Shown piece by piece: positions 1 through 60,596 of a stretch of 60,596 nt of DNA. Position 1 is the stretch's first letter, and each line of letters opens with the position of its first letter. The notes beneath the pieces were generated by a model. That model was not told where the DNA came from and made no database searches. It worked only from the letters and a program-made list of their open reading frames with translations. Origin of the DNA: a virus (taxonomy: Duplodnaviria; Caudoviricetes); IMG/VR virus record IMGVR_UViG_3300009183_000103, positions 1 to 60,596 of that record. One strand, written 5' to 3'. The translations under genes and the position numbers were made by a program.

Positions 1-322
1 ACTAAGTTGTCAGATGTACCAGCGTTCCTGCGATATGTTCTTGGGCGTGCCCTTTAACATAGCATCCTATTCCTTGCTCACACATATGATCGCGCAGGTA
101 TGTGGGCTTGAGGCAGGTGAGTTCGTTCACGTGCTCGGCGACGCACACATATATCTGAACCACGTGGAGCAGGTAAAAGAACAATTGGCACGTGAACCCC
201 TACCGCTCCCCACCCTGTGGATTAATCCCGATGTCCAAGACATCTTAAACTTTACCATGGAGGACTTTAGACTAGATGGATACACAAGCCATGACAGCAT
301 CAAAGCGCCAATGGCGGTATGA
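1..322 (+). CDS. thyA: Thymidylate synthase, C-terminal part (5' truncated by the window)
   Basis: Motifs [27 protein letters not shown] and the C-terminus IKAPMAV are characteristic of ThyA. Confidence 0.96.
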
Positions 323-596
323 ACGTCCTCATCGTGTGAGGTTGTTTAGTCACGCTATACATTTTAAGAATGCCAGCGAGTTGACTGCTCGTCAGATCTA
401 TTTGCAGTGTGCAGGACACTTTAGCACCACTGATGAATATCGCTGGGTTGAAGAAAATGCTATCGAGATAGATTACTTCTTTGATGATCAAGTCACCAGT
501 TGGCATAAGACTGTATTGTTTTACGCAGATTTAAGTGAATCAGAATATGTTGATTACGCACTTAGATTTTTCAAGCATGGAGAGGAATGGAAATGA
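276..596 (+). CDS. Hypothetical phage protein (start uncertain)
   Basis: ORF packed between thyA and the next gene (ATGA overlap at 593-596); resembles the 1908-2162 protein. Confidence 0.7.
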
Positions 597-856
597 AATT
601 ACTTTTAATAGCGTTATTAGTATTTCCTTTAACGACCATGGCATTCTGTGAGCGTGAAGAAACCCTATATGCTAACAGTGTTAGCCTACACGTTAAAACA
701 AAAGAACTACATGAAACTAGTAAACAATTATTTGAACAAAAGAAGTTATCAGCAGAAAAACTAGTTGAAAGTTTTAACTTATTAAAAAGAACATTTGATA
801 TGGTGATTAAATCGCAACATCTTTATTATGAATGTAAAACAAGGACCATGGTATGA
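593..856 (+). CDS. Hypothetical protein with probable signal peptide
   Basis: [17 protein letters not shown] hydrophobic N-terminus; GAGGA at 582-586 upstream of ATG 593; ATGA overlaps at both ends. Confidence 0.7.
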   Translation: MKLLLIALLVFPLTTMAFCEREETLYANSVSLHVKTKELHETSKQLFEQKKLSAEKLVESFNLLKRTFDMVIKSQHLYYECKTRTMV

Positions 857-1071
857 AAATATCAGCAGACGGAGTAGAAGGACACTTACTATATACAGGC
901 ACTGGACAATATGTATTCAGAGTCTATACAGATAACTTTGAATTTACTGATTATGATTTGCTACACAGCGACTTATGTGTTACGATAACAGATAAGGATG
1001 CTACGTTCTATTCAGATAACAAAGGTAACAGATTAGATCATAATCCAGAAACACTAGGAGAAATTAAATGA
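853..1071 (+). CDS. Hypothetical phage protein
   Basis: 72-aa ORF with AAGGA upstream and ATGA coupling on both sides. Confidence 0.75.
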   Translation: MKISADGVEGHLLYTGTGQYVFRVYTDNFEFTDYDLLHSDLCVTITDKDATFYSDNKGNRLDHNPETLGEIK

Positions 1072-1727
1072 AAGTTTATATAAGCAAGTATAGAGATCAC
1101 TGGCTAAGCCCATACACGATCTGCGAGCGGATCTGTTGGTGGCGTGAGATCGACTATGATGAGCCCTGGGTCCAACGTGTTAACAAAGTATTAGGACCTG
1201 TTATGGACATATATAAAAAGATTTTAGACTTTATTCATCCACCTATCAACTATGTTAAGATTGACAATTATGATACATGGTCAATGGACTCAACTCTGAC
1301 TCCAATCATCTTGCCAATGTTAAAACAGCTTAAAGAAACCAAACACGGTGCTCCATACACAGAAGACTGTGATGTACCAGAACGCCTACGTAGCACTACT
1401 AAATCAGCACAGAAAGCTAAGAAGAATGATTGGGACAGTGATGGCAATCACTTCAAGCGTTGGGATTGGATCATGGATGAAATGATCTGGGCGTTTGAAC
1501 AGCTTGCTGATGATGAGTGGGAGGCACAGTTCCACACAGGTACCAGTGATATCGTATGGGTTCCAAGTAAAGAACTTGATGCTAAAGGTAAACCCTTGAC
1601 CTATGAAATGAAAGCGGGTCCTAAAGACACACGCAAGTGGGATAAGAAAGGCTATAATAAACACAGTACTCGTATAGACAACGGAACACGCTTGTTTGGT
1701 AAGTATTTCCGGGCTCTTTGGGATTAG
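1068..1727 (+). CDS. Hypothetical phage protein (Trp/Asp-rich)
   Basis: 219-aa ORF with AGGAG RBS; motifs IDNYDTWSMDSTL, RWDWIMDEMIWAF and LFGKYFRALWD resemble an unknown family I recall from large myophages. Confidence 0.85.
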   Translation: MKVYISKYRDHWLSPYTICERICWWREIDYDEPWVQRVNKVLGPVMDIYKKILDFIHPPINYVKIDNYDTWSMDSTLTPIILPMLKQLKETKHGAPYTEDCDVPERLRSTTKSAQKAKKNDWDSDGNHFKRWDWIMDEMIWAFEQLADDEWEAQFHTGTSDIVWVPSKELDAKGKPLTYEMKAGPKDTRKWDKKGYNKHSTRIDNGTRLFGKYFRALWD

Positions 1728-1728
1728 C

Positions 1729-1911
1729 ATGGAAGTCGCAGAAGCTGAACGATTAATAGTTGAATCATGTGATTATCATATCGCCGAACACGATCAACTA
1801 TTAGGTATCATGTCTGGAATGAAAGGTAATGCTAAATTTGATCTTGTTAAAAAGAATATAAAAGCACAGCGCAAACATTTTATCGCGATGAAGAAAATAT
1901 TTGAAGAATGA
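1729..1911 (+). CDS. Hypothetical protein
   Basis: ATG at 1729 follows the upstream stop; ATGA overlap with the next gene. Confidence 0.6.
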   Translation: MEVAEAERLIVESCDYHIAEHDQLLGIMSGMKGNAKFDLVKKNIKAQRKHFIAMKKIFEE

Positions 1912-2162
1912 AATACATCGTTCACACTATTGAGATGGGTGATGTAGAAGATCCTGAGATCTATGCCGCAGCACCTATAATAGACTTTGAACGCAGTGAA
2001 AAAGGTCGTTGGTTGATGGCTAATAGTTATAAACAATTAGAGTTTACTATACGTCCAAATGAACGTACCTACGGTTGGAAAATATTAATTTGGAGTTATT
2101 TAAACGAGCAAGATTTAACTTTTTATAGTTTAAAATGGGGAGAAGCAGAAGATGAGTTATGA
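1908..2162 (+). CDS. Hypothetical phage protein
   Basis: 84-aa ORF (MGDVEDPEIYAAAP...YSLKW), translationally coupled. Confidence 0.75.
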   Translation: MKYIVHTIEMGDVEDPEIYAAAPIIDFERSEKGRWLMANSYKQLEFTIRPNERTYGWKILIWSYLNEQDLTFYSLKWGEAEDEL

Positions 2163-2307
2163 TATTTTAAAAGCCGCATTAGAAAAAAAGAAACAACAAC
2201 AGCAACAAGGTGTAAAAGGTAGTAAGGTTGACAGCAAAGGTGGTCCTGCTAAATCACAGGTTACTGTGAATAAACCTACTAAAAAATCAGCCGGAAGGGG
2301 AAGGTAG
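2152..2307 (+). CDS. Small basic protein, 51 aa (not in the ORF track)
   Basis: MSYDILKAALEKKKQQQQQGVKGSKVDSKGGPAKSQVTVNKPTKKSAGRGR; GGGGAG upstream; fills the gap exactly and its TAG overlaps the GTG of the epimerase. Confidence 0.75.
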   Translation: MSYDILKAALEKKKQQQQQGVKGSKVDSKGGPAKSQVTVNKPTKKSAGRGR

Positions 2308-3272
2308 TGAAATACTTAGTTACAGGTGGTGCTGGATTTATAGGACACAATGTTGTTCGCCTCCTTGAACAACAAGGTCATGAATGTGTCGTCATTGATA
2401 CCTGCACTGACTATGGATTTATTCCCAAAGAAGAATTAACTTATCTAATAGATAATCGTCTTAAACGTATCAATACCCGAATAAGAAAGATTGATATACG
2501 TGAAGAGATCTTTGTGGATACTATATTCAAAACCTACGAGCCAGATGTTGTTATACATATGGCAAGTTTTCCTAGGCAAAAAGTGGTTGAACAGAATCCT
2601 AGACTAGCCAGTGATGTCATGTCCAATGGGTTGATTAATCTATTAGAAAAAAGCAAACGACATAAAGTTAAGAAGTTTGTGTATATTTCAAGTAGTATGG
2701 TCTATGGAGACTTTACCTCTGATGTATTAGAAGCGCATCCGTGTAAGCCACAAGGGCAATACGGCATCATGAAACTCATGGGTGAGAAACTTGTAGAAGA
2801 CTATTCACGTCAAGGTGCGTTTGATTATACTATCATCCGTCCAAGTGCTGTATATGGCGAGTGGGACGTAGAGGATCGTGTGGTTAGTAAGTTCATGACG
2901 ACTGCCATGCGTGGTGAAACACTAAAGGTAAAAGGTGCTGATGAAGTCCTAGACTTTACCTATGTAGAAGATACTGCTCAAGGCATAGTCTTAGCCGCAA
3001 CCAAAGATGTAGCAAATGGTAAAGTATACAATGTCACACGCAGTGATGAAACGCAATATACTCTCAAAGATGCCGCAGAACTTGCTATTAAGATAGCAGG
3101 TCGAGGTAGTTTAGAAATTGCAGATCGTGATCTAAGTTTCCCCAAGCGTGGCCGTTTAAGTATCATGCGAGCACAGCGTGATCTAGGATATAATCCTCAA
3201 GTAGGTGTAGAAGAAGGTTTTCAAAGGTATTATGACTGGTATTCCCAAAATCCCATTCTTTGGCGTAGATAG
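2307..3272 (+). CDS. NAD-dependent NDP-sugar epimerase/dehydratase (extended SDR)
   Basis: VTGGAGFIG Rossmann motif, SSSMVYG, YGIMK (YxxxK), DFTYVED. Confidence 0.93.
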   Translation: MKYLVTGGAGFIGHNVVRLLEQQGHECVVIDTCTDYGFIPKEELTYLIDNRLKRINTRIRKIDIREEIFVDTIFKTYEPDVVIHMASFPRQKVVEQNPRLASDVMSNGLINLLEKSKRHKVKKFVYISSSMVYGDFTSDVLEAHPCKPQGQYGIMKLMGEKLVEDYSRQGAFDYTIIRPSAVYGEWDVEDRVVSKFMTTAMRGETLKVKGADEVLDFTYVEDTAQGIVLAATKDVANGKVYNVTRSDETQYTLKDAAELAIKIAGRGSLEIADRDLSFPKRGRLSIMRAQRDLGYNPQVGVEEGFQRYYDWYSQNPILWRR

Positions 3273-4353
3273 ACAATATAACGATCTACGTGAAGAGATC
3301 TTAGACGTCACTGATCTAGTCTATGCCTCTGGCCAGGTGCTTGACGGTCCTAGAACTAAAATGTTTGAACAGGCTATCGCCAAGATGACTGAACGCAAGT
3401 ATGCTGTAGCAGTTGGTAGTGGCACCCAGGCTCTTATATTTGCTCTACACGCCTTAAATGATCATGTTAAATTAGACATAGACAAGTCCAATGTTTTAAT
3501 CCCTGGCCAAAGTTATGTCGCCACGGTTAATTCAGTATTAGAAGCTGGCTATGATCCTGTGTTCTGTGATGTAGATCCCATCAGTGGATTGATGGATCTT
3601 AATACTATCCCATTACATGCAAGTAAAATCAGTGCTATGATGTATGTTAATCTATTTGGCAACATACTTGACCAAGAACGTTTAATCACCTATCAAGAAA
3701 TATTTGCTGATGGCAAGATACCTGTTATTGAAGATGCCGCACAGAGCTTTGGTGCTTACTATCGCGGAGTACCCAGTGGTAAACTAGGTGACATCAGCAT
3801 CTTAAGTTTTGATCCTACTAAGAATTTAAACAACTATGGATCAGGTGGCATGGTTTTAACTGATAATCCAGACCATGCTGAAATGTTTCGCAGTTACCGT
3901 GATAATGGCAAGTCCTTAGCTCACAACGTCACCGGCACTAACAGCAAGATGTCAGAAGCAGACTGTGCGCAGATGTTGGTTAAGTTAAAATACTTTGACG
4001 ATTGGCAAAAGCGTAGAGCAGAAATTGCAGAATACTATACTACAGAATTAGATGGCTACGTAGAATTGATACCTATAGATCCAAACGTTGAACATGCATG
4101 GAGTAAATTCGTTGTACATCACCATAGTCGCAATGTATTAAATATTGACTTAGCTGATAAAGGTATTGAAACTAAAATAAATTATCCTATACCATTACAT
4201 CTGCATCCAGTGTCGTATGTTAATGCTGATGTGGGAATATTGGAAGGTGCTGAACAGTTTAGTCGCACTTGTTTGAGTTTACCCATCTATCCAGAACTAG
4301 AAGACTATGAAGTCGAATACATAGTTGATGCTATCAAACAGAGTATCTACTAG
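3232..4353 (+). CDS. DegT/DnrJ/EryC1/StrS-family PLP-dependent sugar aminotransferase
   Basis: SGTQAL, IEDAAQSFGA, SFDPTKNL (PLP lysine), LSLPIYP. Confidence 0.93.
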   Translation: MTGIPKIPFFGVDRQYNDLREEILDVTDLVYASGQVLDGPRTKMFEQAIAKMTERKYAVAVGSGTQALIFALHALNDHVKLDIDKSNVLIPGQSYVATVNSVLEAGYDPVFCDVDPISGLMDLNTIPLHASKISAMMYVNLFGNILDQERLITYQEIFADGKIPVIEDAAQSFGAYYRGVPSGKLGDISILSFDPTKNLNNYGSGGMVLTDNPDHAEMFRSYRDNGKSLAHNVTGTNSKMSEADCAQMLVKLKYFDDWQKRRAEIAEYYTTELDGYVELIPIDPNVEHAWSKFVVHHHSRNVLNIDLADKGIETKINYPIPLHLHPVSYVNADVGILEGAEQFSRTCLSLPIYPELEDYEVEYIVDAIKQSIY

Positions 4354-5635
4354 AGTAGTATTCTCGTAACCACGCCCATTCAAAGCTCCGCATTAGCTCC
4401 GTGTAATCACCGTTGACTTTATTATAATAGTCAACAGCATCAGCAGCACCTAATAAACTAAATTCAGCATGGTCACCATCACCAACGCTTAACCAAGTGT
4501 CCATGCGATAACCGCTTTCAACGCTACCTGTTTTAACTATATCATCTTTGAGTTTTAACACTTCACGGAAAGCAGTGCGCCAAGTTAGTTCTGGTGTGGT
4601 GTTGTAATGAGCGATGGCACTTACCCGAGGAACCACTGCATGGGCACGACTTAGGGTAAAGTCTAACCCCCAATCGTCTGTTTCTAATACTAATCGTTTA
4701 TTATAAGCAATAACACCCATGTGTCCATATTCTAATCCGTTTACAGGATTACGACTGTTGAATATATAATGTTTGGGTTCTTGTAGCCAGTCTGGTTGCC
4801 ATGCCCAATCAAAGTCTTTGACTACTTCTAGTTTAGCAAACACAGTAAAGAACCAAGGTGTGCTACTTAATTCAGCAGCTGCTTTGTATGCTAGTGCCCG
4901 GCCATTGACATTTATTATTCGTTTAACTTCGCGCCCACAGGTTTGAGCAAGGTGGGTATACCAACGTTCTGCTTCGGGTTCGCCGTTGCTGATATAGATA
5001 ATATCTAATAGATCAGGGGTCAAATACTCCTGTTTTTGCTTGATAATATATGGATAATCATAGATTTGCTTGCCTAAATATGCCTGAACGTCACGTGGGG
5101 CTATACTGATACTACCCGCATCGTTAAAACTATAAAAGGCACGTTTATTCCATAATGGAGGATAAAAATCTACTGCTTCATTTACCCAAACATAAGGTGC
5201 GTCAAACTTGTATTGTTTAAGTTCTTGAGTAATATCTTCTGTGGCAGTTTCTAATACAGGCCATGGTAGTCTGGGCACACCTGGGTAATGCCAATTGACT
5301 TCTTTATACCATTCTAATAGGGCTATGTCCCATTGCTTTTTAAACTCATCTACGTTGATTAAGAACGTGTCACCAAATTTTTCGTAGCCACTATGCCAAC
5401 AGTGTAGTTGATATGCTTCCCATGGAACTGCCCGATATTCAAAATCAAAATCTGTGTAATCACAGCAACTGGCAATGACCCAGATCCAAGGTGTGCGGGC
5501 TTTGGCTATACAACGACGGATAGTATCTAGATGATTATCATAGTAACGAACTGTTTTAGCGTGTGGGAACCGTTCAGCCAATGTTTGGACATTAGCATCA
5601 TGCCCACCTAAGTCCATGATAAAAAGATCATACAT
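4334..5635 (-). CDS. Glycosyltransferase-like protein with two tandem GT-A-like domains lacking DxD
   Basis: C-terminal half aligns by eye with 19726-20619 (DIIYISNGEP/DCIYLSYDEP; SRNPVNGLEYG/ARNTINGLMYG; WRTAFRE/WRAGFRE); start set at the TAATG overlap at 5635. Confidence 0.65.
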   Translation of the reverse strand: MYDLFIMDLGGHDANVQTLAERFPHAKTVRYYDNHLDTIRRCIAKARTPWIWVIASCCDYTDFDFEYRAVPWEAYQLHCWHSGYEKFGDTFLINVDEFKKQWDIALLEWYKEVNWHYPGVPRLPWPVLETATEDITQELKQYKFDAPYVWVNEAVDFYPPLWNKRAFYSFNDAGSISIAPRDVQAYLGKQIYDYPYIIKQKQEYLTPDLLDIIYISNGEPEAERWYTHLAQTCGREVKRIINVNGRALAYKAAAELSSTPWFFTVFAKLEVVKDFDWAWQPDWLQEPKHYIFNSRNPVNGLEYGHMGVIAYNKRLVLETDDWGLDFTLSRAHAVVPRVSAIAHYNTTPELTWRTAFREVLKLKDDIVKTGSVESGYRMDTWLSVGDGDHAEFSLLGAADAVDYYNKVNGDYTELMRSFEWAWLREYYSSRYSV

Positions 5636-6069
5636 TATGGTAGCAACATATGGATTAAATCTGCCAAGGTCTCTGACCATTTGTCGCTGGCAAATTCATC
5701 TATCCTTATATCATATTCCTCTTCTGTAGGTTTTTGGAAAATAGCGTTAGTATCTTTGTATTCGCTTCTCCTAACTGTATCCATCCAAATAACCATATCC
5801 GCATCAAACACTTCACGTAGTTCACGTGTAGGACAAACGAAATCACAGATCATTATAAATCCAGCTTCAACTCCACGATCAGCGATAGCACGCATTCGTA
5901 CTGCTTGACGGCGGCGACCTTCTGAACTAAAGTCCCAATCATTGGTTTCTTTACGTAGATCATCAGCATTGGTCCACTCAGTATGATGATTCTTTAATAA
6001 TTCATCAAATAACTTTTGTGCTAGTGTAGTTTTTCCGCTACCCGGCAGTCCCATTATTAATATTTTCAT
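5635..6069 (-). CDS. Adenylylsulfate (APS) kinase-like P-loop kinase, short form
   Basis: GLPGSGKTT P-loop, NADDLR, DFSSEGRRRQ and DFVCP match the CysC layout; the RDPKGLY lid segment is absent. Confidence 0.75.
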   Translation of the reverse strand: MKILIMGLPGSGKTTLAQKLFDELLKNHHTEWTNADDLRKETNDWDFSSEGRRRQAVRMRAIADRGVEAGFIMICDFVCPTRELREVFDADMVIWMDTVRRSEYKDTNAIFQKPTEEEYDIRIDEFASDKWSETLADLIHMLLP

Positions 6070-6793
6070 AATTTTTATATTCTCGGTAAAAATCTTCCAT
6101 TACATCTCGATGCCACCATCCGCAGAAATGTTCATTATCTCGAGCTTTTAGATATGCTCCGGGATCGTGATCTTTTAAGGCTTGCTCCATGTCAATAGAC
6201 AATAGTTTAAAACTATATACTTTTTTTAATAATTCAACAATCGTTTTGTTTTTCATTTGATTATTGTAGATATCATTGTCTTCAAAATATAGTCTATATT
6301 CGGATTCATTCCACGGACCATTAAATTGAGTGCCGGTTTTATTTTGTCCATGATGATAGGTTTCAAATCTATACACACTAGGCCACAAAATTGCAACAAT
6401 TTTTGGTTTTAATATTGGTATTAAATTTACAGCCAGTCTGGTTACGGTATCTGCGCTGGCTCCACCTAAGCCGGCATTATAAACAACGTGATCATTAAAA
6501 TACGTTGCACCTAACTGTTCGGGCCAATTATCTTCTACAGGTATCCCAACTCCAACTGTATGACTACAACCCAATGTCAATAAAATTAGATTATCGGGAT
6601 GGATTTCAAACTCTCTACTTCTAAATCCTTGACTGTTATATTTGTAGCTTAAACTATGTTCTTCCCAATGGGGCGATGGATTTTTATTGTAATTTTCTTT
6701 AGTATCAGAGTCAGCCAAACTGAACCACATTTCTTGTCCGGGAGGATACGTTCCTACGTTTAACGAACAACCTAATTCCCAATAGTTCTTCAT
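6038..6793 (-). CDS. SGNH/GDSL-hydrolase-like protein
   Basis: LGCSHTVG block I, NAGLGGAS block II, C-terminal DNEH; NSQGFRS motif before block I. Confidence 0.7.
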   Translation of the reverse strand: MKNYWELGCSLNVGTYPPGQEMWFSLADSDTKENYNKNPSPHWEEHSLSYKYNSQGFRSREFEIHPDNLILLTLGCSHTVGVGIPVEDNWPEQLGATYFNDHVVYNAGLGGASADTVTRLAVNLIPILKPKIVAILWPSVYRFETYHHGQNKTGTQFNGPWNESEYRLYFEDNDIYNNQMKNKTIVELLKKVYSFKLLSIDMEQALKDHDPGAYLKARDNEHFCGWWHRDVMEDFYREYKNYENINNGTAG

Positions 6794-8256
6794 GACAACA
6801 CTCGAACTCCATATAACTTTTCAAAACGGTCAGCATCACTACGGTCATTGACCATGGGCTCACCACGGATATTTAGACTAGTATTTAACAGCATGGGACA
6901 ACCAGTCCACTCAAACCATGCTTCTAATAGTTGTCTTATTCCCGACCCATCAGCGGCAACAGTTTGTACACGAGATGTACGGTCAGCATGAATGATGGCA
7001 GGATAAAGATCAGGCTGCCGACAATAAGCGACTGTCTGCATATACCTGCTAGTAGGCCAACCACTAGGCATATCAAAATATTCCTTACATACCTCTTCCA
7101 AAATAACGGGTGCAAATGGCCTGAACTGTTGACGTTGTTTGATTGCATTTACTCTCTCCTTGATATCAGCACCACGTGGGTCTGCTAATAAACTACGATT
7201 GCCTAGTGCTCTAGGTCCAAATTCTGCACGGCCATTGGCGACTCCAACTATTTTATTAGTTAGTAATTCACTTATTAAATCTTTAACAGGATAGGGACCA
7301 GCTATGTCTGTACCTAGATAAGCATTCTGCCAGTTTAACTTACCGCCATAACTCAATGCCGCAGCACCTAGGCTACTACCACAATCACCAGGGTTAGGCA
7401 TGATCCAAATATTTTGAAAGTAAGCACCTATTAGGTCATTGGCTTTACAGTTTAGTGCCACTCCGCCCATGTAAACTAAGTTACCAGTCGTATCTAATTC
7501 TTCAGCACGTAGCATGATATGATGTAGGCATTGTTCTAATGTATATTGCGCACTGGCAGCTATCTCAAAGTCTGTCATACCAGGATGATATTCATCACAG
7601 CCAACATGTAGGTTTTGTTTAAATTGTAGATTATGTGCGTTAGCCAAGAAGTCGCCATACATATTTGCATCAAACTGAGCATAAGCAGCCATTCCCATTA
7701 AGATATATTCTTCATCTAAAGGTTTAAGTCCAGCACGTTTAGTCATAGCTGAATAAAATAAACCTAGACTATGTGGATACTTCTGGCTCCATAATTTTTT
7801 ATATACTGCACGGCCGTTAACGTATTCAGCTGACCAAATACTTGCTGTATCCCATTCGCCTATAGCATCAATAACAACTACTGTAGCACGATCATATGGG
7901 CTAGTTTGGAATCCTGCGGCTGCGTGACTTAAATGGTGACCATGATATTCGATGTCTGGTGGATTTTTATTTGGCCAAATTTTACGTATCTTGTCCTCAA
8001 TACTAGTATCAAACAAGTCTTTGTATTGTCCGGCATAGAGTTGACGTGTTTTCTTTAACCAAGGGCGTTCGTAATAGGCGATACGATCCGGTATGCCACA
8101 ATGTGCAAAACAATCGGCAAGAATCTCACGATTGAACTCACTGTCGTGTTTAACTTTACTATAACGTTCACTGTGCGCGGCAAACAAGATCTCACCATCA
8201 CAGATGAGACTTACGCCTGCATCATGGAAGCCGGACGATATTCCTAAGATATTCAT
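6790..8256 (-). CDS. O-carbamoyltransferase (NodU/CmcH/TobZ family)
   Basis: HDAG, SERYSKVKH, HHLSHAA, DAIGE, GGVALN, EFGPRALGNRS, FRPFAP, LLNTSLN. Confidence 0.95.
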   Translation of the reverse strand: MNILGISSGFHDAGVSLICDGEILFAAHSERYSKVKHDSEFNREILADCFAHCGIPDRIAYYERPWLKKTRQLYAGQYKDLFDTSIEDKIRKIWPNKNPPDIEYHGHHLSHAAAGFQTSPYDRATVVVIDAIGEWDTASIWSAEYVNGRAVYKKLWSQKYPHSLGLFYSAMTKRAGLKPLDEEYILMGMAAYAQFDANMYGDFLANAHNLQFKQNLHVGCDEYHPGMTDFEIAASAQYTLEQCLHHIMLRAEELDTTGNLVYMGGVALNCKANDLIGAYFQNIWIMPNPGDCGSSLGAAALSYGGKLNWQNAYLGTDIAGPYPVKDLISELLTNKIVGVANGRAEFGPRALGNRSLLADPRGADIKERVNAIKQRQQFRPFAPVILEEVCKEYFDMPSGWPTSRYMQTVAYCRQPDLYPAIIHADRTSRVQTVAADGSGIRQLLEAWFEWTGCPMLLNTSLNIRGEPMVNDRSDADRFEKLYGVRVLS

Positions 8257-8983
8257 ATATTATTTTTTCTGCTTCAATGTGTGCTTCTTCTAATGGATGT
8301 GTTGTTCCTATAGGAAAACCTTTTTCTTTTGCCCACTCATAAAATCCTAAATTAGTAGGAAACCATAACCATCTTTCACGATCAAATTGATTTAATAATG
8401 TAGTTAATGTGTTATCATTTTTAAAATGGTCGACATTGGTCAGACCATGGTCAACACTAGTAAACAAATAAGGTATATTTTTTAACTGTAAATATTGCTG
8501 TAACATAATAATTTCGCAAAGACTATTGTAAAGTTCCCAATATTCAAATGTACCCACGTAGTGATAAAATACTTTAGCAAACTGCCTAATTCCTTTTTCT
8601 TTTTCTTCTTTTAACTTACTAACATGCCAATCAAATACAACAGGATTGTCCACTGCAAATTCTTTTTTGATATCGTTAACGTTGTCTACAATAGACCACG
8701 CACTTATTTGCTCCCACGTTTCATCAAATTTAAATTCGTATCTACTCAAAAAACTCCAAGTAACTAGCACTAATCCAATTTCTTCTTTAGTTTGTTCGCA
8801 GACCGTCATTACAGTCCTACGTATAGCGTTATTACTATATCCCGGTTGTGCCGCACAATGGTAAGACATTCCCAAATGATTGGCCAATAATGCTGCATAA
8901 CTAGATTTACTATATTCAGTATAGCCATCAGCTAGCTCACTACCATAGGTAAAACTATCGCCGCCGGCGATTAACTTACCCAA
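8222..8983 (-). CDS. SGNH/GDSL-like protein
   Basis: GGDSFTYG, PGYSN, C-terminal HPLEEAH; probable TTG start at 8983 after GGAGA. Confidence 0.7.
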   Translation of the reverse strand: MGKLIAGGDSFTYGSELADGYTEYSKSSYAALLANHLGMSYHCAAQPGYSNNAIRRTVMTVCEQTKEEIGLVLVTWSFLSRYEFKFDETWEQISAWSIVDNVNDIKKEFAVDNPVVFDWHVSKLKEEKEKGIRQFAKVFYHYVGTFEYWELYNSLCEIIMLQQYLQLKNIPYLFTSVDHGLTNVDHFKNDNTLTTLLNQFDRERWLWFPTNLGFYEWAKEKGFPIGTTHPLEEAHIEAEKIIYEYLRNIVRLP

Positions 8984-9615
8984 GATAATTTCTCCATATG
9001 CCCATAAATTTTTTCTGCTACCTTTATATGTCCTTCTTCTAAAAAATGCCCCCGATCTCCTACCGGACATTGATAAGCCCATTCCATCATAGTATCAACA
9101 GGCCAACCTACATAAAATCTACCATCAATTTGATCTAATAAATCTTTGTTAACATTAGCGGTGCGGTTATTGACCTGATGATTACCAAAACTATCTAGCA
9201 TCAAATAAGGTTTATTATTTGCTTTAAAAAAGTTTTGTATAAGAATGATGTTTAGCAAGTATTGTCTATATAGGTAATCATCGTTGTGATGACGACTAAA
9301 ATATTCTATTACTTCCCAGCGCCATGGACTGTATTGTTTATGTGGCAATGTTCCACCGCCTGGCCATAGGTCATAAAATCCATTTTCATCTGCCATTTCG
9401 ATACGTGCAAAGTGACTCCATGCTATAATGGCCATATCGTAGTTGTTAATTTGCTCTACGCAATGTCTGACCATGCGTGTATTACCACTACCCGGTTTAG
9501 CTAGGTTAATGACTTCATATCCTATTTTTTTACCCAAAACAAAAGGCCAAGCGTTGTTTAAATCGCTTAGTTCTTCCCCATAGGTAAAGCTATCCCCAAC
9601 CGATAATAAACGCAT
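8971..9615 (-). CDS. SGNH/GDSL-like protein
   Basis: VGDSFTYG, NLAKPGSGN, DRGHFLEEGH. Confidence 0.78.
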   Translation of the reverse strand: MRLLSVGDSFTYGEELSDLNNAWPFVLGKKIGYEVINLAKPGSGNTRMVRHCVEQINNYDMAIIAWSHFARIEMADENGFYDLWPGGGTLPHKQYSPWRWEVIEYFSRHHNDDYLYRQYLLNIILIQNFFKANNKPYLMLDSFGNHQVNNRTANVNKDLLDQIDGRFYVGWPVDTMMEWAYQCPVGDRGHFLEEGHIKVAEKIYGHMEKLSWVS

Positions 9616-9716
9616 TATTTGTAGATAAAAGGATCTCTTTTACGTAGTTCTTTTAATTTCTTGCGGTAAGCTATTTCTAGTTTGATTCGATTATATAGAT
9701 TTCTTAACCAACTCAT
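9615..9716 (-). CDS. 33-aa basic peptide ending in DPFIYK (not in the ORF track)
   Basis: MSWLRNLYNRIKLEIAYRKKLKELRKRDPFIYK; strong RBS TAAGGAGAAATTCA-ATG; its TAA overlaps the next ATG (TAATG). Confidence 0.85.
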   Translation of the reverse strand: MSWLRNLYNRIKLEIAYRKKLKELRKRDPFIYK

Positions 9717-10245
9717 TGAATTTCTCCTTAATTAATTCTGCGGCTTCTACATGTGCATCTTCCAAAGGATGTCCATCAGTGCCTATACTATACTTATTTT
9801 CCACAGCCCATTGATAAAATCCTCTTGGTCGCTGGGTATCATATGATTCTGTACCAGCCGGAAATAAGTACCAATGGTCCCAGTTAGTTTTAGGATCTAA
9901 TAGATCTATTAGACAATTATCCACACAGGTAAACAGATAAGGGACCTGATGATATTCACAATATTGTTGGAATTCTAATATAACCTTAGGACTAGTATAA
10001 ATTGTATCTCTAGTAGGCCATGTCCAACAAACAACTACTGCTTTTGAGCCACCTTTATGTAACTCTTCTCTAGCACGCCGAGCTATTTCATAATTGCTAA
10101 TGCCAGGATAAGCAACACAGATATAGTTATTACCTGATAACAATGCAGGAAAGGTGTTGCGGCTATACCCATCGATACCCCCATGTGGGCTATCCTGTAG
10201 CTCACTACCCCAAATCATACTATCACCCGCGGCTACTATAGTCAT
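9691..10245 (-). CDS. SGNH/GDSL-like protein
   Basis: AGDSMIWGSEL, PGISN, GFYQWA...GHPLEDAH; paralogue of 8222-8983. Confidence 0.7.
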   Translation of the reverse strand: MTIVAAGDSMIWGSELQDSPHGGIDGYSRNTFPALLSGNNYICVAYPGISNYEIARRAREELHKGGSKAVVVCWTWPTRDTIYTSPKVILEFQQYCEYHQVPYLFTCVDNCLIDLLDPKTNWDHWYLFPAGTESYDTQRPRGFYQWAVENKYSIGTDGHPLEDAHVEAAELIKEKFNELVKKSI

Positions 10246-11323
10246 AACCTGGTTTCATTATATCTATTTGCATCTGTTTATAGTTAGAATCACTCCAACA
10301 GTAATCAAATATATTTTTTATTCCATCGATTTCTATGCTATAAATGTCCAAATGATTACTTAGTATGTCCCATATCTTTTGATATTCTGTAGTTTCAAAA
10401 CTACGTTGTAAATCGACTTGCCCTATCGCAAGATATCCCAGGCTTAATTTAGAATCTTGTGGGTCTCGACCGTTGGACTTTAACCAACGTTTGAAACGTT
10501 CTTGCTCTTCATTGTGCCAAGAATTTTCACCACCAAGCACAACATCGTTGGCCCATTCTATATCAAATTCACCGCTATAATATTGCAATTCAGTAATCGC
10601 TTCACAAACGGTATCTGTTAATTCTGGTGCATTTTCATCTCGAAAAACTTCAAATAATGTTTTGCCTATTTGTGTCCAATGCATATAAACTCCACCAAAC
10701 TTTCGATCATATCCATTAATAATAAATCCCTGGCGATGTTCATCAATGAGATCATATCGAGTAGTATTCAGAAATGTAGTGATTTGGCTAGGACGCACCC
10801 AATAAGGATCATTTACTAGTTTCCTTTGACTCAATATGAGATTTTCCATTTCATGACAAATAGTGTTTAATTCACGTATAGCATATTTGGTTTCGTAGTC
10901 AGCACGCTTATAATAGTCGCTAAGATTCCATACAGTGCCCTGTAGACGTTCAAAATGATTATGTAGTTTGTTTAGCAATCCATGATTAGGCCCATTTTCT
11001 GCATAGTCAGTAGCCACTGTATTTTCTGGAGTAAAATATTCTTCGATTTGATAATCTGGGAAGAATGCATTTATAGTTGCTATGGCTTGATTAACTTGGT
11101 CACATAGATAAGGTAGTGTGCGAGCAGTCTTAGGAAACCCCATAAAACAGAAATTCTTTTCTAATAGATTACCAGACTGTAACAAAATTGTTAATGCCTG
11201 TATCCAGTCTTGTGCTAATTTAGTATCGTTAGGTATAATATAGTAATCTATTAAATCATTATGATCTAAGGGATTACGTAATGTTACTTTAACAGTTGAT
11301 TGATTGATACCACTCAAAAGCAT
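10223..11323 (-). CDS. Hypothetical protein with His/Glu motifs (possible metalloenzyme)
   Basis: 366-aa ORF with AAGGA RBS; motifs LNKLHNHFE, LNTICHEME, YMHWTQIGKT. Confidence 0.75.
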   Translation of the reverse strand: MLLSGINQSTVKVTLRNPLDHNDLIDYYIIPNDTKLAQDWIQALTILLQSGNLLEKNFCFMGFPKTARTLPYLCDQVNQAIATINAFFPDYQIEEYFTPENTVATDYAENGPNHGLLNKLHNHFERLQGTVWNLSDYYKRADYETKYAIRELNTICHEMENLILSQRKLVNDPYWVRPSQITTFLNTTRYDLIDEHRQGFIINGYDRKFGGVYMHWTQIGKTLFEVFRDENAPELTDTVCEAITELQYYSGEFDIEWANDVVLGGENSWHNEEQERFKRWLKSNGRDPQDSKLSLGYLAIGQVDLQRSFETTEYQKIWDILSNHLDIYSIEIDGIKNIFDYCWSDSNYKQMQIDIMKPGYDYSSRG

Positions 11324-12629
11324 CTTTCCTTTGTAATAGAATGTCAGCCAAAGTTAGCTTGTCTCGGCGGATACTCTCTAATTGTAGCATACGAGCTTTA
11401 CCTTTTGCAAGAGATGCTTGCCAAGTATCGGGATATTGTTCTTGAAAGGTTGGGCGTTGTTTCAGCTGGATCAGTATGTCCTTTAGCGAGCTATTTTGCA
11501 GGCATCCTGCAGGGTCTTGGCTAACCAGTAATTCATCTATCCAAGGATCTAAGATCTCTCGGGGTAGGGCCAAGGGCGACATAATAATGTCAGGACTAAA
11601 ACTAAAGACTACTTTGGCAAGTATGTCCACGCCCAATTCTGTAGCTAACTTCTCGATGTTACGAAGTTCAAACATACCCGGTAGGGTAAGTGTAAAGTCT
11701 ATTCTTGCTTGTCTACGGTGAGTAGAGACGCGAATAACTTCCTGAAAGTTTGCAAGCCACGCTTCATAGTCAAGACCTGTTCGGATATACTCTCCAATTG
11801 CTCCCGTACCGTCGAGGCTTGCACAGATTTGCCAGTCACGTAACCTAGCCAAAATATCAGTGCAGAGATTGATGCCGCGATAATTGATGCGACTAAGATT
11901 AGTATTGTATCTAGCGTAAACATTTGGTCCATCTCCCAGTTCAACAATGCGGTGCATATATCGCCAATGTTGTTCGTACATCAGTGGCTCTCCGCCTACC
12001 CAATATACTTCCTCGATTCGATGTTCCTCTACTGCGGTAGCGAACTCTTGCTCAATTTGTGAGCTCTGGAACTTTTCAATTTCGCTTTTAACGTCTGGGC
12101 GCATCCAATTATTCTTTGGATCACTCCAGTTGATCATGTCATGTTGTCTCTGTTCAGTTTCCCACGCACTAGACAACATGTCACCACACATACGACACTT
12201 AAAGTTACATAGATTACTAAAGCGATAATCCCAACTTACAGGCCGCATAGTTGTATTTCCCTCTGCGTCTGTTGTGTCCCATATACTCAAATACTTATGA
12301 TTAAACAGTTGATCAAAATAACTACGGTAAACGGAAGTATTTAAAAGTTTGTCGTTACATACTTCGCACTCAGGTAATACTTCACCAGCCATCATACGAC
12401 GACGCACACTTTTCATGTGATCGCTGTTCCAATGTTCCTCTAAGGTAATAGGGATATATTTCCCAGTACCATCACTGGTGTCAATGTACTGCTTAAAGTT
12501 CTGCGCTGGCTCACGGCTAGCACAGCACATACGGCGTTCAGTCTGTGGACTAACATAGGTATGTACCCATGGTGCTAAACATAATGTCGCTGGTTTATTC
12601 AAAATATGATTTCCACTCTGGTACCACAT
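11289..12629 (-). CDS. Radical SAM protein with N-terminal SPASM/twitch-like domain
   Basis: CNFKCRMC, GGEP, YNTN; N-terminal CLAPW...MCC...CEVC; alternative TTG start at 12602. Confidence 0.9.
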   Translation of the reverse strand: MWYQSGNHILNKPATLCLAPWVHTYVSPQTERRMCCASREPAQNFKQYIDTSDGTGKYIPITLEEHWNSDHMKSVRRRMMAGEVLPECEVCNDKLLNTSVYRSYFDQLFNHKYLSIWDTTDAEGNTTMRPVSWDYRFSNLCNFKCRMCGDMLSSAWETEQRQHDMINWSDPKNNWMRPDVKSEIEKFQSSQIEQEFATAVEEHRIEEVYWVGGEPLMYEQHWRYMHRIVELGDGPNVYARYNTNLSRINYRGINLCTDILARLRDWQICASLDGTGAIGEYIRTGLDYEAWLANFQEVIRVSTHRRQARIDFTLTLPGMFELRNIEKLATELGVDILAKVVFSFSPDIIMSPLALPREILDPWIDELLVSQDPAGCLQNSSLKDILIQLKQRPTFQEQYPDTWQASLAKGKARMLQLESIRRDKLTLADILLQRKDAFEWYQSINC

Positions 12630-13794
12630 CTACTAATTTCTGTTTGCTTACTAAATCTTCTATTCTAATCTGTTCAATGAATTTAGGCAGCAATGATGTG
12701 TCATATTTGGTGATAACTAGTATATCTATTACTTGATCAAGTAATTTAATATAACGTTCATTGGTGTAATTATTTTTAGACCATTGAAGTTTTTCTATTA
12801 GAGGAGTTTTAAGTTCAGGTGGGATAATAGATACTGATAAATTTTTATTTCGTTCGTATACCAAACTAATAATAATGCGATCCATGTTATGTTTATGCAC
12901 CCATGCAACAAATTGATCAAAACTAAAAACATTAACGGCAGTTAATACATAATTAACCACACACCCAAATTCTTGTTGTAGCTGGATAGCATTAGCTTCA
13001 ACATCCTGCCATATCGCACCTCGACGTTGATATTCAATAACTTCGCCTGTTCCATCAATGCTTAATGTATAAAACACATTTTTAAATTGTTTAAATTTTT
13101 CCTGTAATGCTTTGGGATATTTACTAACATTAGTTAATAAACTAATAGTAATATTCTTAGCAAAATCCTGTTCTATTAGACGATCTATTAATTCATGAAC
13201 TTGTTTCTGTAATAACGTCTCGCCACCAGTAAAATTTAATATTTCTACATATTTTAATATGTCATAAAAATCATCGGCAATAGTATTGTCAAATTTTCTA
13301 TTCAATTTAGCATTAAAGAATTTAATTTCAAACGTTCCGCGTTTTGAACTTGCACCTGAAAAACACATAATGCACTCATAATTACAATAGTTACTAGGGC
13401 AAAAATCTAAACTCAATATATGATCAATTTTATAATCATTGTCAATAATTGATTGTACGTGTTCTACAATATCTGTAGTTATATGTTCTACAAAATAATA
13501 ATTATTAAGTTGTCTTGGACTAGATCCGCCATTTTTTTCTGCTAAACTACAAGTTTTGCAGAATTCACTAGTATGACAGCTACCTTGAATAAAATTCTTT
13601 CTAAGATCTTGCCATTGCTGACTATTCATTGATTCTAAAATAGATTGATCATGTACCTGCCACCCATCTACTTTAATTGAACTACACGGCATAACCGTTG
13701 ATGAAGGACCAACTAAAGAATAAAATCCTGCGGTAAATGGGAAAAGGCAGATATTACTGCCAAATTCATTATAAATTTTATCTAAATTATTCAT
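12595..13794 (-). CDS. Radical SAM protein with N-terminal SPASM/twitch-like domain (AT-rich, divergent)
   Basis: CNYECIMC, GGET, LTN, SIDG; N-terminal CLFPF...PCS...CKTC. Confidence 0.87.
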   Translation of the reverse strand: MNNLDKIYNEFGSNICLFPFTAGFYSLVGPSSTVMPCSSIKVDGWQVHDQSILESMNSQQWQDLRKNFIQGSCHTSEFCKTCSLAEKNGGSSPRQLNNYYFVEHITTDIVEHVQSIIDNDYKIDHILSLDFCPSNYCNYECIMCFSGASSKRGTFEIKFFNAKLNRKFDNTIADDFYDILKYVEILNFTGGETLLQKQVHELIDRLIEQDFAKNITISLLTNVSKYPKALQEKFKQFKNVFYTLSIDGTGEVIEYQRRGAIWQDVEANAIQLQQEFGCVVNYVLTAVNVFSFDQFVAWVHKHNMDRIIISLVYERNKNLSVSIIPPELKTPLIEKLQWSKNNYTNERYIKLLDQVIDILVITKYDTSLLPKFIEQIRIEDLVSKQKLVDVVPEWKSYFE

Positions 13795-14998
13795 ATCCCA
13801 TGGCCTTGGCTATTTCTAGATGAGTGTCTACAAAACTTTGTTCTCGATATTGATCAGTAGTTTTCATTTTACTTAAAAACTCGTGCCCATCACTGCCCTG
13901 ACCATTCTTAATAAATTGCACAATCCGTAAGATTTCTGCACAATATTTAGGATGAAATTTGTGATGTTCTAAACGATCAATTACTAGTTCCCGTGCAGCT
14001 GGTGTCATACTACTGATACACATGTGCCATGGATCATGTAACATATTAAAGTAGACGTGATCAAATATTTGATCCTGTATCCAATCACATATTTCTGGCA
14101 GATAATAGACATTTTGTATGTTTACTGTCAGACACAACTGAGTAGAGAATTTGGCGTCACGCAGTTCAGTAAACTGTTTTAGATTACGGTTAACTTCTTC
14201 CCAATTGGCGCCATAGCGTTCATATTCAAATCGCGGACCTGTATTGTCTATACTAAATGCTACTTCGACGTGTTTAAAATGACTCCACAGTCTGTAACCA
14301 TCTGGCAAGACTGTGCCGTTGGTATTATAGTGTATTTCAATATTCTTACTGTAGTTGTTATCAACAGCGTAACGTAGTAGTTCAAAGTGTTGTTCTATTA
14401 AAAATGGTTCGCCGCCAGTAAATTCAAAATACCTAATGTTGGGCAATAGAATTTTTAAATTCTCCCAAAACTGAGGATTCTCTCTTGGCCACGCACCATC
14501 TTGCAAGAATTTGTAAGCCAGGTGTTCTTTACGATTTTCTAAACTAGGTACATAGTCTATTTCTTCTTTAGCCCATTTGCTACTTGACCAACTACCGCAT
14601 ATACGACATTTTAGATTACAGATATTTCCTAACTTAAGATCAATAAACCAAAGTTGATTAGGATCAAGATCATCAAATTTGATGTCGTCAACATATTCTT
14701 TTAAGCGTATGCGACTATTCATACGCTTGCTAACGCGGCCGGCAGCTTCTTCATCCCAGCAGCGTTGACAAGTAGCTGGTTTTTGACCATACAAAAAATC
14801 TCTGCGTAGAATCTGCATATAACGACTATGATAAATTTCTTCTAAGGTGTGTGTTTTAAGATTATATTTGCGTTCGTATCCTTGTTCATCAAAGTAAGTA
14901 ATCTCATCTTTGGCGAGACAGCAAGGACGTGCTGTCCCTACTGGACTAGTTTCGATACTGATCCAAGGCAGTATACAGATTTTATCTGATAATGGCAT
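13787..14998 (-). CDS. Radical SAM protein with N-terminal SPASM/twitch-like domain
   Basis: CNLKCRIC, GGEP, YNTNG; N-terminal CILPW...PCC...CQRC. Confidence 0.92.
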   Translation of the reverse strand: MPLSDKICILPWISIETSPVGTARPCCLAKDEITYFDEQGYERKYNLKTHTLEEIYHSRYMQILRRDFLYGQKPATCQRCWDEEAAGRVSKRMNSRIRLKEYVDDIKFDDLDPNQLWFIDLKLGNICNLKCRICGSWSSSKWAKEEIDYVPSLENRKEHLAYKFLQDGAWPRENPQFWENLKILLPNIRYFEFTGGEPFLIEQHFELLRYAVDNNYSKNIEIHYNTNGTVLPDGYRLWSHFKHVEVAFSIDNTGPRFEYERYGANWEEVNRNLKQFTELRDAKFSTQLCLTVNIQNVYYLPEICDWIQDQIFDHVYFNMLHDPWHMCISSMTPAARELVIDRLEHHKFHPKYCAEILRIVQFIKNGQGSDGHEFLSKMKTTDQYREQSFVDTHLEIAKAMGYE

Positions 14999-16335
14999 TA
15001 TTTCTTAGCCCATTTATCATAGCAGAAGTTACGCAACTCGACATATTCAGGAAATACATCCTCAAACTTTTCCTGACGAGATACATCTAACTTATCATTT
15101 ACTGAGAAAAATTCATGCAATAGCCAATCTTTATTATCTGAATCCATATAACTTAAGATACTTTCATATCCAACAATAGCACGAGTTAGCGGATCATGGG
15201 GTCTCAACCATTCGATGTGTGCTAGGATTTTTTCGCGAACCTGTTGTTTATATATTTCTGGTAGCACATCTATGCGTTCTCTATCAGGACCTTGAAGTAT
15301 ATTAATATTCCAATCTTGAGCTTTGATTAATCCGCGTTCGACCCAATCACGATGAAAATCCATAACGTGCAGGACATTGTAAATACTAACTGTCGAGCTA
15401 ACATAAAAATCTACATCAGGGCAGATCTCTAGCATCTTTTCACGATTACGAACAATCTGATCCCAATCGGTTCCTTTACGTATGTATTCTGCACGAGCTC
15501 CCATAGCATCTAAACTGGCTCCGATACTAATATTTTTAAATAATCGCCAATAGTCTAAAACATTTTCATCCTTAAGAGTCAGTCGACTGAAGTTTGTATT
15601 ATATATTAATCTAACATCAAACATTTTACGTGCAGCTAATTCTTTTAATATACGATAATGCTCCTCCATTATCAATGGTTCGCCACCAGCAAAGTAAATT
15701 TGTTCTAAGTATGGGATATGTTCTTGCATTTGATTCCACATGTCATCTTTATCTTTGCCTGCATACATAAACTGAGGATGATCGCGTGGGCCAAACAATT
15801 CCACTTCTTCATTGTACCAACTGCTGCTAAACCATCCACCACAGGTGCGACAACTCATATTACATAAATTTGTAAAACGTATATCATAATATCTTATTTT
15901 AAAATCATCAAATTGACCGTCGGCAGATGTTTGATCTACAAGATTGATGTGATGCCCAAAGTTTTTGTTGCTATCATTTCGCATGCTGACAAATCCGTGT
16001 TGTTCACGTTCGTAACATTTAGTGCATTCTCGACATTCTACTTCATTTATCATGTTAATACGCATTTGTTTATATTCGGGGCTATTCCAAACTTCTCGCA
16101 TATTGTTATTGTGTAGATTTCCTAGCGGGTAATGACTGTCACTTAAACAACAAGGATATGCTTGGCCATTAGGAAAGGCATGCAGATGAATCCATGGCAA
16201 TATACAAAATACTTTACTTTCAGTTAGTCGATGCATCTGCTCTTGATTGAGAGTACCCTTTTCAACATAGATAGGTTGATTATCTGTATAATTATGATTT
16301 TTATAATATTCTTCTTTTTGTTTATCTCTACTCAT
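14998..16335 (-). CDS. Radical SAM protein with N-terminal SPASM/twitch-like domain
   Basis: CNMSCRTC, GGEP, YNTN; N-terminal CILPW...PCC...CTKC. Confidence 0.92.
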   Translation of the reverse strand: MSRDKQKEEYYKNHNYTDNQPIYVEKGTLNQEQMHRLTESKVFCILPWIHLHAFPNGQAYPCCLSDSHYPLGNLHNNNMREVWNSPEYKQMRINMINEVECRECTKCYEREQHGFVSMRNDSNKNFGHHINLVDQTSADGQFDDFKIRYYDIRFTNLCNMSCRTCGGWFSSSWYNEEVELFGPRDHPQFMYAGKDKDDMWNQMQEHIPYLEQIYFAGGEPLIMEEHYRILKELAARKMFDVRLIYNTNFSRLTLKDENVLDYWRLFKNISIGASLDAMGARAEYIRKGTDWDQIVRNREKMLEICPDVDFYVSSTVSIYNVLHVMDFHRDWVERGLIKAQDWNINILQGPDRERIDVLPEIYKQQVREKILAHIEWLRPHDPLTRAIVGYESILSYMDSDNKDWLLHEFFSVNDKLDVSRQEKFEDVFPEYVELRNFCYDKWAKK

Positions 16336-16997
16336 AGTTTATATCGTTCCAATATTTGTTTTACAACTATCTCATGTTCTTGTCTGTTAGGGTGTCTACA
16401 TTCACTTACCCACGGGCTAATAGTATCTATTCTAATATCAACTCCGCTGATTATATCTGACCAACTGGTTTCAATTAATTTTATATTATTTAATTGGCAA
16501 TATGCTCTGACTACATCTATTAATAGACCCCTTTTCTTTCTATATTCAGCATCATCAAATTTATAAGTCAATAACATTTGATATAAGTTAAATACCGTAT
16601 CAATATTATCTTCTGAGTCTGCACAAATACAAGGTTCAGATAATGTCCATGTTCCGACATTTTTGAAATGTGCAAAGGGGTTGGTTAAATCTGTTGTAGT
16701 AGCACACCAATTTGGTATAAATTGCCACGTGCGACCTTCATTGGTCCACACTTCCCTGACAGGGCTAGTCCATCCTACTATGACAGCAGTAATATTTTTA
16801 TATTTAGGTATTTCCTCTATCATTTTATAAAAAATGTTTTCATTGCTATTTCCAGGAAAAGCAAAGTTAACACATTCAACGCCTAATTGTTTTGCTATTA
16901 AATTAGGATAACTTAATTCAAGGTTTTTAATGGTAGCTTGATCACTTGCTAATCCCACACCGTGGGTGACACTACACCCAAACGCCAATATTGTCAT
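16332..16997 (-). CDS. SGNH/GDSL-like protein
   Basis: FGCSVTHG, NFAFPGNSN, HPNRQEH. Confidence 0.72.
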   Translation of the reverse strand: MTILAFGCSVTHGVGLASDQATIKNLELSYPNLIAKQLGVECVNFAFPGNSNENIFYKMIEEIPKYKNITAVIVGWTSPVREVWTNEGRTWQFIPNWCATTTDLTNPFAHFKNVGTWTLSEPCICADSEDNIDTVFNLYQMLLTYKFDDAEYRKKRGLLIDVVRAYCQLNNIKLIETSWSDIISGVDIRIDTISPWVSECRHPNRQEHEIVVKQILERYKL

Positions 16998-18358
16998 AAT
17001 GTATTATACCATTCGGCTAGTTGTGGGAATGTATGTCTAAAGTCTTTACCACGGCGTTGATCATATTGTTCATAAAAGTTCTTAAAGTCACGTTGCAGGA
17101 TACTGTTTGTCATAGCACCGCTGTGTGGGCTGACAACTTCTTTCAAATAACTAACTAATCTACCAATTTGGTTAATTTCAAACTCGTGTAATACATCTAC
17201 ACTAAGATCACCAAGCGGAATTAATTGTCTAATACATTCTTCACGCACCTCTAAAGGTAATATCAATGGGCTTTGAAAACTAGGAAAGCGTAGAATATTT
17301 AGACTAAAGTTAATCGCATCTTTGCCATATTTCTTCTTAAGTTCAACAATACTCCACAGGAACTCTGGTAGACTTATCAAGCATAGTGCGTTTATGGTAC
17401 ACATGACATGTAGGCCACGCAGTTTACCACTAGCCAATAAGTAAGAAAGATTGCTAGTCCATTGATCCCAATCCAGGCCATCACGAATATATATTGCGTG
17501 TTGACCAATGCTTTCGTTGCTTGTATACAGATCCAATTTAATACCTTCTGTGGCATCTAATAACCTTTCTAATTTATCTTGTTCAAATCCTAGGTTGCTG
17601 TTTATAGCAAGCCGTGTTTTACTCTCGCCTCGGTGATCTTTGAACCATTCGATGAGCCGCCAGGTGTATCCTGACATAAGTGGCTCTCCTCCTGTGATCC
17701 GTAGTTCCTTAAGCGTTTTGTGTAGGTCTGATTCCCACCATTTGAAGAAGGCTTCAACGTATGGATTAACGTCAGTGATAGTATAAAGTTGGCTACTGTC
17801 ATGAGTGTGAGTAAAATGATTGCGACCGTCGGAAACCAGATTGGTATATGGTCCATTACGATGAATGTCACGAACCCAAGTAGTGCTGAAAGCAGGATTG
17901 CAATAGCTGCAAGCAAACTGACAAGTGCGATCGAAAGCAATTTCCAAGGTTTGTAGGTTAACGTCTTGTTCTGGTGGAGTATTGAAAGCTTCATCTAGGT
18001 CTTTATCCTCATAAATTACTGTTTTATAAACACGGTCACTGATAATTTCATCAGACGCATCTTCTCTGTCTGCCATATCCTCAATCTTCCAGCAGTATTC
18101 ACACCCGCTTGGCCTTAGGCCATCTTGCATCAATGCACGATCATTTTTCTTTTCACGTGTATTGTGTAATGCTCGAGGATTTGCTATTACCTGTTCTACA
18201 CTTACCTGATGTGGTAATGGGTGGTGACAACTGGTAGTCTGCCCACTGCCTAACCATATGGTAGCGTTATACCATTTGGCACCGCAGAAGCTTGTTGACT
18301 TAATGTCAATCACTCTGCGTTTGTATCCTAAATCGGTTTCGTTATGGAGTTTCGGCAT
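16994..18358 (-). CDS. Radical SAM protein with N-terminal Cys/His auxiliary domain
   Basis: CQFACSYC, GGEP; N-terminal CGAKW...SCHH...CEYC. Confidence 0.92.
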   Translation of the reverse strand: MPKLHNETDLGYKRRVIDIKSTSFCGAKWYNATIWLGSGQTTSCHHPLPHQVSVEQVIANPRALHNTREKKNDRALMQDGLRPSGCEYCWKIEDMADREDASDEIISDRVYKTVIYEDKDLDEAFNTPPEQDVNLQTLEIAFDRTCQFACSYCNPAFSTTWVRDIHRNGPYTNLVSDGRNHFTHTHDSSQLYTITDVNPYVEAFFKWWESDLHKTLKELRITGGEPLMSGYTWRLIEWFKDHRGESKTRLAINSNLGFEQDKLERLLDATEGIKLDLYTSNESIGQHAIYIRDGLDWDQWTSNLSYLLASGKLRGLHVMCTINALCLISLPEFLWSIVELKKKYGKDAINFSLNILRFPSFQSPLILPLEVREECIRQLIPLGDLSVDVLHEFEINQIGRLVSYLKEVVSPHSGAMTNSILQRDFKNFYEQYDQRRGKDFRHTFPQLAEWYNTL

Positions 18359-19733
18359 GCCACTTACACTCCTGCCAAAACTCTTTCATTTGCGGGAAGG
18401 TTTGTTCAAAACTTAAACCTCGACGTTGATCATATTCATGGAAGAAACGATAAAAGTCAGCACGTGTGTCATGTAGATACTTCTCACTTAACTTTTTGCC
18501 TTTTTTCATCCAATCAATATCTCGATGTAAACGTTGGATTTCATAATCTTTAAATCCATCATAGCGACCGCTGCCTTCTTCTAAGCGATGTAATTCCATC
18601 CATTTAGCAACATTTTCTAAAATGCGTACATAACTTTCTGGAAGTATCTGTAGACTTTGCCAACTTGGCGTTCTCAACACAGGAGTATCAAACCAAACAC
18701 GTTGATAGGTAGTACTGTATAACTTACGCAACTCTAAGATGTGTTCTAATAGACGTTGTAGTCCCAAGATACTAAGATTATTCATTGTGATGATATAGGT
18801 CAAGCTATTACGATTAGGCACTTCAGTTAGGTAACGATGTACATAGGCTTGATTGCGTTGGAATTCTAATCCATCGCGGATATATTCAGCATGTTCAGCG
18901 ATGCCTGTATCTAAACTTACATACTGCATGAAGTGTTCTATCTTAGTACCTGTACATAAGTCTTTAACTTTAGCAATATATTTTACAAACAAGTCTTCTG
19001 GGACGCTAAAATTACTTGTAACGTCAACGTGTAAATCGCTCTTAGGTGCAGCCAGAATATAATCAAATACACGATGCGTATTCTTATCCATAAGAGGTTC
19101 GCCACCCGTCATACGGAAGTGTTTAAGACTACCATATAGCTCAGGCCACCAACGCCAGAATGCTTCTACATAGGGATTGTTCTCACGCACAGGAATAGGT
19201 TGGCGGCGGCCTTTGAAATGCATGGGATCGTTGTGTGGACTCTTTGTAGGATATGCTCCCCAACGGTCAATATCCTTGCCCCATTCAGTTGAAAACTGCG
19301 GGCTACAATAACTACATGCTAGATTACACCCATGACTAAAGTTTACTTCAACATAACTTGGAGTAACATCTGCGTCCCATGGTAGATCTTTGATTTCATC
19401 GTAATGACTAGCGGCCCAAGGCTCGCCACTACGATAATGGCGATCACTTAAATGTCCAGCATCTTCCATATTCCAGCAATAGTTACATTCTTTAGGACGC
19501 TCGCTGTTGAGCATCTTTTTACGTTGTTCTTTCTTATATGCTGTGTTATGTAAGGCACTAGGGTGAAACTCCAATGGGTGTACATCAATCTCATGCAATG
19601 GAGGATGGTAACAACTGTTATTAAGTCCTGTTGGTAAGTGTAGGCTTACCTGTTGCCATTTGGCTAGACATAATGCAGGACCTAACTTGTCTTTCATCTC
19701 CTCTGCCGCTGTCATAAATGTACTTTTACTCAC
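18342..19733 (-). CDS. Radical SAM protein with N-terminal Cys/His auxiliary domain
   Basis: CNLACSYC, GGEP; N-terminal CLAKW...SCYH...CNYC. Confidence 0.92.
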   Translation of the reverse strand: MSKSTFMTAAEEMKDKLGPALCLAKWQQVSLHLPTGLNNSCYHPPLHEIDVHPLEFHPSALHNTAYKKEQRKKMLNSERPKECNYCWNMEDAGHLSDRHYRSGEPWAASHYDEIKDLPWDADVTPSYVEVNFSHGCNLACSYCSPQFSTEWGKDIDRWGAYPTKSPHNDPMHFKGRRQPIPVRENNPYVEAFWRWWPELYGSLKHFRMTGGEPLMDKNTHRVFDYILAAPKSDLHVDVTSNFSVPEDLFVKYIAKVKDLCTGTKIEHFMQYVSLDTGIAEHAEYIRDGLEFQRNQAYVHRYLTEVPNRNSLTYIITMNNLSILGLQRLLEHILELRKLYSTTYQRVWFDTPVLRTPSWQSLQILPESYVRILENVAKWMELHRLEEGSGRYDGFKDYEIQRLHRDIDWMKKGKKLSEKYLHDTRADFYRFFHEYDQRRGLSFEQTFPQMKEFWQECKWHAETP

Positions 19734-20619
19734 GTTCCATTACTCCTTGATTTTTAAACACACTCTTATAGTGATGTTTAAAGAATTTACTTTCTTCTGC
19801 GTCCATGTCTACGATAGGTAGACTTAATTTTTGCCTTAAAATATTTCCAATACTGGTACAATTATCTGGTTCGTGGTCTTTAAATTCTTTCCATAGTATG
19901 GCTAACTTATCAAAGTCTTGTACATCACGATAATCCCAATTATTCAGCATGGTCATCCAGGTGCCTAACCTGGCTCCATATATACTCCAAAAGCCATTTT
20001 CTACATCTGCGCCCACTGATTGCCAAATACACAAATGATCGTAGTTGCGATTATGTACACGAACTTCAAAGTCTACCAGACCTGGCTTACGACCACGATC
20101 CAAACACATCTTAACTCCTTCACGAAATCCGGCGCGCCATGCTTGGAATGGTGTTGCATTAGGATATGTGGTACTATAGCAATCGTGCATGGCCCAATAA
20201 TCCGGATAAAAACAAAATTCTACATCATTGGCTTCTGTACCATCTGTGTTCTCATGTGTCTTCATAGCATAGACGAATTCTTTAGTCCAGCAACTTAGTC
20301 CACCGTTGCCATACATCAATCCATTTATTGTATTACGTGCCTTCCATCGGAATACTTTATTGCTGGAATCTTTATCTAACTTTAACTGTAGATTAAAAAA
20401 TTCTGCGTCAGGAATATTATCACCGTCAATCAATAAGAAACGGTCTGTGGTGCTAGCATCTGCTGCGGCTTTATGTGCGGCATCACTGCCTTTAATGCCA
20501 TCTACACGTTGAGCCCAGGGCACCATGTTTTGTATCTGTATCCAAGTTTCTTCTTTCCTAGGTTCATCATAACTCAGATATATACAATCTAAGTCTGCTA
20601 TATCAATTAATTGTGTCAT
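19726..20619 (-). CDS. Glycosyltransferase-like protein (GT-A-like, DGD motif)
   Basis: AAHKAAADASTTDRFLLIDGDN: helix, hydrophobic strand, then DxD, as in GT-A enzymes. Confidence 0.65.
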   Translation of the reverse strand: MTQLIDIADLDCIYLSYDEPRKEETWIQIQNMVPWAQRVDGIKGSDAAHKAAADASTTDRFLLIDGDNIPDAEFFNLQLKLDKDSSNKVFRWKARNTINGLMYGNGGLSCWTKEFVYAMKTHENTDGTEANDVEFCFYPDYWAMHDCYSTTYPNATPFQAWRAGFREGVKMCLDRGRKPGLVDFEVRVHNRNYDHLCIWQSVGADVENGFWSIYGARLGTWMTMLNNWDYRDVQDFDKLAILWKEFKDHEPDNCTSIGNILRQKLSLPIVDMDAEESKFFKHHYKSVFKNQGVMERE

Positions 20620-20959
20620 AATATTCTACATCCAAATATGTTTCATTTGATTCCAATACCAAACCTGCATGATGTTTAACTACAGCATATCCATGATTAC
20701 TTTTCTTTAATTTTACACGAATTCCCAGGTCAATTGCAATCTTTTCAAGACATTTTCTTTGTACGTTTACCTTATATTGGTAATAATGATCATATAGATT
20801 CCTGTCAACAACCAAATACTGTGTATCTTTTGGGTGTTGTTGCATAGTACACATAGTAATCCTACCTGTATCGTCATAGTGTATACGATATTCGAATGGT
20901 TCTGGTGTCACTGCACCAAAACTCGCAAGAGCTTGATTAAATTCTTCTTCCCAACTCAT
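20603..20959 (-). CDS. Hypothetical protein
   Basis: MSWEEEFNQ...EYRIHYDDTG; GGGGA upstream of ATG 20959. Confidence 0.75.
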   Translation of the reverse strand: MSWEEEFNQALASFGAVTPEPFEYRIHYDDTGRITMCTMQQHPKDTQYLVVDRNLYDHYYQYKVNVQRKCLEKIAIDLGIRVKLKKSNHGYAVVKHHAGLVLESNETYLDVEYYDTIN

Positions 20960-21800
20960 CTTTATATTCCCCAATCAACTCATCTGTTATCCAAGATTTT
21001 TCTTGATAATGCAAAGGATGATATTGATTAATATTGTTAATGCGCACCATCGGCAAATCTGTTTCACACATTACAGAGTCAACCCACTGTGATTGCTGAC
21101 TAAATCCGTTTATTAAAGGCTTCATATGCACAAAATTAATAAAATCTACTCCAGGTAGTGTGCATTTTTCTATTCCTAAAATTTTAGCAGCCAGAGCGTA
21201 GACTACATCTGTAGTAGCATCATTATCTCTACAATTAATCAATACGTGATCCCTAATGTGATCCCAATGTTTATATATTAATCTAGCATGATTAAAAAAG
21301 TTAGCCGATTCTTGACTATAGCGAAAATACATAAGTCCATTGTATACGTCAGGCAATTCATTATCTTCAAACACTTGCCTATATGCACGACTTGGACTTA
21401 GTTGCTGTAGATAATTTCTACAGCCTTGACTTAAAACTATATTACGTAATCTGAATGTATTCCACCAATGCTCTATGCTTCGAGTAAAAATTAAATCACT
21501 TTCTAGTTTAATAGTTTCCTTAAATGGTGTTAGATAAAACGCCTGCCATTCATTGGATAGTTTCCATTCACTGTGTTTAGCGTGATCTTCATCTAAAACT
21601 ATCACATAGTCAAATACTTTGCGATGCTGATCTTGTATTTGTTCATTTGTGTTAGCATCAACTATCACAGCGTATTCACTGCCAGGCATGGTTAATTTAA
21701 TGCTCATGGCTTGAACATAAGCTAATCGTAGATAATCAACAGTACTGTTCTGAGCAATAGTTAAAAATCCCTGGTGACTTTGATGTGCTAGCTTACGCAT
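20937..21800 (-). CDS. GT-A-fold glycosyltransferase-like protein (GT8/mannosyltransferase-like), ExD variant
   Basis: DYLRLAYVQAMSIK, LTPFKETIKLESD, YNGLMYF, HY near the C-terminus. Confidence 0.65.
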   Translation of the reverse strand: MRKLAHQSHQGFLTIAQNSTVDYLRLAYVQAMSIKLTMPGSEYAVIVDANTNEQIQDQHRKVFDYVIVLDEDHAKHSEWKLSNEWQAFYLTPFKETIKLESDLIFTRSIEHWWNTFRLRNIVLSQGCRNYLQQLSPSRAYRQVFEDNELPDVYNGLMYFRYSQESANFFNHARLIYKHWDHIRDHVLINCRDNDATTDVVYALAAKILGIEKCTLPGVDFINFVHMKPLINGFSQQSQWVDSVMCETDLPMVRINNINQYHPLHYQEKSWITDELIGEYKDELGRRI

Positions 21801-22564
21801 ATAGAATTAATAAAATCTTTGAAATTGTCACTCAGTAAATAATCTTTGTCCATTATATGTATGTTTTGTCTAGGTATTATGTAGGCTCGATCCTTTTCTT
21901 TGATTGTTATCATTCCGTGCTTAACTGCCATCGATTTAACTACTTCAGTAAATGTCAGCATAGGCCAAGGGATACCTCGATCTAGTGTTTGATCATACCC
22001 ATTTAATATGTTATCAGCGATAGTGAACGCATAGTCATTTCTAAAACTAGAATAATTTATTTGATAAAGGTTGCAATAGTAATTATAATTTCGTTGTATG
22101 CGACCGACTAGTTCAAATAACATTTTGGTCTTATTTGTTTTCCTAAATAATACTGCGGTAGCCCATTGATATGGCAATCCATACGGTCCCATGCGATCGG
22201 GCCAGCTACCAGATTGGCTATAGTTATGGGTCATGATACGATAATCAAATTCTTGCTCAAACAATTTTAATAGATTCTGATCTAACATAAGATAATCACT
22301 GTCAATTAACAGTGTTTCATCATACGGGCTCAATTTATATGCACAGTAACGATCTCCATTACGCCAAGTTGTCCCTTTACCAGGTTTAGTGTTGATTAAG
22401 GTATTTGTGATATCATTATCTGATATGATAGTAACAGGTAATCCTAGCGTATGTGCAATTAATCGTGCTGAACGTCTGGCTAGTTTAACGTAATCAGTTT
22501 GTTCAGTATTAAACGCAAACAGTAGAACTCCTCTAGACTTTTCTTGTGTGTTTAAGATTGTCAT
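21788..22564 (-). CDS. GT-A-fold glycosyltransferase-like protein (GT8/mannosyltransferase-like)
   Basis: DYVKLARRSA, LSPYDETLLIDSD (DxD), WATAVLF, RNDYAF; paralogue of the neighbouring gene. Confidence 0.7.
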   Translation of the reverse strand: MTILNTQEKSRGVLLFAFNTEQTDYVKLARRSARLIAHTLGLPVTIISDNDITNTLINTKPGKGTTWRNGDRYCAYKLSPYDETLLIDSDYLMLDQNLLKLFEQEFDYRIMTHNYSQSGSWPDRMGPYGLPYQWATAVLFRKTNKTKMLFELVGRIQRNYNYYCNLYQINYSSFRNDYAFTIADNILNGYDQTLDRGIPWPMLTFTEVVKSMAVKHGMITIKEKDRAYIIPRQNIHIMDKDYLLSDNFKDFINSICVS

Positions 22565-22847
22565 GTTGGATATGCCAAGAATTCATAACCATCTGATAAT
22601 GTTGCTTAGACAGTGTTAAAAATTCTGCTCGATTGATTTTAATTGGATTTTGATATGTATCTTCTAGGAACAGTTCATCTGTGTCCCAGCTATTTAGAAA
22701 TGCGATAAGTTCTGGCGAAACCTTAAATAAACCTCCATTATAAGGAACCTGTAGATCTGTTTGGATTTTTTCTCTCAAGATACGTTTGTTTACTTGGTAG
22801 TCAGTGGCTAATCGAATTTCATTCGTAATTTGTTCTAGATCGCTCAT
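22533..22847 (-). CDS. Hypothetical protein, first gene of the modification operon
   Basis: ATG 22847 lies 5 nt after GATAAATA; motifs YNGGLFKV and LEDTYQNPIKI. Confidence 0.75.
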   Translation of the reverse strand: MSDLEQITNEIRLATDYQVNKRILREKIQTDLQVPYNGGLFKVSPELIAFLNSWDTDELFLEDTYQNPIKINRAEFLTLSKQHYQMVMNSWHIQHDNLKHTRKV

Positions 22848-22852
22848 GCAGC

Positions 22853-22860
22853 TATTTATC
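22853..22860 (-). promoter_or_regulatory. Putative gp55-dependent late promoter GATAAATA heading the modification operon
   Basis: One mismatch to the T4 late consensus TATAAATA; intergenic, downstream of a terminator; the motif recurs before structural genes. Confidence 0.75.
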
Positions 22861-22877
22861 GGCCTAAAATTTAACCT

Positions 22878-22907
22878 AAAAAAAAAGCACTCTAGAGGAG
22901 TGCTTTT
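22878..22907 (-). terminator. Rho-independent terminator after the tail gene block
   Basis: Perfect inverted repeat AAAAGCACTC-5 nt-GAGTGCTTTT; on the minus strand the stem is followed by a run of 9 T. Confidence 0.85.
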
Positions 22908-22921
22908 ATATAATTTGTATT

Positions 22922-23875
22922 TTAAGTTATTCCGATAACACCCCAAGTGTTGGCTAAGAATGTAGTTTCTGGAAGGATAATATCAACTCGTGTTGTAACC
23001 GTAACGTTGACCGCATCATTGAAGTTTGAATTAGTCTGTGCTGGTTGAGCTGTTGCTAGGGTAAATGTGATTGTTGATCCTTGATCTCTATTAGAACCTT
23101 GCGGACCATTGGTGCTGACATCCAATCTTAGCCAATCAACGGTATAAGTGTAAGTTGCACTGCTAGATGTTAAATTAGCGTATGTGGTTGGGGTAGTACT
23201 TAAACTAAAATATCCCGCACTCGAATTACTGCTGTTAAGCGTGCCACTAGAACCGGTGCGTGCTGTGTCTGTTTGAGCTCCTACTATTGCGCCACCTAGA
23301 TTAGTTTGGAATAGTGTTACATAGTCACCACTGCGACTTGTAGCATTATTGTTTGTTGCAGTAATCACTAATTGCAGTCTACCGCCTGCATTAAAGAAAT
23401 AACGAGCGGCATCACCCCCACTAGCGAATGTCACTGTCCTACTTGTGGTAAATGTCTTAAATGTTGTAGAATCAGCATATGATTGTGAAGCAGTAAAGTT
23501 TGCTCCAGTAACAGTTGATCCTTGGCTACCCCAATTCCTGTGATTTGTAGCTACGTTACTAACTGCTGATGCTACGTTTGCAAAATAGGTAATAGTTGCG
23601 CCTGCGGTAATACCGATATTAGATCCCGAAGCTAATCTTGCGCCTGCAGCATATTGGTGACCGAGAGTCTGATTTACTGTGTAAACTAATCCTGCCCATT
23701 GTGTAGCTGTCACTAGAGATGATGCTGACACACTTGCGATTTGCGTGGTTGTTTGGCCATATCCCCATTCGGCGCTACCTGTACCCCAAACATAAGCGAT
23801 ATTGCCGGCGACGGTAGTTTGTGCTAGACCATTATAATCTGTTGCTGCTATTAACCCACCAGATGCGTATGCCAT
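22922..23875 (-). CDS. Virion structural protein (Ser/Thr/Ala/Gly-rich)
   Basis: Composition and position after the fibre genes; motifs IAATDYN, GYGQ, ARYFFNAGG; AGGA RBS. Confidence 0.7.
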   Translation of the reverse strand: MAYASGGLIAATDYNGLAQTTVAGNIAYVWGTGSAEWGYGQTTTQIASVSASSLVTATQWAGLVYTVNQTLGHQYAAGARLASGSNIGITAGATITYFANVASAVSNVATNHRNWGSQGSTVTGANFTASQSYADSTTFKTFTTSRTVTFASGGDAARYFFNAGGRLQLVITATNNNATSRSGDYVTLFQTNLGGAIVGAQTDTARTGSSGTLNSSNSSAGYFSLSTTPTTYANLTSSSATYTYTVDWLRLDVSTNGPQGSNRDQGSTITFTLATAQPAQTNSNFNDAVNVTVTTRVDIILPETTFLANTWGVIGIT

Positions 23876-23889
23876 TTTTCTATCCTATT

Positions 23890-25326
23890 TTAACTATTTA
23901 GCTTGACTATGGCTTCTACTATACCTTCGCCTGCTGTTCTTTTATCTTGTAAGCTACGTCCAATGACGTTAAATGCTGTAATTTCTGCGCGACTAGCTGA
24001 TCTAGCCAGGCCAGCACCTGCTGAAACTAATCGATCACCTTTACGCACAGTGCCCGTTACACGCACAGGAACACGTCCTTGCACCGCTACAGCTGGGTGA
24101 GTCGCGTCATTTCCGGCATCACCATTCATTAAGAATGCAGCACGAGTGCTAACGACACCAAATACATCTTCTGTCAGATCTTCGGCAGCCGCTGTAATTT
24201 CTTTAGCACCGCCCAATGCTACCACTGTGCCTGCTGGATATGCAGAATCTGATTCAAAACGTTCTGCCAAGTCAGCGTATTGTGCTGTGATTGCTTGACC
24301 ACGGAATGTTGTAGCCCATACGTTAGCAAAGCTCAATACACTAGATCCAATGCTGATAGCATTGGCACTGCTTGGTAAGATTGAACCAGCAACGATAGTC
24401 GTATTAGCCACTGTTAAAGAACTACCAACTGCTAGATTACCTATTAGACTTGCGGCTCTACTCGAAGCTGCTAGTGTTAAGATAGCTGTTTGGACCCCGT
24501 TTGAATTAACGTCGAAACGTATATTTTTGTTGTTTGTTGTTTCTTGGACTACTGCCACAGAGCCTGAGCTTGCATCTAATACCAAGTCACTACCAATAGT
24601 TGCGCCACCACCTAGAGTTAACGCACCCGTAGTAGTTTGTGGAGTATCTTTAAGCAAGAATTGGCTAGCTGTATAGCCGCCTAATGTGCTAGCACCTGTT
24701 GTAGCACCTGTAAACTGTGCACCAGTTAATGTGCTGGCACTGATTAAGTTAAGTCCTGGAATAATAGTACTGAACCCAGAAATCGCTGTCTGCGGAGTAA
24801 ATGTTGCATCTTTACTTAGGATAGCGATAGCACTATTACTGATATAAAATTTAACTACTACATGACTAGCTGAACTGGTATCTAGTATCGTTTCAACTAC
24901 AGCACCTGATGTACCTGCTGTTGATGTATATGATGGTCCGATAGTGATCCAGGCTGAACCTGACCATACTTTTAACTGTGCATTAGTCGTATCCCACCAA
25001 ATATCACCAGTAACGCTAATTGCGGCGCTAGGTGCTGTTGATGATGTTATCGAACTAGAAATTGGTTTCCATACATTAGTATCAGCATTGTATACCTTTA
25101 GGATATCGTTGACATTGTCGTACCAAAGTTGGCCTGTTAAAGGTTGATTTGGTGGTGTGCTGTTAGAGAAGTTCTCTAGGTGTTGTATGTAGTTTTCGTT
25201 AAGGAAAATACCATAACCAGCATAGTTTTTACCAATTAAGGTAATACTAGTTGCTGTGGTATTTACGGTACCGTCTGCCACTGTAGCTATGACCGCACCT
25301 GCTGTTGTAGTAACTGTATATGCCAT
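23890..25326 (-). CDS. Tail fibre protein with C-terminal intramolecular-chaperone/autocleavage-like domain
   Basis: N-terminal module shared with two paralogues; C-terminal YADLAERF...GTVV...GVVST...GRVPVRV...KGDRLV. Confidence 0.75.
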   Translation of the reverse strand: MAYTVTTTAGAVIATVADGTVNTTATSITLIGKNYAGYGIFLNENYIQHLENFSNSTPPNQPLTGQLWYDNVNDILKVYNADTNVWKPISSSITSSTAPSAAISVTGDIWWDTTNAQLKVWSGSAWITIGPSYTSTAGTSGAVVETILDTSSASHVVVKFYISNSAIAILSKDATFTPQTAISGFSTIIPGLNLISASTLTGAQFTGATTGASTLGGYTASQFLLKDTPQTTTGALTLGGGATIGSDLVLDASSGSVAVVQETTNNKNIRFDVNSNGVQTAILTLAASSRAASLIGNLAVGSSLTVANTTIVAGSILPSSANAISIGSSVLSFANVWATTFRGQAITAQYADLAERFESDSAYPAGTVVALGGAKEITAAAEDLTEDVFGVVSTRAAFLMNGDAGNDATHPAVAVQGRVPVRVTGTVRKGDRLVSAGAGLARSASRAEITAFNVIGRSLQDKRTAGEGIVEAIVKLNS

Positions 25327-25336
25327 TTTTCTAACC

Positions 25337-25358
25337 TATTTATATTATATTATTTATC
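25337..25358 (-). promoter_or_regulatory. Tandem late promoter motifs GATAAATA (25351-25358) and TATAAATA (25337-25344)
   Basis: Exact T4 late consensus plus the variant in a 36-nt intergenic gap. Confidence 0.75.
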
Positions 25359-25362
25359 ACTG

Positions 25363-26223
25363 TTACGGTGCTATGGTTACATAACCGTCGCCACCTGGAT
25401 TTGAAGCTGGTCCACCATTGGTTCCAATGGTAGGAGTAACACCTATAGGTGTTAAATTCTGACCATTTATGCCGGAATAAGCACCACTATCGCCGCCTGG
25501 TGTTGCTCCACCGGCACCTCCTAGCAAGTAGCCGCCACCACCGCCACCACCGCCACCACCGTCACCGGATTTGTCAACGCCTTGAGCACCGGCTGATGTA
25601 GCATTATACGCTGTAGCACCCTGTCCTAATCCGCCACTACCCAATCCTGCACCCCCAGCTCCGCCGCCGCCTGCGGCTACGATAATTTGAGTAGCACCTA
25701 GTCTTACTGTGGTTGCAGCTCCACCGCCGCCACCAGCACCCGATGTGCCTGATCCGCCTGCGTTACCACCGCGGCCACCATTGTATGTTCCAGCTGGATC
25801 TACACCTCCGGCTCCGCTACCAGTTCCACGGACTCCGCCTGCTCCAGCACGGCCACCGCCACCAACTATAAATGTAAATACATCACCGGGTGTTACTTGT
25901 ATAGTAGCTGTTACAACGTTACCAGCAAAGCCAACAGTAGCCGGGTTGCCTCCATCACCACCACCAGATCCACCACCGGCACCAGCTACGATTAAGTTAG
26001 CAGAATGCACACCAGCTGGGATAGTATAGGTATAAGTTCCCGGAGTGCTATAAGTTGTTGTGGTTATATTGTCGGGGTAGAATTGTTTCCAGGTACCATT
26101 ATCATTAACGTATCCGTATCTTACATTAGCAAAAGCACCACCAGTATGCACATAAAGTTGTTGGACCTGATATTGAACATTTCCCGGGCTTGCAGTAGTT
26201 CCGTAGACATATAACTTTGGCAT
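25363..26223 (-). CDS. Glycine-rich tail-tip/receptor-binding-like protein
   Basis: YSTPGTYTYTIPAGV...GAGGG, runs of up to 9 Gly, C-terminal GGDGYVTI. Confidence 0.75.
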   Translation of the reverse strand: MPKLYVYGTTASPGNVQYQVQQLYVHTGGAFANVRYGYVNDNGTWKQFYPDNITTTTYSTPGTYTYTIPAGVHSANLIVAGAGGGSGGGDGGNPATVGFAGNVVTATIQVTPGDVFTFIVGGGGRAGAGGVRGTGSGAGGVDPAGTYNGGRGGNAGGSGTSGAGGGGGAATTVRLGATQIIVAAGGGGAGGAGLGSGGLGQGATAYNATSAGAQGVDKSGDGGGGGGGGGGYLLGGAGGATPGGDSGAYSGINGQNLTPIGVTPTIGTNGGPASNPGGDGYVTIAP

Positions 26224-27506
26224 TATACTTGATACCAGATATCTCCATTACTGCCACCGCTCGGGGGCGATGCAGATATGGTTTTATTACCTTGGCTGTT
26301 CTTACCGGCTGTTGCGATAGTTGTAGTTACATAACTTTGAGTAGCCACAACATTACTTGCGATTAGGATAGATCCAGCTACAGTTAAATTACTTGATACA
26401 TTGATAATATTGGCAGTTACGTTACCAACGATATTACCAAAGAATGTCCGAGCATGTACGTTAGCAAAATTAGTAGATGAACTACCAATATCAATGGTTC
26501 CTACATTGGTTGGTAACAATCCATTCTGGATACTTACTGCTCCTATCAATGTGCTAGTACCAGCTACTGACAGTGCTCCGCCTGCTGAGAAGTTGTCTGT
26601 AACAGCAATAGATTTTTCAAAACTCACACTGCCTGTGCTACCGCTGATCGCAATAGGTTTGACAGTGTTATCCCCAGCAACGTTGGCATAAAAATTAATA
26701 TCTTTGTTATTAGTCGTTCCGGTAAAGTTAACTTCGGTGGCCTGTGTTGATATATTCAATCCACTACCTACGATTAAATTACCACCAACTGTTAGTTGAT
26801 ACGCAGTAGAAGTATTTTGATCGCTACGGAGGAATTGGCCAGCAGTGACCCCATTTAAGAATAATGCATTACTAGCATCACCCGTAAATTGTGCACCAGT
26901 TAATGTGCTGGAACTTACTAGATTAAATCCGGGTTTGATCGTAGCAAAGCCAGCGATGGATGTCTGTGGAGTAAATGTTGCGTCATAGCTGATGATACCA
27001 ACTATGTTATTATTAACCTTAAATTGTATGACTACGTGATTGTTACTGCTAGAGTCTACGATAGTAGTAACCACTGCTCCTGATCCAGCTAGGGTGCTGG
27101 GAGGACCGATAAGTATCCAATCTAAATCTACTTCACTCCAAGCATAAAGCTGATTATTGGCAGTATCGAACCATAAGTCCCCGGGCGACCCAGATGCAGG
27201 AGCTCCATCTTGTGAAATACTGCTGCCGACAGGTTTCCAAACATTCGCTCCAGTATTCCATACTTTCAATGTGTTTATAGTTGGAGTGGTGTCATACCAA
27301 AGCATACCTGTAAGTCTTTTTGCTTGATCAGGTGCTGTATTAGCGGCAAAATTTTCTAGAAGATGTACAAAGTTTTCATTTAAGAAAGCACCATAACCTG
27401 CGTAGTCTCTACCAATTAAAGTTAGTGGAGTAGCAGAGGTATTGATTGTTGCGTCTTGGACTGTGGCAATTGGATTGCCAATCGTAGTAGTTATTGAATA
27501 TGCCAT
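26223..27506 (-). CDS. Tail fibre protein (paralogue)
   Basis: LTLIGRDYAGYGAFLNENFVHLLENF, GxLWYD/GDLWFD repeats, C-terminal GDIWYQ. Confidence 0.75.
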   Translation of the reverse strand: MAYSITTTIGNPIATVQDATINTSATPLTLIGRDYAGYGAFLNENFVHLLENFAANTAPDQAKRLTGMLWYDTTPTINTLKVWNTGANVWKPVGSSISQDGAPASGSPGDLWFDTANNQLYAWSEVDLDWILIGPPSTLAGSGAVVTTIVDSSSNNHVVIQFKVNNNIVGIISYDATFTPQTSIAGFATIKPGFNLVSSSTLTGAQFTGDASNALFLNGVTAGQFLRSDQNTSTAYQLTVGGNLIVGSGLNISTQATEVNFTGTTNNKDINFYANVAGDNTVKPIAISGSTGSVSFEKSIAVTDNFSAGGALSVAGTSTLIGAVSIQNGLLPTNVGTIDIGSSSTNFANVHARTFFGNIVGNVTANIINVSSNLTVAGSILIASNVVATQSYVTTTIATAGKNSQGNKTISASPPSGGSNGDIWYQV

Positions 27507-27519
27507 TCTTTCGCCTTAA

Positions 27520-28902
27520 TTAACTTTCTATTTGGAACCAGAAATCACCATCAAACGTTCCAGCATCATTTACACCTACTTGAGGTTCGGCTGTGCTGAC
27601 GATCTTAGCACTGCGATGTGCCGCGTTACCCCACCATTGTCCTGCTGTTCTTACATAACCTGTTGATGCTACTGAAGAATCACCCGATCCTCCTCGGTTA
27701 GCCGTAATAACGTTAGCTGTAGCACCGTTTTCTAAATAAACACCAGCACTGGTAGCTGTCATCACCGTGGATCCATCAATGACTAAGTTTGCAGATCCAG
27801 ATCCACTGTCATTGATCCACATCCAACTATTGTTTTGATAGATCTTGTATGGGAATAAGCCCGATAATCCTGATGATACAAATTCTGTAGTTGCAATCAT
27901 CGTATTACTTGTACCAGCTGGTGCTGTTACTGCTGTTGAAATGCCCCATAGGTTAGCATTGATAAATCTATTATCAACATATTGTTTAGTAGTAACGCCC
28001 AATACCGTTGTTGGATCAGCAGCAACTTCAACCGCACCCGTAACTGCATTGATGCTGAGATATTGTGTAGCAACACCTGCTGTTGTAGCTTTAACACTAA
28101 TGTTACCACCGTTGATATTGTTCGTAATAGTTAGCGCATTACCTGCTGTTGATAGTGTAGCAACTTGATAGTTACCAAGCGTGACCCCGCCATTGTTTAG
28201 GATTGTCAATGTGCCTGTGCCACTGTTGTTGATATTGTTTCGGAAATAATTGGCCGCTGGTTGTGTGCCTAGATAACTGGAATTATTAGCTGTACCGTAG
28301 ATAGTATAGGCACTGCTCATATTCCAACCAACTTGTATCGTAGAGAAACCTGTGATTGGTGTTGCTGGAGTAAATGCCACTGAACTGATTATCGCTGTGC
28401 GTGTTCCATTGAGGTATTGTGATACCACGTTAAATGTGGTTGTGCCATCACTGATCTGTTCCCAAAGTGCGCCACTCTTACCATAGACCACGCTGTAGCC
28501 TGGACCCACTAGGATCCACCCTGAGGCAGCATACGGTGTTGTACCATCATAGCAGTATAACTGTTTGTTGACACTATCCCACCATAGGTCACCAGCTACT
28601 GTTGAGCTCGGTGGCGAAGATTGGCTGGTGCAGCTACCTACGTTTTTCCATACAGAACTAGCTGTATAAACTTTTAGGGTTTTAGCATTGGTATCATACC
28701 ATAATTGACCTGTGTTAGGACTAGTTGGAGCCACGCTATAGGCAAAGTTTACCAGTAGATCTACTAGATCTTCTGCAATGATCTCACCATAGCCGCTATA
28801 GTTACGCCCTACCAGGGTCAAGCTAGAAGCAGTATTATTTACTGTGCCATCTAATATGGTGCACAGCACTGAGTTATCTGGTAAATTAATTGTATACGAC
28901 AT
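27520..28902 (-). CDS. Tail fibre protein (paralogue)
   Basis: LTLVGRNYSGYG, GQLWYD, TTKQYVD, IATTEFV, GDFWFQ. Confidence 0.75.
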   Translation of the reverse strand: MSYTINLPDNSVLCTILDGTVNNTASSLTLVGRNYSGYGEIIAEDLVDLLVNFAYSVAPTSPNTGQLWYDTNAKTLKVYTASSVWKNVGSCTSQSSPPSSTVAGDLWWDSVNKQLYCYDGTTPYAASGWILVGPGYSVVYGKSGALWEQISDGTTTFNVVSQYLNGTRTAIISSVAFTPATPITGFSTIQVGWNMSSAYTIYGTANNSSYLGTQPAANYFRNNINNSGTGTLTILNNGGVTLGNYQVATLSTAGNALTITNNINGGNISVKATTAGVATQYLSINAVTGAVEVAADPTTVLGVTTKQYVDNRFINANLWGISTAVTAPAGTSNTMIATTEFVSSGLSGLFPYKIYQNNSWMWINDSGSGSANLVIDGSTVMTATSAGVYLENGATANVITANRGGSGDSSVASTGYVRTAGQWWGNAAHRSAKIVSTAEPQVGVNDAGTFDGDFWFQIES

Positions 28903-28917
28903 GTTCTATTATCCTAA

Positions 28918-29586
28918 TTATGCTGTCAAGTTTGTTAGCGTTTGAACTCTCACTGTATATTCTATTTGAATAAGCCTATTCAGTGCCTTCTGCACTGGGC
29001 TAAAAATCACGTGTGTCAGTAATGGTAATCCTGCACCCAATCCTGATTCACCCTCTAAGTAACCAAATAATCCCAATTCGTCAAATACGAAATCCCCATT
29101 GAGCGTTTGGCTGTTGTCAAATACTGCCTGTCCACTAGGTTCACCGTAGTCAAGTAAACAACTTACTACTATATCTGTATATTTTAAACCTGGAGTGTGG
29201 TTAACTATCATTTTATTATTTACTGGGTCAGTATTAGCTGAATTAGTATCGTCTACGATTTTAAAATATGTAGGATTATATAGGTCAGCGTTAGCTACAT
29301 TAGTATTTGTAGGCAAGTATGTGATAACACCTGTAGGGTCAACAGTGGTTCCACCGTTGCCAAAGTGCATTTCGCTGATAAATTTAACACCACTACCTGT
29401 GTAGTTTTTATTAGCCACAGAATTAGCTAGGGCATAACTAAAATTTTCATAGTGAATAGCATTACGCTTGTCCACAAAAACTTCTTTGGTTACAGGATCA
29501 AATATCTTGATATGTCCCTGTAGGTGTATACCACCTCGCTCATCCGGCTGTTTTTTTGGTTGATTATCTTGTGTATTAGTAGTCAT
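28918..29586 (-). CDS. Baseplate/tail structural protein
   Basis: GHIKIFD...KRNAIH, FGNGG, FDELGL, LLTHVIF, IEYTVRV; start moved to ATG 29586 behind the late motif. Confidence 0.7.
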   Translation of the reverse strand: MTTNTQDNQPKKQPDERGGIHLQGHIKIFDPVTKEVFVDKRNAIHYENFSYALANSVANKNYTGSGVKFISEMHFGNGGTTVDPTGVITYLPTNTNVANADLYNPTYFKIVDDTNSANTDPVNNKMIVNHTPGLKYTDIVVSCLLDYGEPSGQAVFDNSQTLNGDFVFDELGLFGYLEGESGLGAGLPLLTHVIFSPVQKALNRLIQIEYTVRVQTLTNLTA

Positions 29587-29591
29587 ATTCT

Positions 29592-29599
29592 TATTTATC
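29592..29599 (-). promoter_or_regulatory. Putative late promoter GATAAATA
   Basis: Lies 5 nt before ATG 29586. Confidence 0.7.
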
Positions 29600-29622
29600 G
29601 CTTTATTATCCATGGAATTTTC

Positions 29623-31932
29623 TTACCATATCGCTAAATTAGCGCGACGCCATGTATTATTAGCAATACACACATAAACATAACTGCTGTCGTAGCTGAT
29701 TTGTCCGGTAGTTCCTACTGAGTTATTAGCTGCTGGAACATAAACATTGCAGACAATTAAATTGCCGCAAATGGTTACATTTGAATTACTAAACGTAGTA
29801 ATTACATTTCCAGCTAATGTTCCACCAACGTGGACTTTAACTGTGGTATTGGGTGTATCTGTTCCTAGGGTTAAGTTTCCTGAATTGATGTAAACATATC
29901 CGTCATTTTTACCGCTGATCGTCCAGGCGCTAGATACAAAATTATTACCATTTATGCCCATGTCAATATATTTGCTAGTGTCTGTGCCGTTGGGGGCTGT
30001 GGCAATAAAGTCTGCGCTTACTAGATTACCAAAACTGTTAATATTTTGTACGTTTAATTGTATATAACTGTTAGCATCGTTAATAGCATTGACTATTATA
30101 TTACCATATGAGATTTGACTAGGGAATCCAATGTTGGCAACTCCAAATACTGTTAAGTTTCCATTGACTGTCGTGGCTCCAATATTACCATTATACGTTG
30201 GTAGATATGAAGTTACTTGAACGTTACTATAATTAGTACCAGCAGTGGTTTGTAGAGTATTATCCGGGAATGTCACGCTGCCGTTGCTGTTAAAGTTCCA
30301 CGCTGTAGAGCCAGCATTGGCCGCTAGTCTTACAGCTTTGCCACTCTCTGCTCCTATGTATAAGTTACCACTGCTTAATGTATTGATCTCTCCGGCTGGT
30401 AGTGTTAAGTTACCACTGGCATTAAATATCCATTGTTGAGAAACATTACCATCACTGTTGGTTTCTAATACTACATTATCACTAGCATAAACTGCGGCAT
30501 TACCTGCGTCTGTTAAATATATGCTGGTAGCATCGCTGTTAACGTTGCTGGTAAAAACTGCTGTGTTTGCGTCTTCATTATAGATCGCTGTATTATCAGG
30601 TAAGGCGATATTACCATCAATGAATAGTTCGCCGGTTGGACTAGAAATAGTGTCTGTTGATAAAGGAGCAAGATTACCAAATGCTACCAATGTATTGGCA
30701 ACAAAGTTTGGAGTTACGTTTTGTAATGGTGTGCAAGAAACGTTACCAGATGTCACACCTGTGACCGAGCCTATTGGATACGCTCCCCAATAGATCTGCA
30801 TACCCACTTCAACTCCGGTGGTATCGGCTACATAGAACCATGTAATTCCGCTTGGGTTGAATCCCCAATATTGGCTTCCGACTATGGTGGTTGTTGTTGC
30901 TTCACTGAATGTAATACTGCCATCTGCACCGTATAATTCTGTAGCACCTAATCCAACAGTGTCAGTAGTAACTCCATAAACATCAATATTACCAGCTGAT
31001 ATATCACCATTGACATCAATAGTTGTATCACCAGGGAATGTTGTAGTGCCGTCTGTGTCAAATGTCCAGGTACCTGCACCTGCGTATACGCTAGCATTGC
31101 CACCATCAGTTAAAGACAATCTTGTAGTTTCGGCAATGATATTACTTGTAAAGACTGCTGTGCTTGAATCTTCATTGTAGATTGCTGTGCTGTCAGGTAA
31201 TAATATACTACCTGGGGTGGTTAATTCTCCTTCCGCTCCAAATCTCCATGCAGTGTTGCCAACATAGATCGCTGGCGGAGGAGCACCTATGATTTCAGTG
31301 ACTCTAATTGTAGCATTACTTACAGGAAATCCATTACCCGGATTAGGAACATTATCGTTAACAACCGTTATAAGATCACCCACATGGAATGCGTTACCAG
31401 AGTCAACTATGGCCACACTTGTGATTGACCTATCTGGTGGTTGACTAACGGATTGAGCACTAACGGTACAATAAGCTCCATTTACTTGATTAATACCTAG
31501 TAGAAAGGTTGGGCCTGCAATAAATCCTTGACCACCAGCGACCACTGATGCACTGCTGATTCCCCCTACTGCACCACTTAAACTAACCGCGCGACCACTG
31601 ACATTACCAGTATAGGTATCTAACCCAGTTGTGCCTACATTAGCACCAGCAAAAGTTAGTCGTCCGCCTGCTGTGGCTAACGCAACACCACCAATATAAA
31701 TCGTTGTATTGCTGATCCAAAGATCTTTCCACCATGTAGTAGAGTTACCAAGGCTATAAGTATTGCTGGCTAACGGAATAACGTTACCGGCTTGTCCTAA
31801 GATATAATTTTGTAGTTGATCAACGTTGGCTTTTACGGTTGTTGGTGTGCCCGTGATGTTGCTGACTATAGGTAACAGGACATTACCCTGTACCGCAGCT
31901 ACATTTCCAAGTTGGCTAATCTTAATTGTCAT
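29623..31932 (-). CDS. Mosaic tail fibre/adhesin-like protein with internal repeats
   Basis: MTIKISQL N-terminus; repeated WxFxxxGxxTxP units; duplicated LPDxTAIYNEDxxTAVFTSN; C-terminal GQISYDSSYVYVCIANNTWRR. Confidence 0.75.
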   Translation of the reverse strand: MTIKISQLGNVAAVQGNVLLPIVSNITGTPTTVKANVDQLQNYILGQAGNVIPLASNTYSLGNSTTWWKDLWISNTTIYIGGVALATAGGRLTFAGANVGTTGLDTYTGNVSGRAVSLSGAVGGISSASVVAGGQGFIAGPTFLLGINQVNGAYCTVSAQSVSQPPDRSITSVAIVDSGNAFHVGDLITVVNDNVPNPGNGFPVSNATIRVTEIIGAPPPAIYVGNTAWRFGAEGELTTPGSILLPDSTAIYNEDSSTAVFTSNIIAETTRLSLTDGGNASVYAGAGTWTFDTDGTTTFPGDTTIDVNGDISAGNIDVYGVTTDTVGLGATELYGADGSITFSEATTTTIVGSQYWGFNPSGITWFYVADTTGVEVGMQIYWGAYPIGSVTGVTSGNVSCTPLQNVTPNFVANTLVAFGNLAPLSTDTISSPTGELFIDGNIALPDNTAIYNEDANTAVFTSNVNSDATSIYLTDAGNAAVYASDNVVLETNSDGNVSQQWIFNASGNLTLPAGEINTLSSGNLYIGAESGKAVRLAANAGSTAWNFNSNGSVTFPDNTLQTTAGTNYSNVQVTSYLPTYNGNIGATTVNGNLTVFGVANIGFPSQISYGNIIVNAINDANSYIQLNVQNINSFGNLVSADFIATAPNGTDTSKYIDMGINGNNFVSSAWTISGKNDGYVYINSGNLTLGTDTPNTTVKVHVGGTLAGNVITTFSNSNVTICGNLIVCNVYVPAANNSVGTTGQISYDSSYVYVCIANNTWRRANLAIW

Positions 31933-31934
31933 TG

Positions 31935-34900
31935 TTATTCCTCAGTGTAAATTGCTACATTGCCTTCAGTGTTTATCGTATTTATCGCATCTTCAGTGAT
32001 GAGTTCGTTCGGTACTCCAGGAATAATGCCATTGACTATTGGGAATTGTTTCAAGAACAATGTTGCTGGTGTAGTAGATCCTCCCATTCCGGTGCCGTCT
32101 AAAGCAGTTCCGGTTCCTGCGTTATAGAATACGTTAGCATTATATAATAGGTTACCGACTGTGGTATTACCTAATATAGTATTAGGTATGATTTGATTCT
32201 GTCCAGCATCTATTACATTTTCGCCTGCTGAATGTGTAAAGTAAGCACCGGTTCCTTGTGTTCCTCTACGTAGTTGTCCTAAGACGTGTCGTCCTGGCAA
32301 CACTGAAACATTAGCATAGCTAAATGTGCTTGCATATACATTACCTGTAGTTAAGAAATCAACACCGTCATAGGTAATTGCTGACCCAACTGCATACATT
32401 GTGTTAGCTGTCCATAATGCAGGAGTGTATACAGTCTTGGTATAGAACGTGATACGTTCGCCGTTGATGAATATTGCACCCGGACGAGCATATAATGTGC
32501 TAGGGCTACTTAACCCTGATGAATCAGCTACATAGATATTAGCATCTGTCAGATACAATGTCTGAGTTAATATAGTGGTGTTAGCTGTAGAAATTCTCAG
32601 ATAACTAGCTTCATCTGTCATGTTATCAAATATACGATAAGCTACTACATTAGCGTTACCATCGATCTGAGTATAGATACGCATATCTAAGGTATCATAG
32701 GTTCTACCCGGAACTAGTTCTTCCGGAGCATGACTATTAACTGGATCAACGAATGCACCACCATAGGTAACGATATCTTGTGGCGCTGTTCCTAGGCTTA
32801 GTTGGCTAAACAAGCTATACATAGCTACATCAACTGAACGTGTAGATAGTAATGCTATACCATCTGTGCTGTATTGGACAGCGTCATATGATGCTATATC
32901 ATATCTACGACCATACAGTGGGCTTAATGTAAAGTCTGCACCTTGCACCGGTAGTGCTGGGTAATCAATACCAGGAACTAATTGATCTAGACTATTGTAA
33001 GTTGCAGTAATAGTATCATCTGTAGTTAAGTTAATATTAACTGACAGAGTTACCTGTGTTACTTTGATTGGTATACCGCCGTAACTGAATGGTACTAGGT
33101 TAGCTGTGACTGTGGATTGGGCATCTAAATTAATACTGTGAGCAAACCAGCTGTTAGTTTCAACTGAAGCTTCAAATGGAATACCTATTCCACTAACATA
33201 TTCGCCTTTAGCATATAGGTTGTTAATAAATCTGCCAGGCTTTGGTGAAGATTCAAGTGCAGGACTGATATTACCTACGATACCTGAAATAACACTGCTG
33301 CCGTTGGCAATATTACCAACAATAGTGCCTCGACTGTTGATCATTATAGTCACATCAGCAACCACATTAGCTACATAGCATGATGGTACATTACCAGTGA
33401 TTTCATTTCCAGTGATATACATGCCCGGGATTAATGTAGGGGCATTGAATACATAGATAGTATTAGTATTGGTCGCAGAATTAGCTAGTGTTAATGGAAT
33501 TGATATCACATCAATGGCCGGCATCACGTCAGTTGGTTCATAGTAACCAATAATGCGATCGTTGGCATTAGTAAATAAATTAGCTGTGTATTCAGTATAG
33601 TTATTTGGAATAAAACTACTACCAGTTGTAATATTACTATTAACGGTGTAGGCTTTACGGATCATCACATTACCATCTGGGAATGCATAACTAACTATCT
33701 GACCTGCGGTATACGTTGTGTTACTTGCCCAGCGTGTAACCGTAGTATCATAGCTAATACGATCAAATTTTATCTTAGTGTCAAAGCTACGAGCAAACGG
33801 GCTCTTCATCACTGCATAGGCATTAGCCCTGCTGGTGTTGCTACCGTTGATAATTACTGCCGGAGTTGTAGTATACCCACTACCTGCGTTGGTTAGTGTA
33901 ATTGCTGTTATAGCACCAATGTTTCCATCAATAGTTGCTACCGCTGTAGCACCAGACCCATTACCGTCTACACTAGTAATAGTCACTGAGGGCGGAGTTT
34001 GATAGTTAGCACCCGGCGATGATATCTGTATGCTTGACACTATAAGATTCCTATTTGCATACCATTGATTATACGGGAATGTCTGCCAAGTAGCAGAGTC
34101 TTCCTCAACATAAGGATTTTCACCACTCGGACTACGGAATATACCGTAACCAGTTGATGTGTCATAATACGCCGGAAGATCAAAGTCAGTGATACTACCT
34201 TCAAATACGTCATCACCTGTATAGTTAATCAGATATTCACGTATCTTAGTCCTATAGGGCTTAATCTCATCGATGTAATCTTCATAGTATGTTTGATTAT
34301 CAACCACATAGCTTGGGTATTGTGCTAATGATCTTAATTTGTGTGTGACGCTGATAAAGCTAGATTTAAACAACCAGTCAACATAGTTTTGTTCTGTTAA
34401 TAGATAGTTGATCAAGATAAAAAACAGATTATTAAATTCTCCCTGCAACGTATTAGTAAATATGGTATCATTTAATGTAGATACGATAGCACGTATTTCG
34501 TCATTGGGATTTTGATCGAATCTGTTGCTGTCAAAATCCTGATTACCAAATCCAAGCCCGTTACCAGCAAAATCACCCAATGATGTGGATAGCTGTATAG
34601 TACCGTTTTGTATACCCACAACCTGTAATGATCCATCATTCTGTACCACTACTAATTGCCAGGTACCTGCGCCAGTAGCATTGCTGATGTAGATGATTAT
34701 ACCTTCAGTGGCTTGTAATTTTAGCGCATCATTGGTAGTCGCCACGCTGAAGTCTGGTTTAGTTGCTGAGCTATATCCGTCAGCATACCAATCAATGTAG
34801 ATCCAGTATTGATTGGTCTTGTATGATTGTACCCGTGCAATACTCCATGCTTTATCAACAGTTAATTCATATAATACCCAAAGACCATTCTGAGTAGTAT

Positions 34901-37900
34901 CGCTAGTGACTAATACTAGATATCCAGGATCAAGAGGATCTGTGTCTATGTAATATAATTCAGTATCAGTGGTCACACTCTGATCATACTCACCTAGTTT
35001 AAAATTAGGCTGTGGATCTTCTGCATTTAATCCGCTCAGATCAAATTGTTCAGTGATAGCATTGACAGCAAAAATTTTATTGACGTATGCGATCATTTCA
35101 TCAACAGCACGGAGCCTGTCTATAAACATGCTTTGTCTTGGTCGGACGCTGATACCATAACGATCAGCAGTACTGAGTGTTGGATCAGGTACAGTCCTAC
35201 CTGATTGATCAAGACCAGATAAGCTGTCGATTAATTTATTAACTATTTTGGCAGGTATTTGATTCGCTGGGTTGCCTTTCTGTACCAATTCGTATTCGCT
35301 ATGGATGATATCAGTATTGATCGTCAATTGATGATCTAAGTGCATGATTGTATTATCAGCACTTAGGTACTCGCTGACATTATAGAATGCGATCGCGTCG
35401 CTGCGAATCATCGCAGCGAATCCGATATCCTGATTCTTAGGATTTAAAATATAGTCTTGGACAGCACTAACAGGTATATTCCTACTAGGGTCATTGGGAT
35501 CGACAGTGGTTTTATCTTTAACCCAATAGTAATAACGATTGGTAATAATACCAGTAACTGGATCAACAAATATTTCTTCTACGTAGGCACTGTCATCAGC
35601 ATATTTGGGCACGCCACTGCCTGTATATTGACTAGGAACCACATTGCTTTGAACCCATTCTAACACTTCGATCGTTGATCCTGGAAATAGTTGTCCCCAA
35701 TACAGTGAACGATAAGTTAAGGTATCTTGTTCGTAGTCTATATATCGGACACTGCTGAGATTCCACCACACTTTACCAATCTGTAGGTCTCCCCAATAGA
35801 CACTTTGATTAATATCTGCTTTGGGATTGAATCCTCTATTATAGATAGCAGGATCATATTCTGTCTTGAAAGAAATTTCCTGTTCAGCTTGTCCTAAGAT
35901 GCGACCTTTAGCAGGATCAATAAACTGTAGATCATACTTGATTAAATTAGTAGTATTATCATATAAGAATGCACGTGTAAGACTGTCGATGTCTACTTTA
36001 TCTCGTTGCCAACGGATCAACTGCCATCCTCGTGTCATTGTTGGATTAGAAAATATATAAACAGTTCCCGATCTCTCTGGAGCTCCATCGACTGTGGAAG
36101 CCGGAGCACTGACTGTGATATATGTTCCTTCAATATCTAAACTGTAACCAAACCCGGCACCCGGAATAAGATCATCGGGGTTAAGTTGCTGTGCATAAGC
36201 GTAACGTCCCGGATGTTCAACTTCATTACGTGGATCGTCATATAATTCGTAGATATAAACACTACCACTACCTTGAATACTGTCATATAATCTTGTAGTA
36301 GATTGGTCTAATGTAGTGCCTTTTGGTGTTGTGGTTACGTCAAACGTAGTGAAATCTTTGGTAGTGCCGCGGGCACTACCAATTACTAACATATAAGCAT
36401 TAGCAGCCAATTTAACCTTATTACCAAAATATTCCCCCGGAAGGCCAAACGGATTGACGATGATCTGCATGAATGCAAATATGATCAAATCAGCATCGGC
36501 ATACACACCTGGGCTGTTAGGTTGATTAGCGCCTGACAGGATACGTAGCAAGTTTTTAGCTACTGTACTGTCGGAGTCAAATCTCAATGTTCCTGCACTA
36601 TTGCTTGCTGTAATACCTAGTAGATTAGCATCATTGACATCTTTAACAAAACTATCTAAGCTGGCTCTTAACTGTGCAGTGGTTGTTGTACCATTGACAC
36701 TGACAACATTACCTGATGACCAACTAAACACATTAGCATTGTCGTTATAGTCACCAACTGTGATATATCTACTACCTGTCACGGGCGTATCAACTAACAC
36801 CGTTACATTAGCTACACCAGTAGAGGATACAGTCTGTGTGATATAATCGCCTATATTGGCTCGGACATTGGCACTTAATGTTATAATATTACCAACAGTA
36901 GCAGGCATCCAACGACCACTAACAGTGATCTCAAAGTTGTCTAAGCGTATCTTGTCGCCTGGCATAAACACTGGATTTATTGTATAGCCAGTGTTGGTAC
37001 CATATAGTCGACCTCTATTATGGAATTTCCATACAGCACCTGAGTTATATTCTGTACCATTGTCATAGTTAGGTGCGCCAATATAGATCGCACAGTTGTT
37101 TGAACAGATCGTCAGGCTGGTACCAAATGCCGCATTTGATTGGATAGCTTTTAATCCACCACTTAAACTATCTACACCAATTAATCGTTCTAGTAGTGCG
37201 AACTGATTAACTTCAATATATAACACGCGACCAATCGGGGGTGGAGTGATAAAACGTATCCTATTACTGCTTACTATGATATAGTTGTTTACTTCAACAT
37301 TATCTAACAAGACCTTATAAACTAATGCTATGGAATTTTGTGTGATATAATCCTGACCACCAGATCCTGGGACGGCATCTATTACTGTGTTAAACGCTTC
37401 AATCACTCGATCGTATACGTAAACAGCTCCTGCACCAATTTTAAGTTCGCCGCCGGAGCCAACGATATTATCATTGGGTGTGCCAACTGCTAGTTGTGCG
37501 CCATCAAAACTGCTTGACAATGCAAAGCCAAATTGTGCTCCAATGTTGCTGGTTGGTAATGTTAATGTTTTTAACCATTGGTAATAAGGTTTTTGTTTAA
37601 TGCTAATAGTACCAGTATCAAGTTTTTGCGGGTTTGCGATATTACCATTATTAACAAAATTAATTGTGGTTCCATTTAGATAATAATCAATGTTTGGAAT
37701 AAATGTTTTAGTTCCTGTTGTAATTAACAACGAGCTAGGGTCGCCCACAGGACCAGTAACCGCCGGAGTAAATGATGTAACGGAAATATTACTGGTTACC
37801 GCATAGCTATTTGAAGTTAACGGATAAGCTGCCACATTAGACAAGAAGCTGCCGGTGGTAATACTGATATCGGTTGAATACACCGTTGTTACATTGCCAA

Positions 37901-40900
37901 CAGTTATGCTTAAATTAGGTGCATAAACAAAATTAGTTAAATTATCAACCTGATAGGTGCTGGCATTCTCAACCCAGGTAATCCTAGCAGTAGCACCAGT
38001 TATCGCCTGTGTAATTATATCACCAACGTTGGCTGTGGTACCTAATGCTGAACTCAGTGTCAGTGTATATAAACTGTTAATAGATGTGATCTGTTCTTCA
38101 ACAGGGATAAATCTATTCAATCCGTAGACATGCACATTACCTGATGATACAGCAGCATTACCGGGAGCCCCGACATATAACCAATCGCCTGTTTGACTGA
38201 ATGCTAGGCTGTAGCCAAATTTTCCTTCTGAACCTATGTTGCCTACTAAAATTTGACTGCGATTAAAGGCTGTGGCAAATTCTGATTTATTGTAGATATA
38301 AACATAACCAACATTACCATAACTTGCAGGTGCGCCAACAGCTAATACGCTGTTTGATGCTGGATCAATACCTATTTCTACTGCATGACCAAATGCATGA
38401 GTGTTTGCGCTCAATGGACTGATGCTGAAGCTTTCTTGGAACACTCCAGCATAATCTCTTAGGAACGTATTAACTATGCCAACGTTGCTATTAGCGTTGG
38501 GGCTACCAGTAACAACTATCAGTCCATCGGCGGACATCTTAACGCTAGAGCCGTAACCATCGTTGGTCGCATATTCACCTATGTTTTTGGTTAGCTGTTG
38601 ATCTACTGTCCACGGTGCTTGTTTTTCATAGACTTTCCAGGTATTAGTAGGGCTATAAGGTTGTCCTTGAACTGGTGTTGTTTCTGCATCATCATCGATC
38701 CAGATCTTGTCACCCACTTTCCATCCATTTGGTGGATTTAATAGTCCATAGATACGTGCATCTTCCATGTATAGAAAACGCATACTATCCATGCGGAATA
38801 ATATACCTTGACCCTCTTCTGTGGTTAGATTTGATAGATTAGCTGGATCACCTGCATAGTCTACTAGTATGCTAGTTTGACTAACAACTTTGAATACTTG
38901 ATAAAATCCATTGAATCCATCAATGAAGTCTTTGACAAGGAACACGCTACCAACTACAAACTTATGTGGTTTTTCTGTGGTAAATGTCACACGATTGTTT
39001 AATGAGTTTGCGATACCGATAACAAAATTATTAGTTTCTGTTACGCGATAAACGTTCCAATCTTGGCTAAAGTCTTTAGCACACCATATGATATATCCAC
39101 TACCCATGTTGGCAATTTGTCCATCTAGATCAACATAATTAGCGAGATCGTAGATAGTTGTATCTATATCATCAATGTTAACGTATCCTGCTGTAGGTAT
39201 ATCATTGTCATAATCACTAGATGCTGATCGATTGAGAGCAATATTACCCGTATAGATTCCATCTGATTTGTACAGTTGTGATTTATTAAATACCGTAATG
39301 CCGTCTGCCAGATTATTATCTGCTTCACCTACGAATTGTGCAATACTTGGATTAACACCAAACGCACTTTCATTTAACGGAATTTCTATAAATGGATTAG
39401 TATCTAATGCGCCATACTCGCCAACACGCATAGCCCATTCTTCATAGAAGTTGATATCACTGCTTAGATTATTAAACGTTGCTTTGAGCATCTGATTAAC
39501 AGCATTAGCAGTGCCTTTCTGTGCGATGAACCCTTTGTAGAATTCTATCTGTGTAGTTTCAGTTACACCGAGATCGCTGAGATATCGTCTAGGTTTAAAC
39601 CCAATTAGTGCATGGCTATAATTTATCTGATCTTGATCTTTAACCTTAGCATATGAATCATAATATCCTTGGCTCTGCACTGCTAGCGTTGAGAAATTTG
39701 ATAGCAGTCCTTTTTGTATCTGATTTTGGTCAATCTGTTGCCAGTATTGGAATTCAAATGTGTTGCTAGCCACTACATCTTGTAATGCTGTATAATATTG
39801 ACTCTTATATTTTACTAGGTCGCCTTTGAGATAATCTTTACCTTGTCTCCAATCATTGACAACTCCATTGAAGTATACAAAACCTGGAGCAGTGAGACTA
39901 CCATCCCAGGCGCCAGTTTTTTGACCAATTAGTTTTAATCTATATTGTCTATTGCCGCTTTCTGGTTGATAGATAACATCATTAAACACCGTAGTGTTGT
40001 CAAAGATTAGTGCGTGTTCATACTGGACTAAATCTACTTCTACATAGGCGATCACTGATGCAGCATCTGTTAAGGATAATTTGAAACTGCTAGGTGTTCT
40101 AAGAACACTATAGTTATTATTCCTAACTAGATTAAAGTTTTGGTCTAAGACTTTGCTACCATATTGGCTGTCATCCAGACCATCGGTGATAGCACCTATT
40201 GTTATAGCATTTAATGTTTCTGCTACCGGACTTAATACGATAATACTGCCAGAACGCCATCCTTGCTGTGCCCAGTATAAAAATTCTTTTACTGATAGTT
40301 TCCAGTTGCGCATTTCATTTAGCTGAGAATCCATATCAGTAAATGTCCAACCTTGCGATATTAGATAACGCTCATAGCCAACTAAGAAATCTGCAACCTG
40401 TTGCTGAGTGATAAATTCGTATCCATATGGAATATTAAGTTTTAGAGATTGATAATTATTATAAATTACCGCACTGCTGTTTAATACTGTAATCTTATAG
40501 GCGTTGCTATTGACTACACTAGGAATGATAGTAAAGAAACTATTGAATAGATCATATCCTCTGACAGTCCAACCATTATTAGTTTTCTCAACAATAACTG
40601 CACTATAGATTAATTTGTCTACAGGAATAGGATTTTCGTTTAAGAAAATACTATAGTTTTCGTTAGGTAACAAGATGCTGTCATTGGTGCTAGTAGGGCT
40701 AACTTGTTCTGCTAGAATCTCCAGATATTTTTGATCAGTAAATCCAGCTGCTTTATAGGCTAGATTAACTTGATATTTTTTTAACAACGGTAAGATATAC
40801 GTTGAAGGACTTATACCCTGGCTGATTAGATAATCCGCTATCCAATTGATATAACCAGCACCTCTATATATCGTTCCAGCTGTAGTATCACCGTTAAAAT

Positions 40901-43900
40901 TAATCGAATCTTGAGTAAGATGGTGATTATTAATGCGTGTTAGGTATTGTTCAGATCCTGTTATATTGCCTGCTGAATCTTCGTCAAGGGTATATAATAA
41001 ATTGATATAGGTATAGTTATAGGTGTCAATCAATGATCCAAAATATTTCGCTGGTTTACTTAGAGCCAATGCCTGTTGAACAGCATAAGGAAACTCACTG
41101 CTCAATCGCCAAGCAAATTCTGTAGGACCGTATTGTCCTATTGACCAAGCGCCAGCCGCACGTTTGCTATTAAAGGATCTTGTCAATACCTGATTTGGTG
41201 CTAGTAGATTACCATTTTCATCTACAGGAATAACTGTTGACAATCCTGGACGAGCATAATTAGTATCTATACCTGCGCGATCACCGTAACGGATCAGACC
41301 TGCTTCTAGATCGTCCCATAGGAGTTTATTGCCGCCAGTGTATGGTCCCGGACCATAGAATCCTTCCCACCAGTCTGGTTTAGCTGCAAACCCTAACATT
41401 TCCCACGGCATGATATGTGGGCGGAATGTATCATAGAAGTATTGATAACAAGCACGCCAGCTACCTTGTAGTTGTTCGCCATTGATTACATCTGTGCTGC
41501 CTGCGTAGTTCCAAGTAAATGGGTCATTGGGGTCAAATGTGTCGTTGGTGCTGAAATCTAATTTATTATTACCGATCCAGTTTAAGAAGTAGATAGATAT
41601 CAGCTGATTAATATCACCTATTAGATAATCGCTGGTGCGGAACTTACCAGGTACCACAGTAAAGATATCACCAAACGTACCAATCAATGATAATTTAATA
41701 TTATTGTAGATACGTAGTTCTAATTCAAGCAAGAAGTCATCGCGGAAGTCGCCAAACGCCGGAGTAATACTACCGTCATGACCCTGGATTACTGTAGTTG
41801 GTGTCCTATAGGTATCATCTAAGAATGTTTTAGGAACAAAGCTAGGCCATAATCCTAACTTAGTTGGTGTTTCTGGAATATAGTTACCATCGGTATTGCT
41901 ATATTCTACTATCTTGATAATATCATCAACTTCGAGACCAATTTGAAAATCTATAGATGGAGTGGTGCTATTGAATGTATAGTCAACGCCTTTAACTAAC
42001 TGCACACCATTGCGATAAACTAAAACTGCTTGATTGCTGAGTTCTGTATCATTAAATATATTTGTTATTTCATAGTTGGTCTTTAATGGATCAAATACTA
42101 AAAATCCATCTACACCAGCCTGTTGGCTCACGATAGTTTTTAACGGACCATATGGTACCATATCGCTGTAGAACCATGGAAAATTTTTATTCTTAACAGA
42201 ATTAATTTTAGTTAAAATTAAATCAACACTGGATACAGGATCTGTTGGATCAATACCAGTTAGCGTTGTGCTAAGTTCAAGGAACTTGTTCTTAAATTTA
42301 GTATATTCTTGCTGTGCGTAACGTAGGCTGTTGACAAAGTTTGCTGTCTTATCTATCAAAAATAGACTCGCATAAGGAGTTGGACTGCTATGCTGTAATA
42401 TAGTTCCGCCCTGTTGTTTGATATCAATGTCACGTAGATTACTCTGTGCTAGGATATTACCGTCAAGGATAGTGCTGTTCTGACCTAAGGCTATTAAATG
42501 GTTTCGCAGTTGTCCTAGTGTCAGGGTATTAATGTCAGCGTTCTGAGCATTTAAATCTAAGTTCTGTGGTACTTGATAGAAACCAAGTTTACTAATCTCT
42601 AAACTGTAGACCAGTATGTCAATCTGATCTCCAACAGTTAATGTAGTAGATAGAGTAACGGCATTGTTGGCTAATGTCCATTGTGTTGGTTGTATATACT
42701 GGAAGTTTTGGAATACTTTAGTATAAGGTATTGTGGACTCTACTTCAGGAACAACGTCGATGGTAAATGGATTATTAGTACCATCATAAACATAACTGAT
42801 CTGTTGATATTGCTTGCTATGTTCAGGTACAGTTAACCAAGTATTTTTAGGTTGTAGTATTTCAGCATTGATTATTTTTTGTAAGTATCCAAGATTAATC
42901 AATACATCTGACAGAATAGTGTCAGATTCACTTGCATAGCTAAACGTATCAGTGTTGAAATAATTTTGGAAATTAATATCGCCCTGAGTTTGGAAATTTT
43001 TATAGCTTAGATAGAAGTCTGTAACAGGATTATTGTTACTGTCGTAGATCGTAGGTATGATACCTCTCGACAAGACTGGATCAGCAGTGCCGCTAGTAGC
43101 TCTGACATAACCAAATAATTGTGTACCGGTAAATGTACTTCTGGTATAGGTAGAAAAACTCTTGCCCGTAGGATCTAACACATCAAACAGTGGTGGTTGT
43201 TGTAGTGCTGTTTTAGCCTGGCTTTCGTTCCAGGTAACACCATCATACCACCATTGGCTGCCTTTGTATTTGCCTAGTTTAACTACTGTAGTAGAGTAAG
43301 ATATGATATCTCCGTCTTCAGCTAAGGTCAATTCAATATGCTTGTCGCCTGTTGGCAAGCCTTGATCATCGACTTCATACTGGACTAAATTTAACACATA
43401 GATTTTATTACGAACCAATGGGTCATTATCAACTCCAAATATCACACGCATACCGTCAAACAATGTTATACCAAATGCTGTTGGATACGTTTTACCTTGT
43501 AGTTCAGTAAAGGCGTTCTGCGTGTCAGTATCTAAGATATCGATTGGTGCAAGACCAATGCGACCTTCGTTGATTAATTGCAGATCACAGTCAAACTGCA
43601 CGATAGGTCTCTGTGCTCGACTGGTTTGATCAAATACTGGTGTTACTTGATTATAATTTGCAGTAGCCAGTAGAACATCAATGTGGAACCAACGATTATT
43701 ACGTGACCAAGCATTGCGATCAATACTGCCGCGATTGATAGTGATGTAGTCAGGGAATATATCAGTTGGGTAATTTAATATTAATTCGTCGTTATATAAT
43801 TCCGGAGTGATCAGCTCATCAACAGGCACTAATCTAATACCACCATTGAATTGGTTAGTATCGCCAACTTGTTCAACATAGAACTGACGATTTTGATAGT

Positions 43901-45497
43901 AAGCAGGTGATACATCATCCCCAAACTGTACTTTTAATCCTGATGTAAATTCAACTCCATTGGGGCTAGTATAATTTAGTTGTCCTAGAATGTCTGTGTC
44001 AATATCGATAGTCCAGGCATTATATTCTACTATCTTAGTATTTGTATAGATATCGCTGCGGATTCCGTCTTGTATCCATAGATTATTCAATTGACAACTG
44101 ATCAATGGTACTTGTTTAAGGAATCCGTCGTAGTCTTTATAGTATTCTTTATTAGCATTAGCGACACCAAATCGTATATAGACTTTTTCATCAAAGTTGA
44201 CCGCTTGTTCAAATATTATTCGAACCACCGGATCTGGTGATCCGTCTGCATTAGTGATTCCAGCATTAACATACACCACGCGGAATACCCCATAGCGTTC
44301 TGCTTCTGGAACCACATAGCCGGCATTAAATCCCGGAGCATTGAATGTATATGTTCCTGACGCTGTGGTAGTAAGATTAGCACTGAGTGTTACATTAGCA
44401 TTTGCTGAGTCAACACTAATAATAGTAGTTCCGCTAGGAATGCCTGTACCAGATACTTCTAAATTAGCTATCAACTTAGCTGCAGAACTTAATGTGATAA
44501 CGTTTGTTCCAGATGTTCCAGAGACTGCTGTTGGAGTTGATACAACGACATTACCATAGGTCCATGCTTCTTCACCAACGTTGGTCGCTTGTTGGACATT
44601 GACGAATACTAGGTGTTTGCCGTTAAGCTGACCTGTAATACCACCATACTGTGGATAATTATTTAAAAATGTTGACAGTAATTGATTATTAAAACTGCTG
44701 AATGGCAATGTATTAAATGGAGTAGCATAGTCTACTGAATAGACCACCGGCATAGCGATAAATCTATCCTGTGCTGTTGCTGACGGCACACGGAATGTCA
44801 CCGTGCCGCTGTCTATTCCGTTATTTTCTACTCCCAACACGTCTCGACTGCTCAGAGTAGGAGTCGCAGATACTACCCCGTCGACCCCCAATTCCGTTTG
44901 TATCCAAAACGGATATCCTGGTTGATCTACTACAAATCTATAAACTCCACCGCGAGCTAGAATAATACTATTGTCAATCACACCATTATTGGTATATATG
45001 TAACGACCATTGGCAGCATCACGTGTTACTACGTAGGTAATGTCTAAGTCTAACCCATTAGTTGAAACTTCCACAGGATTAGGACCGCCAGGCAACCAAT
45101 AGTATTGACTAAAGTTAACGAACTTATCAAAGCTGACATGCGGATCAAATGTATAATATTCTTGTTCGAATAGACGACTATGATCTGTAGTGATACCACC
45201 GTAGTAACTGATCTTATCTAAGAGATCAACATAGGTAGCAAAGAATGTGATATTCAGTTGATTGTCTTTGATGACCACACTAGGTTCAAGTTGATAGTTT
45301 TGACGATCAGCAGTAGATTCTAAAACATAGCTATCGGTACTCTTGTAAGTAGGTGCAAATCTACGACCAATATATCCATACAAGGTTGTAAAATTTGGAT
45401 CTGATACCAGCTGATCCATAGTCGCTGACAGGAATTTCTGATTCGTATCGGATCTAAAGGTAGTTGGTAAAAAATTATAGGTTTTTCTTTCAGCCAT
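31935..45497 (-). CDS. Giant baseplate wedge protein, 4520 aa (position of gp7), with FG-GAP-like propeller and carbohydrate-binding-like motifs
   Basis: Uninterrupted 13.5 kb ORF directly after gp6; N-terminal FLPTTFRSDTNQKFLSATMDQL; seven FG...GAP-like repeats. Confidence 0.8.
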   Translation of the reverse strand: MAERKTYNFLPTTFRSDTNQKFLSATMDQLVSDPNFTTLYGYIGRRFAPTYKSTDSYVLESTADRQNYQLEPSVVIKDNQLNITFFATYVDLLDKISYYGGITTDHSRLFEQEYYTFDPHVSFDKFVNFSQYYWLPGGPNPVEVSTNGLDLDITYVVTRDAANGRYIYTNNGVIDNSIILARGGVYRFVVDQPGYPFWIQTELGVDGVVSATPTLSSRDVLGVENNGIDSGTVTFRVPSATAQDRFIAMPVVYSVDYATPFNTLPFSSFNNQLLSTFLNNYPQYGGITGQLNGKHLVFVNVQQATNVGEEAWTYGNVVVSTPTAVSGTSGTNVITLSSAAKLIANLEVSGTGIPSGTTIISVDSANANVTLSANLTTTASGTYTFNAPGFNAGYVVPEAERYGVFRVVYVNAGITNADGSPDPVVRIIFEQAVNFDEKVYIRFGVANANKEYYKDYDGFLKQVPLISCQLNNLWIQDGIRSDIYTNTKIVEYNAWTIDIDTDILGQLNYTSPNGVEFTSGLKVQFGDDVSPAYYQNRQFYVEQVGDTNQFNGGIRLVPVDELITPELYNDELILNYPTDIFPDYITINRGSIDRNAWSRNNRWFHIDVLLATANYNQVTPVFDQTSRAQRPIVQFDCDLQLINEGRIGLAPIDILDTDTQNAFTELQGKTYPTAFGITLFDGMRVIFGVDNDPLVRNKIYVLNLVQYEVDDQGLPTGDKHIELTLAEDGDIISYSTTVVKLGKYKGSQWWYDGVTWNESQAKTALQQPPLFDVLDPTGKSFSTYTRSTFTGTQLFGYVRATSGTADPVLSRGIIPTIYDSNNNPVTDFYLSYKNFQTQGDINFQNYFNTDTFSYASESDTILSDVLINLGYLQKIINAEILQPKNTWLTVPEHSKQYQQISYVYDGTNNPFTIDVVPEVESTIPYTKVFQNFQYIQPTQWTLANNAVTLSTTLTVGDQIDILVYSLEISKLGFYQVPQNLDLNAQNADINTLTLGQLRNHLIALGQNSTILDGNILAQSNLRDIDIKQQGGTILQHSSPTPYASLFLIDKTANFVNSLRYAQQEYTKFKNKFLELSTTLTGIDPTDPVSSVDLILTKINSVKNKNFPWFYSDMVPYGPLKTIVSQQAGVDGFLVFDPLKTNYEITNIFNDTELSNQAVLVYRNGVQLVKGVDYTFNSTTPSIDFQIGLEVDDIIKIVEYSNTDGNYIPETPTKLGLWPSFVPKTFLDDTYRTPTTVIQGHDGSITPAFGDFRDDFLLELELRIYNNIKLSLIGTFGDIFTVVPGKFRTSDYLIGDINQLISIYFLNWIGNNKLDFSTNDTFDPNDPFTWNYAGSTDVINGEQLQGSWRACYQYFYDTFRPHIMPWEMLGFAAKPDWWEGFYGPGPYTGGNKLLWDDLEAGLIRYGDRAGIDTNYARPGLSTVIPVDENGNLLAPNQVLTRSFNSKRAAGAWSIGQYGPTEFAWRLSSEFPYAVQQALALSKPAKYFGSLIDTYNYTYINLLYTLDEDSAGNITGSEQYLTRINNHHLTQDSINFNGDTTAGTIYRGAGYINWIADYLISQGISPSTYILPLLKKYQVNLAYKAAGFTDQKYLEILAEQVSPTSTNDSILLPNENYSIFLNENPIPVDKLIYSAVIVEKTNNGWTVRGYDLFNSFFTIIPSVVNSNAYKITVLNSSAVIYNNYQSLKLNIPYGYEFITQQQVADFLVGYERYLISQGWTFTDMDSQLNEMRNWKLSVKEFLYWAQQGWRSGSIIVLSPVAETLNAITIGAITDGLDDSQYGSKVLDQNFNLVRNNNYSVLRTPSSFKLSLTDAASVIAYVEVDLVQYEHALIFDNTTVFNDVIYQPESGNRQYRLKLIGQKTGAWDGSLTAPGFVYFNGVVNDWRQGKDYLKGDLVKYKSQYYTALQDVVASNTFEFQYWQQIDQNQIQKGLLSNFSTLAVQSQGYYDSYAKVKDQDQINYSHALIGFKPRRYLSDLGVTETTQIEFYKGFIAQKGTANAVNQMLKATFNNLSSDINFYEEWAMRVGEYGALDTNPFIEIPLNESAFGVNPSIAQFVGEADNNLADGITVFNKSQLYKSDGIYTGNIALNRSASSDYDNDIPTAGYVNIDDIDTTIYDLANYVDLDGQIANMGSGYIIWCAKDFSQDWNVYRVTETNNFVIGIANSLNNRVTFTTEKPHKFVVGSVFLVKDFIDGFNGFYQVFKVVSQTSILVDYAGDPANLSNLTTEEGQGILFRMDSMRFLYMEDARIYGLLNPPNGWKVGDKIWIDDDAETTPVQGQPYSPTNTWKVYEKQAPWTVDQQLTKNIGEYATNDGYGSSVKMSADGLIVVTGSPNANSNVGIVNTFLRDYAGVFQESFSISPLSANTHAFGHAVEIGIDPASNSVLAVGAPASYGNVGYVYIYNKSEFATAFNRSQILVGNIGSEGKFGYSLAFSQTGDWLYVGAPGNAAVSSGNVHVYGLNRFIPVEEQITSINSLYTLTLSSALGTTANVGDIITQAITGATARITWVENASTYQVDNLTNFVYAPNLSITVGNVTTVYSTDISITTGSFLSNVAAYPLTSNSYAVTSNISVTSFTPAVTGPVGDPSSLLITTGTKTFIPNIDYYLNGTTINFVNNGNIANPQKLDTGTISIKQKPYYQWLKTLTLPTSNIGAQFGFALSSSFDGAQLAVGTPNDNIVGSGGELKIGAGAVYVYDRVIEAFNTVIDAVPGSGGQDYITQNSIALVYKVLLDNVEVNNYIIVSSNRIRFITPPPIGRVLYIEVNQFALLERLIGVDSLSGGLKAIQSNAAFGTSLTICSNNCAIYIGAPNYDNGTEYNSGAVWKFHNRGRLYGTNTGYTINPVFMPGDKIRLDNFEITVSGRWMPATVGNIITLSANVRANIGDYITQTVSSTGVANVTVLVDTPVTGSRYITVGDYNDNANVFSWSSGNVVSVNGTTTTAQLRASLDSFVKDVNDANLLGITASNSAGTLRFDSDSTVAKNLLRILSGANQPNSPGVYADADLIIFAFMQIIVNPFGLPGEYFGNKVKLAANAYMLVIGSARGTTKDFTTFDVTTTPKGTTLDQSTTRLYDSIQGSGSVYIYELYDDPRNEVEHPGRYAYAQQLNPDDLIPGAGFGYSLDIEGTYITVSAPASTVDGAPERSGTVYIFSNPTMTRGWQLIRWQRDKVDIDSLTRAFLYDNTTNLIKYDLQFIDPAKGRILGQAEQEISFKTEYDPAIYNRGFNPKADINQSVYWGDLQIGKVWWNLSSVRYIDYEQDTLTYRSLYWGQLFPGSTIEVLEWVQSNVVPSQYTGSGVPKYADDSAYVEEIFVDPVTGIITNRYYYWVKDKTTVDPNDPSRNIPVSAVQDYILNPKNQDIGFAAMIRSDAIAFYNVSEYLSADNTIMHLDHQLTINTDIIHSEYELVQKGNPANQIPAKIVNKLIDSLSGLDQSGRTVPDPTLSTADRYGISVRPRQSMFIDRLRAVDEMIAYVNKIFAVNAITEQFDLSGLNAEDPQPNFKLGEYDQSVTTDTELYYIDTDPLDPGYLVLVTSDTTQNGLWVLYELTVDKAWSIARVQSYKTNQYWIYIDWYADGYSSATKPDFSVATTNDALKLQATEGIIIYISNATGAGTWQLVVVQNDGSLQVVGIQNGTIQLSTSLGDFAGNGLGFGNQDFDSNRFDQNPNDEIRAIVSTLNDTIFTNTLQGEFNNLFFILINYLLTEQNYVDWLFKSSFISVTHKLRSLAQYPSYVVDNQTYYEDYIDEIKPYRTKIREYLINYTGDDVFEGSITDFDLPAYYDTSTGYGIFRSPSGENPYVEEDSATWQTFPYNQWYANRNLIVSSIQISSPGANYQTPPSVTITSVDGNGSGATAVATIDGNIGAITAITLTNAGSGYTTTPAVIINGSNTSRANAYAVMKSPFARSFDTKIKFDRISYDTTVTRWASNTTYTAGQIVSYAFPDGNVMIRKAYTVNSNITTGSSFIPNNYTEYTANLFTNANDRIIGYYEPTDVMPAIDVISIPLTLANSATNTNTIYVFNAPTLIPGMYITGNEITGNVPSCYVANVVADVTIMINSRGTIVGNIANGSSVISGIVGNISPALESSPKPGRFINNLYAKGEYVSGIGIPFEASVETNSWFAHSINLDAQSTVTANLVPFSYGGIPIKVTQVTLSVNINLTTDDTITATYNSLDQLVPGIDYPALPVQGADFTLSPLYGRRYDIASYDAVQYSTDGIALLSTRSVDVAMYSLFSQLSLGTAPQDIVTYGGAFVDPVNSHAPEELVPGRTYDTLDMRIYTQIDGNANVVAYRIFDNMTDEASYLRISTANTTILTQTLYLTDANIYVADSSGLSSPSTLYARPGAIFINGERITFYTKTVYTPALWTANTMYAVGSAITYDGVDFLTTGNVYASTFSYANVSVLPGRHVLGQLRRGTQGTGAYFTHSAGENVIDAGQNQIIPNTILGNTTVGNLLYNANVFYNAGTGTALDGTGMGGSTTPATLFLKQFPIVNGIIPGVPNELITEDAINTINTEGNVAIYTEE

Positions 45498-45508
45498 TAT
45501 GTTCCCAA

Positions 45509-48500
45509 TTAAGCAGTAATAAGTGCACCAGTTTGATTAATCTGTGCGGCAGTGATAGCACTGATGATCTTAACATCATTTACTGTCGCTGCACTGGTAA
45601 TGATTTCATTAATTTCACAATTGACCTGCATCAAGCTACCAAATACGCTGGCTTCGTTGGCCGGCACTATAACGATACTAGAAATATTTGGAACTAATTG
45701 TACATGTAGGTATGCTGCGAGTTCACTGAAATAGAAAGTTTCTCCAAAGTCCCAATTTTCTACAGCAAAATAACTATTAATGGCAGAGATCACTGATGTT
45801 TGTATTTCGTTATCGCTGATAACCACATTAGGATTTTTAACCACTTTAAACTGTGCCTGTAGTGTAGGATCGGCTTTGGCGCCAAATAGTGGTTTAAACT
45901 GTGCTGGATTATAGATGATCGTATCACTAACTGTCTTATAGTCATCTAATGTGCTGTAGTTAGTTTCTAATTCTTCGCTGGTTGGTAAACTAGGCTGTGC
46001 GATAGTTCCGGTAATATCCTGCACCCAGGCGGAATAATCAATGCTGTATTGTTGTGTGAGGATATATAAGTCGATGATATTATTTGGGCTTGGGTCAATA
46101 CGTCGATTATTTGGACTGTTGTGACGATATTGGAAATACATATCTTGGCGACCTAATTTAGCCACATAACCTGTAACAGCATTTAATATATAAGTTGCAC
46201 CGCTGATGGTCAATTGATAGAATGTATCAGTGGGGGCAATATAAAATAACTGTCCATTTTGATACAGAGTAGCTGCTACCTGTGCATCGCGCAGAGTAGC
46301 GTATTGTGATACTACAGTATTATTATCAACTGGAGTTTCCGTTACAAAATTATCGTAACCAGTAGTTGATTGGAAATAGACATACTTGTTAGTGGTATCT
46401 ACATTAGGATTTACTAGTAATTCAAACAATTCAGGATTATCCGGAATACCGTCGTTGTCGGTATCACTGAATGTCACTAAGATCCTATTGGTATCTATAT
46501 ACCCATCAACTTCGGTAATACTCTTGTAGATATTCCAAATGTAGTCAAGTGCTAGTGGATTACTATTATCAGGTTGCGTATTAACTTTTAATACTTTGAT
46601 CTGATCTTTAACTGTTAAGCCTGTTGACGCATCAAATATCTTAGTAGTGCCATCGTAGTAGAAGTTAGTTTCTTGCACACTTTCAAATATATAGTCAAGT
46701 CCGCGATAGCTGACTGTATAGGTTTTACCAACTGTTTGGAATGCGATAATCCAACTACTATCACGTGCATTTCCGCTAGTATCGCCCGCATAGGTTAAAC
46801 TAAATTCATCTGTAGTATTAAGATCTTGTGGTGCTATGATCGTCCATGCTGATGTGTCTACATCGTAACGTAGACCAAAATTAGCAAAGGCCTGTATATA
46901 ACCTACCATAGCTGAAACCAATGCTGTTGGAAAATCAACGTTAAACACAGCAAACACGCGATCAGCTTCTGCTGTTTCTGCTGCCGGAATAATCTGATTT
47001 ATAGTCACTGGGCCTTCACCATTTGACAAGTTGCCTTGACCACCATTGGTCCCATCTCCTACCACTAGTTCGATGGCTGCATAGACATAATATTTGTCGC
47101 CCGGATTGCGGGGCGTTCCTGTCTTTATACGATTCTGTGAATCAAAGTAATTGCCTGTGCCAGCGGAAAATTTAACGATTGAACTCTGTTGTATATATTT
47201 GTTAGTGCTGGTTACTGCTGAACCAATTTGTAGTATCTTACCTTGGCTATCTTGGAAAAATCCTGTGCAACCGTTGGCAATTATAGTTGATGTATGCCAG
47301 TAAATATCAGTTAGATCTAACAGTGGATAGTGTGCATAGAAAAACTGTAGAGTTTCGGGAGATTGTGCTATTGGTGCTATGCGATCATAGATCACACGAT
47401 AGATGTCATTGGTAGTAAAATAATCAAAACTAAAAGTATTAGTGGTATTATCTCTATATAAAATACCATCTTGGGCAAAAATGTTAGTGCTGGAATATTT
47501 TCCAGTAACATCAATAACATCTAGATAACGACTGATACCTGAGCTGGTTCTATTAACTGCTTTGACTTTTAACACGTCAGTAAACAATGTATAAGGTAAG
47601 ATATTATAATCTTCACCGGTGACCATACGATTCTGAGTATAGAATTGCTGTGGTGCTTTTTGTTTAACTGAATCTAAACTTTCTCTAGTAGTAGCATTAG
47701 CTACTGTGTATTGTAAGCTAGCCGTGATGGTAATAGTTTCAACTCGACCAGTGGCACTTACATAATTAATTGGTATTACTACACCTTGCATTTCGTCGGG
47801 AGTAATTTTATATTGTAGTCCATTGCTGACACGATAGTATATACGGAAGTTGCCTTGCGGAATATTTGCAAATGACCCGTCACCAAAGATCAAATCAATT
47901 TGATCGCCTGCTCGGCTATTGACTTGATAGATGTTTTTGTTTAAAGTAGCATTATAGATAACATTAGTGTTGGCTACTGCTGGAACTTTTTCCCATAGGG
48001 TATCCAAGTTGCCATTACTATCTAAACTATATAACCAAACATCTGTATTATTGATATTATTAGCATTAACTCCATATACCCTATTAGGAATACTCTCAGC
48101 AAGATTAAAATCTAAGCTCTTTAATTCACCTTGTTTAAAATATAAGAAATAACCTGTATTAGAACTACCGTTACCTAAATTGTCATTTTTATATAGAAAA
48201 TTAAACGGAGCATTTAGTTTAGGATCAGCTTCGTAGATATATGTCTTACCTGAACTGGTAGGACTGATCATCTCAAATGCCATTTGAGACCCAGCTACTG
48301 TAGATTTAAAACTATAGGTAGATAGTATATTAGGCACCAGATTGATCTGATATTCTTCATTGGTAATACCATTGATTATTTGACTGTATGCTGGTTTGCT
48401 GACTGCTTGATTATTGACTAAACTAGCATTGATTATCAGAGTCATCTGTTCTAACCAATTGCTATTACCTGCATCTGCCCAGTTGATCACCAGACCACTT

Positions 48501-48910
48501 AGATTAAGTCCGTTGCTGTCATAGACATTTTCTGTAGTGCTAACGCTGTTAAACTTTAAGAAGCCTTGGCTAGTGACATTACGTTTTGGGTTATAGCTGA
48601 TCAAACGTGCAAGTTTAAGGATACTGTCGCGACGCTGTGCAGTATCAATGAAATTTTCACGGGCATTTAGATCGGCGCGGAATGCTAGGCTTTGACCTAG
48701 GAACGCGATCATATCGATCAGGGCGATAAACTCACTGGATTCAATAAAGTCATTGAAATCTTCAGGATAATATAACTGTAGATAGCTGACCATGCTAGCA
48801 CGAAGTGTTTCGTAGTCATAGCTTTGGAAGTCAGCATTGCGGAATGATTGATATAGCTTAGTCCAATCTTCCGCAACTAGTAAAGTGGTTTGTCTTGTGG
48901 TGGTTGCCAT
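45509..48910 (-). CDS. gp6: Baseplate wedge protein, gp6-like
   Basis: DFQSYDYETLR, FNDFIESSE, ENFIDTAQRRDSILKLARLISYNPKR, FGDG, QNRMVTGEDY. Confidence 0.88.
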   Translation of the reverse strand: MATTTRQTTLLVAEDWTKLYQSFRNADFQSYDYETLRASMVSYLQLYYPEDFNDFIESSEFIALIDMIAFLGQSLAFRADLNARENFIDTAQRRDSILKLARLISYNPKRNVTSQGFLKFNSVSTTENVYDSNGLNLSGLVINWADAGNSNWLEQMTLIINASLVNNQAVSKPAYSQIINGITNEEYQINLVPNILSTYSFKSTVAGSQMAFEMISPTSSGKTYIYEADPKLNAPFNFLYKNDNLGNGSSNTGYFLYFKQGELKSLDFNLAESIPNRVYGVNANNINNTDVWLYSLDSNGNLDTLWEKVPAVANTNVIYNATLNKNIYQVNSRAGDQIDLIFGDGSFANIPQGNFRIYYRVSNGLQYKITPDEMQGVVIPINYVSATGRVETITITASLQYTVANATTRESLDSVKQKAPQQFYTQNRMVTGEDYNILPYTLFTDVLKVKAVNRTSSGISRYLDVIDVTGKYSSTNIFAQDGILYRDNTTNTFSFDYFTTNDIYRVIYDRIAPIAQSPETLQFFYAHYPLLDLTDIYWHTSTIIANGCTGFFQDSQGKILQIGSAVTSTNKYIQQSSIVKFSAGTGNYFDSQNRIKTGTPRNPGDKYYVYAAIELVVGDGTNGGQGNLSNGEGPVTINQIIPAAETAEADRVFAVFNVDFPTALVSAMVGYIQAFANFGLRYDVDTSAWTIIAPQDLNTTDEFSLTYAGDTSGNARDSSWIIAFQTVGKTYTVSYRGLDYIFESVQETNFYYDGTTKIFDASTGLTVKDQIKVLKVNTQPDNSNPLALDYIWNIYKSITEVDGYIDTNRILVTFSDTDNDGIPDNPELFELLVNPNVDTTNKYVYFQSTTGYDNFVTETPVDNNTVVSQYATLRDAQVAATLYQNGQLFYIAPTDTFYQLTISGATYILNAVTGYVAKLGRQDMYFQYRHNSPNNRRIDPSPNNIIDLYILTQQYSIDYSAWVQDITGTIAQPSLPTSEELETNYSTLDDYKTVSDTIIYNPAQFKPLFGAKADPTLQAQFKVVKNPNVVISDNEIQTSVISAINSYFAVENWDFGETFYFSELAAYLHVQLVPNISSIVIVPANEASVFGSLMQVNCEINEIITSAATVNDVKIISAITAAQINQTGALITA

Positions 48911-48930
48911 GCTATTTCCCTGTTATATAG

Positions 48931-48938
48931 TATTTATC
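48931..48938 (-). promoter_or_regulatory. Putative late promoter GATAAATA upstream of gp6
   Basis: Intergenic; followed by an AGGGA RBS and ATG 48910. Confidence 0.7.
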
Positions 48939-48961
48939 AGGAAAATAAACTGTGTAGTTAA

Positions 48962-49339
48962 TTACTGTGCTGTAAGAGTATTTGTGGCGTTGTTGAAGTT
49001 CATCAACATGAGATTAACTTGATTAGTTGGAACATATCGTAGTTGCAGCTCTATCTGTATGCCTTGATCATACTCTGTGATAACGATATTGTCAAAGCTA
49101 ACACGTGGATCATAGCTGGCGATAGCTTTAACATCCTGTGCGATCACGCTTTTTAGATCTTCAGTAAAGGGTTCATGCAATACATTCCAGATGATAGTGC
49201 CAAAATTTGGACGCATTAACTTTTCACCTTTGCGTATATTGAAGTGATTGATAATATCCTGCTTGATCAGGTCAAAATCAGTCAGGCGGAAGTTTCTGCT
49301 AGGTGCTAGAGTGCTAAATCCTTTATATGTATTGGCCAT
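48962..49339 (-). CDS. gp25: Baseplate wedge subunit, gp25-like
   Basis: IKQDIINHFNIRKGEKLMRPNFGT...LHEP...YDPRV. Confidence 0.9.
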   Translation of the reverse strand: MANTYKGFSTLAPSRNFRLTDFDLIKQDIINHFNIRKGEKLMRPNFGTIIWNVLHEPFTEDLKSVIAQDVKAIASYDPRVSFDNIVITEYDQGIQIELQLRYVPTNQVNLMLMNFNNATNTLTAQ

Positions 49340-49344
49340 GTAAA

Positions 49345-49352
49345 TATTTATC
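49345..49352 (-). promoter_or_regulatory. Putative late promoter GATAAATA overlapping the gp5-like stop codon
   Basis: Lies 5 nt before ATG 49339. Confidence 0.7.
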
Positions 49353-51408
49353 CTTGATTTACAGCCTGGACCTGCCCAGCTAATACTGAGGCTGCATACT
49401 TGCCTTGATTAAATATATCTGCTCCTGTGCCTTGACCTTCCCTAAAGTTTTTAGCCGCATTAACTCCGACATCATGTGCCAAGGCTAACATACCCGCTAC
49501 ATCTTCAGGCGGTTGTTCTTCTGAGATTGCACCACTGGCGACCATAGCAGTATAGTTATTATTGGTCAGTTCTTCCATGATAGATTCTTGTTCGGGTCCG
49601 TTATCTAATAATGCATCAACTGAGTCTATACCATTCTTTCCAATCCAACTGTTGGGATTTTGTAAATCTTCATTGCTAGCCACTGTGCTTTTTACGTAGC
49701 CGCCATCTATTAATGCTTGATAATCAATCTGGTATTTGCCTACTGCGCCTGTATCGGCATCAACTGATGTATAATCATTGCCAGCACCTGCCTGTGCTAG
49801 TAAAGCTGTGGTTTGGTCTTGGCTTAGTGTACCTACCGGTGCACTGGCCGCGGGTTGATTTCTCAGGTCTTTTAAGGTTGCGGGATTTTGCACTCCTATT
49901 TCACCCGCATTTTTAGTAGCATCAATGGCGCCTTTGTAAGGTTTTGGTTGTATGCCCGGGCTAGTTGGTTTATAGAATACTCCGTTATAGCCACGTGAGT
50001 ATGGTTCGTGTGTTGGCGCTACTGTTACTATGGTGCTCAAAGCATTAGGAACAACACGCCAAACACCGTTGGTATTTAATCCTGCACTGGGTAAGCTGTT
50101 TACCTGTAAAGGATCTACTCCTTTGACTGCGGTAGACGCACCGCTGTTCTGGTAGATGCCGCTGGCATCTACAGCAAACTTAGCAGCGGCCTTTAAAGAC
50201 ATTGCCGCAGAGGATTCTACATTAAACGCCGCACCTGATTTAAATTCGGTCAATCCAGACGATTCTACTTTTAGTGTTCCTGTTAGTAATTCTGTTTTGG
50301 TAGTTTCTAACTTGATTTTTGATCCGGATTTCATATTAATACTACCACCGGCATTGATATTAATATTAGTGTCACTGTGTAGATTCAGTGTGCCTTCACT
50401 GCGGACATTAAATGATCCTGATGCATAAGCACTGATACTGCCACTAGGTCCTAGTTCAATCCAACTACCACCATCTGCGTGTGCGATATAGATAGTTTTA
50501 TTGGTATCGTGCATTAATATCTGATGACCGTTAGCAGTGCGAAGTCTGACCAATTGATCTTCACCTAGAGCCGCACCATCATCCATGACAAATACATGCC
50601 CACCTTTGCGTGATTTAATTTTTAGATATTTAGGATCAATTTTACCTGCAGACAGCTCTGATGTATATTTGTCTTTAGATTCTTTAGTGTCTGCTGGATC
50701 ATCTAGTGGGCGGCCCGGTGTGCTGATACCAAATACCTGGCTTGGACTTTCACGTTGGCTTGAACTAGATATAGCACCGCGAGTAGTATCTTGATCTAGT
50801 CCCTGTTTGCGTAGGATATTATACTGTATCACATGCACAGGTTTATTGTTTAGATAAAATGATGTGTTGGTAAAATCTTTAGTGTATTCATTAAATTCAA
50901 CTACTGGAACGATGTCGCCTTTGGCATATGATTTACGTTGATCAGCAGTCAGACTAGTAACGTCTACATTTTGTGTACCTGCGATACCTGGCAACATGAA
51001 ATGGCTAAGATTACTATTAACACAACCAATAAAATATCCACGTAATGGATCGCCTGCAATGAATATAACGATAACTTCTACACCAATGTCGGGTGGCACC
51101 ATCCACATACCATAGGTATGGCTCACCCTAGTAAAACTATTATCTGGGCTAGGGGAATCTGTTTGTGATTGGACTTGGCTGGTATAGCCCATATAAGGAC
51201 TGCTATAGCTAACCGTGCGCCAATTGTTTGGGTCGTCTGCTGGGCCACCTAGGTCGGGAATATATACCTGTAATCTTCCTGACAAGGTTGGATCAAGATT
51301 ATTTTTAACGATGCCTACGTATGGGTAGGGATCGACACGAGTGCCTGGGGCGTCTTCACGTCTTGCTGATTTAACTACCTTACTACCTATCCTATCATTG
51401 GTTGCCAT
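49348..51408 (-). CDS. Baseplate central spike, gp5/VgrG-like, with C-terminal lysozyme-like domain
   Basis: OB-fold motifs DPTLSGRLQVYIP and PPDIGVEVIVIF; beta-helix region GHVFVMDD/GHQILMHD; C-terminal AVGKYQI. Confidence 0.8.
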   Translation of the reverse strand: MATNDRIGSKVVKSARREDAPGTRVDPYPYVGIVKNNLDPTLSGRLQVYIPDLGGPADDPNNWRTVSYSSPYMGYTSQVQSQTDSPSPDNSFTRVSHTYGMWMVPPDIGVEVIVIFIAGDPLRGYFIGCVNSNLSHFMLPGIAGTQNVDVTSLTADQRKSYAKGDIVPVVEFNEYTKDFTNTSFYLNNKPVHVIQYNILRKQGLDQDTTRGAISSSSQRESPSQVFGISTPGRPLDDPADTKESKDKYTSELSAGKIDPKYLKIKSRKGGHVFVMDDGAALGEDQLVRLRTANGHQILMHDTNKTIYIAHADGGSWIELGPSGSISAYASGSFNVRSEGTLNLHSDTNININAGGSINMKSGSKIKLETTKTELLTGTLKVESSGLTEFKSGAAFNVESSAAMSLKAAAKFAVDASGIYQNSGASTAVKGVDPLQVNSLPSAGLNTNGVWRVVPNALSTIVTVAPTHEPYSRGYNGVFYKPTSPGIQPKPYKGAIDATKNAGEIGVQNPATLKDLRNQPAASAPVGTLSQDQTTALLAQAGAGNDYTSVDADTGAVGKYQIDYQALIDGGYVKSTVASNEDLQNPNSWIGKNGIDSVDALLDNGPEQESIMEELTNNNYTAMVASGAISEEQPPEDVAGMLALAHDVGVNAAKNFREGQGTGADIFNQGKYAASVLAGQVQAVNQG

Positions 51409-51423
51409 TTGTATTTCCTTTGA

Positions 51424-54285
51424 TTATTGCACCGCGGCCTCACCTGGCACTCTATTACCCCTAGCAGATATTGGAGTAAAGTTTGGTGCTATGGCCTGCG
51501 GTTCTGTTTGAGCAGTTATAGTTTCCTCTGGTGCAGTTTCATTTACTATACGCAGATCCTGTGCGTTCTGTGTTAATAATGGCGGTACTGTATTGACTGC
51601 TTCCGCCGCAGGTTGGTCTTGGCCAGGTGTTTGATTAGTTGCTGTATCACTTGCATCAGCCGTGGTTCGAGGAGCTGTACCACTTTGTAATAACCCAGGA
51701 ATGATTGGTGGGGTTTGCGTAATACCTAGTTTACCCGGAAATGAATCTGGATTAGATTCTTGTCGTTGTGTTCTTTCTGTTCCGTCGGTATTTTGTAATT
51801 CAGTATAGTCAAATGCAGCTTGTCGAGGTAAGCGGGCCAATTCTAATTCTTGCGTAAATTGTCCATTTTGAAAATTGCTAGTAACTTGTATAACTCGATA
51901 TAGGCCGCTGAATAAACTATTTTTATAATTAGAATCAAATTCCATTAATCCCGTCGATTCGTCGATGTCAACAGGAGTGCGGAATAATACCTGTGCATAT
52001 AATTCTCCGTTATCCATTACCAAACTACTGTTATTTGGTAATAGTCTTTCGTCGGATGTAGGTTTGGTTGGAGTAGCAGTGATACTAGTCAATGGTGTTC
52101 TATAGAATATATCATCTTGTTTGATAAAATCTGGATCTCCTAGGATCTTTAATTTTAAAACCATCATATCACCTAGGGTATTGGTCATGATACTATCAGC
52201 TAAATCAACAGCTGCAACTTGTTTTGTATCGCTTGCTCCGCCAGTGGCACTGGCAGTAGAATTCTGTACCACAGGATGTAGGATTGATGGCATGACTGCA
52301 TTAGGTTCCATTGATGCATCACCGCCACCGTAATTTGGGAAATTTTGTGTTTGTTTGGCAACAGCATTGCTGTCAGCTGTGGGATTAAGTTCTGCCAGGC
52401 TATTCCTGTAGGCTGTGACTTGATTAAAGTATAGGGCGTTAAAGTTAATATCAAAATCAAATACATCATCATTCTTACCAGTGTAGATATAGTTATAATT
52501 TTTACAAGGACTTAATTGCACCCCTTGTGGAGCTATGTCGAGGCGCACATTGAAAATCTTATATGGTGTTATCCTATATGTTATTTCTCTAGCAAAAACA
52601 CCTCTAATTTTATCAAATGTTCGTAATCTAACAATTGGTACAATCTTAAACCAATTTAATGGCTCTTCAGCCATTTGTTTTCTTTTTTGATCGTAATCAG
52701 GGTCTTCAGGTAGGATCAATTGATTTTGTATATAATCGCTGTTACGTATCACATATTCTAATAATTTTTCAATAGTCGTACCATAGTTTACTTGGAATAC
52801 GATCTTGCTAGGATCATATATTGCCTGTTGTTCACCTGCGGCTTGTCTTTTTATATTTACGAAGTCATTGGGTGTTCTGGCATCTTGCATTCTGGTTCGT
52901 TTAGGAGTAACTGTATCTGCGTGGGTAAAAAGACTTTTACCAATGATATCATCAAATTCAAATCTATAAACATCGTTCTCACTTACTTTACCGTAGGATT
53001 TTAACTTTTCACACCATTCATTGATAGCAGTGCCATAGCTCTTAACACGTGTATAGGTAGTATTACTAGCAGTGCCAAGGAAGTTTGGGCCTTGATTATA
53101 CTGTTCTGTTATAGCACGTTCGCCAGGCACTTGATTGCCGGCAAATGGTACAGTGTCAGCGGCTGTGCCTTCGATTGATTGGAAAAATTCAGATACAGAT
53201 CCGGCTACTACTTCAAAATTGGCCGGGGTAGTTACGGTATTTTTATCGTATGCTGAATGGTTGTATGCCGCGGCAGTTATTCTATATTCTGCACCTTTAC
53301 CACTGACCTTTACATCAAATTTAGTAAGTTTAATGGGTATGCGTTTGCGTAATTCTTCAACTGAGCCAACGATCTTACCGGCATCATCTATGGTAAAGAA
53401 ATCTATCTGTAGTAGATATGGCATCATTGTATAGCTTTCACTTTTAATAGCTTTGGCCGCTTTGATTATGCGTTCAATTAGTGTAAACCCGTAAGGTTCA
53501 ATAATAGTAAATGATGTTTCTATAGCATTAGTATTTCTACTAGTATTATTTGGTGCTATGGTTGTTAGTAAATTAAGATTTTCAAAATAGAAATCTTTGT
53601 CAAAGAATTCACTGCGTGGAAACGTATCCGGGCTATACCGCCCAGCACTGGCTATCAATACACGCTTGGGTGTATAGGTCTGTGTGTTGACCATGTCGTT
53701 GTATTCATCTTCTGTTAATAGATGAAGACTTAGGCCATAGATATAGCTAGGATATTGATGTAATCTATTGGGAATTGGATATAATATGCCGGGACGTTTT
53801 GCAGTAACAACATTATCTTCACCTACGGCAACATCTGTAGGCGCCTGTATGTTAGGATCACCAGGTCCTGCTCCTACTAGAGCATTAGCATTATTAATAC
53901 GTTTTTGTAGATCTGTGCCTTCACTGCGTTCATAGTATTTGTCCACTACCGTGGCGGCATCAGCCGCATTGGTAGTGGCTTTAAGTTTAGTTCCGGCTGA
54001 TTTTTCGGTTCCCTGGGTTAATTCATAGTTTACAAAATCTAATTGCTCTTCTAAGGTTCCTTGGCTTACTGGTTTGCCATAACGTTGTTCAAAATTAGTC
54101 TGCCTAGGCCCTCGCCATTGTGCGATACCCGCAGCACCTTTGCCACCTCCTGCAGCATTAAATGCCTTAGGATTGATTTGTGATTCTGTTTGTAAGTTAC
54201 CGACGATGCCTGCGGCCTGTGCTGGAGTCCATCCTTTGCTTTCAAAGAATCGTAAAGCGGTTTGACTTGATTGACTAATAGCCAT
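51424..54285 (-). CDS. Baseplate hub protein with N-terminal phage tail lysozyme domain
   Basis: QAAGIVGNLQTES, GIAQW, EEQLDFVNYEL, YYERS; C-terminal ILGDP...FSGLYRVIQVTSNFQNGQFTQELEL hub-like region. Confidence 0.8.
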   Translation of the reverse strand: MAISQSSQTALRFFESKGWTPAQAAGIVGNLQTESQINPKAFNAAGGGKGAAGIAQWRGPRQTNFEQRYGKPVSQGTLEEQLDFVNYELTQGTEKSAGTKLKATTNAADAATVVDKYYERSEGTDLQKRINNANALVGAGPGDPNIQAPTDVAVGEDNVVTAKRPGILYPIPNRLHQYPSYIYGLSLHLLTEDEYNDMVNTQTYTPKRVLIASAGRYSPDTFPRSEFFDKDFYFENLNLLTTIAPNNTSRNTNAIETSFTIIEPYGFTLIERIIKAAKAIKSESYTMMPYLLQIDFFTIDDAGKIVGSVEELRKRIPIKLTKFDVKVSGKGAEYRITAAAYNHSAYDKNTVTTPANFEVVAGSVSEFFQSIEGTAADTVPFAGNQVPGERAITEQYNQGPNFLGTASNTTYTRVKSYGTAINEWCEKLKSYGKVSENDVYRFEFDDIIGKSLFTHADTVTPKRTRMQDARTPNDFVNIKRQAAGEQQAIYDPSKIVFQVNYGTTIEKLLEYVIRNSDYIQNQLILPEDPDYDQKRKQMAEEPLNWFKIVPIVRLRTFDKIRGVFAREITYRITPYKIFNVRLDIAPQGVQLSPCKNYNYIYTGKNDDVFDFDINFNALYFNQVTAYRNSLAELNPTADSNAVAKQTQNFPNYGGGDASMEPNAVMPSILHPVVQNSTASATGGASDTKQVAAVDLADSIMTNTLGDMMVLKLKILGDPDFIKQDDIFYRTPLTSITATPTKPTSDERLLPNNSSLVMDNGELYAQVLFRTPVDIDESTGLMEFDSNYKNSLFSGLYRVIQVTSNFQNGQFTQELELARLPRQAAFDYTELQNTDGTERTQRQESNPDSFPGKLGITQTPPIIPGLLQSGTAPRTTADASDTATNQTPGQDQPAAEAVNTVPPLLTQNAQDLRIVNETAPEETITAQTEPQAIAPNFTPISARGNRVPGEAAVQ

Positions 54286-54288
54286 CTA

Positions 54289-54591
54289 CTATAGTCCCAA
54301 TGCGTTGGTTAGATTCTGTTTCTGTGGCACGTAGATCGTAACACCGGGTTGGAAATCAAATATGGGATCTTGGATGACATTTGGATTGCGAACTGCAAAT
54401 ACCCACCATAGAGCACTGTCACCATACAAGTCATAGGCTAATAGATCAGGACGATTCTTGTAGATAGCATCGATTTCATAAGCTACATCACCTGCGTCAA
54501 TCGGAACTGCTGGAATATTAGCCACATCTAAAAAGAAACCATAGACGTCAGTGTTGGCATAGGGACTGGTCCTTGAATAAGTGATTGCCAT
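54289..54591 (-). CDS. Baseplate wedge subunit, gp53-like (LysM-type)
   Basis: RPDLLAYDLYGDSALWWVFAVRN...IYVP. Confidence 0.85.
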   Translation of the reverse strand: MAITYSRTSPYANTDVYGFFLDVANIPAVPIDAGDVAYEIDAIYKNRPDLLAYDLYGDSALWWVFAVRNPNVIQDPIFDFQPGVTIYVPQKQNLTNALGL

Positions 54592-55610
54592 TAGATAAAT
54601 CCTCCAAATCCTTTGTCGTTGTCTGCTAGTAATCCACCTGAGGCAAATTTACTTAAATCAAAGCGTTCATGTATGTTTTTGCGACTGTAAATTGGTTTGA
54701 GTGTAACAGCTAAGGTACTGACTGCCGGCACACGAGTTGTTGTTGTGATAGTATTATATTGTAAATTGGGTGCCGATGTAGCTCTAGTGCCTTCTTTGCT
54801 GGACTGTAATAGGCTAGGAACATATTTTTGTTCTTCTTCACTCAGTTGAACGCTGCCAAAATTACTATTACCCGGCGTAGATTGGGTCTCAGACAGTGTG
54901 GTTTTGCTGATTGGTACTTGTATGTAATCTACCTCAGCTGGCATAGTGTGTTGGAATGTTGAGATTACACAGGGCACGTGGGGAAAGTAATGACTACCAT
55001 ATCCGTCTAAGAACACTATCGGTGGTGGATTACCCACGTTAGCACCTTGTCCAAAGAACATCTTGGTCGCTGCACGGAAAAAGTATATGGCCGCCATTAG
55101 ATATTGTCCGTCTGCAGGACTTTGCACTGTAAATTCACCTGATACCTGTATGTCTGCCACTTCTGAATTGTTGTAAAAGTGTGCGGGATAATTACTATGT
55201 GTAAGGGCTGCTGAATTATAGTTGGCTTGATGTGTTACGCTGATCTGTGGGACATAGGGCCAAATAACACCGTTAGTTTCGATCAATGGATACATTAGTG
55301 CATTATCTAATATTGTTGGATCTTGATAGAATATATCAGCACCAGCAGCTAAACTTACACGGACACGCCAATCGTCTTCAGCGGCAGCAGTAGCACCACC
55401 AGACCCTGAAGCATTTTGGAATCCAATATTAGGTATAGATTTGGCTTGACTACTGGCTCCGCCAGGCAATAGCCCGCTGACAGCACTACGAGCTTTACTG
55501 GGATTCAGCAGATCAAACACAGTATTACTACCCGAAGCATGTCCTTTGTCGGACGTGTATCCTGGTAGGAAACTGTTTGACTGATTATAGATTCCAGATA
55601 ATATAGACAT
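54591..55610 (-). CDS. Baseplate/tail-tube initiator-like protein (gp48/gp54-like position)
   Basis: Head of the baseplate operon; GVIWPYVPQI, FFRAATKMFFG, GNPPPIVFLDGYG; GAGG RBS. Confidence 0.65.
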   Translation of the reverse strand: MSILSGIYNQSNSFLPGYTSDKGHASGSNTVFDLLNPSKARSAVSGLLPGGASSQAKSIPNIGFQNASGSGGATAAAEDDWRVRVSLAAGADIFYQDPTILDNALMYPLIETNGVIWPYVPQISVTHQANYNSAALTHSNYPAHFYNNSEVADIQVSGEFTVQSPADGQYLMAAIYFFRAATKMFFGQGANVGNPPPIVFLDGYGSHYFPHVPCVISTFQHTMPAEVDYIQVPISKTTLSETQSTPGNSNFGSVQLSEEEQKYVPSLLQSSKEGTRATSAPNLQYNTITTTTRVPAVSTLAVTLKPIYSRKNIHERFDLSKFASGGLLADNDKGFGGFI

Positions 55611-55624
55611 AATTAAAATACCTC

Positions 55625-55653
55625 TTGTATCTTATATTTATAGGTATTATAAT
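55625..55653 (+). promoter_or_regulatory. Sigma70-type promoter for gp55: TTGTAT-N17-TATAAT
   Basis: Perfect -10, 17-nt spacer, TTG-containing -35; AAGGA RBS before ATG 55682. Confidence 0.7.
55635..55642 (-). promoter_or_regulatory. Late promoter TATAAATA for the baseplate operon
   Basis: Exact T4 late consensus ending 24 nt upstream of ATG 55610. Confidence 0.8.
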
Positions 55654-55681
55654 AGTAGTAGTTTAAAAGGAAAATTACATA

Positions 55682-56563
55682 ATGAGAAAGGTCAACTACC
55701 TCAACAATAAAGACATTTTAAAAGAAATTGCAAAAAGCAAGCTGACTTATTGTAGTTTTATAGACGATAGTGTTAAAAGCTATGATATGATTGTCACAGG
55801 TGTAGATAAGATTACCAAAAAAGCCGTACAGGAAGCACGAAAATCTCGTGCAGAACGACTAGCTAAAGAAGCACAAGAAGTGGATTTATTAAATGGTGTT
55901 AAGAAAAAACTAGACGAATACTTAACTCCTACTAAAGATATTCCCGTAACAGATGTAGTTTTCCGTGTAATGACCTGGGAACATATACCAATTGACGAAG
56001 CAAAACAGAAAAAAGCTGATGCTAAAGCACAGGAAGAATATGATTCCGACGAAGATAACTTTGAAACAGAGTATGATGAACCTGTGGTAGTCAAAGGTGC
56101 AACCAAGTATACCAAAGTTAACTTTCCACCGTTCCAACATTTTAAAGTTGATGAGGCAGGCACACCTGTCTGCGTAGGCAAAAGTCATTGGAAGGGCGGA
56201 GTTGAAAAAGGTAAATTTTCAAAAGATCACGGTACCATGACAGGTAAACTAGCTCATATGTTTATCAAACTATGTGAGCGTTATGCTACAAGATCAAACT
56301 GGCGTGGTTATACCTATAACGATGAAATGCGTAGTCAAGCATTACTTCAACTAAGTCAAATTGGTCTACAATTTGATGAAGCAAAAAGTCAAAACCCATT
56401 TGCTTACTACACGGCAGCTATCACCAACAGTTTCACTCGTGTATTAAACATAGAAAAACGTAATCAAAATATCCGTGATGATATTTTAGAGATGAACAAT
56501 TATTCACCAAGCTACACCCGTCAAGGCGATTGGGGTGCTGGTGGTGGGCACTACGAAGAATAA
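55682..56563 (+). CDS. gp55: Late-transcription sigma factor, gp55-like, with a large insertion
   Basis: NYLNNKDILKEI; NWRGYTYNDEMRSQA...FDEAKSQNPFAYYT...IEKR; located upstream of gp47/gp46 as in T4. Confidence 0.88.
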   Translation: MRKVNYLNNKDILKEIAKSKLTYCSFIDDSVKSYDMIVTGVDKITKKAVQEARKSRAERLAKEAQEVDLLNGVKKKLDEYLTPTKDIPVTDVVFRVMTWEHIPIDEAKQKKADAKAQEEYDSDEDNFETEYDEPVVVKGATKYTKVNFPPFQHFKVDEAGTPVCVGKSHWKGGVEKGKFSKDHGTMTGKLAHMFIKLCERYATRSNWRGYTYNDEMRSQALLQLSQIGLQFDEAKSQNPFAYYTAAITNSFTRVLNIEKRNQNIRDDILEMNNYSPSYTRQGDWGAGGGHYEE

Positions 56564-56578
56564 TTGGCAACATAAGAT

Positions 56579-56607
56579 TTGCACTTTAACGTTGACTCAC
56601 GTATACT
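56579..56607 (+). promoter_or_regulatory. Sigma70-type promoter for gp47: TTGCAC-N17-TATACT
   Basis: Near-consensus hexamers with a 17-nt spacer; ATG 56614 is 6 nt after the -10. Confidence 0.65.
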
Positions 56608-56613
56608 ATAACT

Positions 56614-57630
56614 ATGGCTAATCTATTCAAGAAAGCGGCTGTTCTGACTGACATCCATTTTGGATTAAAGTCAAACAGTGCCACACACAACGACGACTGT
56701 CTTAACTTTGTCAAATGGTTTATAGAAACCGCTAAAGCCGAAGGCTGTGATACCTGTTTCATGACAGGCGACTGGCATAACAATCGTGCGGCAATCAACA
56801 TAGTCACACTGAATTACAGTCTTACTGCCCTAGAGTTATTGGGCAAGGCCTTTGATCGTGTGTTCTTTATTCCAGGTAATCACGATCTATACTATAGAGA
56901 TAAACGTGACATACAATCAGCTGAGTGGGCCAGACATATACCAAACATTGAGATCATCAACGACTTCTACAAAGAAGGTGATGTCAGTATCGTTCCTTGG
57001 CTAGTTGGTGATGATCATAAGAAACTAGGTAAGATTTCGGCCAAGTATATGTTCGGACATTTAGAACTACCGCACTTCTATATGAATGCCATGGTTGCCA
57101 TGCCAGACACTGGTGAGATCAAAGAAGGTGCGTTTAATGGTGTAGAAAAGGTATTCACCGGACATTTCCATAAACGTCAGACACGGGGCAACATTACCTA
57201 TATGGGCAACTGTTTCCCGCATAATTATGCCGATGCTGGAGATGATGCACGTGGTATGATGGTATTAGAGTGGGGGCAAGAACCTGTGTTCCATACTTGG
57301 CCAGGACAACCTATGTATCGTGTGTTGAATCTCAGTGATGTATTACGAACACCAGAAGCACTGCTATTACCAAACATGCACTGTCGTGTCAATCTAGACA
57401 TCGATATCAGTTACGAAGAAGCAACATTTATCAAAGAAACATTTGTTGGCACATATCAATTACGTGAACTGACATTACTACCAGTCAAGAATGCTGACAT
57501 TGGGTCTGATATCATGCTGGGTAATATCAAATTTGAAAGTATCGACAGTATTGTAACTAGCCAATTGACCAATATCGCCAGCGATCATTATGATCCAAAT
57601 TTACTTTTGGATATCTACAGACATCTATGA
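56614..57630 (+). CDS. gp47: Recombination endonuclease subunit gp47 (Mre11/SbcD-like)
   Basis: Metallophosphoesterase motifs TDIHFG, GDW, GNHD, GHLE, GHFH. Confidence 0.93.
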   Translation: MANLFKKAAVLTDIHFGLKSNSATHNDDCLNFVKWFIETAKAEGCDTCFMTGDWHNNRAAINIVTLNYSLTALELLGKAFDRVFFIPGNHDLYYRDKRDIQSAEWARHIPNIEIINDFYKEGDVSIVPWLVGDDHKKLGKISAKYMFGHLELPHFYMNAMVAMPDTGEIKEGAFNGVEKVFTGHFHKRQTRGNITYMGNCFPHNYADAGDDARGMMVLEWGQEPVFHTWPGQPMYRVLNLSDVLRTPEALLLPNMHCRVNLDIDISYEEATFIKETFVGTYQLRELTLLPVKNADIGSDIMLGNIKFESIDSIVTSQLTNIASDHYDPNLLLDIYRHL

Positions 57631-59153
57631 TCATTAATCTGGACGAATATTTTTTAAAAGGTGATAAATGGTTACACGACGAATTAAAAAATCTTAAGCA
57701 AGTTATATTTCCAAAAGATTTTCAATTAATTGTTAATTATACTTCTGATTGTTATTATAATGATGAGTCTCCCGGTCTGGCTATTTCAAAACTACAAGAA
57801 ATTTTAGCATTATTAGATTTTCCTAATTTTTTTGTTACTATTGTTACTACTAATACTCAGATAGAAAAAGATTTAGAAAAAGTTAAAGACCTATATTGTC
57901 CATACGAGTCTGCATTGACTAAAAAAATAATTGCGGGAGAATTTAAAAAAATATTGCTTTCCGGTAATACAACCTGTATATTGCCTTGGATACACTTGTA
58001 TGTTAATTCTCAAGGATTGGTTGGCACGTGCTGTGACTTTAATAACGACTATCCTCTAGGAAAATTAACCGAAAACACCTTGGACCAAATTGCTAATTCT
58101 GATTACATGAAGACTGTAAGAAAACAAATGTTGACCGGATTGAGACCAAGTGTATGTTCTACCTGCTGGACTAAAGAAGATTCCGGATTACCATCAGCAA
58201 GACAAGGATTTAATCAGATATTTTCCCACCATTTAAGTTTAATAAATCAAACAGAAATCGACGGAGAATTTAAAAATTTTAAATTAAGATATTTGGATTT
58301 TCGTGCTAATAATATTTGTAATCTAAAATGTAGGATGTGTGGAGGTAAATTCAGCAGTAGGATCGCCAAAGAAGAGAATGATCTATACGGAAACTCAACT
58401 TTTATTGATCTTAAATTAACTTCTGCAGAGATCGATTCTACGCTATCCTACATCAGAGAAAATATCGACTATTTAGAACACATATATTTTGCCGGTGGCG
58501 AACCTTTAATCATGGAAGAACATTATAAAATATTAGATTTATTGATCGAAAATAATAAAACGGATATAAAAATAGCCTACAATACCAATCTAACTCAGCT
58601 GTCTTATAAGAAATATAACGTCACTAATTATTGGAAAAAATTCTCCGATATTACTGTAGGCGCTAGTATTGATCTGATAGGGCCGCAGGCGGAATACGTT
58701 CGATCAGGGACTGATTACAACGAGATCGAAAAAAATTATGACATTATAAAGACTCATGTAAAATTTACCATTACTAGTATCGTACATCTATGTAATATAT
58801 TTAATTTACCTAAACTACAACAACATTGGATCGTTAATAAAAAACTGAATCCTAAAAATTTATCTTTCCGTGCATTGATCTACCCTGAAAATATGACTTT
58901 ACAGATATTACCGTTAACATATAAAAAACTTGCTACAGAAAAAATAAATGATCATATCAACTGGTTATTATCTATCCCTAATTCAGAATCTCTTGTAGAC
59001 ACCTGGCAAAATGTGTTACAATATATGAATGCCAAAGATCAAAGCCATTTGTTATCAGATTTTTTCAGATTAAATGATGATAAGGATCGTATACGTAATG
59101 AACGATTTGAAGATGTATTTCCGGAATACCAAACCCTGAGATCATATGTTTAA
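57627..59153 (+). CDS. Radical SAM protein with SPASM/twitch-like domain and extra N-terminal domain, inserted between gp47 and gp46
   Basis: CILPWIH...TCC...CSTC; CNLKCRMC; FAGGEPLIMEEHY; closest by eye to 14998-16335. Confidence 0.9.
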   Translation: MIINLDEYFLKGDKWLHDELKNLKQVIFPKDFQLIVNYTSDCYYNDESPGLAISKLQEILALLDFPNFFVTIVTTNTQIEKDLEKVKDLYCPYESALTKKIIAGEFKKILLSGNTTCILPWIHLYVNSQGLVGTCCDFNNDYPLGKLTENTLDQIANSDYMKTVRKQMLTGLRPSVCSTCWTKEDSGLPSARQGFNQIFSHHLSLINQTEIDGEFKNFKLRYLDFRANNICNLKCRMCGGKFSSRIAKEENDLYGNSTFIDLKLTSAEIDSTLSYIRENIDYLEHIYFAGGEPLIMEEHYKILDLLIENNKTDIKIAYNTNLTQLSYKKYNVTNYWKKFSDITVGASIDLIGPQAEYVRSGTDYNEIEKNYDIIKTHVKFTITSIVHLCNIFNLPKLQQHWIVNKKLNPKNLSFRALIYPENMTLQILPLTYKKLATEKINDHINWLLSIPNSESLVDTWQNVLQYMNAKDQSHLLSDFFRLNDDKDRIRNERFEDVFPEYQTLRSYV

Positions 59154-60596
59154 AATAAAATATCTCACAGTTAAAAACTTTATGAGCGTGGGTAATAGCA
59201 CCCAGGCTGTTAATTTTGACCGCAAAGACCTAACTTTAGTCCTAGGTGAAAACATTGACTTGGGTGGCGACGACACTGGTGCACGTAATGGTACAGGTAA
59301 GACTACTATTATCAACGCATTAAGTTATGCCTTATATGGCACAGCACTTACTAATATCCGTAAAGACAATCTAGTAAATAAAACCAATACCAAGGCCATG
59401 CTGGTCACTATTGACTTTGAAGTCAATGGCGTTGATTATAAGATTGAACGTGGACGTAAACCTAATGTGCTTAAATTCTACATAGGCGAACAAGAACAAG
59501 AAGCCAAAGACGACAACAGTCAAGGCGACAGCAGAGAAACGCAGCAAGAGATTGAACGTTTATTGGGCATGAGTCATGAGATGTTCAAGCACGTGGTGGC
59601 TCTGAATACATATACAGAACCATTCCTAGCATTAAAGCCAAACGATCAACGTGCTATAATTGAGCAACTGTTAGGTATTACCTTATTGAGTGAGAAAGCA
59701 GAAGCACTCAAAGAGCAGAGTAAGGCTACAAGGGACGCCATTCAACAGGAAGAAGCCAACATCAAGGCAGTGTCTGATGCTAATAAACGTATTGAAGAAC
59801 AGATCGAAGCCACACAGCGTCGCCAGATGTTATGGTTAACTAAACGTCGAGATGATGTTGCTAAGTTACAGACAGCATTAGATGAATTACTTAAATTAGA
59901 TATTGATGCAGAGATTCTAGCACACAAAGAGTTGTCTGTATATAATCAAAAGCGTAAGGACATCACAGATCTAGACAAAGCTATAGCACGCAGTGAGCAA
60001 GATTTATCTCGTGAAGTTAAAGGTATCGCTAACTTAACTGGCGACATCGCTACCTTACGTGAACATAAATGCAATACCTGTGGGCAGGATTTGCATGATA
60101 GCAAACATGAAGAACTATTAGCTATCAAAGAAAGCAAACTTAAAGATGCAGAGACACAGCAAGGAGTTCATGCTGGAGATTTAGAAGCATTGATCGCTGC
60201 CAAAGCAGAACTTGGTGAACTAGGATCTATGCCTAAAACATTCTACGACAATGAGGGTCTTGCTATCCAACACCGTAGCAGTATCGCCAGCATACAAGAA
60301 CAGATCACCAGCAAGACTGCAGAAGAAGATCCCTACACTGAACAGATCGCAGATATGAAAACTACTGCACTTGCTGAGATCGATTATACTAAGATGAATG
60401 AACTTAGTCGCATCAAAGATCATCAAGAGTTCTTATACAAACTATTAACTAATAAAGATTCTTATATCCGTAAGAGAATCATCGATCAAAATCTGAGCTA
60501 CTTGAACGCCAGACTGAGCCAATATCTTGACCGTATTGGCTTACCCCATACCGTGGTGTTTATGAATGACCTAAGTGTCAACATCACTGAACTAGG
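59146..60596 (+). CDS. gp46: Recombination ATPase gp46 (Rad50/SbcC-like), 3' truncated (not in the ORF track)
   Basis: MFKIKYLTVKNFMSVGN, Walker A RNGTGKTT, coiled coils, zinc hook CNTCGQ; open to the window end. Confidence 0.93.
   Translation, partial: MFKIKYLTVKNFMSVGNSTQAVNFDRKDLTLVLGENIDLGGDDTGARNGTGKTTIINALSYALYGTALTNIRKDNLVNKTNTKAMLVTIDFEVNGVDYKIERGRKPNVLKFYIGEQEQEAKDDNSQGDSRETQQEIERLLGMSHEMFKHVVALNTYTEPFLALKPNDQRAIIEQLLGITLLSEKAEALKEQSKATRDAIQQEEANIKAVSDANKRIEEQIEATQRRQMLWLTKRRDDVAKLQTALDELLKLDIDAEILAHKELSVYNQKRKDITDLDKAIARSEQDLSREVKGIANLTGDIATLREHKCNTCGQDLHDSKHEELLAIKESKLKDAETQQGVHAGDLEALIAAKAELGELGSMPKTFYDNEGLAIQHRSSIASIQEQITSKTAEEDPYTEQIADMKTTALAEIDYTKMNELSRIKDHQEFLYKLLTNKDSYIRKRIIDQNLSYLNARLSQYLDRIGLPHTVVFMNDLSVNITEL

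Follow-up and report, generated by a model that had tools for sequence, protein, structure and literature searches.

A phage microprotein with an invariant tyrosine-bearing tail, linked to an O-carbamoyltransferase: a possible soluble carbamoyl shuttle

The window analyzed here, a stretch of 60,596 nucleotides from a virus of the class Caudoviricetes (IMG/VR record IMGVR_UViG_3300009183_000103), encodes a 33-residue peptide among genes for SGNH-type proteins and a carbamoyltransferase (CT), and raises the question of what so small a product might contribute to the work of its neighbors. The original prediction held the peptide to be a soluble analogue of the saxitoxin-cluster protein SxtK and an accessory subunit of the CT, or alternatively a substrate of nearby radical SAM enzymes. 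On the strength of gene linkage, we consider that the peptide very probably acts in concert with the CT; its tail, which is invariant and bears a tyrosine, suggests that it carries or passes on a carbamoyl group. That it is a soluble carbamoyl-shuttle microprotein is our preferred reading, offered tentatively and by analogy with known acyl shuttles.

Comparison with relatives confirms, at the level of sequence, that the open reading frame is a real gene, because the same frame is found at the same position in 8/8 syntenic viral relatives (retrieved via the neighboring 8971..9615 protein), and because substitutions between the window peptide and 27 distinct 33-residue homologues are mostly synonymous (pS 0.73 vs pN 0.16). 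The bias holds in codons 10-25 (pS 0.84, pN 0.17), a segment free of both the gene overlap and the codons that the search pattern dictates; in the two nearest relatives these codons carry 8-10 synonymous changes and 0 non-synonymous. The near-perfect ribosome-binding site that had been claimed is present at the expected distance (Table 1), and its AAGGAG core is retained in 8/8 relatives, the leading T being replaced by C in one of them (L006). Also as claimed, the stop codon of the peptide gene overlaps the next start, an arrangement that we read as translational coupling to gene 8971..9615, while the initial 26 nt of the peptide gene are shared with the 3' end of ORF 9691..10245. The product, MSWLRNLYNRIKLEIAYRKKLKELRKRDPFIYK, is basic (11 K/R, 3 D/E; net charge +8), and ends in an invariant tail, here DPFIYK with Tyr32. 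A search of sequencing runs found the window stretch, in part, in metagenomes from freshwater and lakes; a 175-nt contig from one metatranscriptome run (X24, 6 differences) spans 9568-9665, and is no proof of expression because it derives from a relative and may reflect DNA carry-over.

Table 1. Features of the window around the microprotein gene (positions are those of the window).
Feature	Position	Strand	Evidence and remarks
APS-kinase-like P-loop kinase gene, 144 aa	5635..6069	-	Pfam APS_kinase 1.4e-11
SGNH-like gene, 251 aa, GCS motif	6038..6793	-	directly 3' of the CT gene; no Pfam match
TobZ/NodU/NovN-type O-carbamoyltransferase (CT) gene, 488 aa	6790..8256	-	Carbam_trans_N 1.2e-35 (124 bits), Carbam_trans_C 2.5e-47 (161 bits)
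Second SGNH/DUF6071-like gene	8222..9082	-	Pfam DUF6071 1.4e-04, 22 bits, under the 27-bit cut-off
SGNH/DUF6071 protein gene, 214 aa	8971..9615	-	Pfam DUF6071 3.1e-07, 30.7 bits vs cut-off 27; directly downstream of the peptide gene
TAATG stop/start overlap	9613..9617	-	peptide TAA 9615-9617 and next gene's ATG 9613-9615, one common base
33-aa microprotein gene	9615..9716	-	ATG start, 33 codons
SGNH-like gene, 184 aa, start MTIVAAGDS...	9691..10245	-	upstream of the peptide gene; no Pfam match at E<=1
Shine-Dalgarno-like TAAGGAG	9724-9730	-	7 nt 5' of the ATG (9714-9716), within the 3' end of 9691..10245
Six radical SAM/SPASM enzyme genes	11289-19733		

Among the neighbors, the CT, identified by Pfam, does lie two genes downstream of the peptide, as had been claimed. 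Its protein joins a Kae1-like N domain to a YrdC-like C domain, and its nearest solved structures are NovN (9s2t, 3e-53), GdmN, and TobZ (3ven, 6e-41), the three matching at 3e-53 to 1e-40. The description of the peptide as lying among SGNH genes stands for 8971..9615, which passes the DUF6071 cut-off, and is softer for the others, since 8222..9082 falls below that cut-off and the 9691..10245 product is classed as SGNH-like from an N-terminal GDS motif and tblastn likeness, in related loci, to the 8222..9082 protein only. The 8971..9615 protein carries its GDS motif at residues 7-9 and lacks a signal peptide; its AF2 model (pLDDT 90) adopts a generic TesA-like SGNH fold (TM ~0.57), with no feature that separates a transferase from an esterase. 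The true start of 8222..9082 is probably later than listed, because the listed one gives a 112-nt overlap with 8971..9615. Homologues of 6038..6793 likewise come after the CT in relatives L001-L004 and L006.

The peptide belongs to a very large family. A pattern search with KRDPFIYK returned at least 119 viral loci, and in 119/119 of the loci among the matches listed the pattern falls at the end of a small ORF or no more than two residues from it. A profile search found at least 7247 clusters (at 90% identity) with E<=0.01 among 8000 candidates scored. JGI annotates the homologues as 'hypothetical protein', and no PHROG family or Pfam model covers the peptide; the phage microproteome thus gains, with these clusters, a family that neither resource describes. 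Members are 33-51 aa long and strongly basic (median net charge +9), and end in ...KELRKRDPFIY(K), with conservation concentrated in the C-terminal 17 residues and a variable N-terminus. This conservation does not stem from the search pattern, as PF.Y occurs in 75/75 and DPFIY in 73/75 phage peptides taken from loci that were chosen by their CT, without motif selection. In keeping with the prediction of a soluble peptide, no transmembrane stretch was found in the 112 phage peptides examined: stretches free of charged and strongly polar residues extend to no more than 4-6 residues in most of them, and to 13 in only two. We regard the 33-aa product as soluble and strongly basic, and as probably helical; in the preferred reading, the invariant tail D-P-F-I-Y-(K) would be its working part.

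Longer forms of the peptide number 51, whereas the stand-alone proteins number at least 7247; apart from two fusions to a CT end, the longer forms are probably products of read-through or gene calling, because they are mostly singletons on short contigs with varied partners. Tandem double copies occur in L260, P0001, and P0002. The phage-type family occurs in viral contigs; a search of 401 bacterial genomes found it in 0. GenBank phages yielded no match to blastn of the region or to tblastn of the SGNH protein and two peptides, searches in which a low-complexity filter may hide so basic a peptide. Run against the complete records of HTVC008M, P-RSM4, and XacN1, the family profile drew no match; it gave one weak match (E 0.002), ending KSDPYIYEE, in MH319727.1, where it immediately precedes the CT. 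Scanning four GenBank phage CT loci for the motif found nothing. The ESM Atlas returned only unnamed Atlas clusters, with no named cluster nearby.

Gene neighborhoods tie this family to the carbamoyltransferase in both directions. Among the matches listed, 85 peptide loci have at least 1.5 kb of downstream sequence, and a CT, its identity backed by Pfam, is present in 77 of them; it lies downstream within 2 kb in 74/85, being directly adjacent in 44 and same-strand at a distance of 60-2000 nt in 30; a further 3 loci have it elsewhere, and 8 lack it. Conversely, 74/80 loci chosen by their CT carry the peptide upstream of it in the same orientation. In the 44 loci where the peptide is flanked by 6 kb or more on either side, a CT accompanies it in 42, radical SAM homologues in 25, and SGNH genes in 11. 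The proposed comparison of co-occurrence thus favors the CT over the radical SAM genes as the partner, as the original prediction preferred, and at the same time speaks against a constant module resembling SxtI/SxtK/SxtL/SxtO. T4-like loci, which are ordered primase, peptide, CT, DnaB helicase, retain the peptide and CT alone from that module; an SGNH gene lies within 6 kb in 0/8 of them, and none scores above the Pfam cut-off in five T4-like records, all of which are fragments.

Further arrangements bear on the nature of this link. In two database proteins, P0136 and P0171, the peptide is joined in frame to a CT end, and in L040 it lies after a CT of 545 aa. Of 73 loci, the CT is full-length in 53 and consists of the Kae1-like N domain only, without the YrdC-like domain, in 13. 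The gene that comes next after the peptide varies (a CT in 44 loci, an SGNH-like gene in about 19, and otherwise DUF2061 or other genes), and the stop/start overlap in other loci is usually ATGA (offset -4), with offsets of -1 and 0 also seen. The eight CT-less loci have as neighbors a cytidylyltransferase- or poly(A)-polymerase-like giant, a radical SAM gene, a GDSL gene, and unknowns; the downstream proteins of two of them, L018 and L053, are not CT-like. Complex predictions from alignments of CT and peptide scored 0.04 and 0.16, short of the 0.32 threshold, and count neither for nor against binding.

A bacterial microprotein offers the closest parallel. SxtK belongs to DUF5989 (PF19451), for which no mention was found in the literature searched, and papers of 2009-2010 list the functions of SxtJ and SxtK as unknown (PMC2679770, PMC2885083). 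The SxtK tail given in the original prediction proved accurate, since DUF5989 proteins end in APFIYTLF and those sampled match PF19451 at E ~1e-26; in 12/12 divergent members found by HMM rather than by motif, the Tyr and last Phe are retained (e.g., PFVYAVF). The genomic setting was borne out as well: a same-strand CT lies no more than 4 kb from DUF5989 in 56/61 loci (DUF5989 being downstream of the CT in 39/56, directly upstream of it in 17), SxtJ is its neighbor in 10/10 tested, and GDSL/SGNH proteins accompany it in 5/20, and one natural fusion (L143) joins a GDSL/AlgX-like protein to DUF5989. The bacterial protein (about 50 aa) and the phage peptide are of the same size class, carry P-F-I-Y near the C-terminus with Pro and Tyr invariant, begin with an amphipathic N-terminal stretch followed by R/K-K-K, show same-strand linkage to Carbam_trans genes (56/61 vs 77/85), and recur with GDSL/SGNH neighbors. 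They differ after R/K-K-K, where SxtK/DUF5989 has a transmembrane helix and the phage peptide a basic one; in their ends (...FIYTLF vs ...FIYK); and in company, as SxtJ accompanies the bacterial protein, whereas the SxtJ model (PF19588) has no match in the window at E<=10.

These likenesses do not extend to membership of DUF5989 by sequence model. PF19451 (cut-off 27 bits) matched neither the window peptide nor four other phage family members at E<=1 or E<=10, nor anything in a six-frame search of the window at E<=10; bacterial controls scored 51-92 bits. Pfam as a whole returned nothing relevant for five phage family members. The profile comparison that had been proposed was no more favorable: hhalign joined the phage and DUF5989 alignments over 5 motif columns only, at a probability of 40%, a circular result, as both sets had been pre-selected for those columns, and the phage family profile found nothing in 5 DUF5989-bearing genomes. 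A DUF5989 N-terminal HMM scored phage N-termini at a mean of -1.3 against -3.4 for shuffles, with 18% of the phage peptides above the 95th percentile of shuffles, in sequences that are not independent; barely above shuffles, this likeness was rejected as too weak to indicate homology. The HMM and profile tests thus do not unite the two families, and their distributions differ, PF19451 occurring in 72/401 bacterial genomes (vs 0/401 for the phage-type family), and a DUF5989-type tail in only 3 viral contigs.

What the shared tail might do is suggested by known acyl-shuttle systems. In one report, the acyl group rides on an invariant Tyr, set in a C-terminal FXYXXF, of the microprotein DltX and of the MBOAT protein PatA, from which it passes to the SGNH partners DltD and PatB, and the NgPatA form of this shuttle motif is FIYANF (PMC12148441). 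The DUF5989 end FIYTLF fits FXYXXF exactly. Like DltX and PatA, the phage peptide has its invariant Tyr among the last residues of the protein; it shares 'FIY' with NgPatA, and in the window it adjoins genes for SGNH proteins, the class of partner used by DltX and PatA. An SGNH-like gene stands directly 3' of the peptide in 19 loci, as it does, coupled, in the window. The parallel is incomplete, since the final XF is missing from most phage peptides and the window peptide ends F-I-Y-K, followed by the stop; the full FXYXXF (as FIYKSF, FIYKNF, or FNYKNF) occurs in 3/119 phage peptides among the matches listed, also in P0171, and in 0/75 of the CT-chosen set. The systems differ also in donor and place: in the DltX and PatA systems the group is D-alanyl or acetyl, it comes from an MBOAT, and it is carried outside the membrane, whereas no MBOAT accompanies the phage peptide, for which a cytoplasmic TobZ-type CT would donate carbamoyl. 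The DltX HMM (PF12459) gave no match to the window at E<=10. It matched nine controls (B. subtilis and L. lactis among them), two of the nine exceeding the cut-off, and in five DUF5989-bearing genomes it gave noise elsewhere only.

A second precedent lies within the CT superfamily. HypF has the YrdC-like and Kae1-like architecture of the CT. It is reported to carbamoylate the C-terminal Cys of HypE, so that a protein C-terminus can serve as the acceptor in this superfamily (PMC12130793). HypE, with its PRIC motif, resembles the phage peptide as we envisage it in accepting carbamoyl on a conserved residue at the very end of the chain; it differs in being a 330-aa enzyme with a Cys thiol as acceptor and cyanide for hydrogenase as product, and has no sequence likeness to the peptide.

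In the preferred reading, the CT would form carbamoyl-AMP in its YrdC-like domain, transfer the carbamoyl in its Kae1-like domain, and load it onto the Tyr32 hydroxyl in the flexible tail of the peptide. The resulting carbamoyl-tyrosine (we know of no described O-carbamoyl-tyrosine intermediate) would be handed on, the likely receiver in the window being the catalytic Ser of the cytoplasmic SGNH proteins encoded on either side, which may then place the carbamoyl on a final acceptor, probably a sugar of the surrounding glycan or nucleotide-sugar pathway. We infer the contact with the CT, the formation of carbamoyl-Tyr, its hand-over to SGNH proteins, and the equivalence with SxtK, by which the peptide would be the soluble viral counterpart of the membrane microprotein SxtK/DUF5989. 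The two-way CT linkage, the natural CT-peptide fusions, the parallel linkage of DUF5989 to CT, the FXYXXF precedent, the SGNH-like genes that follow the peptide, and the HypF/HypE precedent are in favor of a shuttle. Against it are the missing last 'XF' of most phage peptides, the failure of any sequence model to join the phage family with DUF5989 or DltX, the absence of SGNH genes from all eight T4-like loci, the 13/73 loci without a YrdC-like domain to activate carbamoyl, and the 8/85 without any CT. With a shade less confidence, we propose that carbamoyl is relayed via a microprotein Tyr much as acetyl and D-alanyl are in the Pat and Dlt systems, and that the bacterial CT-SxtJ-SxtK(-GDSL) sets are transmembrane O-carbamoylation machines of which phages hold a soluble, stripped-down form. 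In such a relay SxtK would take the role of DltX, and SxtJ that of a membrane conduit, while the phage version would consist of the CT and the FIY-tailed peptide, with or without cytoplasmic SGNH transferases.

The next best reading, doubtful yet deserving of weight, is that proposed originally, in which the peptide is a non-covalent accessory or regulatory subunit whose tail binds the Kae1-like domain of the CT and stabilizes, activates, localizes, or gates it, never carrying carbamoyl. The two-way gene linkage (77/85; 74/80) and the fusions P0136 and P0171 suit such a subunit as well as they do a shuttle, the Kae1-like N domain is the common partner (53 full-length and 13 N-only of 73), and the T4-like loci fit because no SGNH gene is needed. 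It leaves the invariant terminal Tyr without a reason, as it does the DUF5989 match to FXYXXF and the recurrent SGNH neighbors, and the contact between CT and peptide is itself a predicted one. We think it distinctly unlikely that the peptide is a small basic protein unrelated to the CT (for example, one that binds nucleic acid or membranes), co-traveling in a variable island. Its charge (+8, family median +9), the eight of 85 loci in which other neighbors replace the CT, and its place in the replication module of T4-like contigs, by primase and helicase, would suit that role; a CT linkage that holds in both directions across phage types with wholly different other neighbors, and a separate bacterial DUF5989-CT linkage with the same tail, would not.

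Less likely again is a cis-acting leader, in which the nascent chain (the last ~17 residues), or translation as such, would control the next gene through the stop/start overlap. Such a role accords with conservation of the C-terminal 17 residues beside a variable N-terminus, with a stop codon that in most loci overlaps the start codon after it (offsets -4, -1, 0), and with a position upstream of the CT in 74/85 loci. It is hard to reconcile with a next gene that differs among loci (adjacent to the peptide, the CT is found in only 44/85), with peptides that follow the CT (L040) or are fused to its C-terminus, with the tandem double copies, or with DUF5989 lying downstream of the CT in 39/56 loci. 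The radical SAM alternative of the original prediction, by which the peptide would be a RiPP-like precursor for the six radical SAM/SPASM enzymes of the window, is the least credible. The tail does contain aromatic residues, and many radical SAM genes lie within 8 kb in the window and its closest relatives; across the family, however, such genes occur in 25/44 loci against 42/44 for the CT, one is directly beside the peptide only in L087, L028, and L066, and the T4-like loci have none next to it.

If correct, the tyrosine relay would widen the acyl-shuttle principle from acetyl and D-alanyl to carbamoyl and from the membrane to the cytoplasm, and would give a function to SxtJ, SxtK, and thousands of unannotated phage microproteins. 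The question is directly testable with a synthetic peptide, as the phage form is soluble, a few dozen residues long, and has the same tail and the same enzyme beside it as SxtK. The peptide also marks a clade of phage carbamoyltransferases, the members of which in T4-like contigs are wedged between primase and helicase.

The original prediction that positions 9615-9716(-) hold a real coding ORF, with a ribosome-binding site and a TAATG junction, is borne out, and the ORF is a gene under purifying selection. It lies in the matching position in 8/8 syntenic viral contigs, taken as relatives for encoding 64-84% identical versions of the 8971-9615 protein, and across these the final 17 peptide residues are invariant though silent changes are many. 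Nei-Gojobori counting of the window peptide against 27 distinct 33-aa homologues gave pS 0.73 and pN 0.16 for the whole ORF, and pS 0.84 and pN 0.17 for codons 10-25, which are clear of both the upstream-gene overlap and the eight codons set by the later search pattern; in these codons the two closest relatives differ from the window by 8-10 synonymous and 0 non-synonymous changes. The TAAGGAG element, the TAATG junction and the placement of the initial 26 nt of the ORF inside the 3' end of upstream ORF 9691-10245 are three signals that fit a translated peptide gene.

Features of the peptide gene and its surroundings in the window
Feature	Positions	Strand	Basis or remark
Peptide ORF	9615-9716	minus	33 codons, ATG start, encodes MSWLRNLYNRIKLEIAYRKKLKELRKRDPFIYK
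TAAGGAG	9724-9730	minus	7 nt 5' of peptide ATG
TAATG	9613-9617	minus	one base common to peptide stop and next gene's ATG
DUF6071/GDSL	8971-9615		Pfam, 30.7 bits, above cut-off
DUF6071/GDSL	8222-9082		Pfam, 22 bits, below cut-off
Two-domain carbamoyltransferase (CT)	6790-8256	minus	Pfam
APS-kinase-like protein	5635-6069		Pfam
Six radical SAM proteins	11289-19733	minus	Pfam; SPASM-like part, where detected, N-terminal
DegT aminotransferase	3232-4353		Pfam

The upstream ORF has no Pfam match and is named SGNH-like on its GDS start and tblastn likeness; the peptide gene is flanked by two SGNH-type genes and translationally coupled to one. All window SGNH proteins begin at the GDS/GCS block, and hence have no signal peptide. 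The window covers only part of a very large phage genome, CheckV putting the completeness of this IMG/VR viral record at 17%.

The peptide belongs to a widespread phage microprotein family, so far known from viral sequence, for which neither Pfam nor PHROGs holds a model. A degenerate DNA pattern for KRDPFIYK matched at least 119 viral contigs; among the matches listed it closed a small ORF, or stopped 1-2 residues short of its end, in 119/119 loci, and the peptides, counted from the first ATG, are mostly 33-51 aa, have a median net charge of +9 and scarcely ever contain a hydrophobic stretch. A 68-member profile reached at least 7247 database clusters at E<=0.01, of 8000 candidates scored; none of 120 clusters among the matches listed carried a Pfam domain or a name beyond 'hypothetical protein', and the ESM Atlas returned solely its own unnamed clusters. 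The profile recovered the single copy from a 342-kb viral record as a positive control, and found nothing in 401 genomes sampled from a single bacterial class, 72 of which score above cut-off with the DUF5989 model. No peptide match was found by tblastn in the GenBank phage collection, nor a KRDPFIYK-type motif, in this sense, in any paper returned by a literature search; a divergent member ending KSDPYIYEE lies directly 5' of the CT in one unannotated marine-virus record.

The peptide gene is doubled in tandem at locus L260 and in database proteins P0001 and P0002; in these two proteins both copies are read as a single ORF. A 72-aa member (L064) bears a Cys-rich N-terminal extension (about ten Cys) ahead of its KKRDPFIYK tail; the adjoining gene is AdoMet-decarboxylase-like, and the locus has no CT. 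Also without a CT are two loci (L082, L084) where the peptide ends DPFIYKNH and is followed by a giant protein with cytidylyltransferase-like domains (1049 and 1652 aa, respectively), the larger (L084) adding HD and poly(A)-polymerase-head domains.

The finding reaches wider than the original prediction could see, as the phage family is genetically tied to a carbamoyltransferase clade. Window proteins were compared by tblastn with 127 loci among the matches listed, eight of them selected via an SGNH neighbour and thus biased towards the window's layout. Where 1.5 kb or more follows the peptide (85 loci among the matches listed), a CT homologue was directly adjacent in 44 (mostly by ATGA overlap), 60-2000 nt downstream on the same strand in 30, elsewhere in three and absent from eight. 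Where at least 6 kb was available on both sides, homologues of the CT were present in 42/44 loci, of radical SAM proteins in 25/44 and of SGNH proteins in 11/44 (among the matches listed). Pfam confirmed the CT identity of the neighbours, and found the gene 5' of the peptide highly variable (T4-type primase, radical SAM, DUF6071, 2OG oxygenase, aldolase-like and others). Conversely, when viral CT loci were chosen by CT alignment blind to the peptide (best 80 of 582, some contigs being common to the peptide-chosen set), a peptide profile match lay upstream, no more than 3 kb away and on the CT strand, in 74/80; upstream DNA is missing altogether from one of the six loci without a match. Among 75 matches in this motif-blind set (best 80 of 582 CT loci), the KRDPFIYK end recurs in 64, DPFIY in 73 and PF.Y in all 75.

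The N (transfer) domain of the CT is the constant partner, since, among 73 loci whose downstream sequence reaches 3 kb or more, the CT was full-length in 53, a Kae1-like N domain alone in 13 and absent from seven (among the matches listed). In two database proteins (P0136, P0171) a complete Carbam_trans_C end continues in frame into the peptide, and at L040 the peptide lies 3' of a 545-aa CT. The N-only proteins are of about 315 aa (L010, L011, L013, L017, L021, L025, L029, L032, L034, L039, L056, L073, L081), and no YrdC-like domain was found in the available downstream DNA of these 13 loci. A small DUF2061 membrane protein (74-81 aa) lies between peptide and CT at four T4-like loci (L011, L023, L034, L039), and is fused to the peptide in one database protein (P0132).

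The window CT is of the TobZ/NovN/GdmN type and shares under 32% identity with the 'Nol-like' CTs listed from cultured cyano- and pelagiphages; the peptide was not found in the records of HTVC008M and P-RSM4, the two searched among cultured phages with such CTs, or of Xanthomonas phage XacN1. At eight T4-like loci (L010, L022, L029, L035, L044, L052, L073, L083) the peptide-CT pair sits between a primase (Toprim) and a DnaB-like helicase, an odd position for a sugar-type O-carbamoyltransferase, which might hint at a nucleotide or DNA substrate.

The peptide had been read as a soluble analogue of SxtK/DUF5989, a tiny protein said to end in roughly APFIYTLF. This motif is genuine: followed by a stop, it occurs at no fewer than 120 bacterial loci, and sampled proteins match PF19451 at E ~1e-26. 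Among the matches listed, a CT homologue lies within 4 kb of DUF5989, always on the same strand, in 56/61 loci flanked on each side by 3 kb or more (upstream in 39, directly downstream in 17); the intervening gene is SxtJ in 10/10 cases, and 20 DUF5989 loci scanned in full held SxtJ in 16 and GDSL/SGNH in five. Passages in two papers list sxtJ and sxtK as short ORFs of unknown function beside sxtI, presumed to act with it (PMC2679770, PMC2885083). Both families share size, a P-F-I-Y tail, CT linkage and an amphipathic start followed by R/K-K-K, whereas the phage peptide has no transmembrane helix. Profile comparison did not support membership: PF19451 gave no match to the peptide at E<=10, hhalign aligned only five motif columns for which both sets had been preselected, the phage profile did not pick up the DUF5989 genes of five genomes, and N-terminal likeness scarcely exceeds shuffled controls. 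The window contains no SxtJ, and DUF5989-type tails were found in three viral contigs only. Since the likeness in tail, size and CT linkage is not matched by the membership tests, we regard the peptide as a soluble counterpart which would act beside the same enzyme; it parallels SxtK/DUF5989 but is not a demonstrable homologue.

Natural bacterial fusions also exist: locus L143 (2809-4371(-)) encodes a 521-aa Planctomycetota protein that joins a GDSL/AlgX-like part, membrane segments and DUF5989, and L176 (2252-2830(+)) a 193-aa membrane protein with DUF5989 at its end.

A conserved stretch of six residues, FXYXXF, has been described as an 'acyl shuttle' motif (Anderson et al., J Biol Chem 2025, PMC12148441): its invariant Tyr is acylated and passes the acyl group to the catalytic Ser of SGNH proteins (DltD, PatB), and these modify the polymer. 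The DUF5989 end F-I-Y-T-L-F fits exactly, and its Tyr and final Phe are retained in 12/12 divergent members found by HMM and not by motif. In the phage peptides, by contrast, F-I-Y is kept but the chain mostly ends one residue on; a few have the full motif (FIYKSF, FIYKNF or FNYKNF), which is present in 3/119 among the matches listed and in 0/75 in the best 80 of 582 CT loci. The gene directly 3' of the peptide is SGNH-like by the GDS/GCS criterion at 19 loci among the matches listed. HypF shares its domain architecture with the CT. It carbamoylates the C-terminal cysteine of HypE (PMC12130793), giving the CT superfamily a precedent in which carbamoyl is accepted by the end of a protein chain. 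Because of the tail motif, the DUF5989 FIYTLF fit, the SGNH neighbours and the HypF/HypE precedent, we prefer to read the peptide as a putative soluble carbamoyl shuttle, in which the CT would load carbamoyl onto Tyr32 and SGNH proteins would unload it. Our literature search found no paper linking DUF5989, SxtK or carbamoyltransferases to DltX or the FXYXXF motif. The peptide family suggests a testable tyrosine-relay mechanism for itself and SxtK/DUF5989.

Several findings weigh against a shuttle. The last XF is missing from most phage peptides; 13/73 loci have no YrdC-like domain that would activate carbamoyl, and 8/85 no CT (both among the matches listed); the DltX model matches neither window nor DUF5989 genes; and structural comparison assigns the coupled SGNH protein a generic fold. 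In 8/8 T4-like loci the pair stands alone between primase and helicase, lacking any SGNH gene within 6 kb, and no SGNH family scores above cut-off in five T4-like records (19-56% complete). Nearly as likely as the shuttle is that the peptide is a plain, putatively non-covalent CT partner. A cis-acting leader is unlikely, as gene order is not fixed, and so is a radical SAM substrate, the alternative offered originally, given that in the co-occurrence check proposed at the time radical SAM homologues accompany the peptide at 25/44 loci vs 42/44 for the CT (among the matches listed).

The six radical SAM genes of the window stand in tandem (399-463 aa each), their run interrupted by an SGNH-like gene (16332-16997); a SPASM-like Cys-rich part precedes the core in 4/6, those in which Pfam detects such a part, and homologues are found again in jumbo-type relatives. 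One ORF of 4520 aa (31935-45497(-)) lies amid structural and tail-fibre-like genes. In two freshwater metagenome runs, contig depth over 9618-9818 is 10-30x the depth around it (27 and 100.7 vs ~3), with numerous loose contig ends at 9617 and 9662; this stretch is near letter-for-letter common to many co-occurring phages whose flanks differ.
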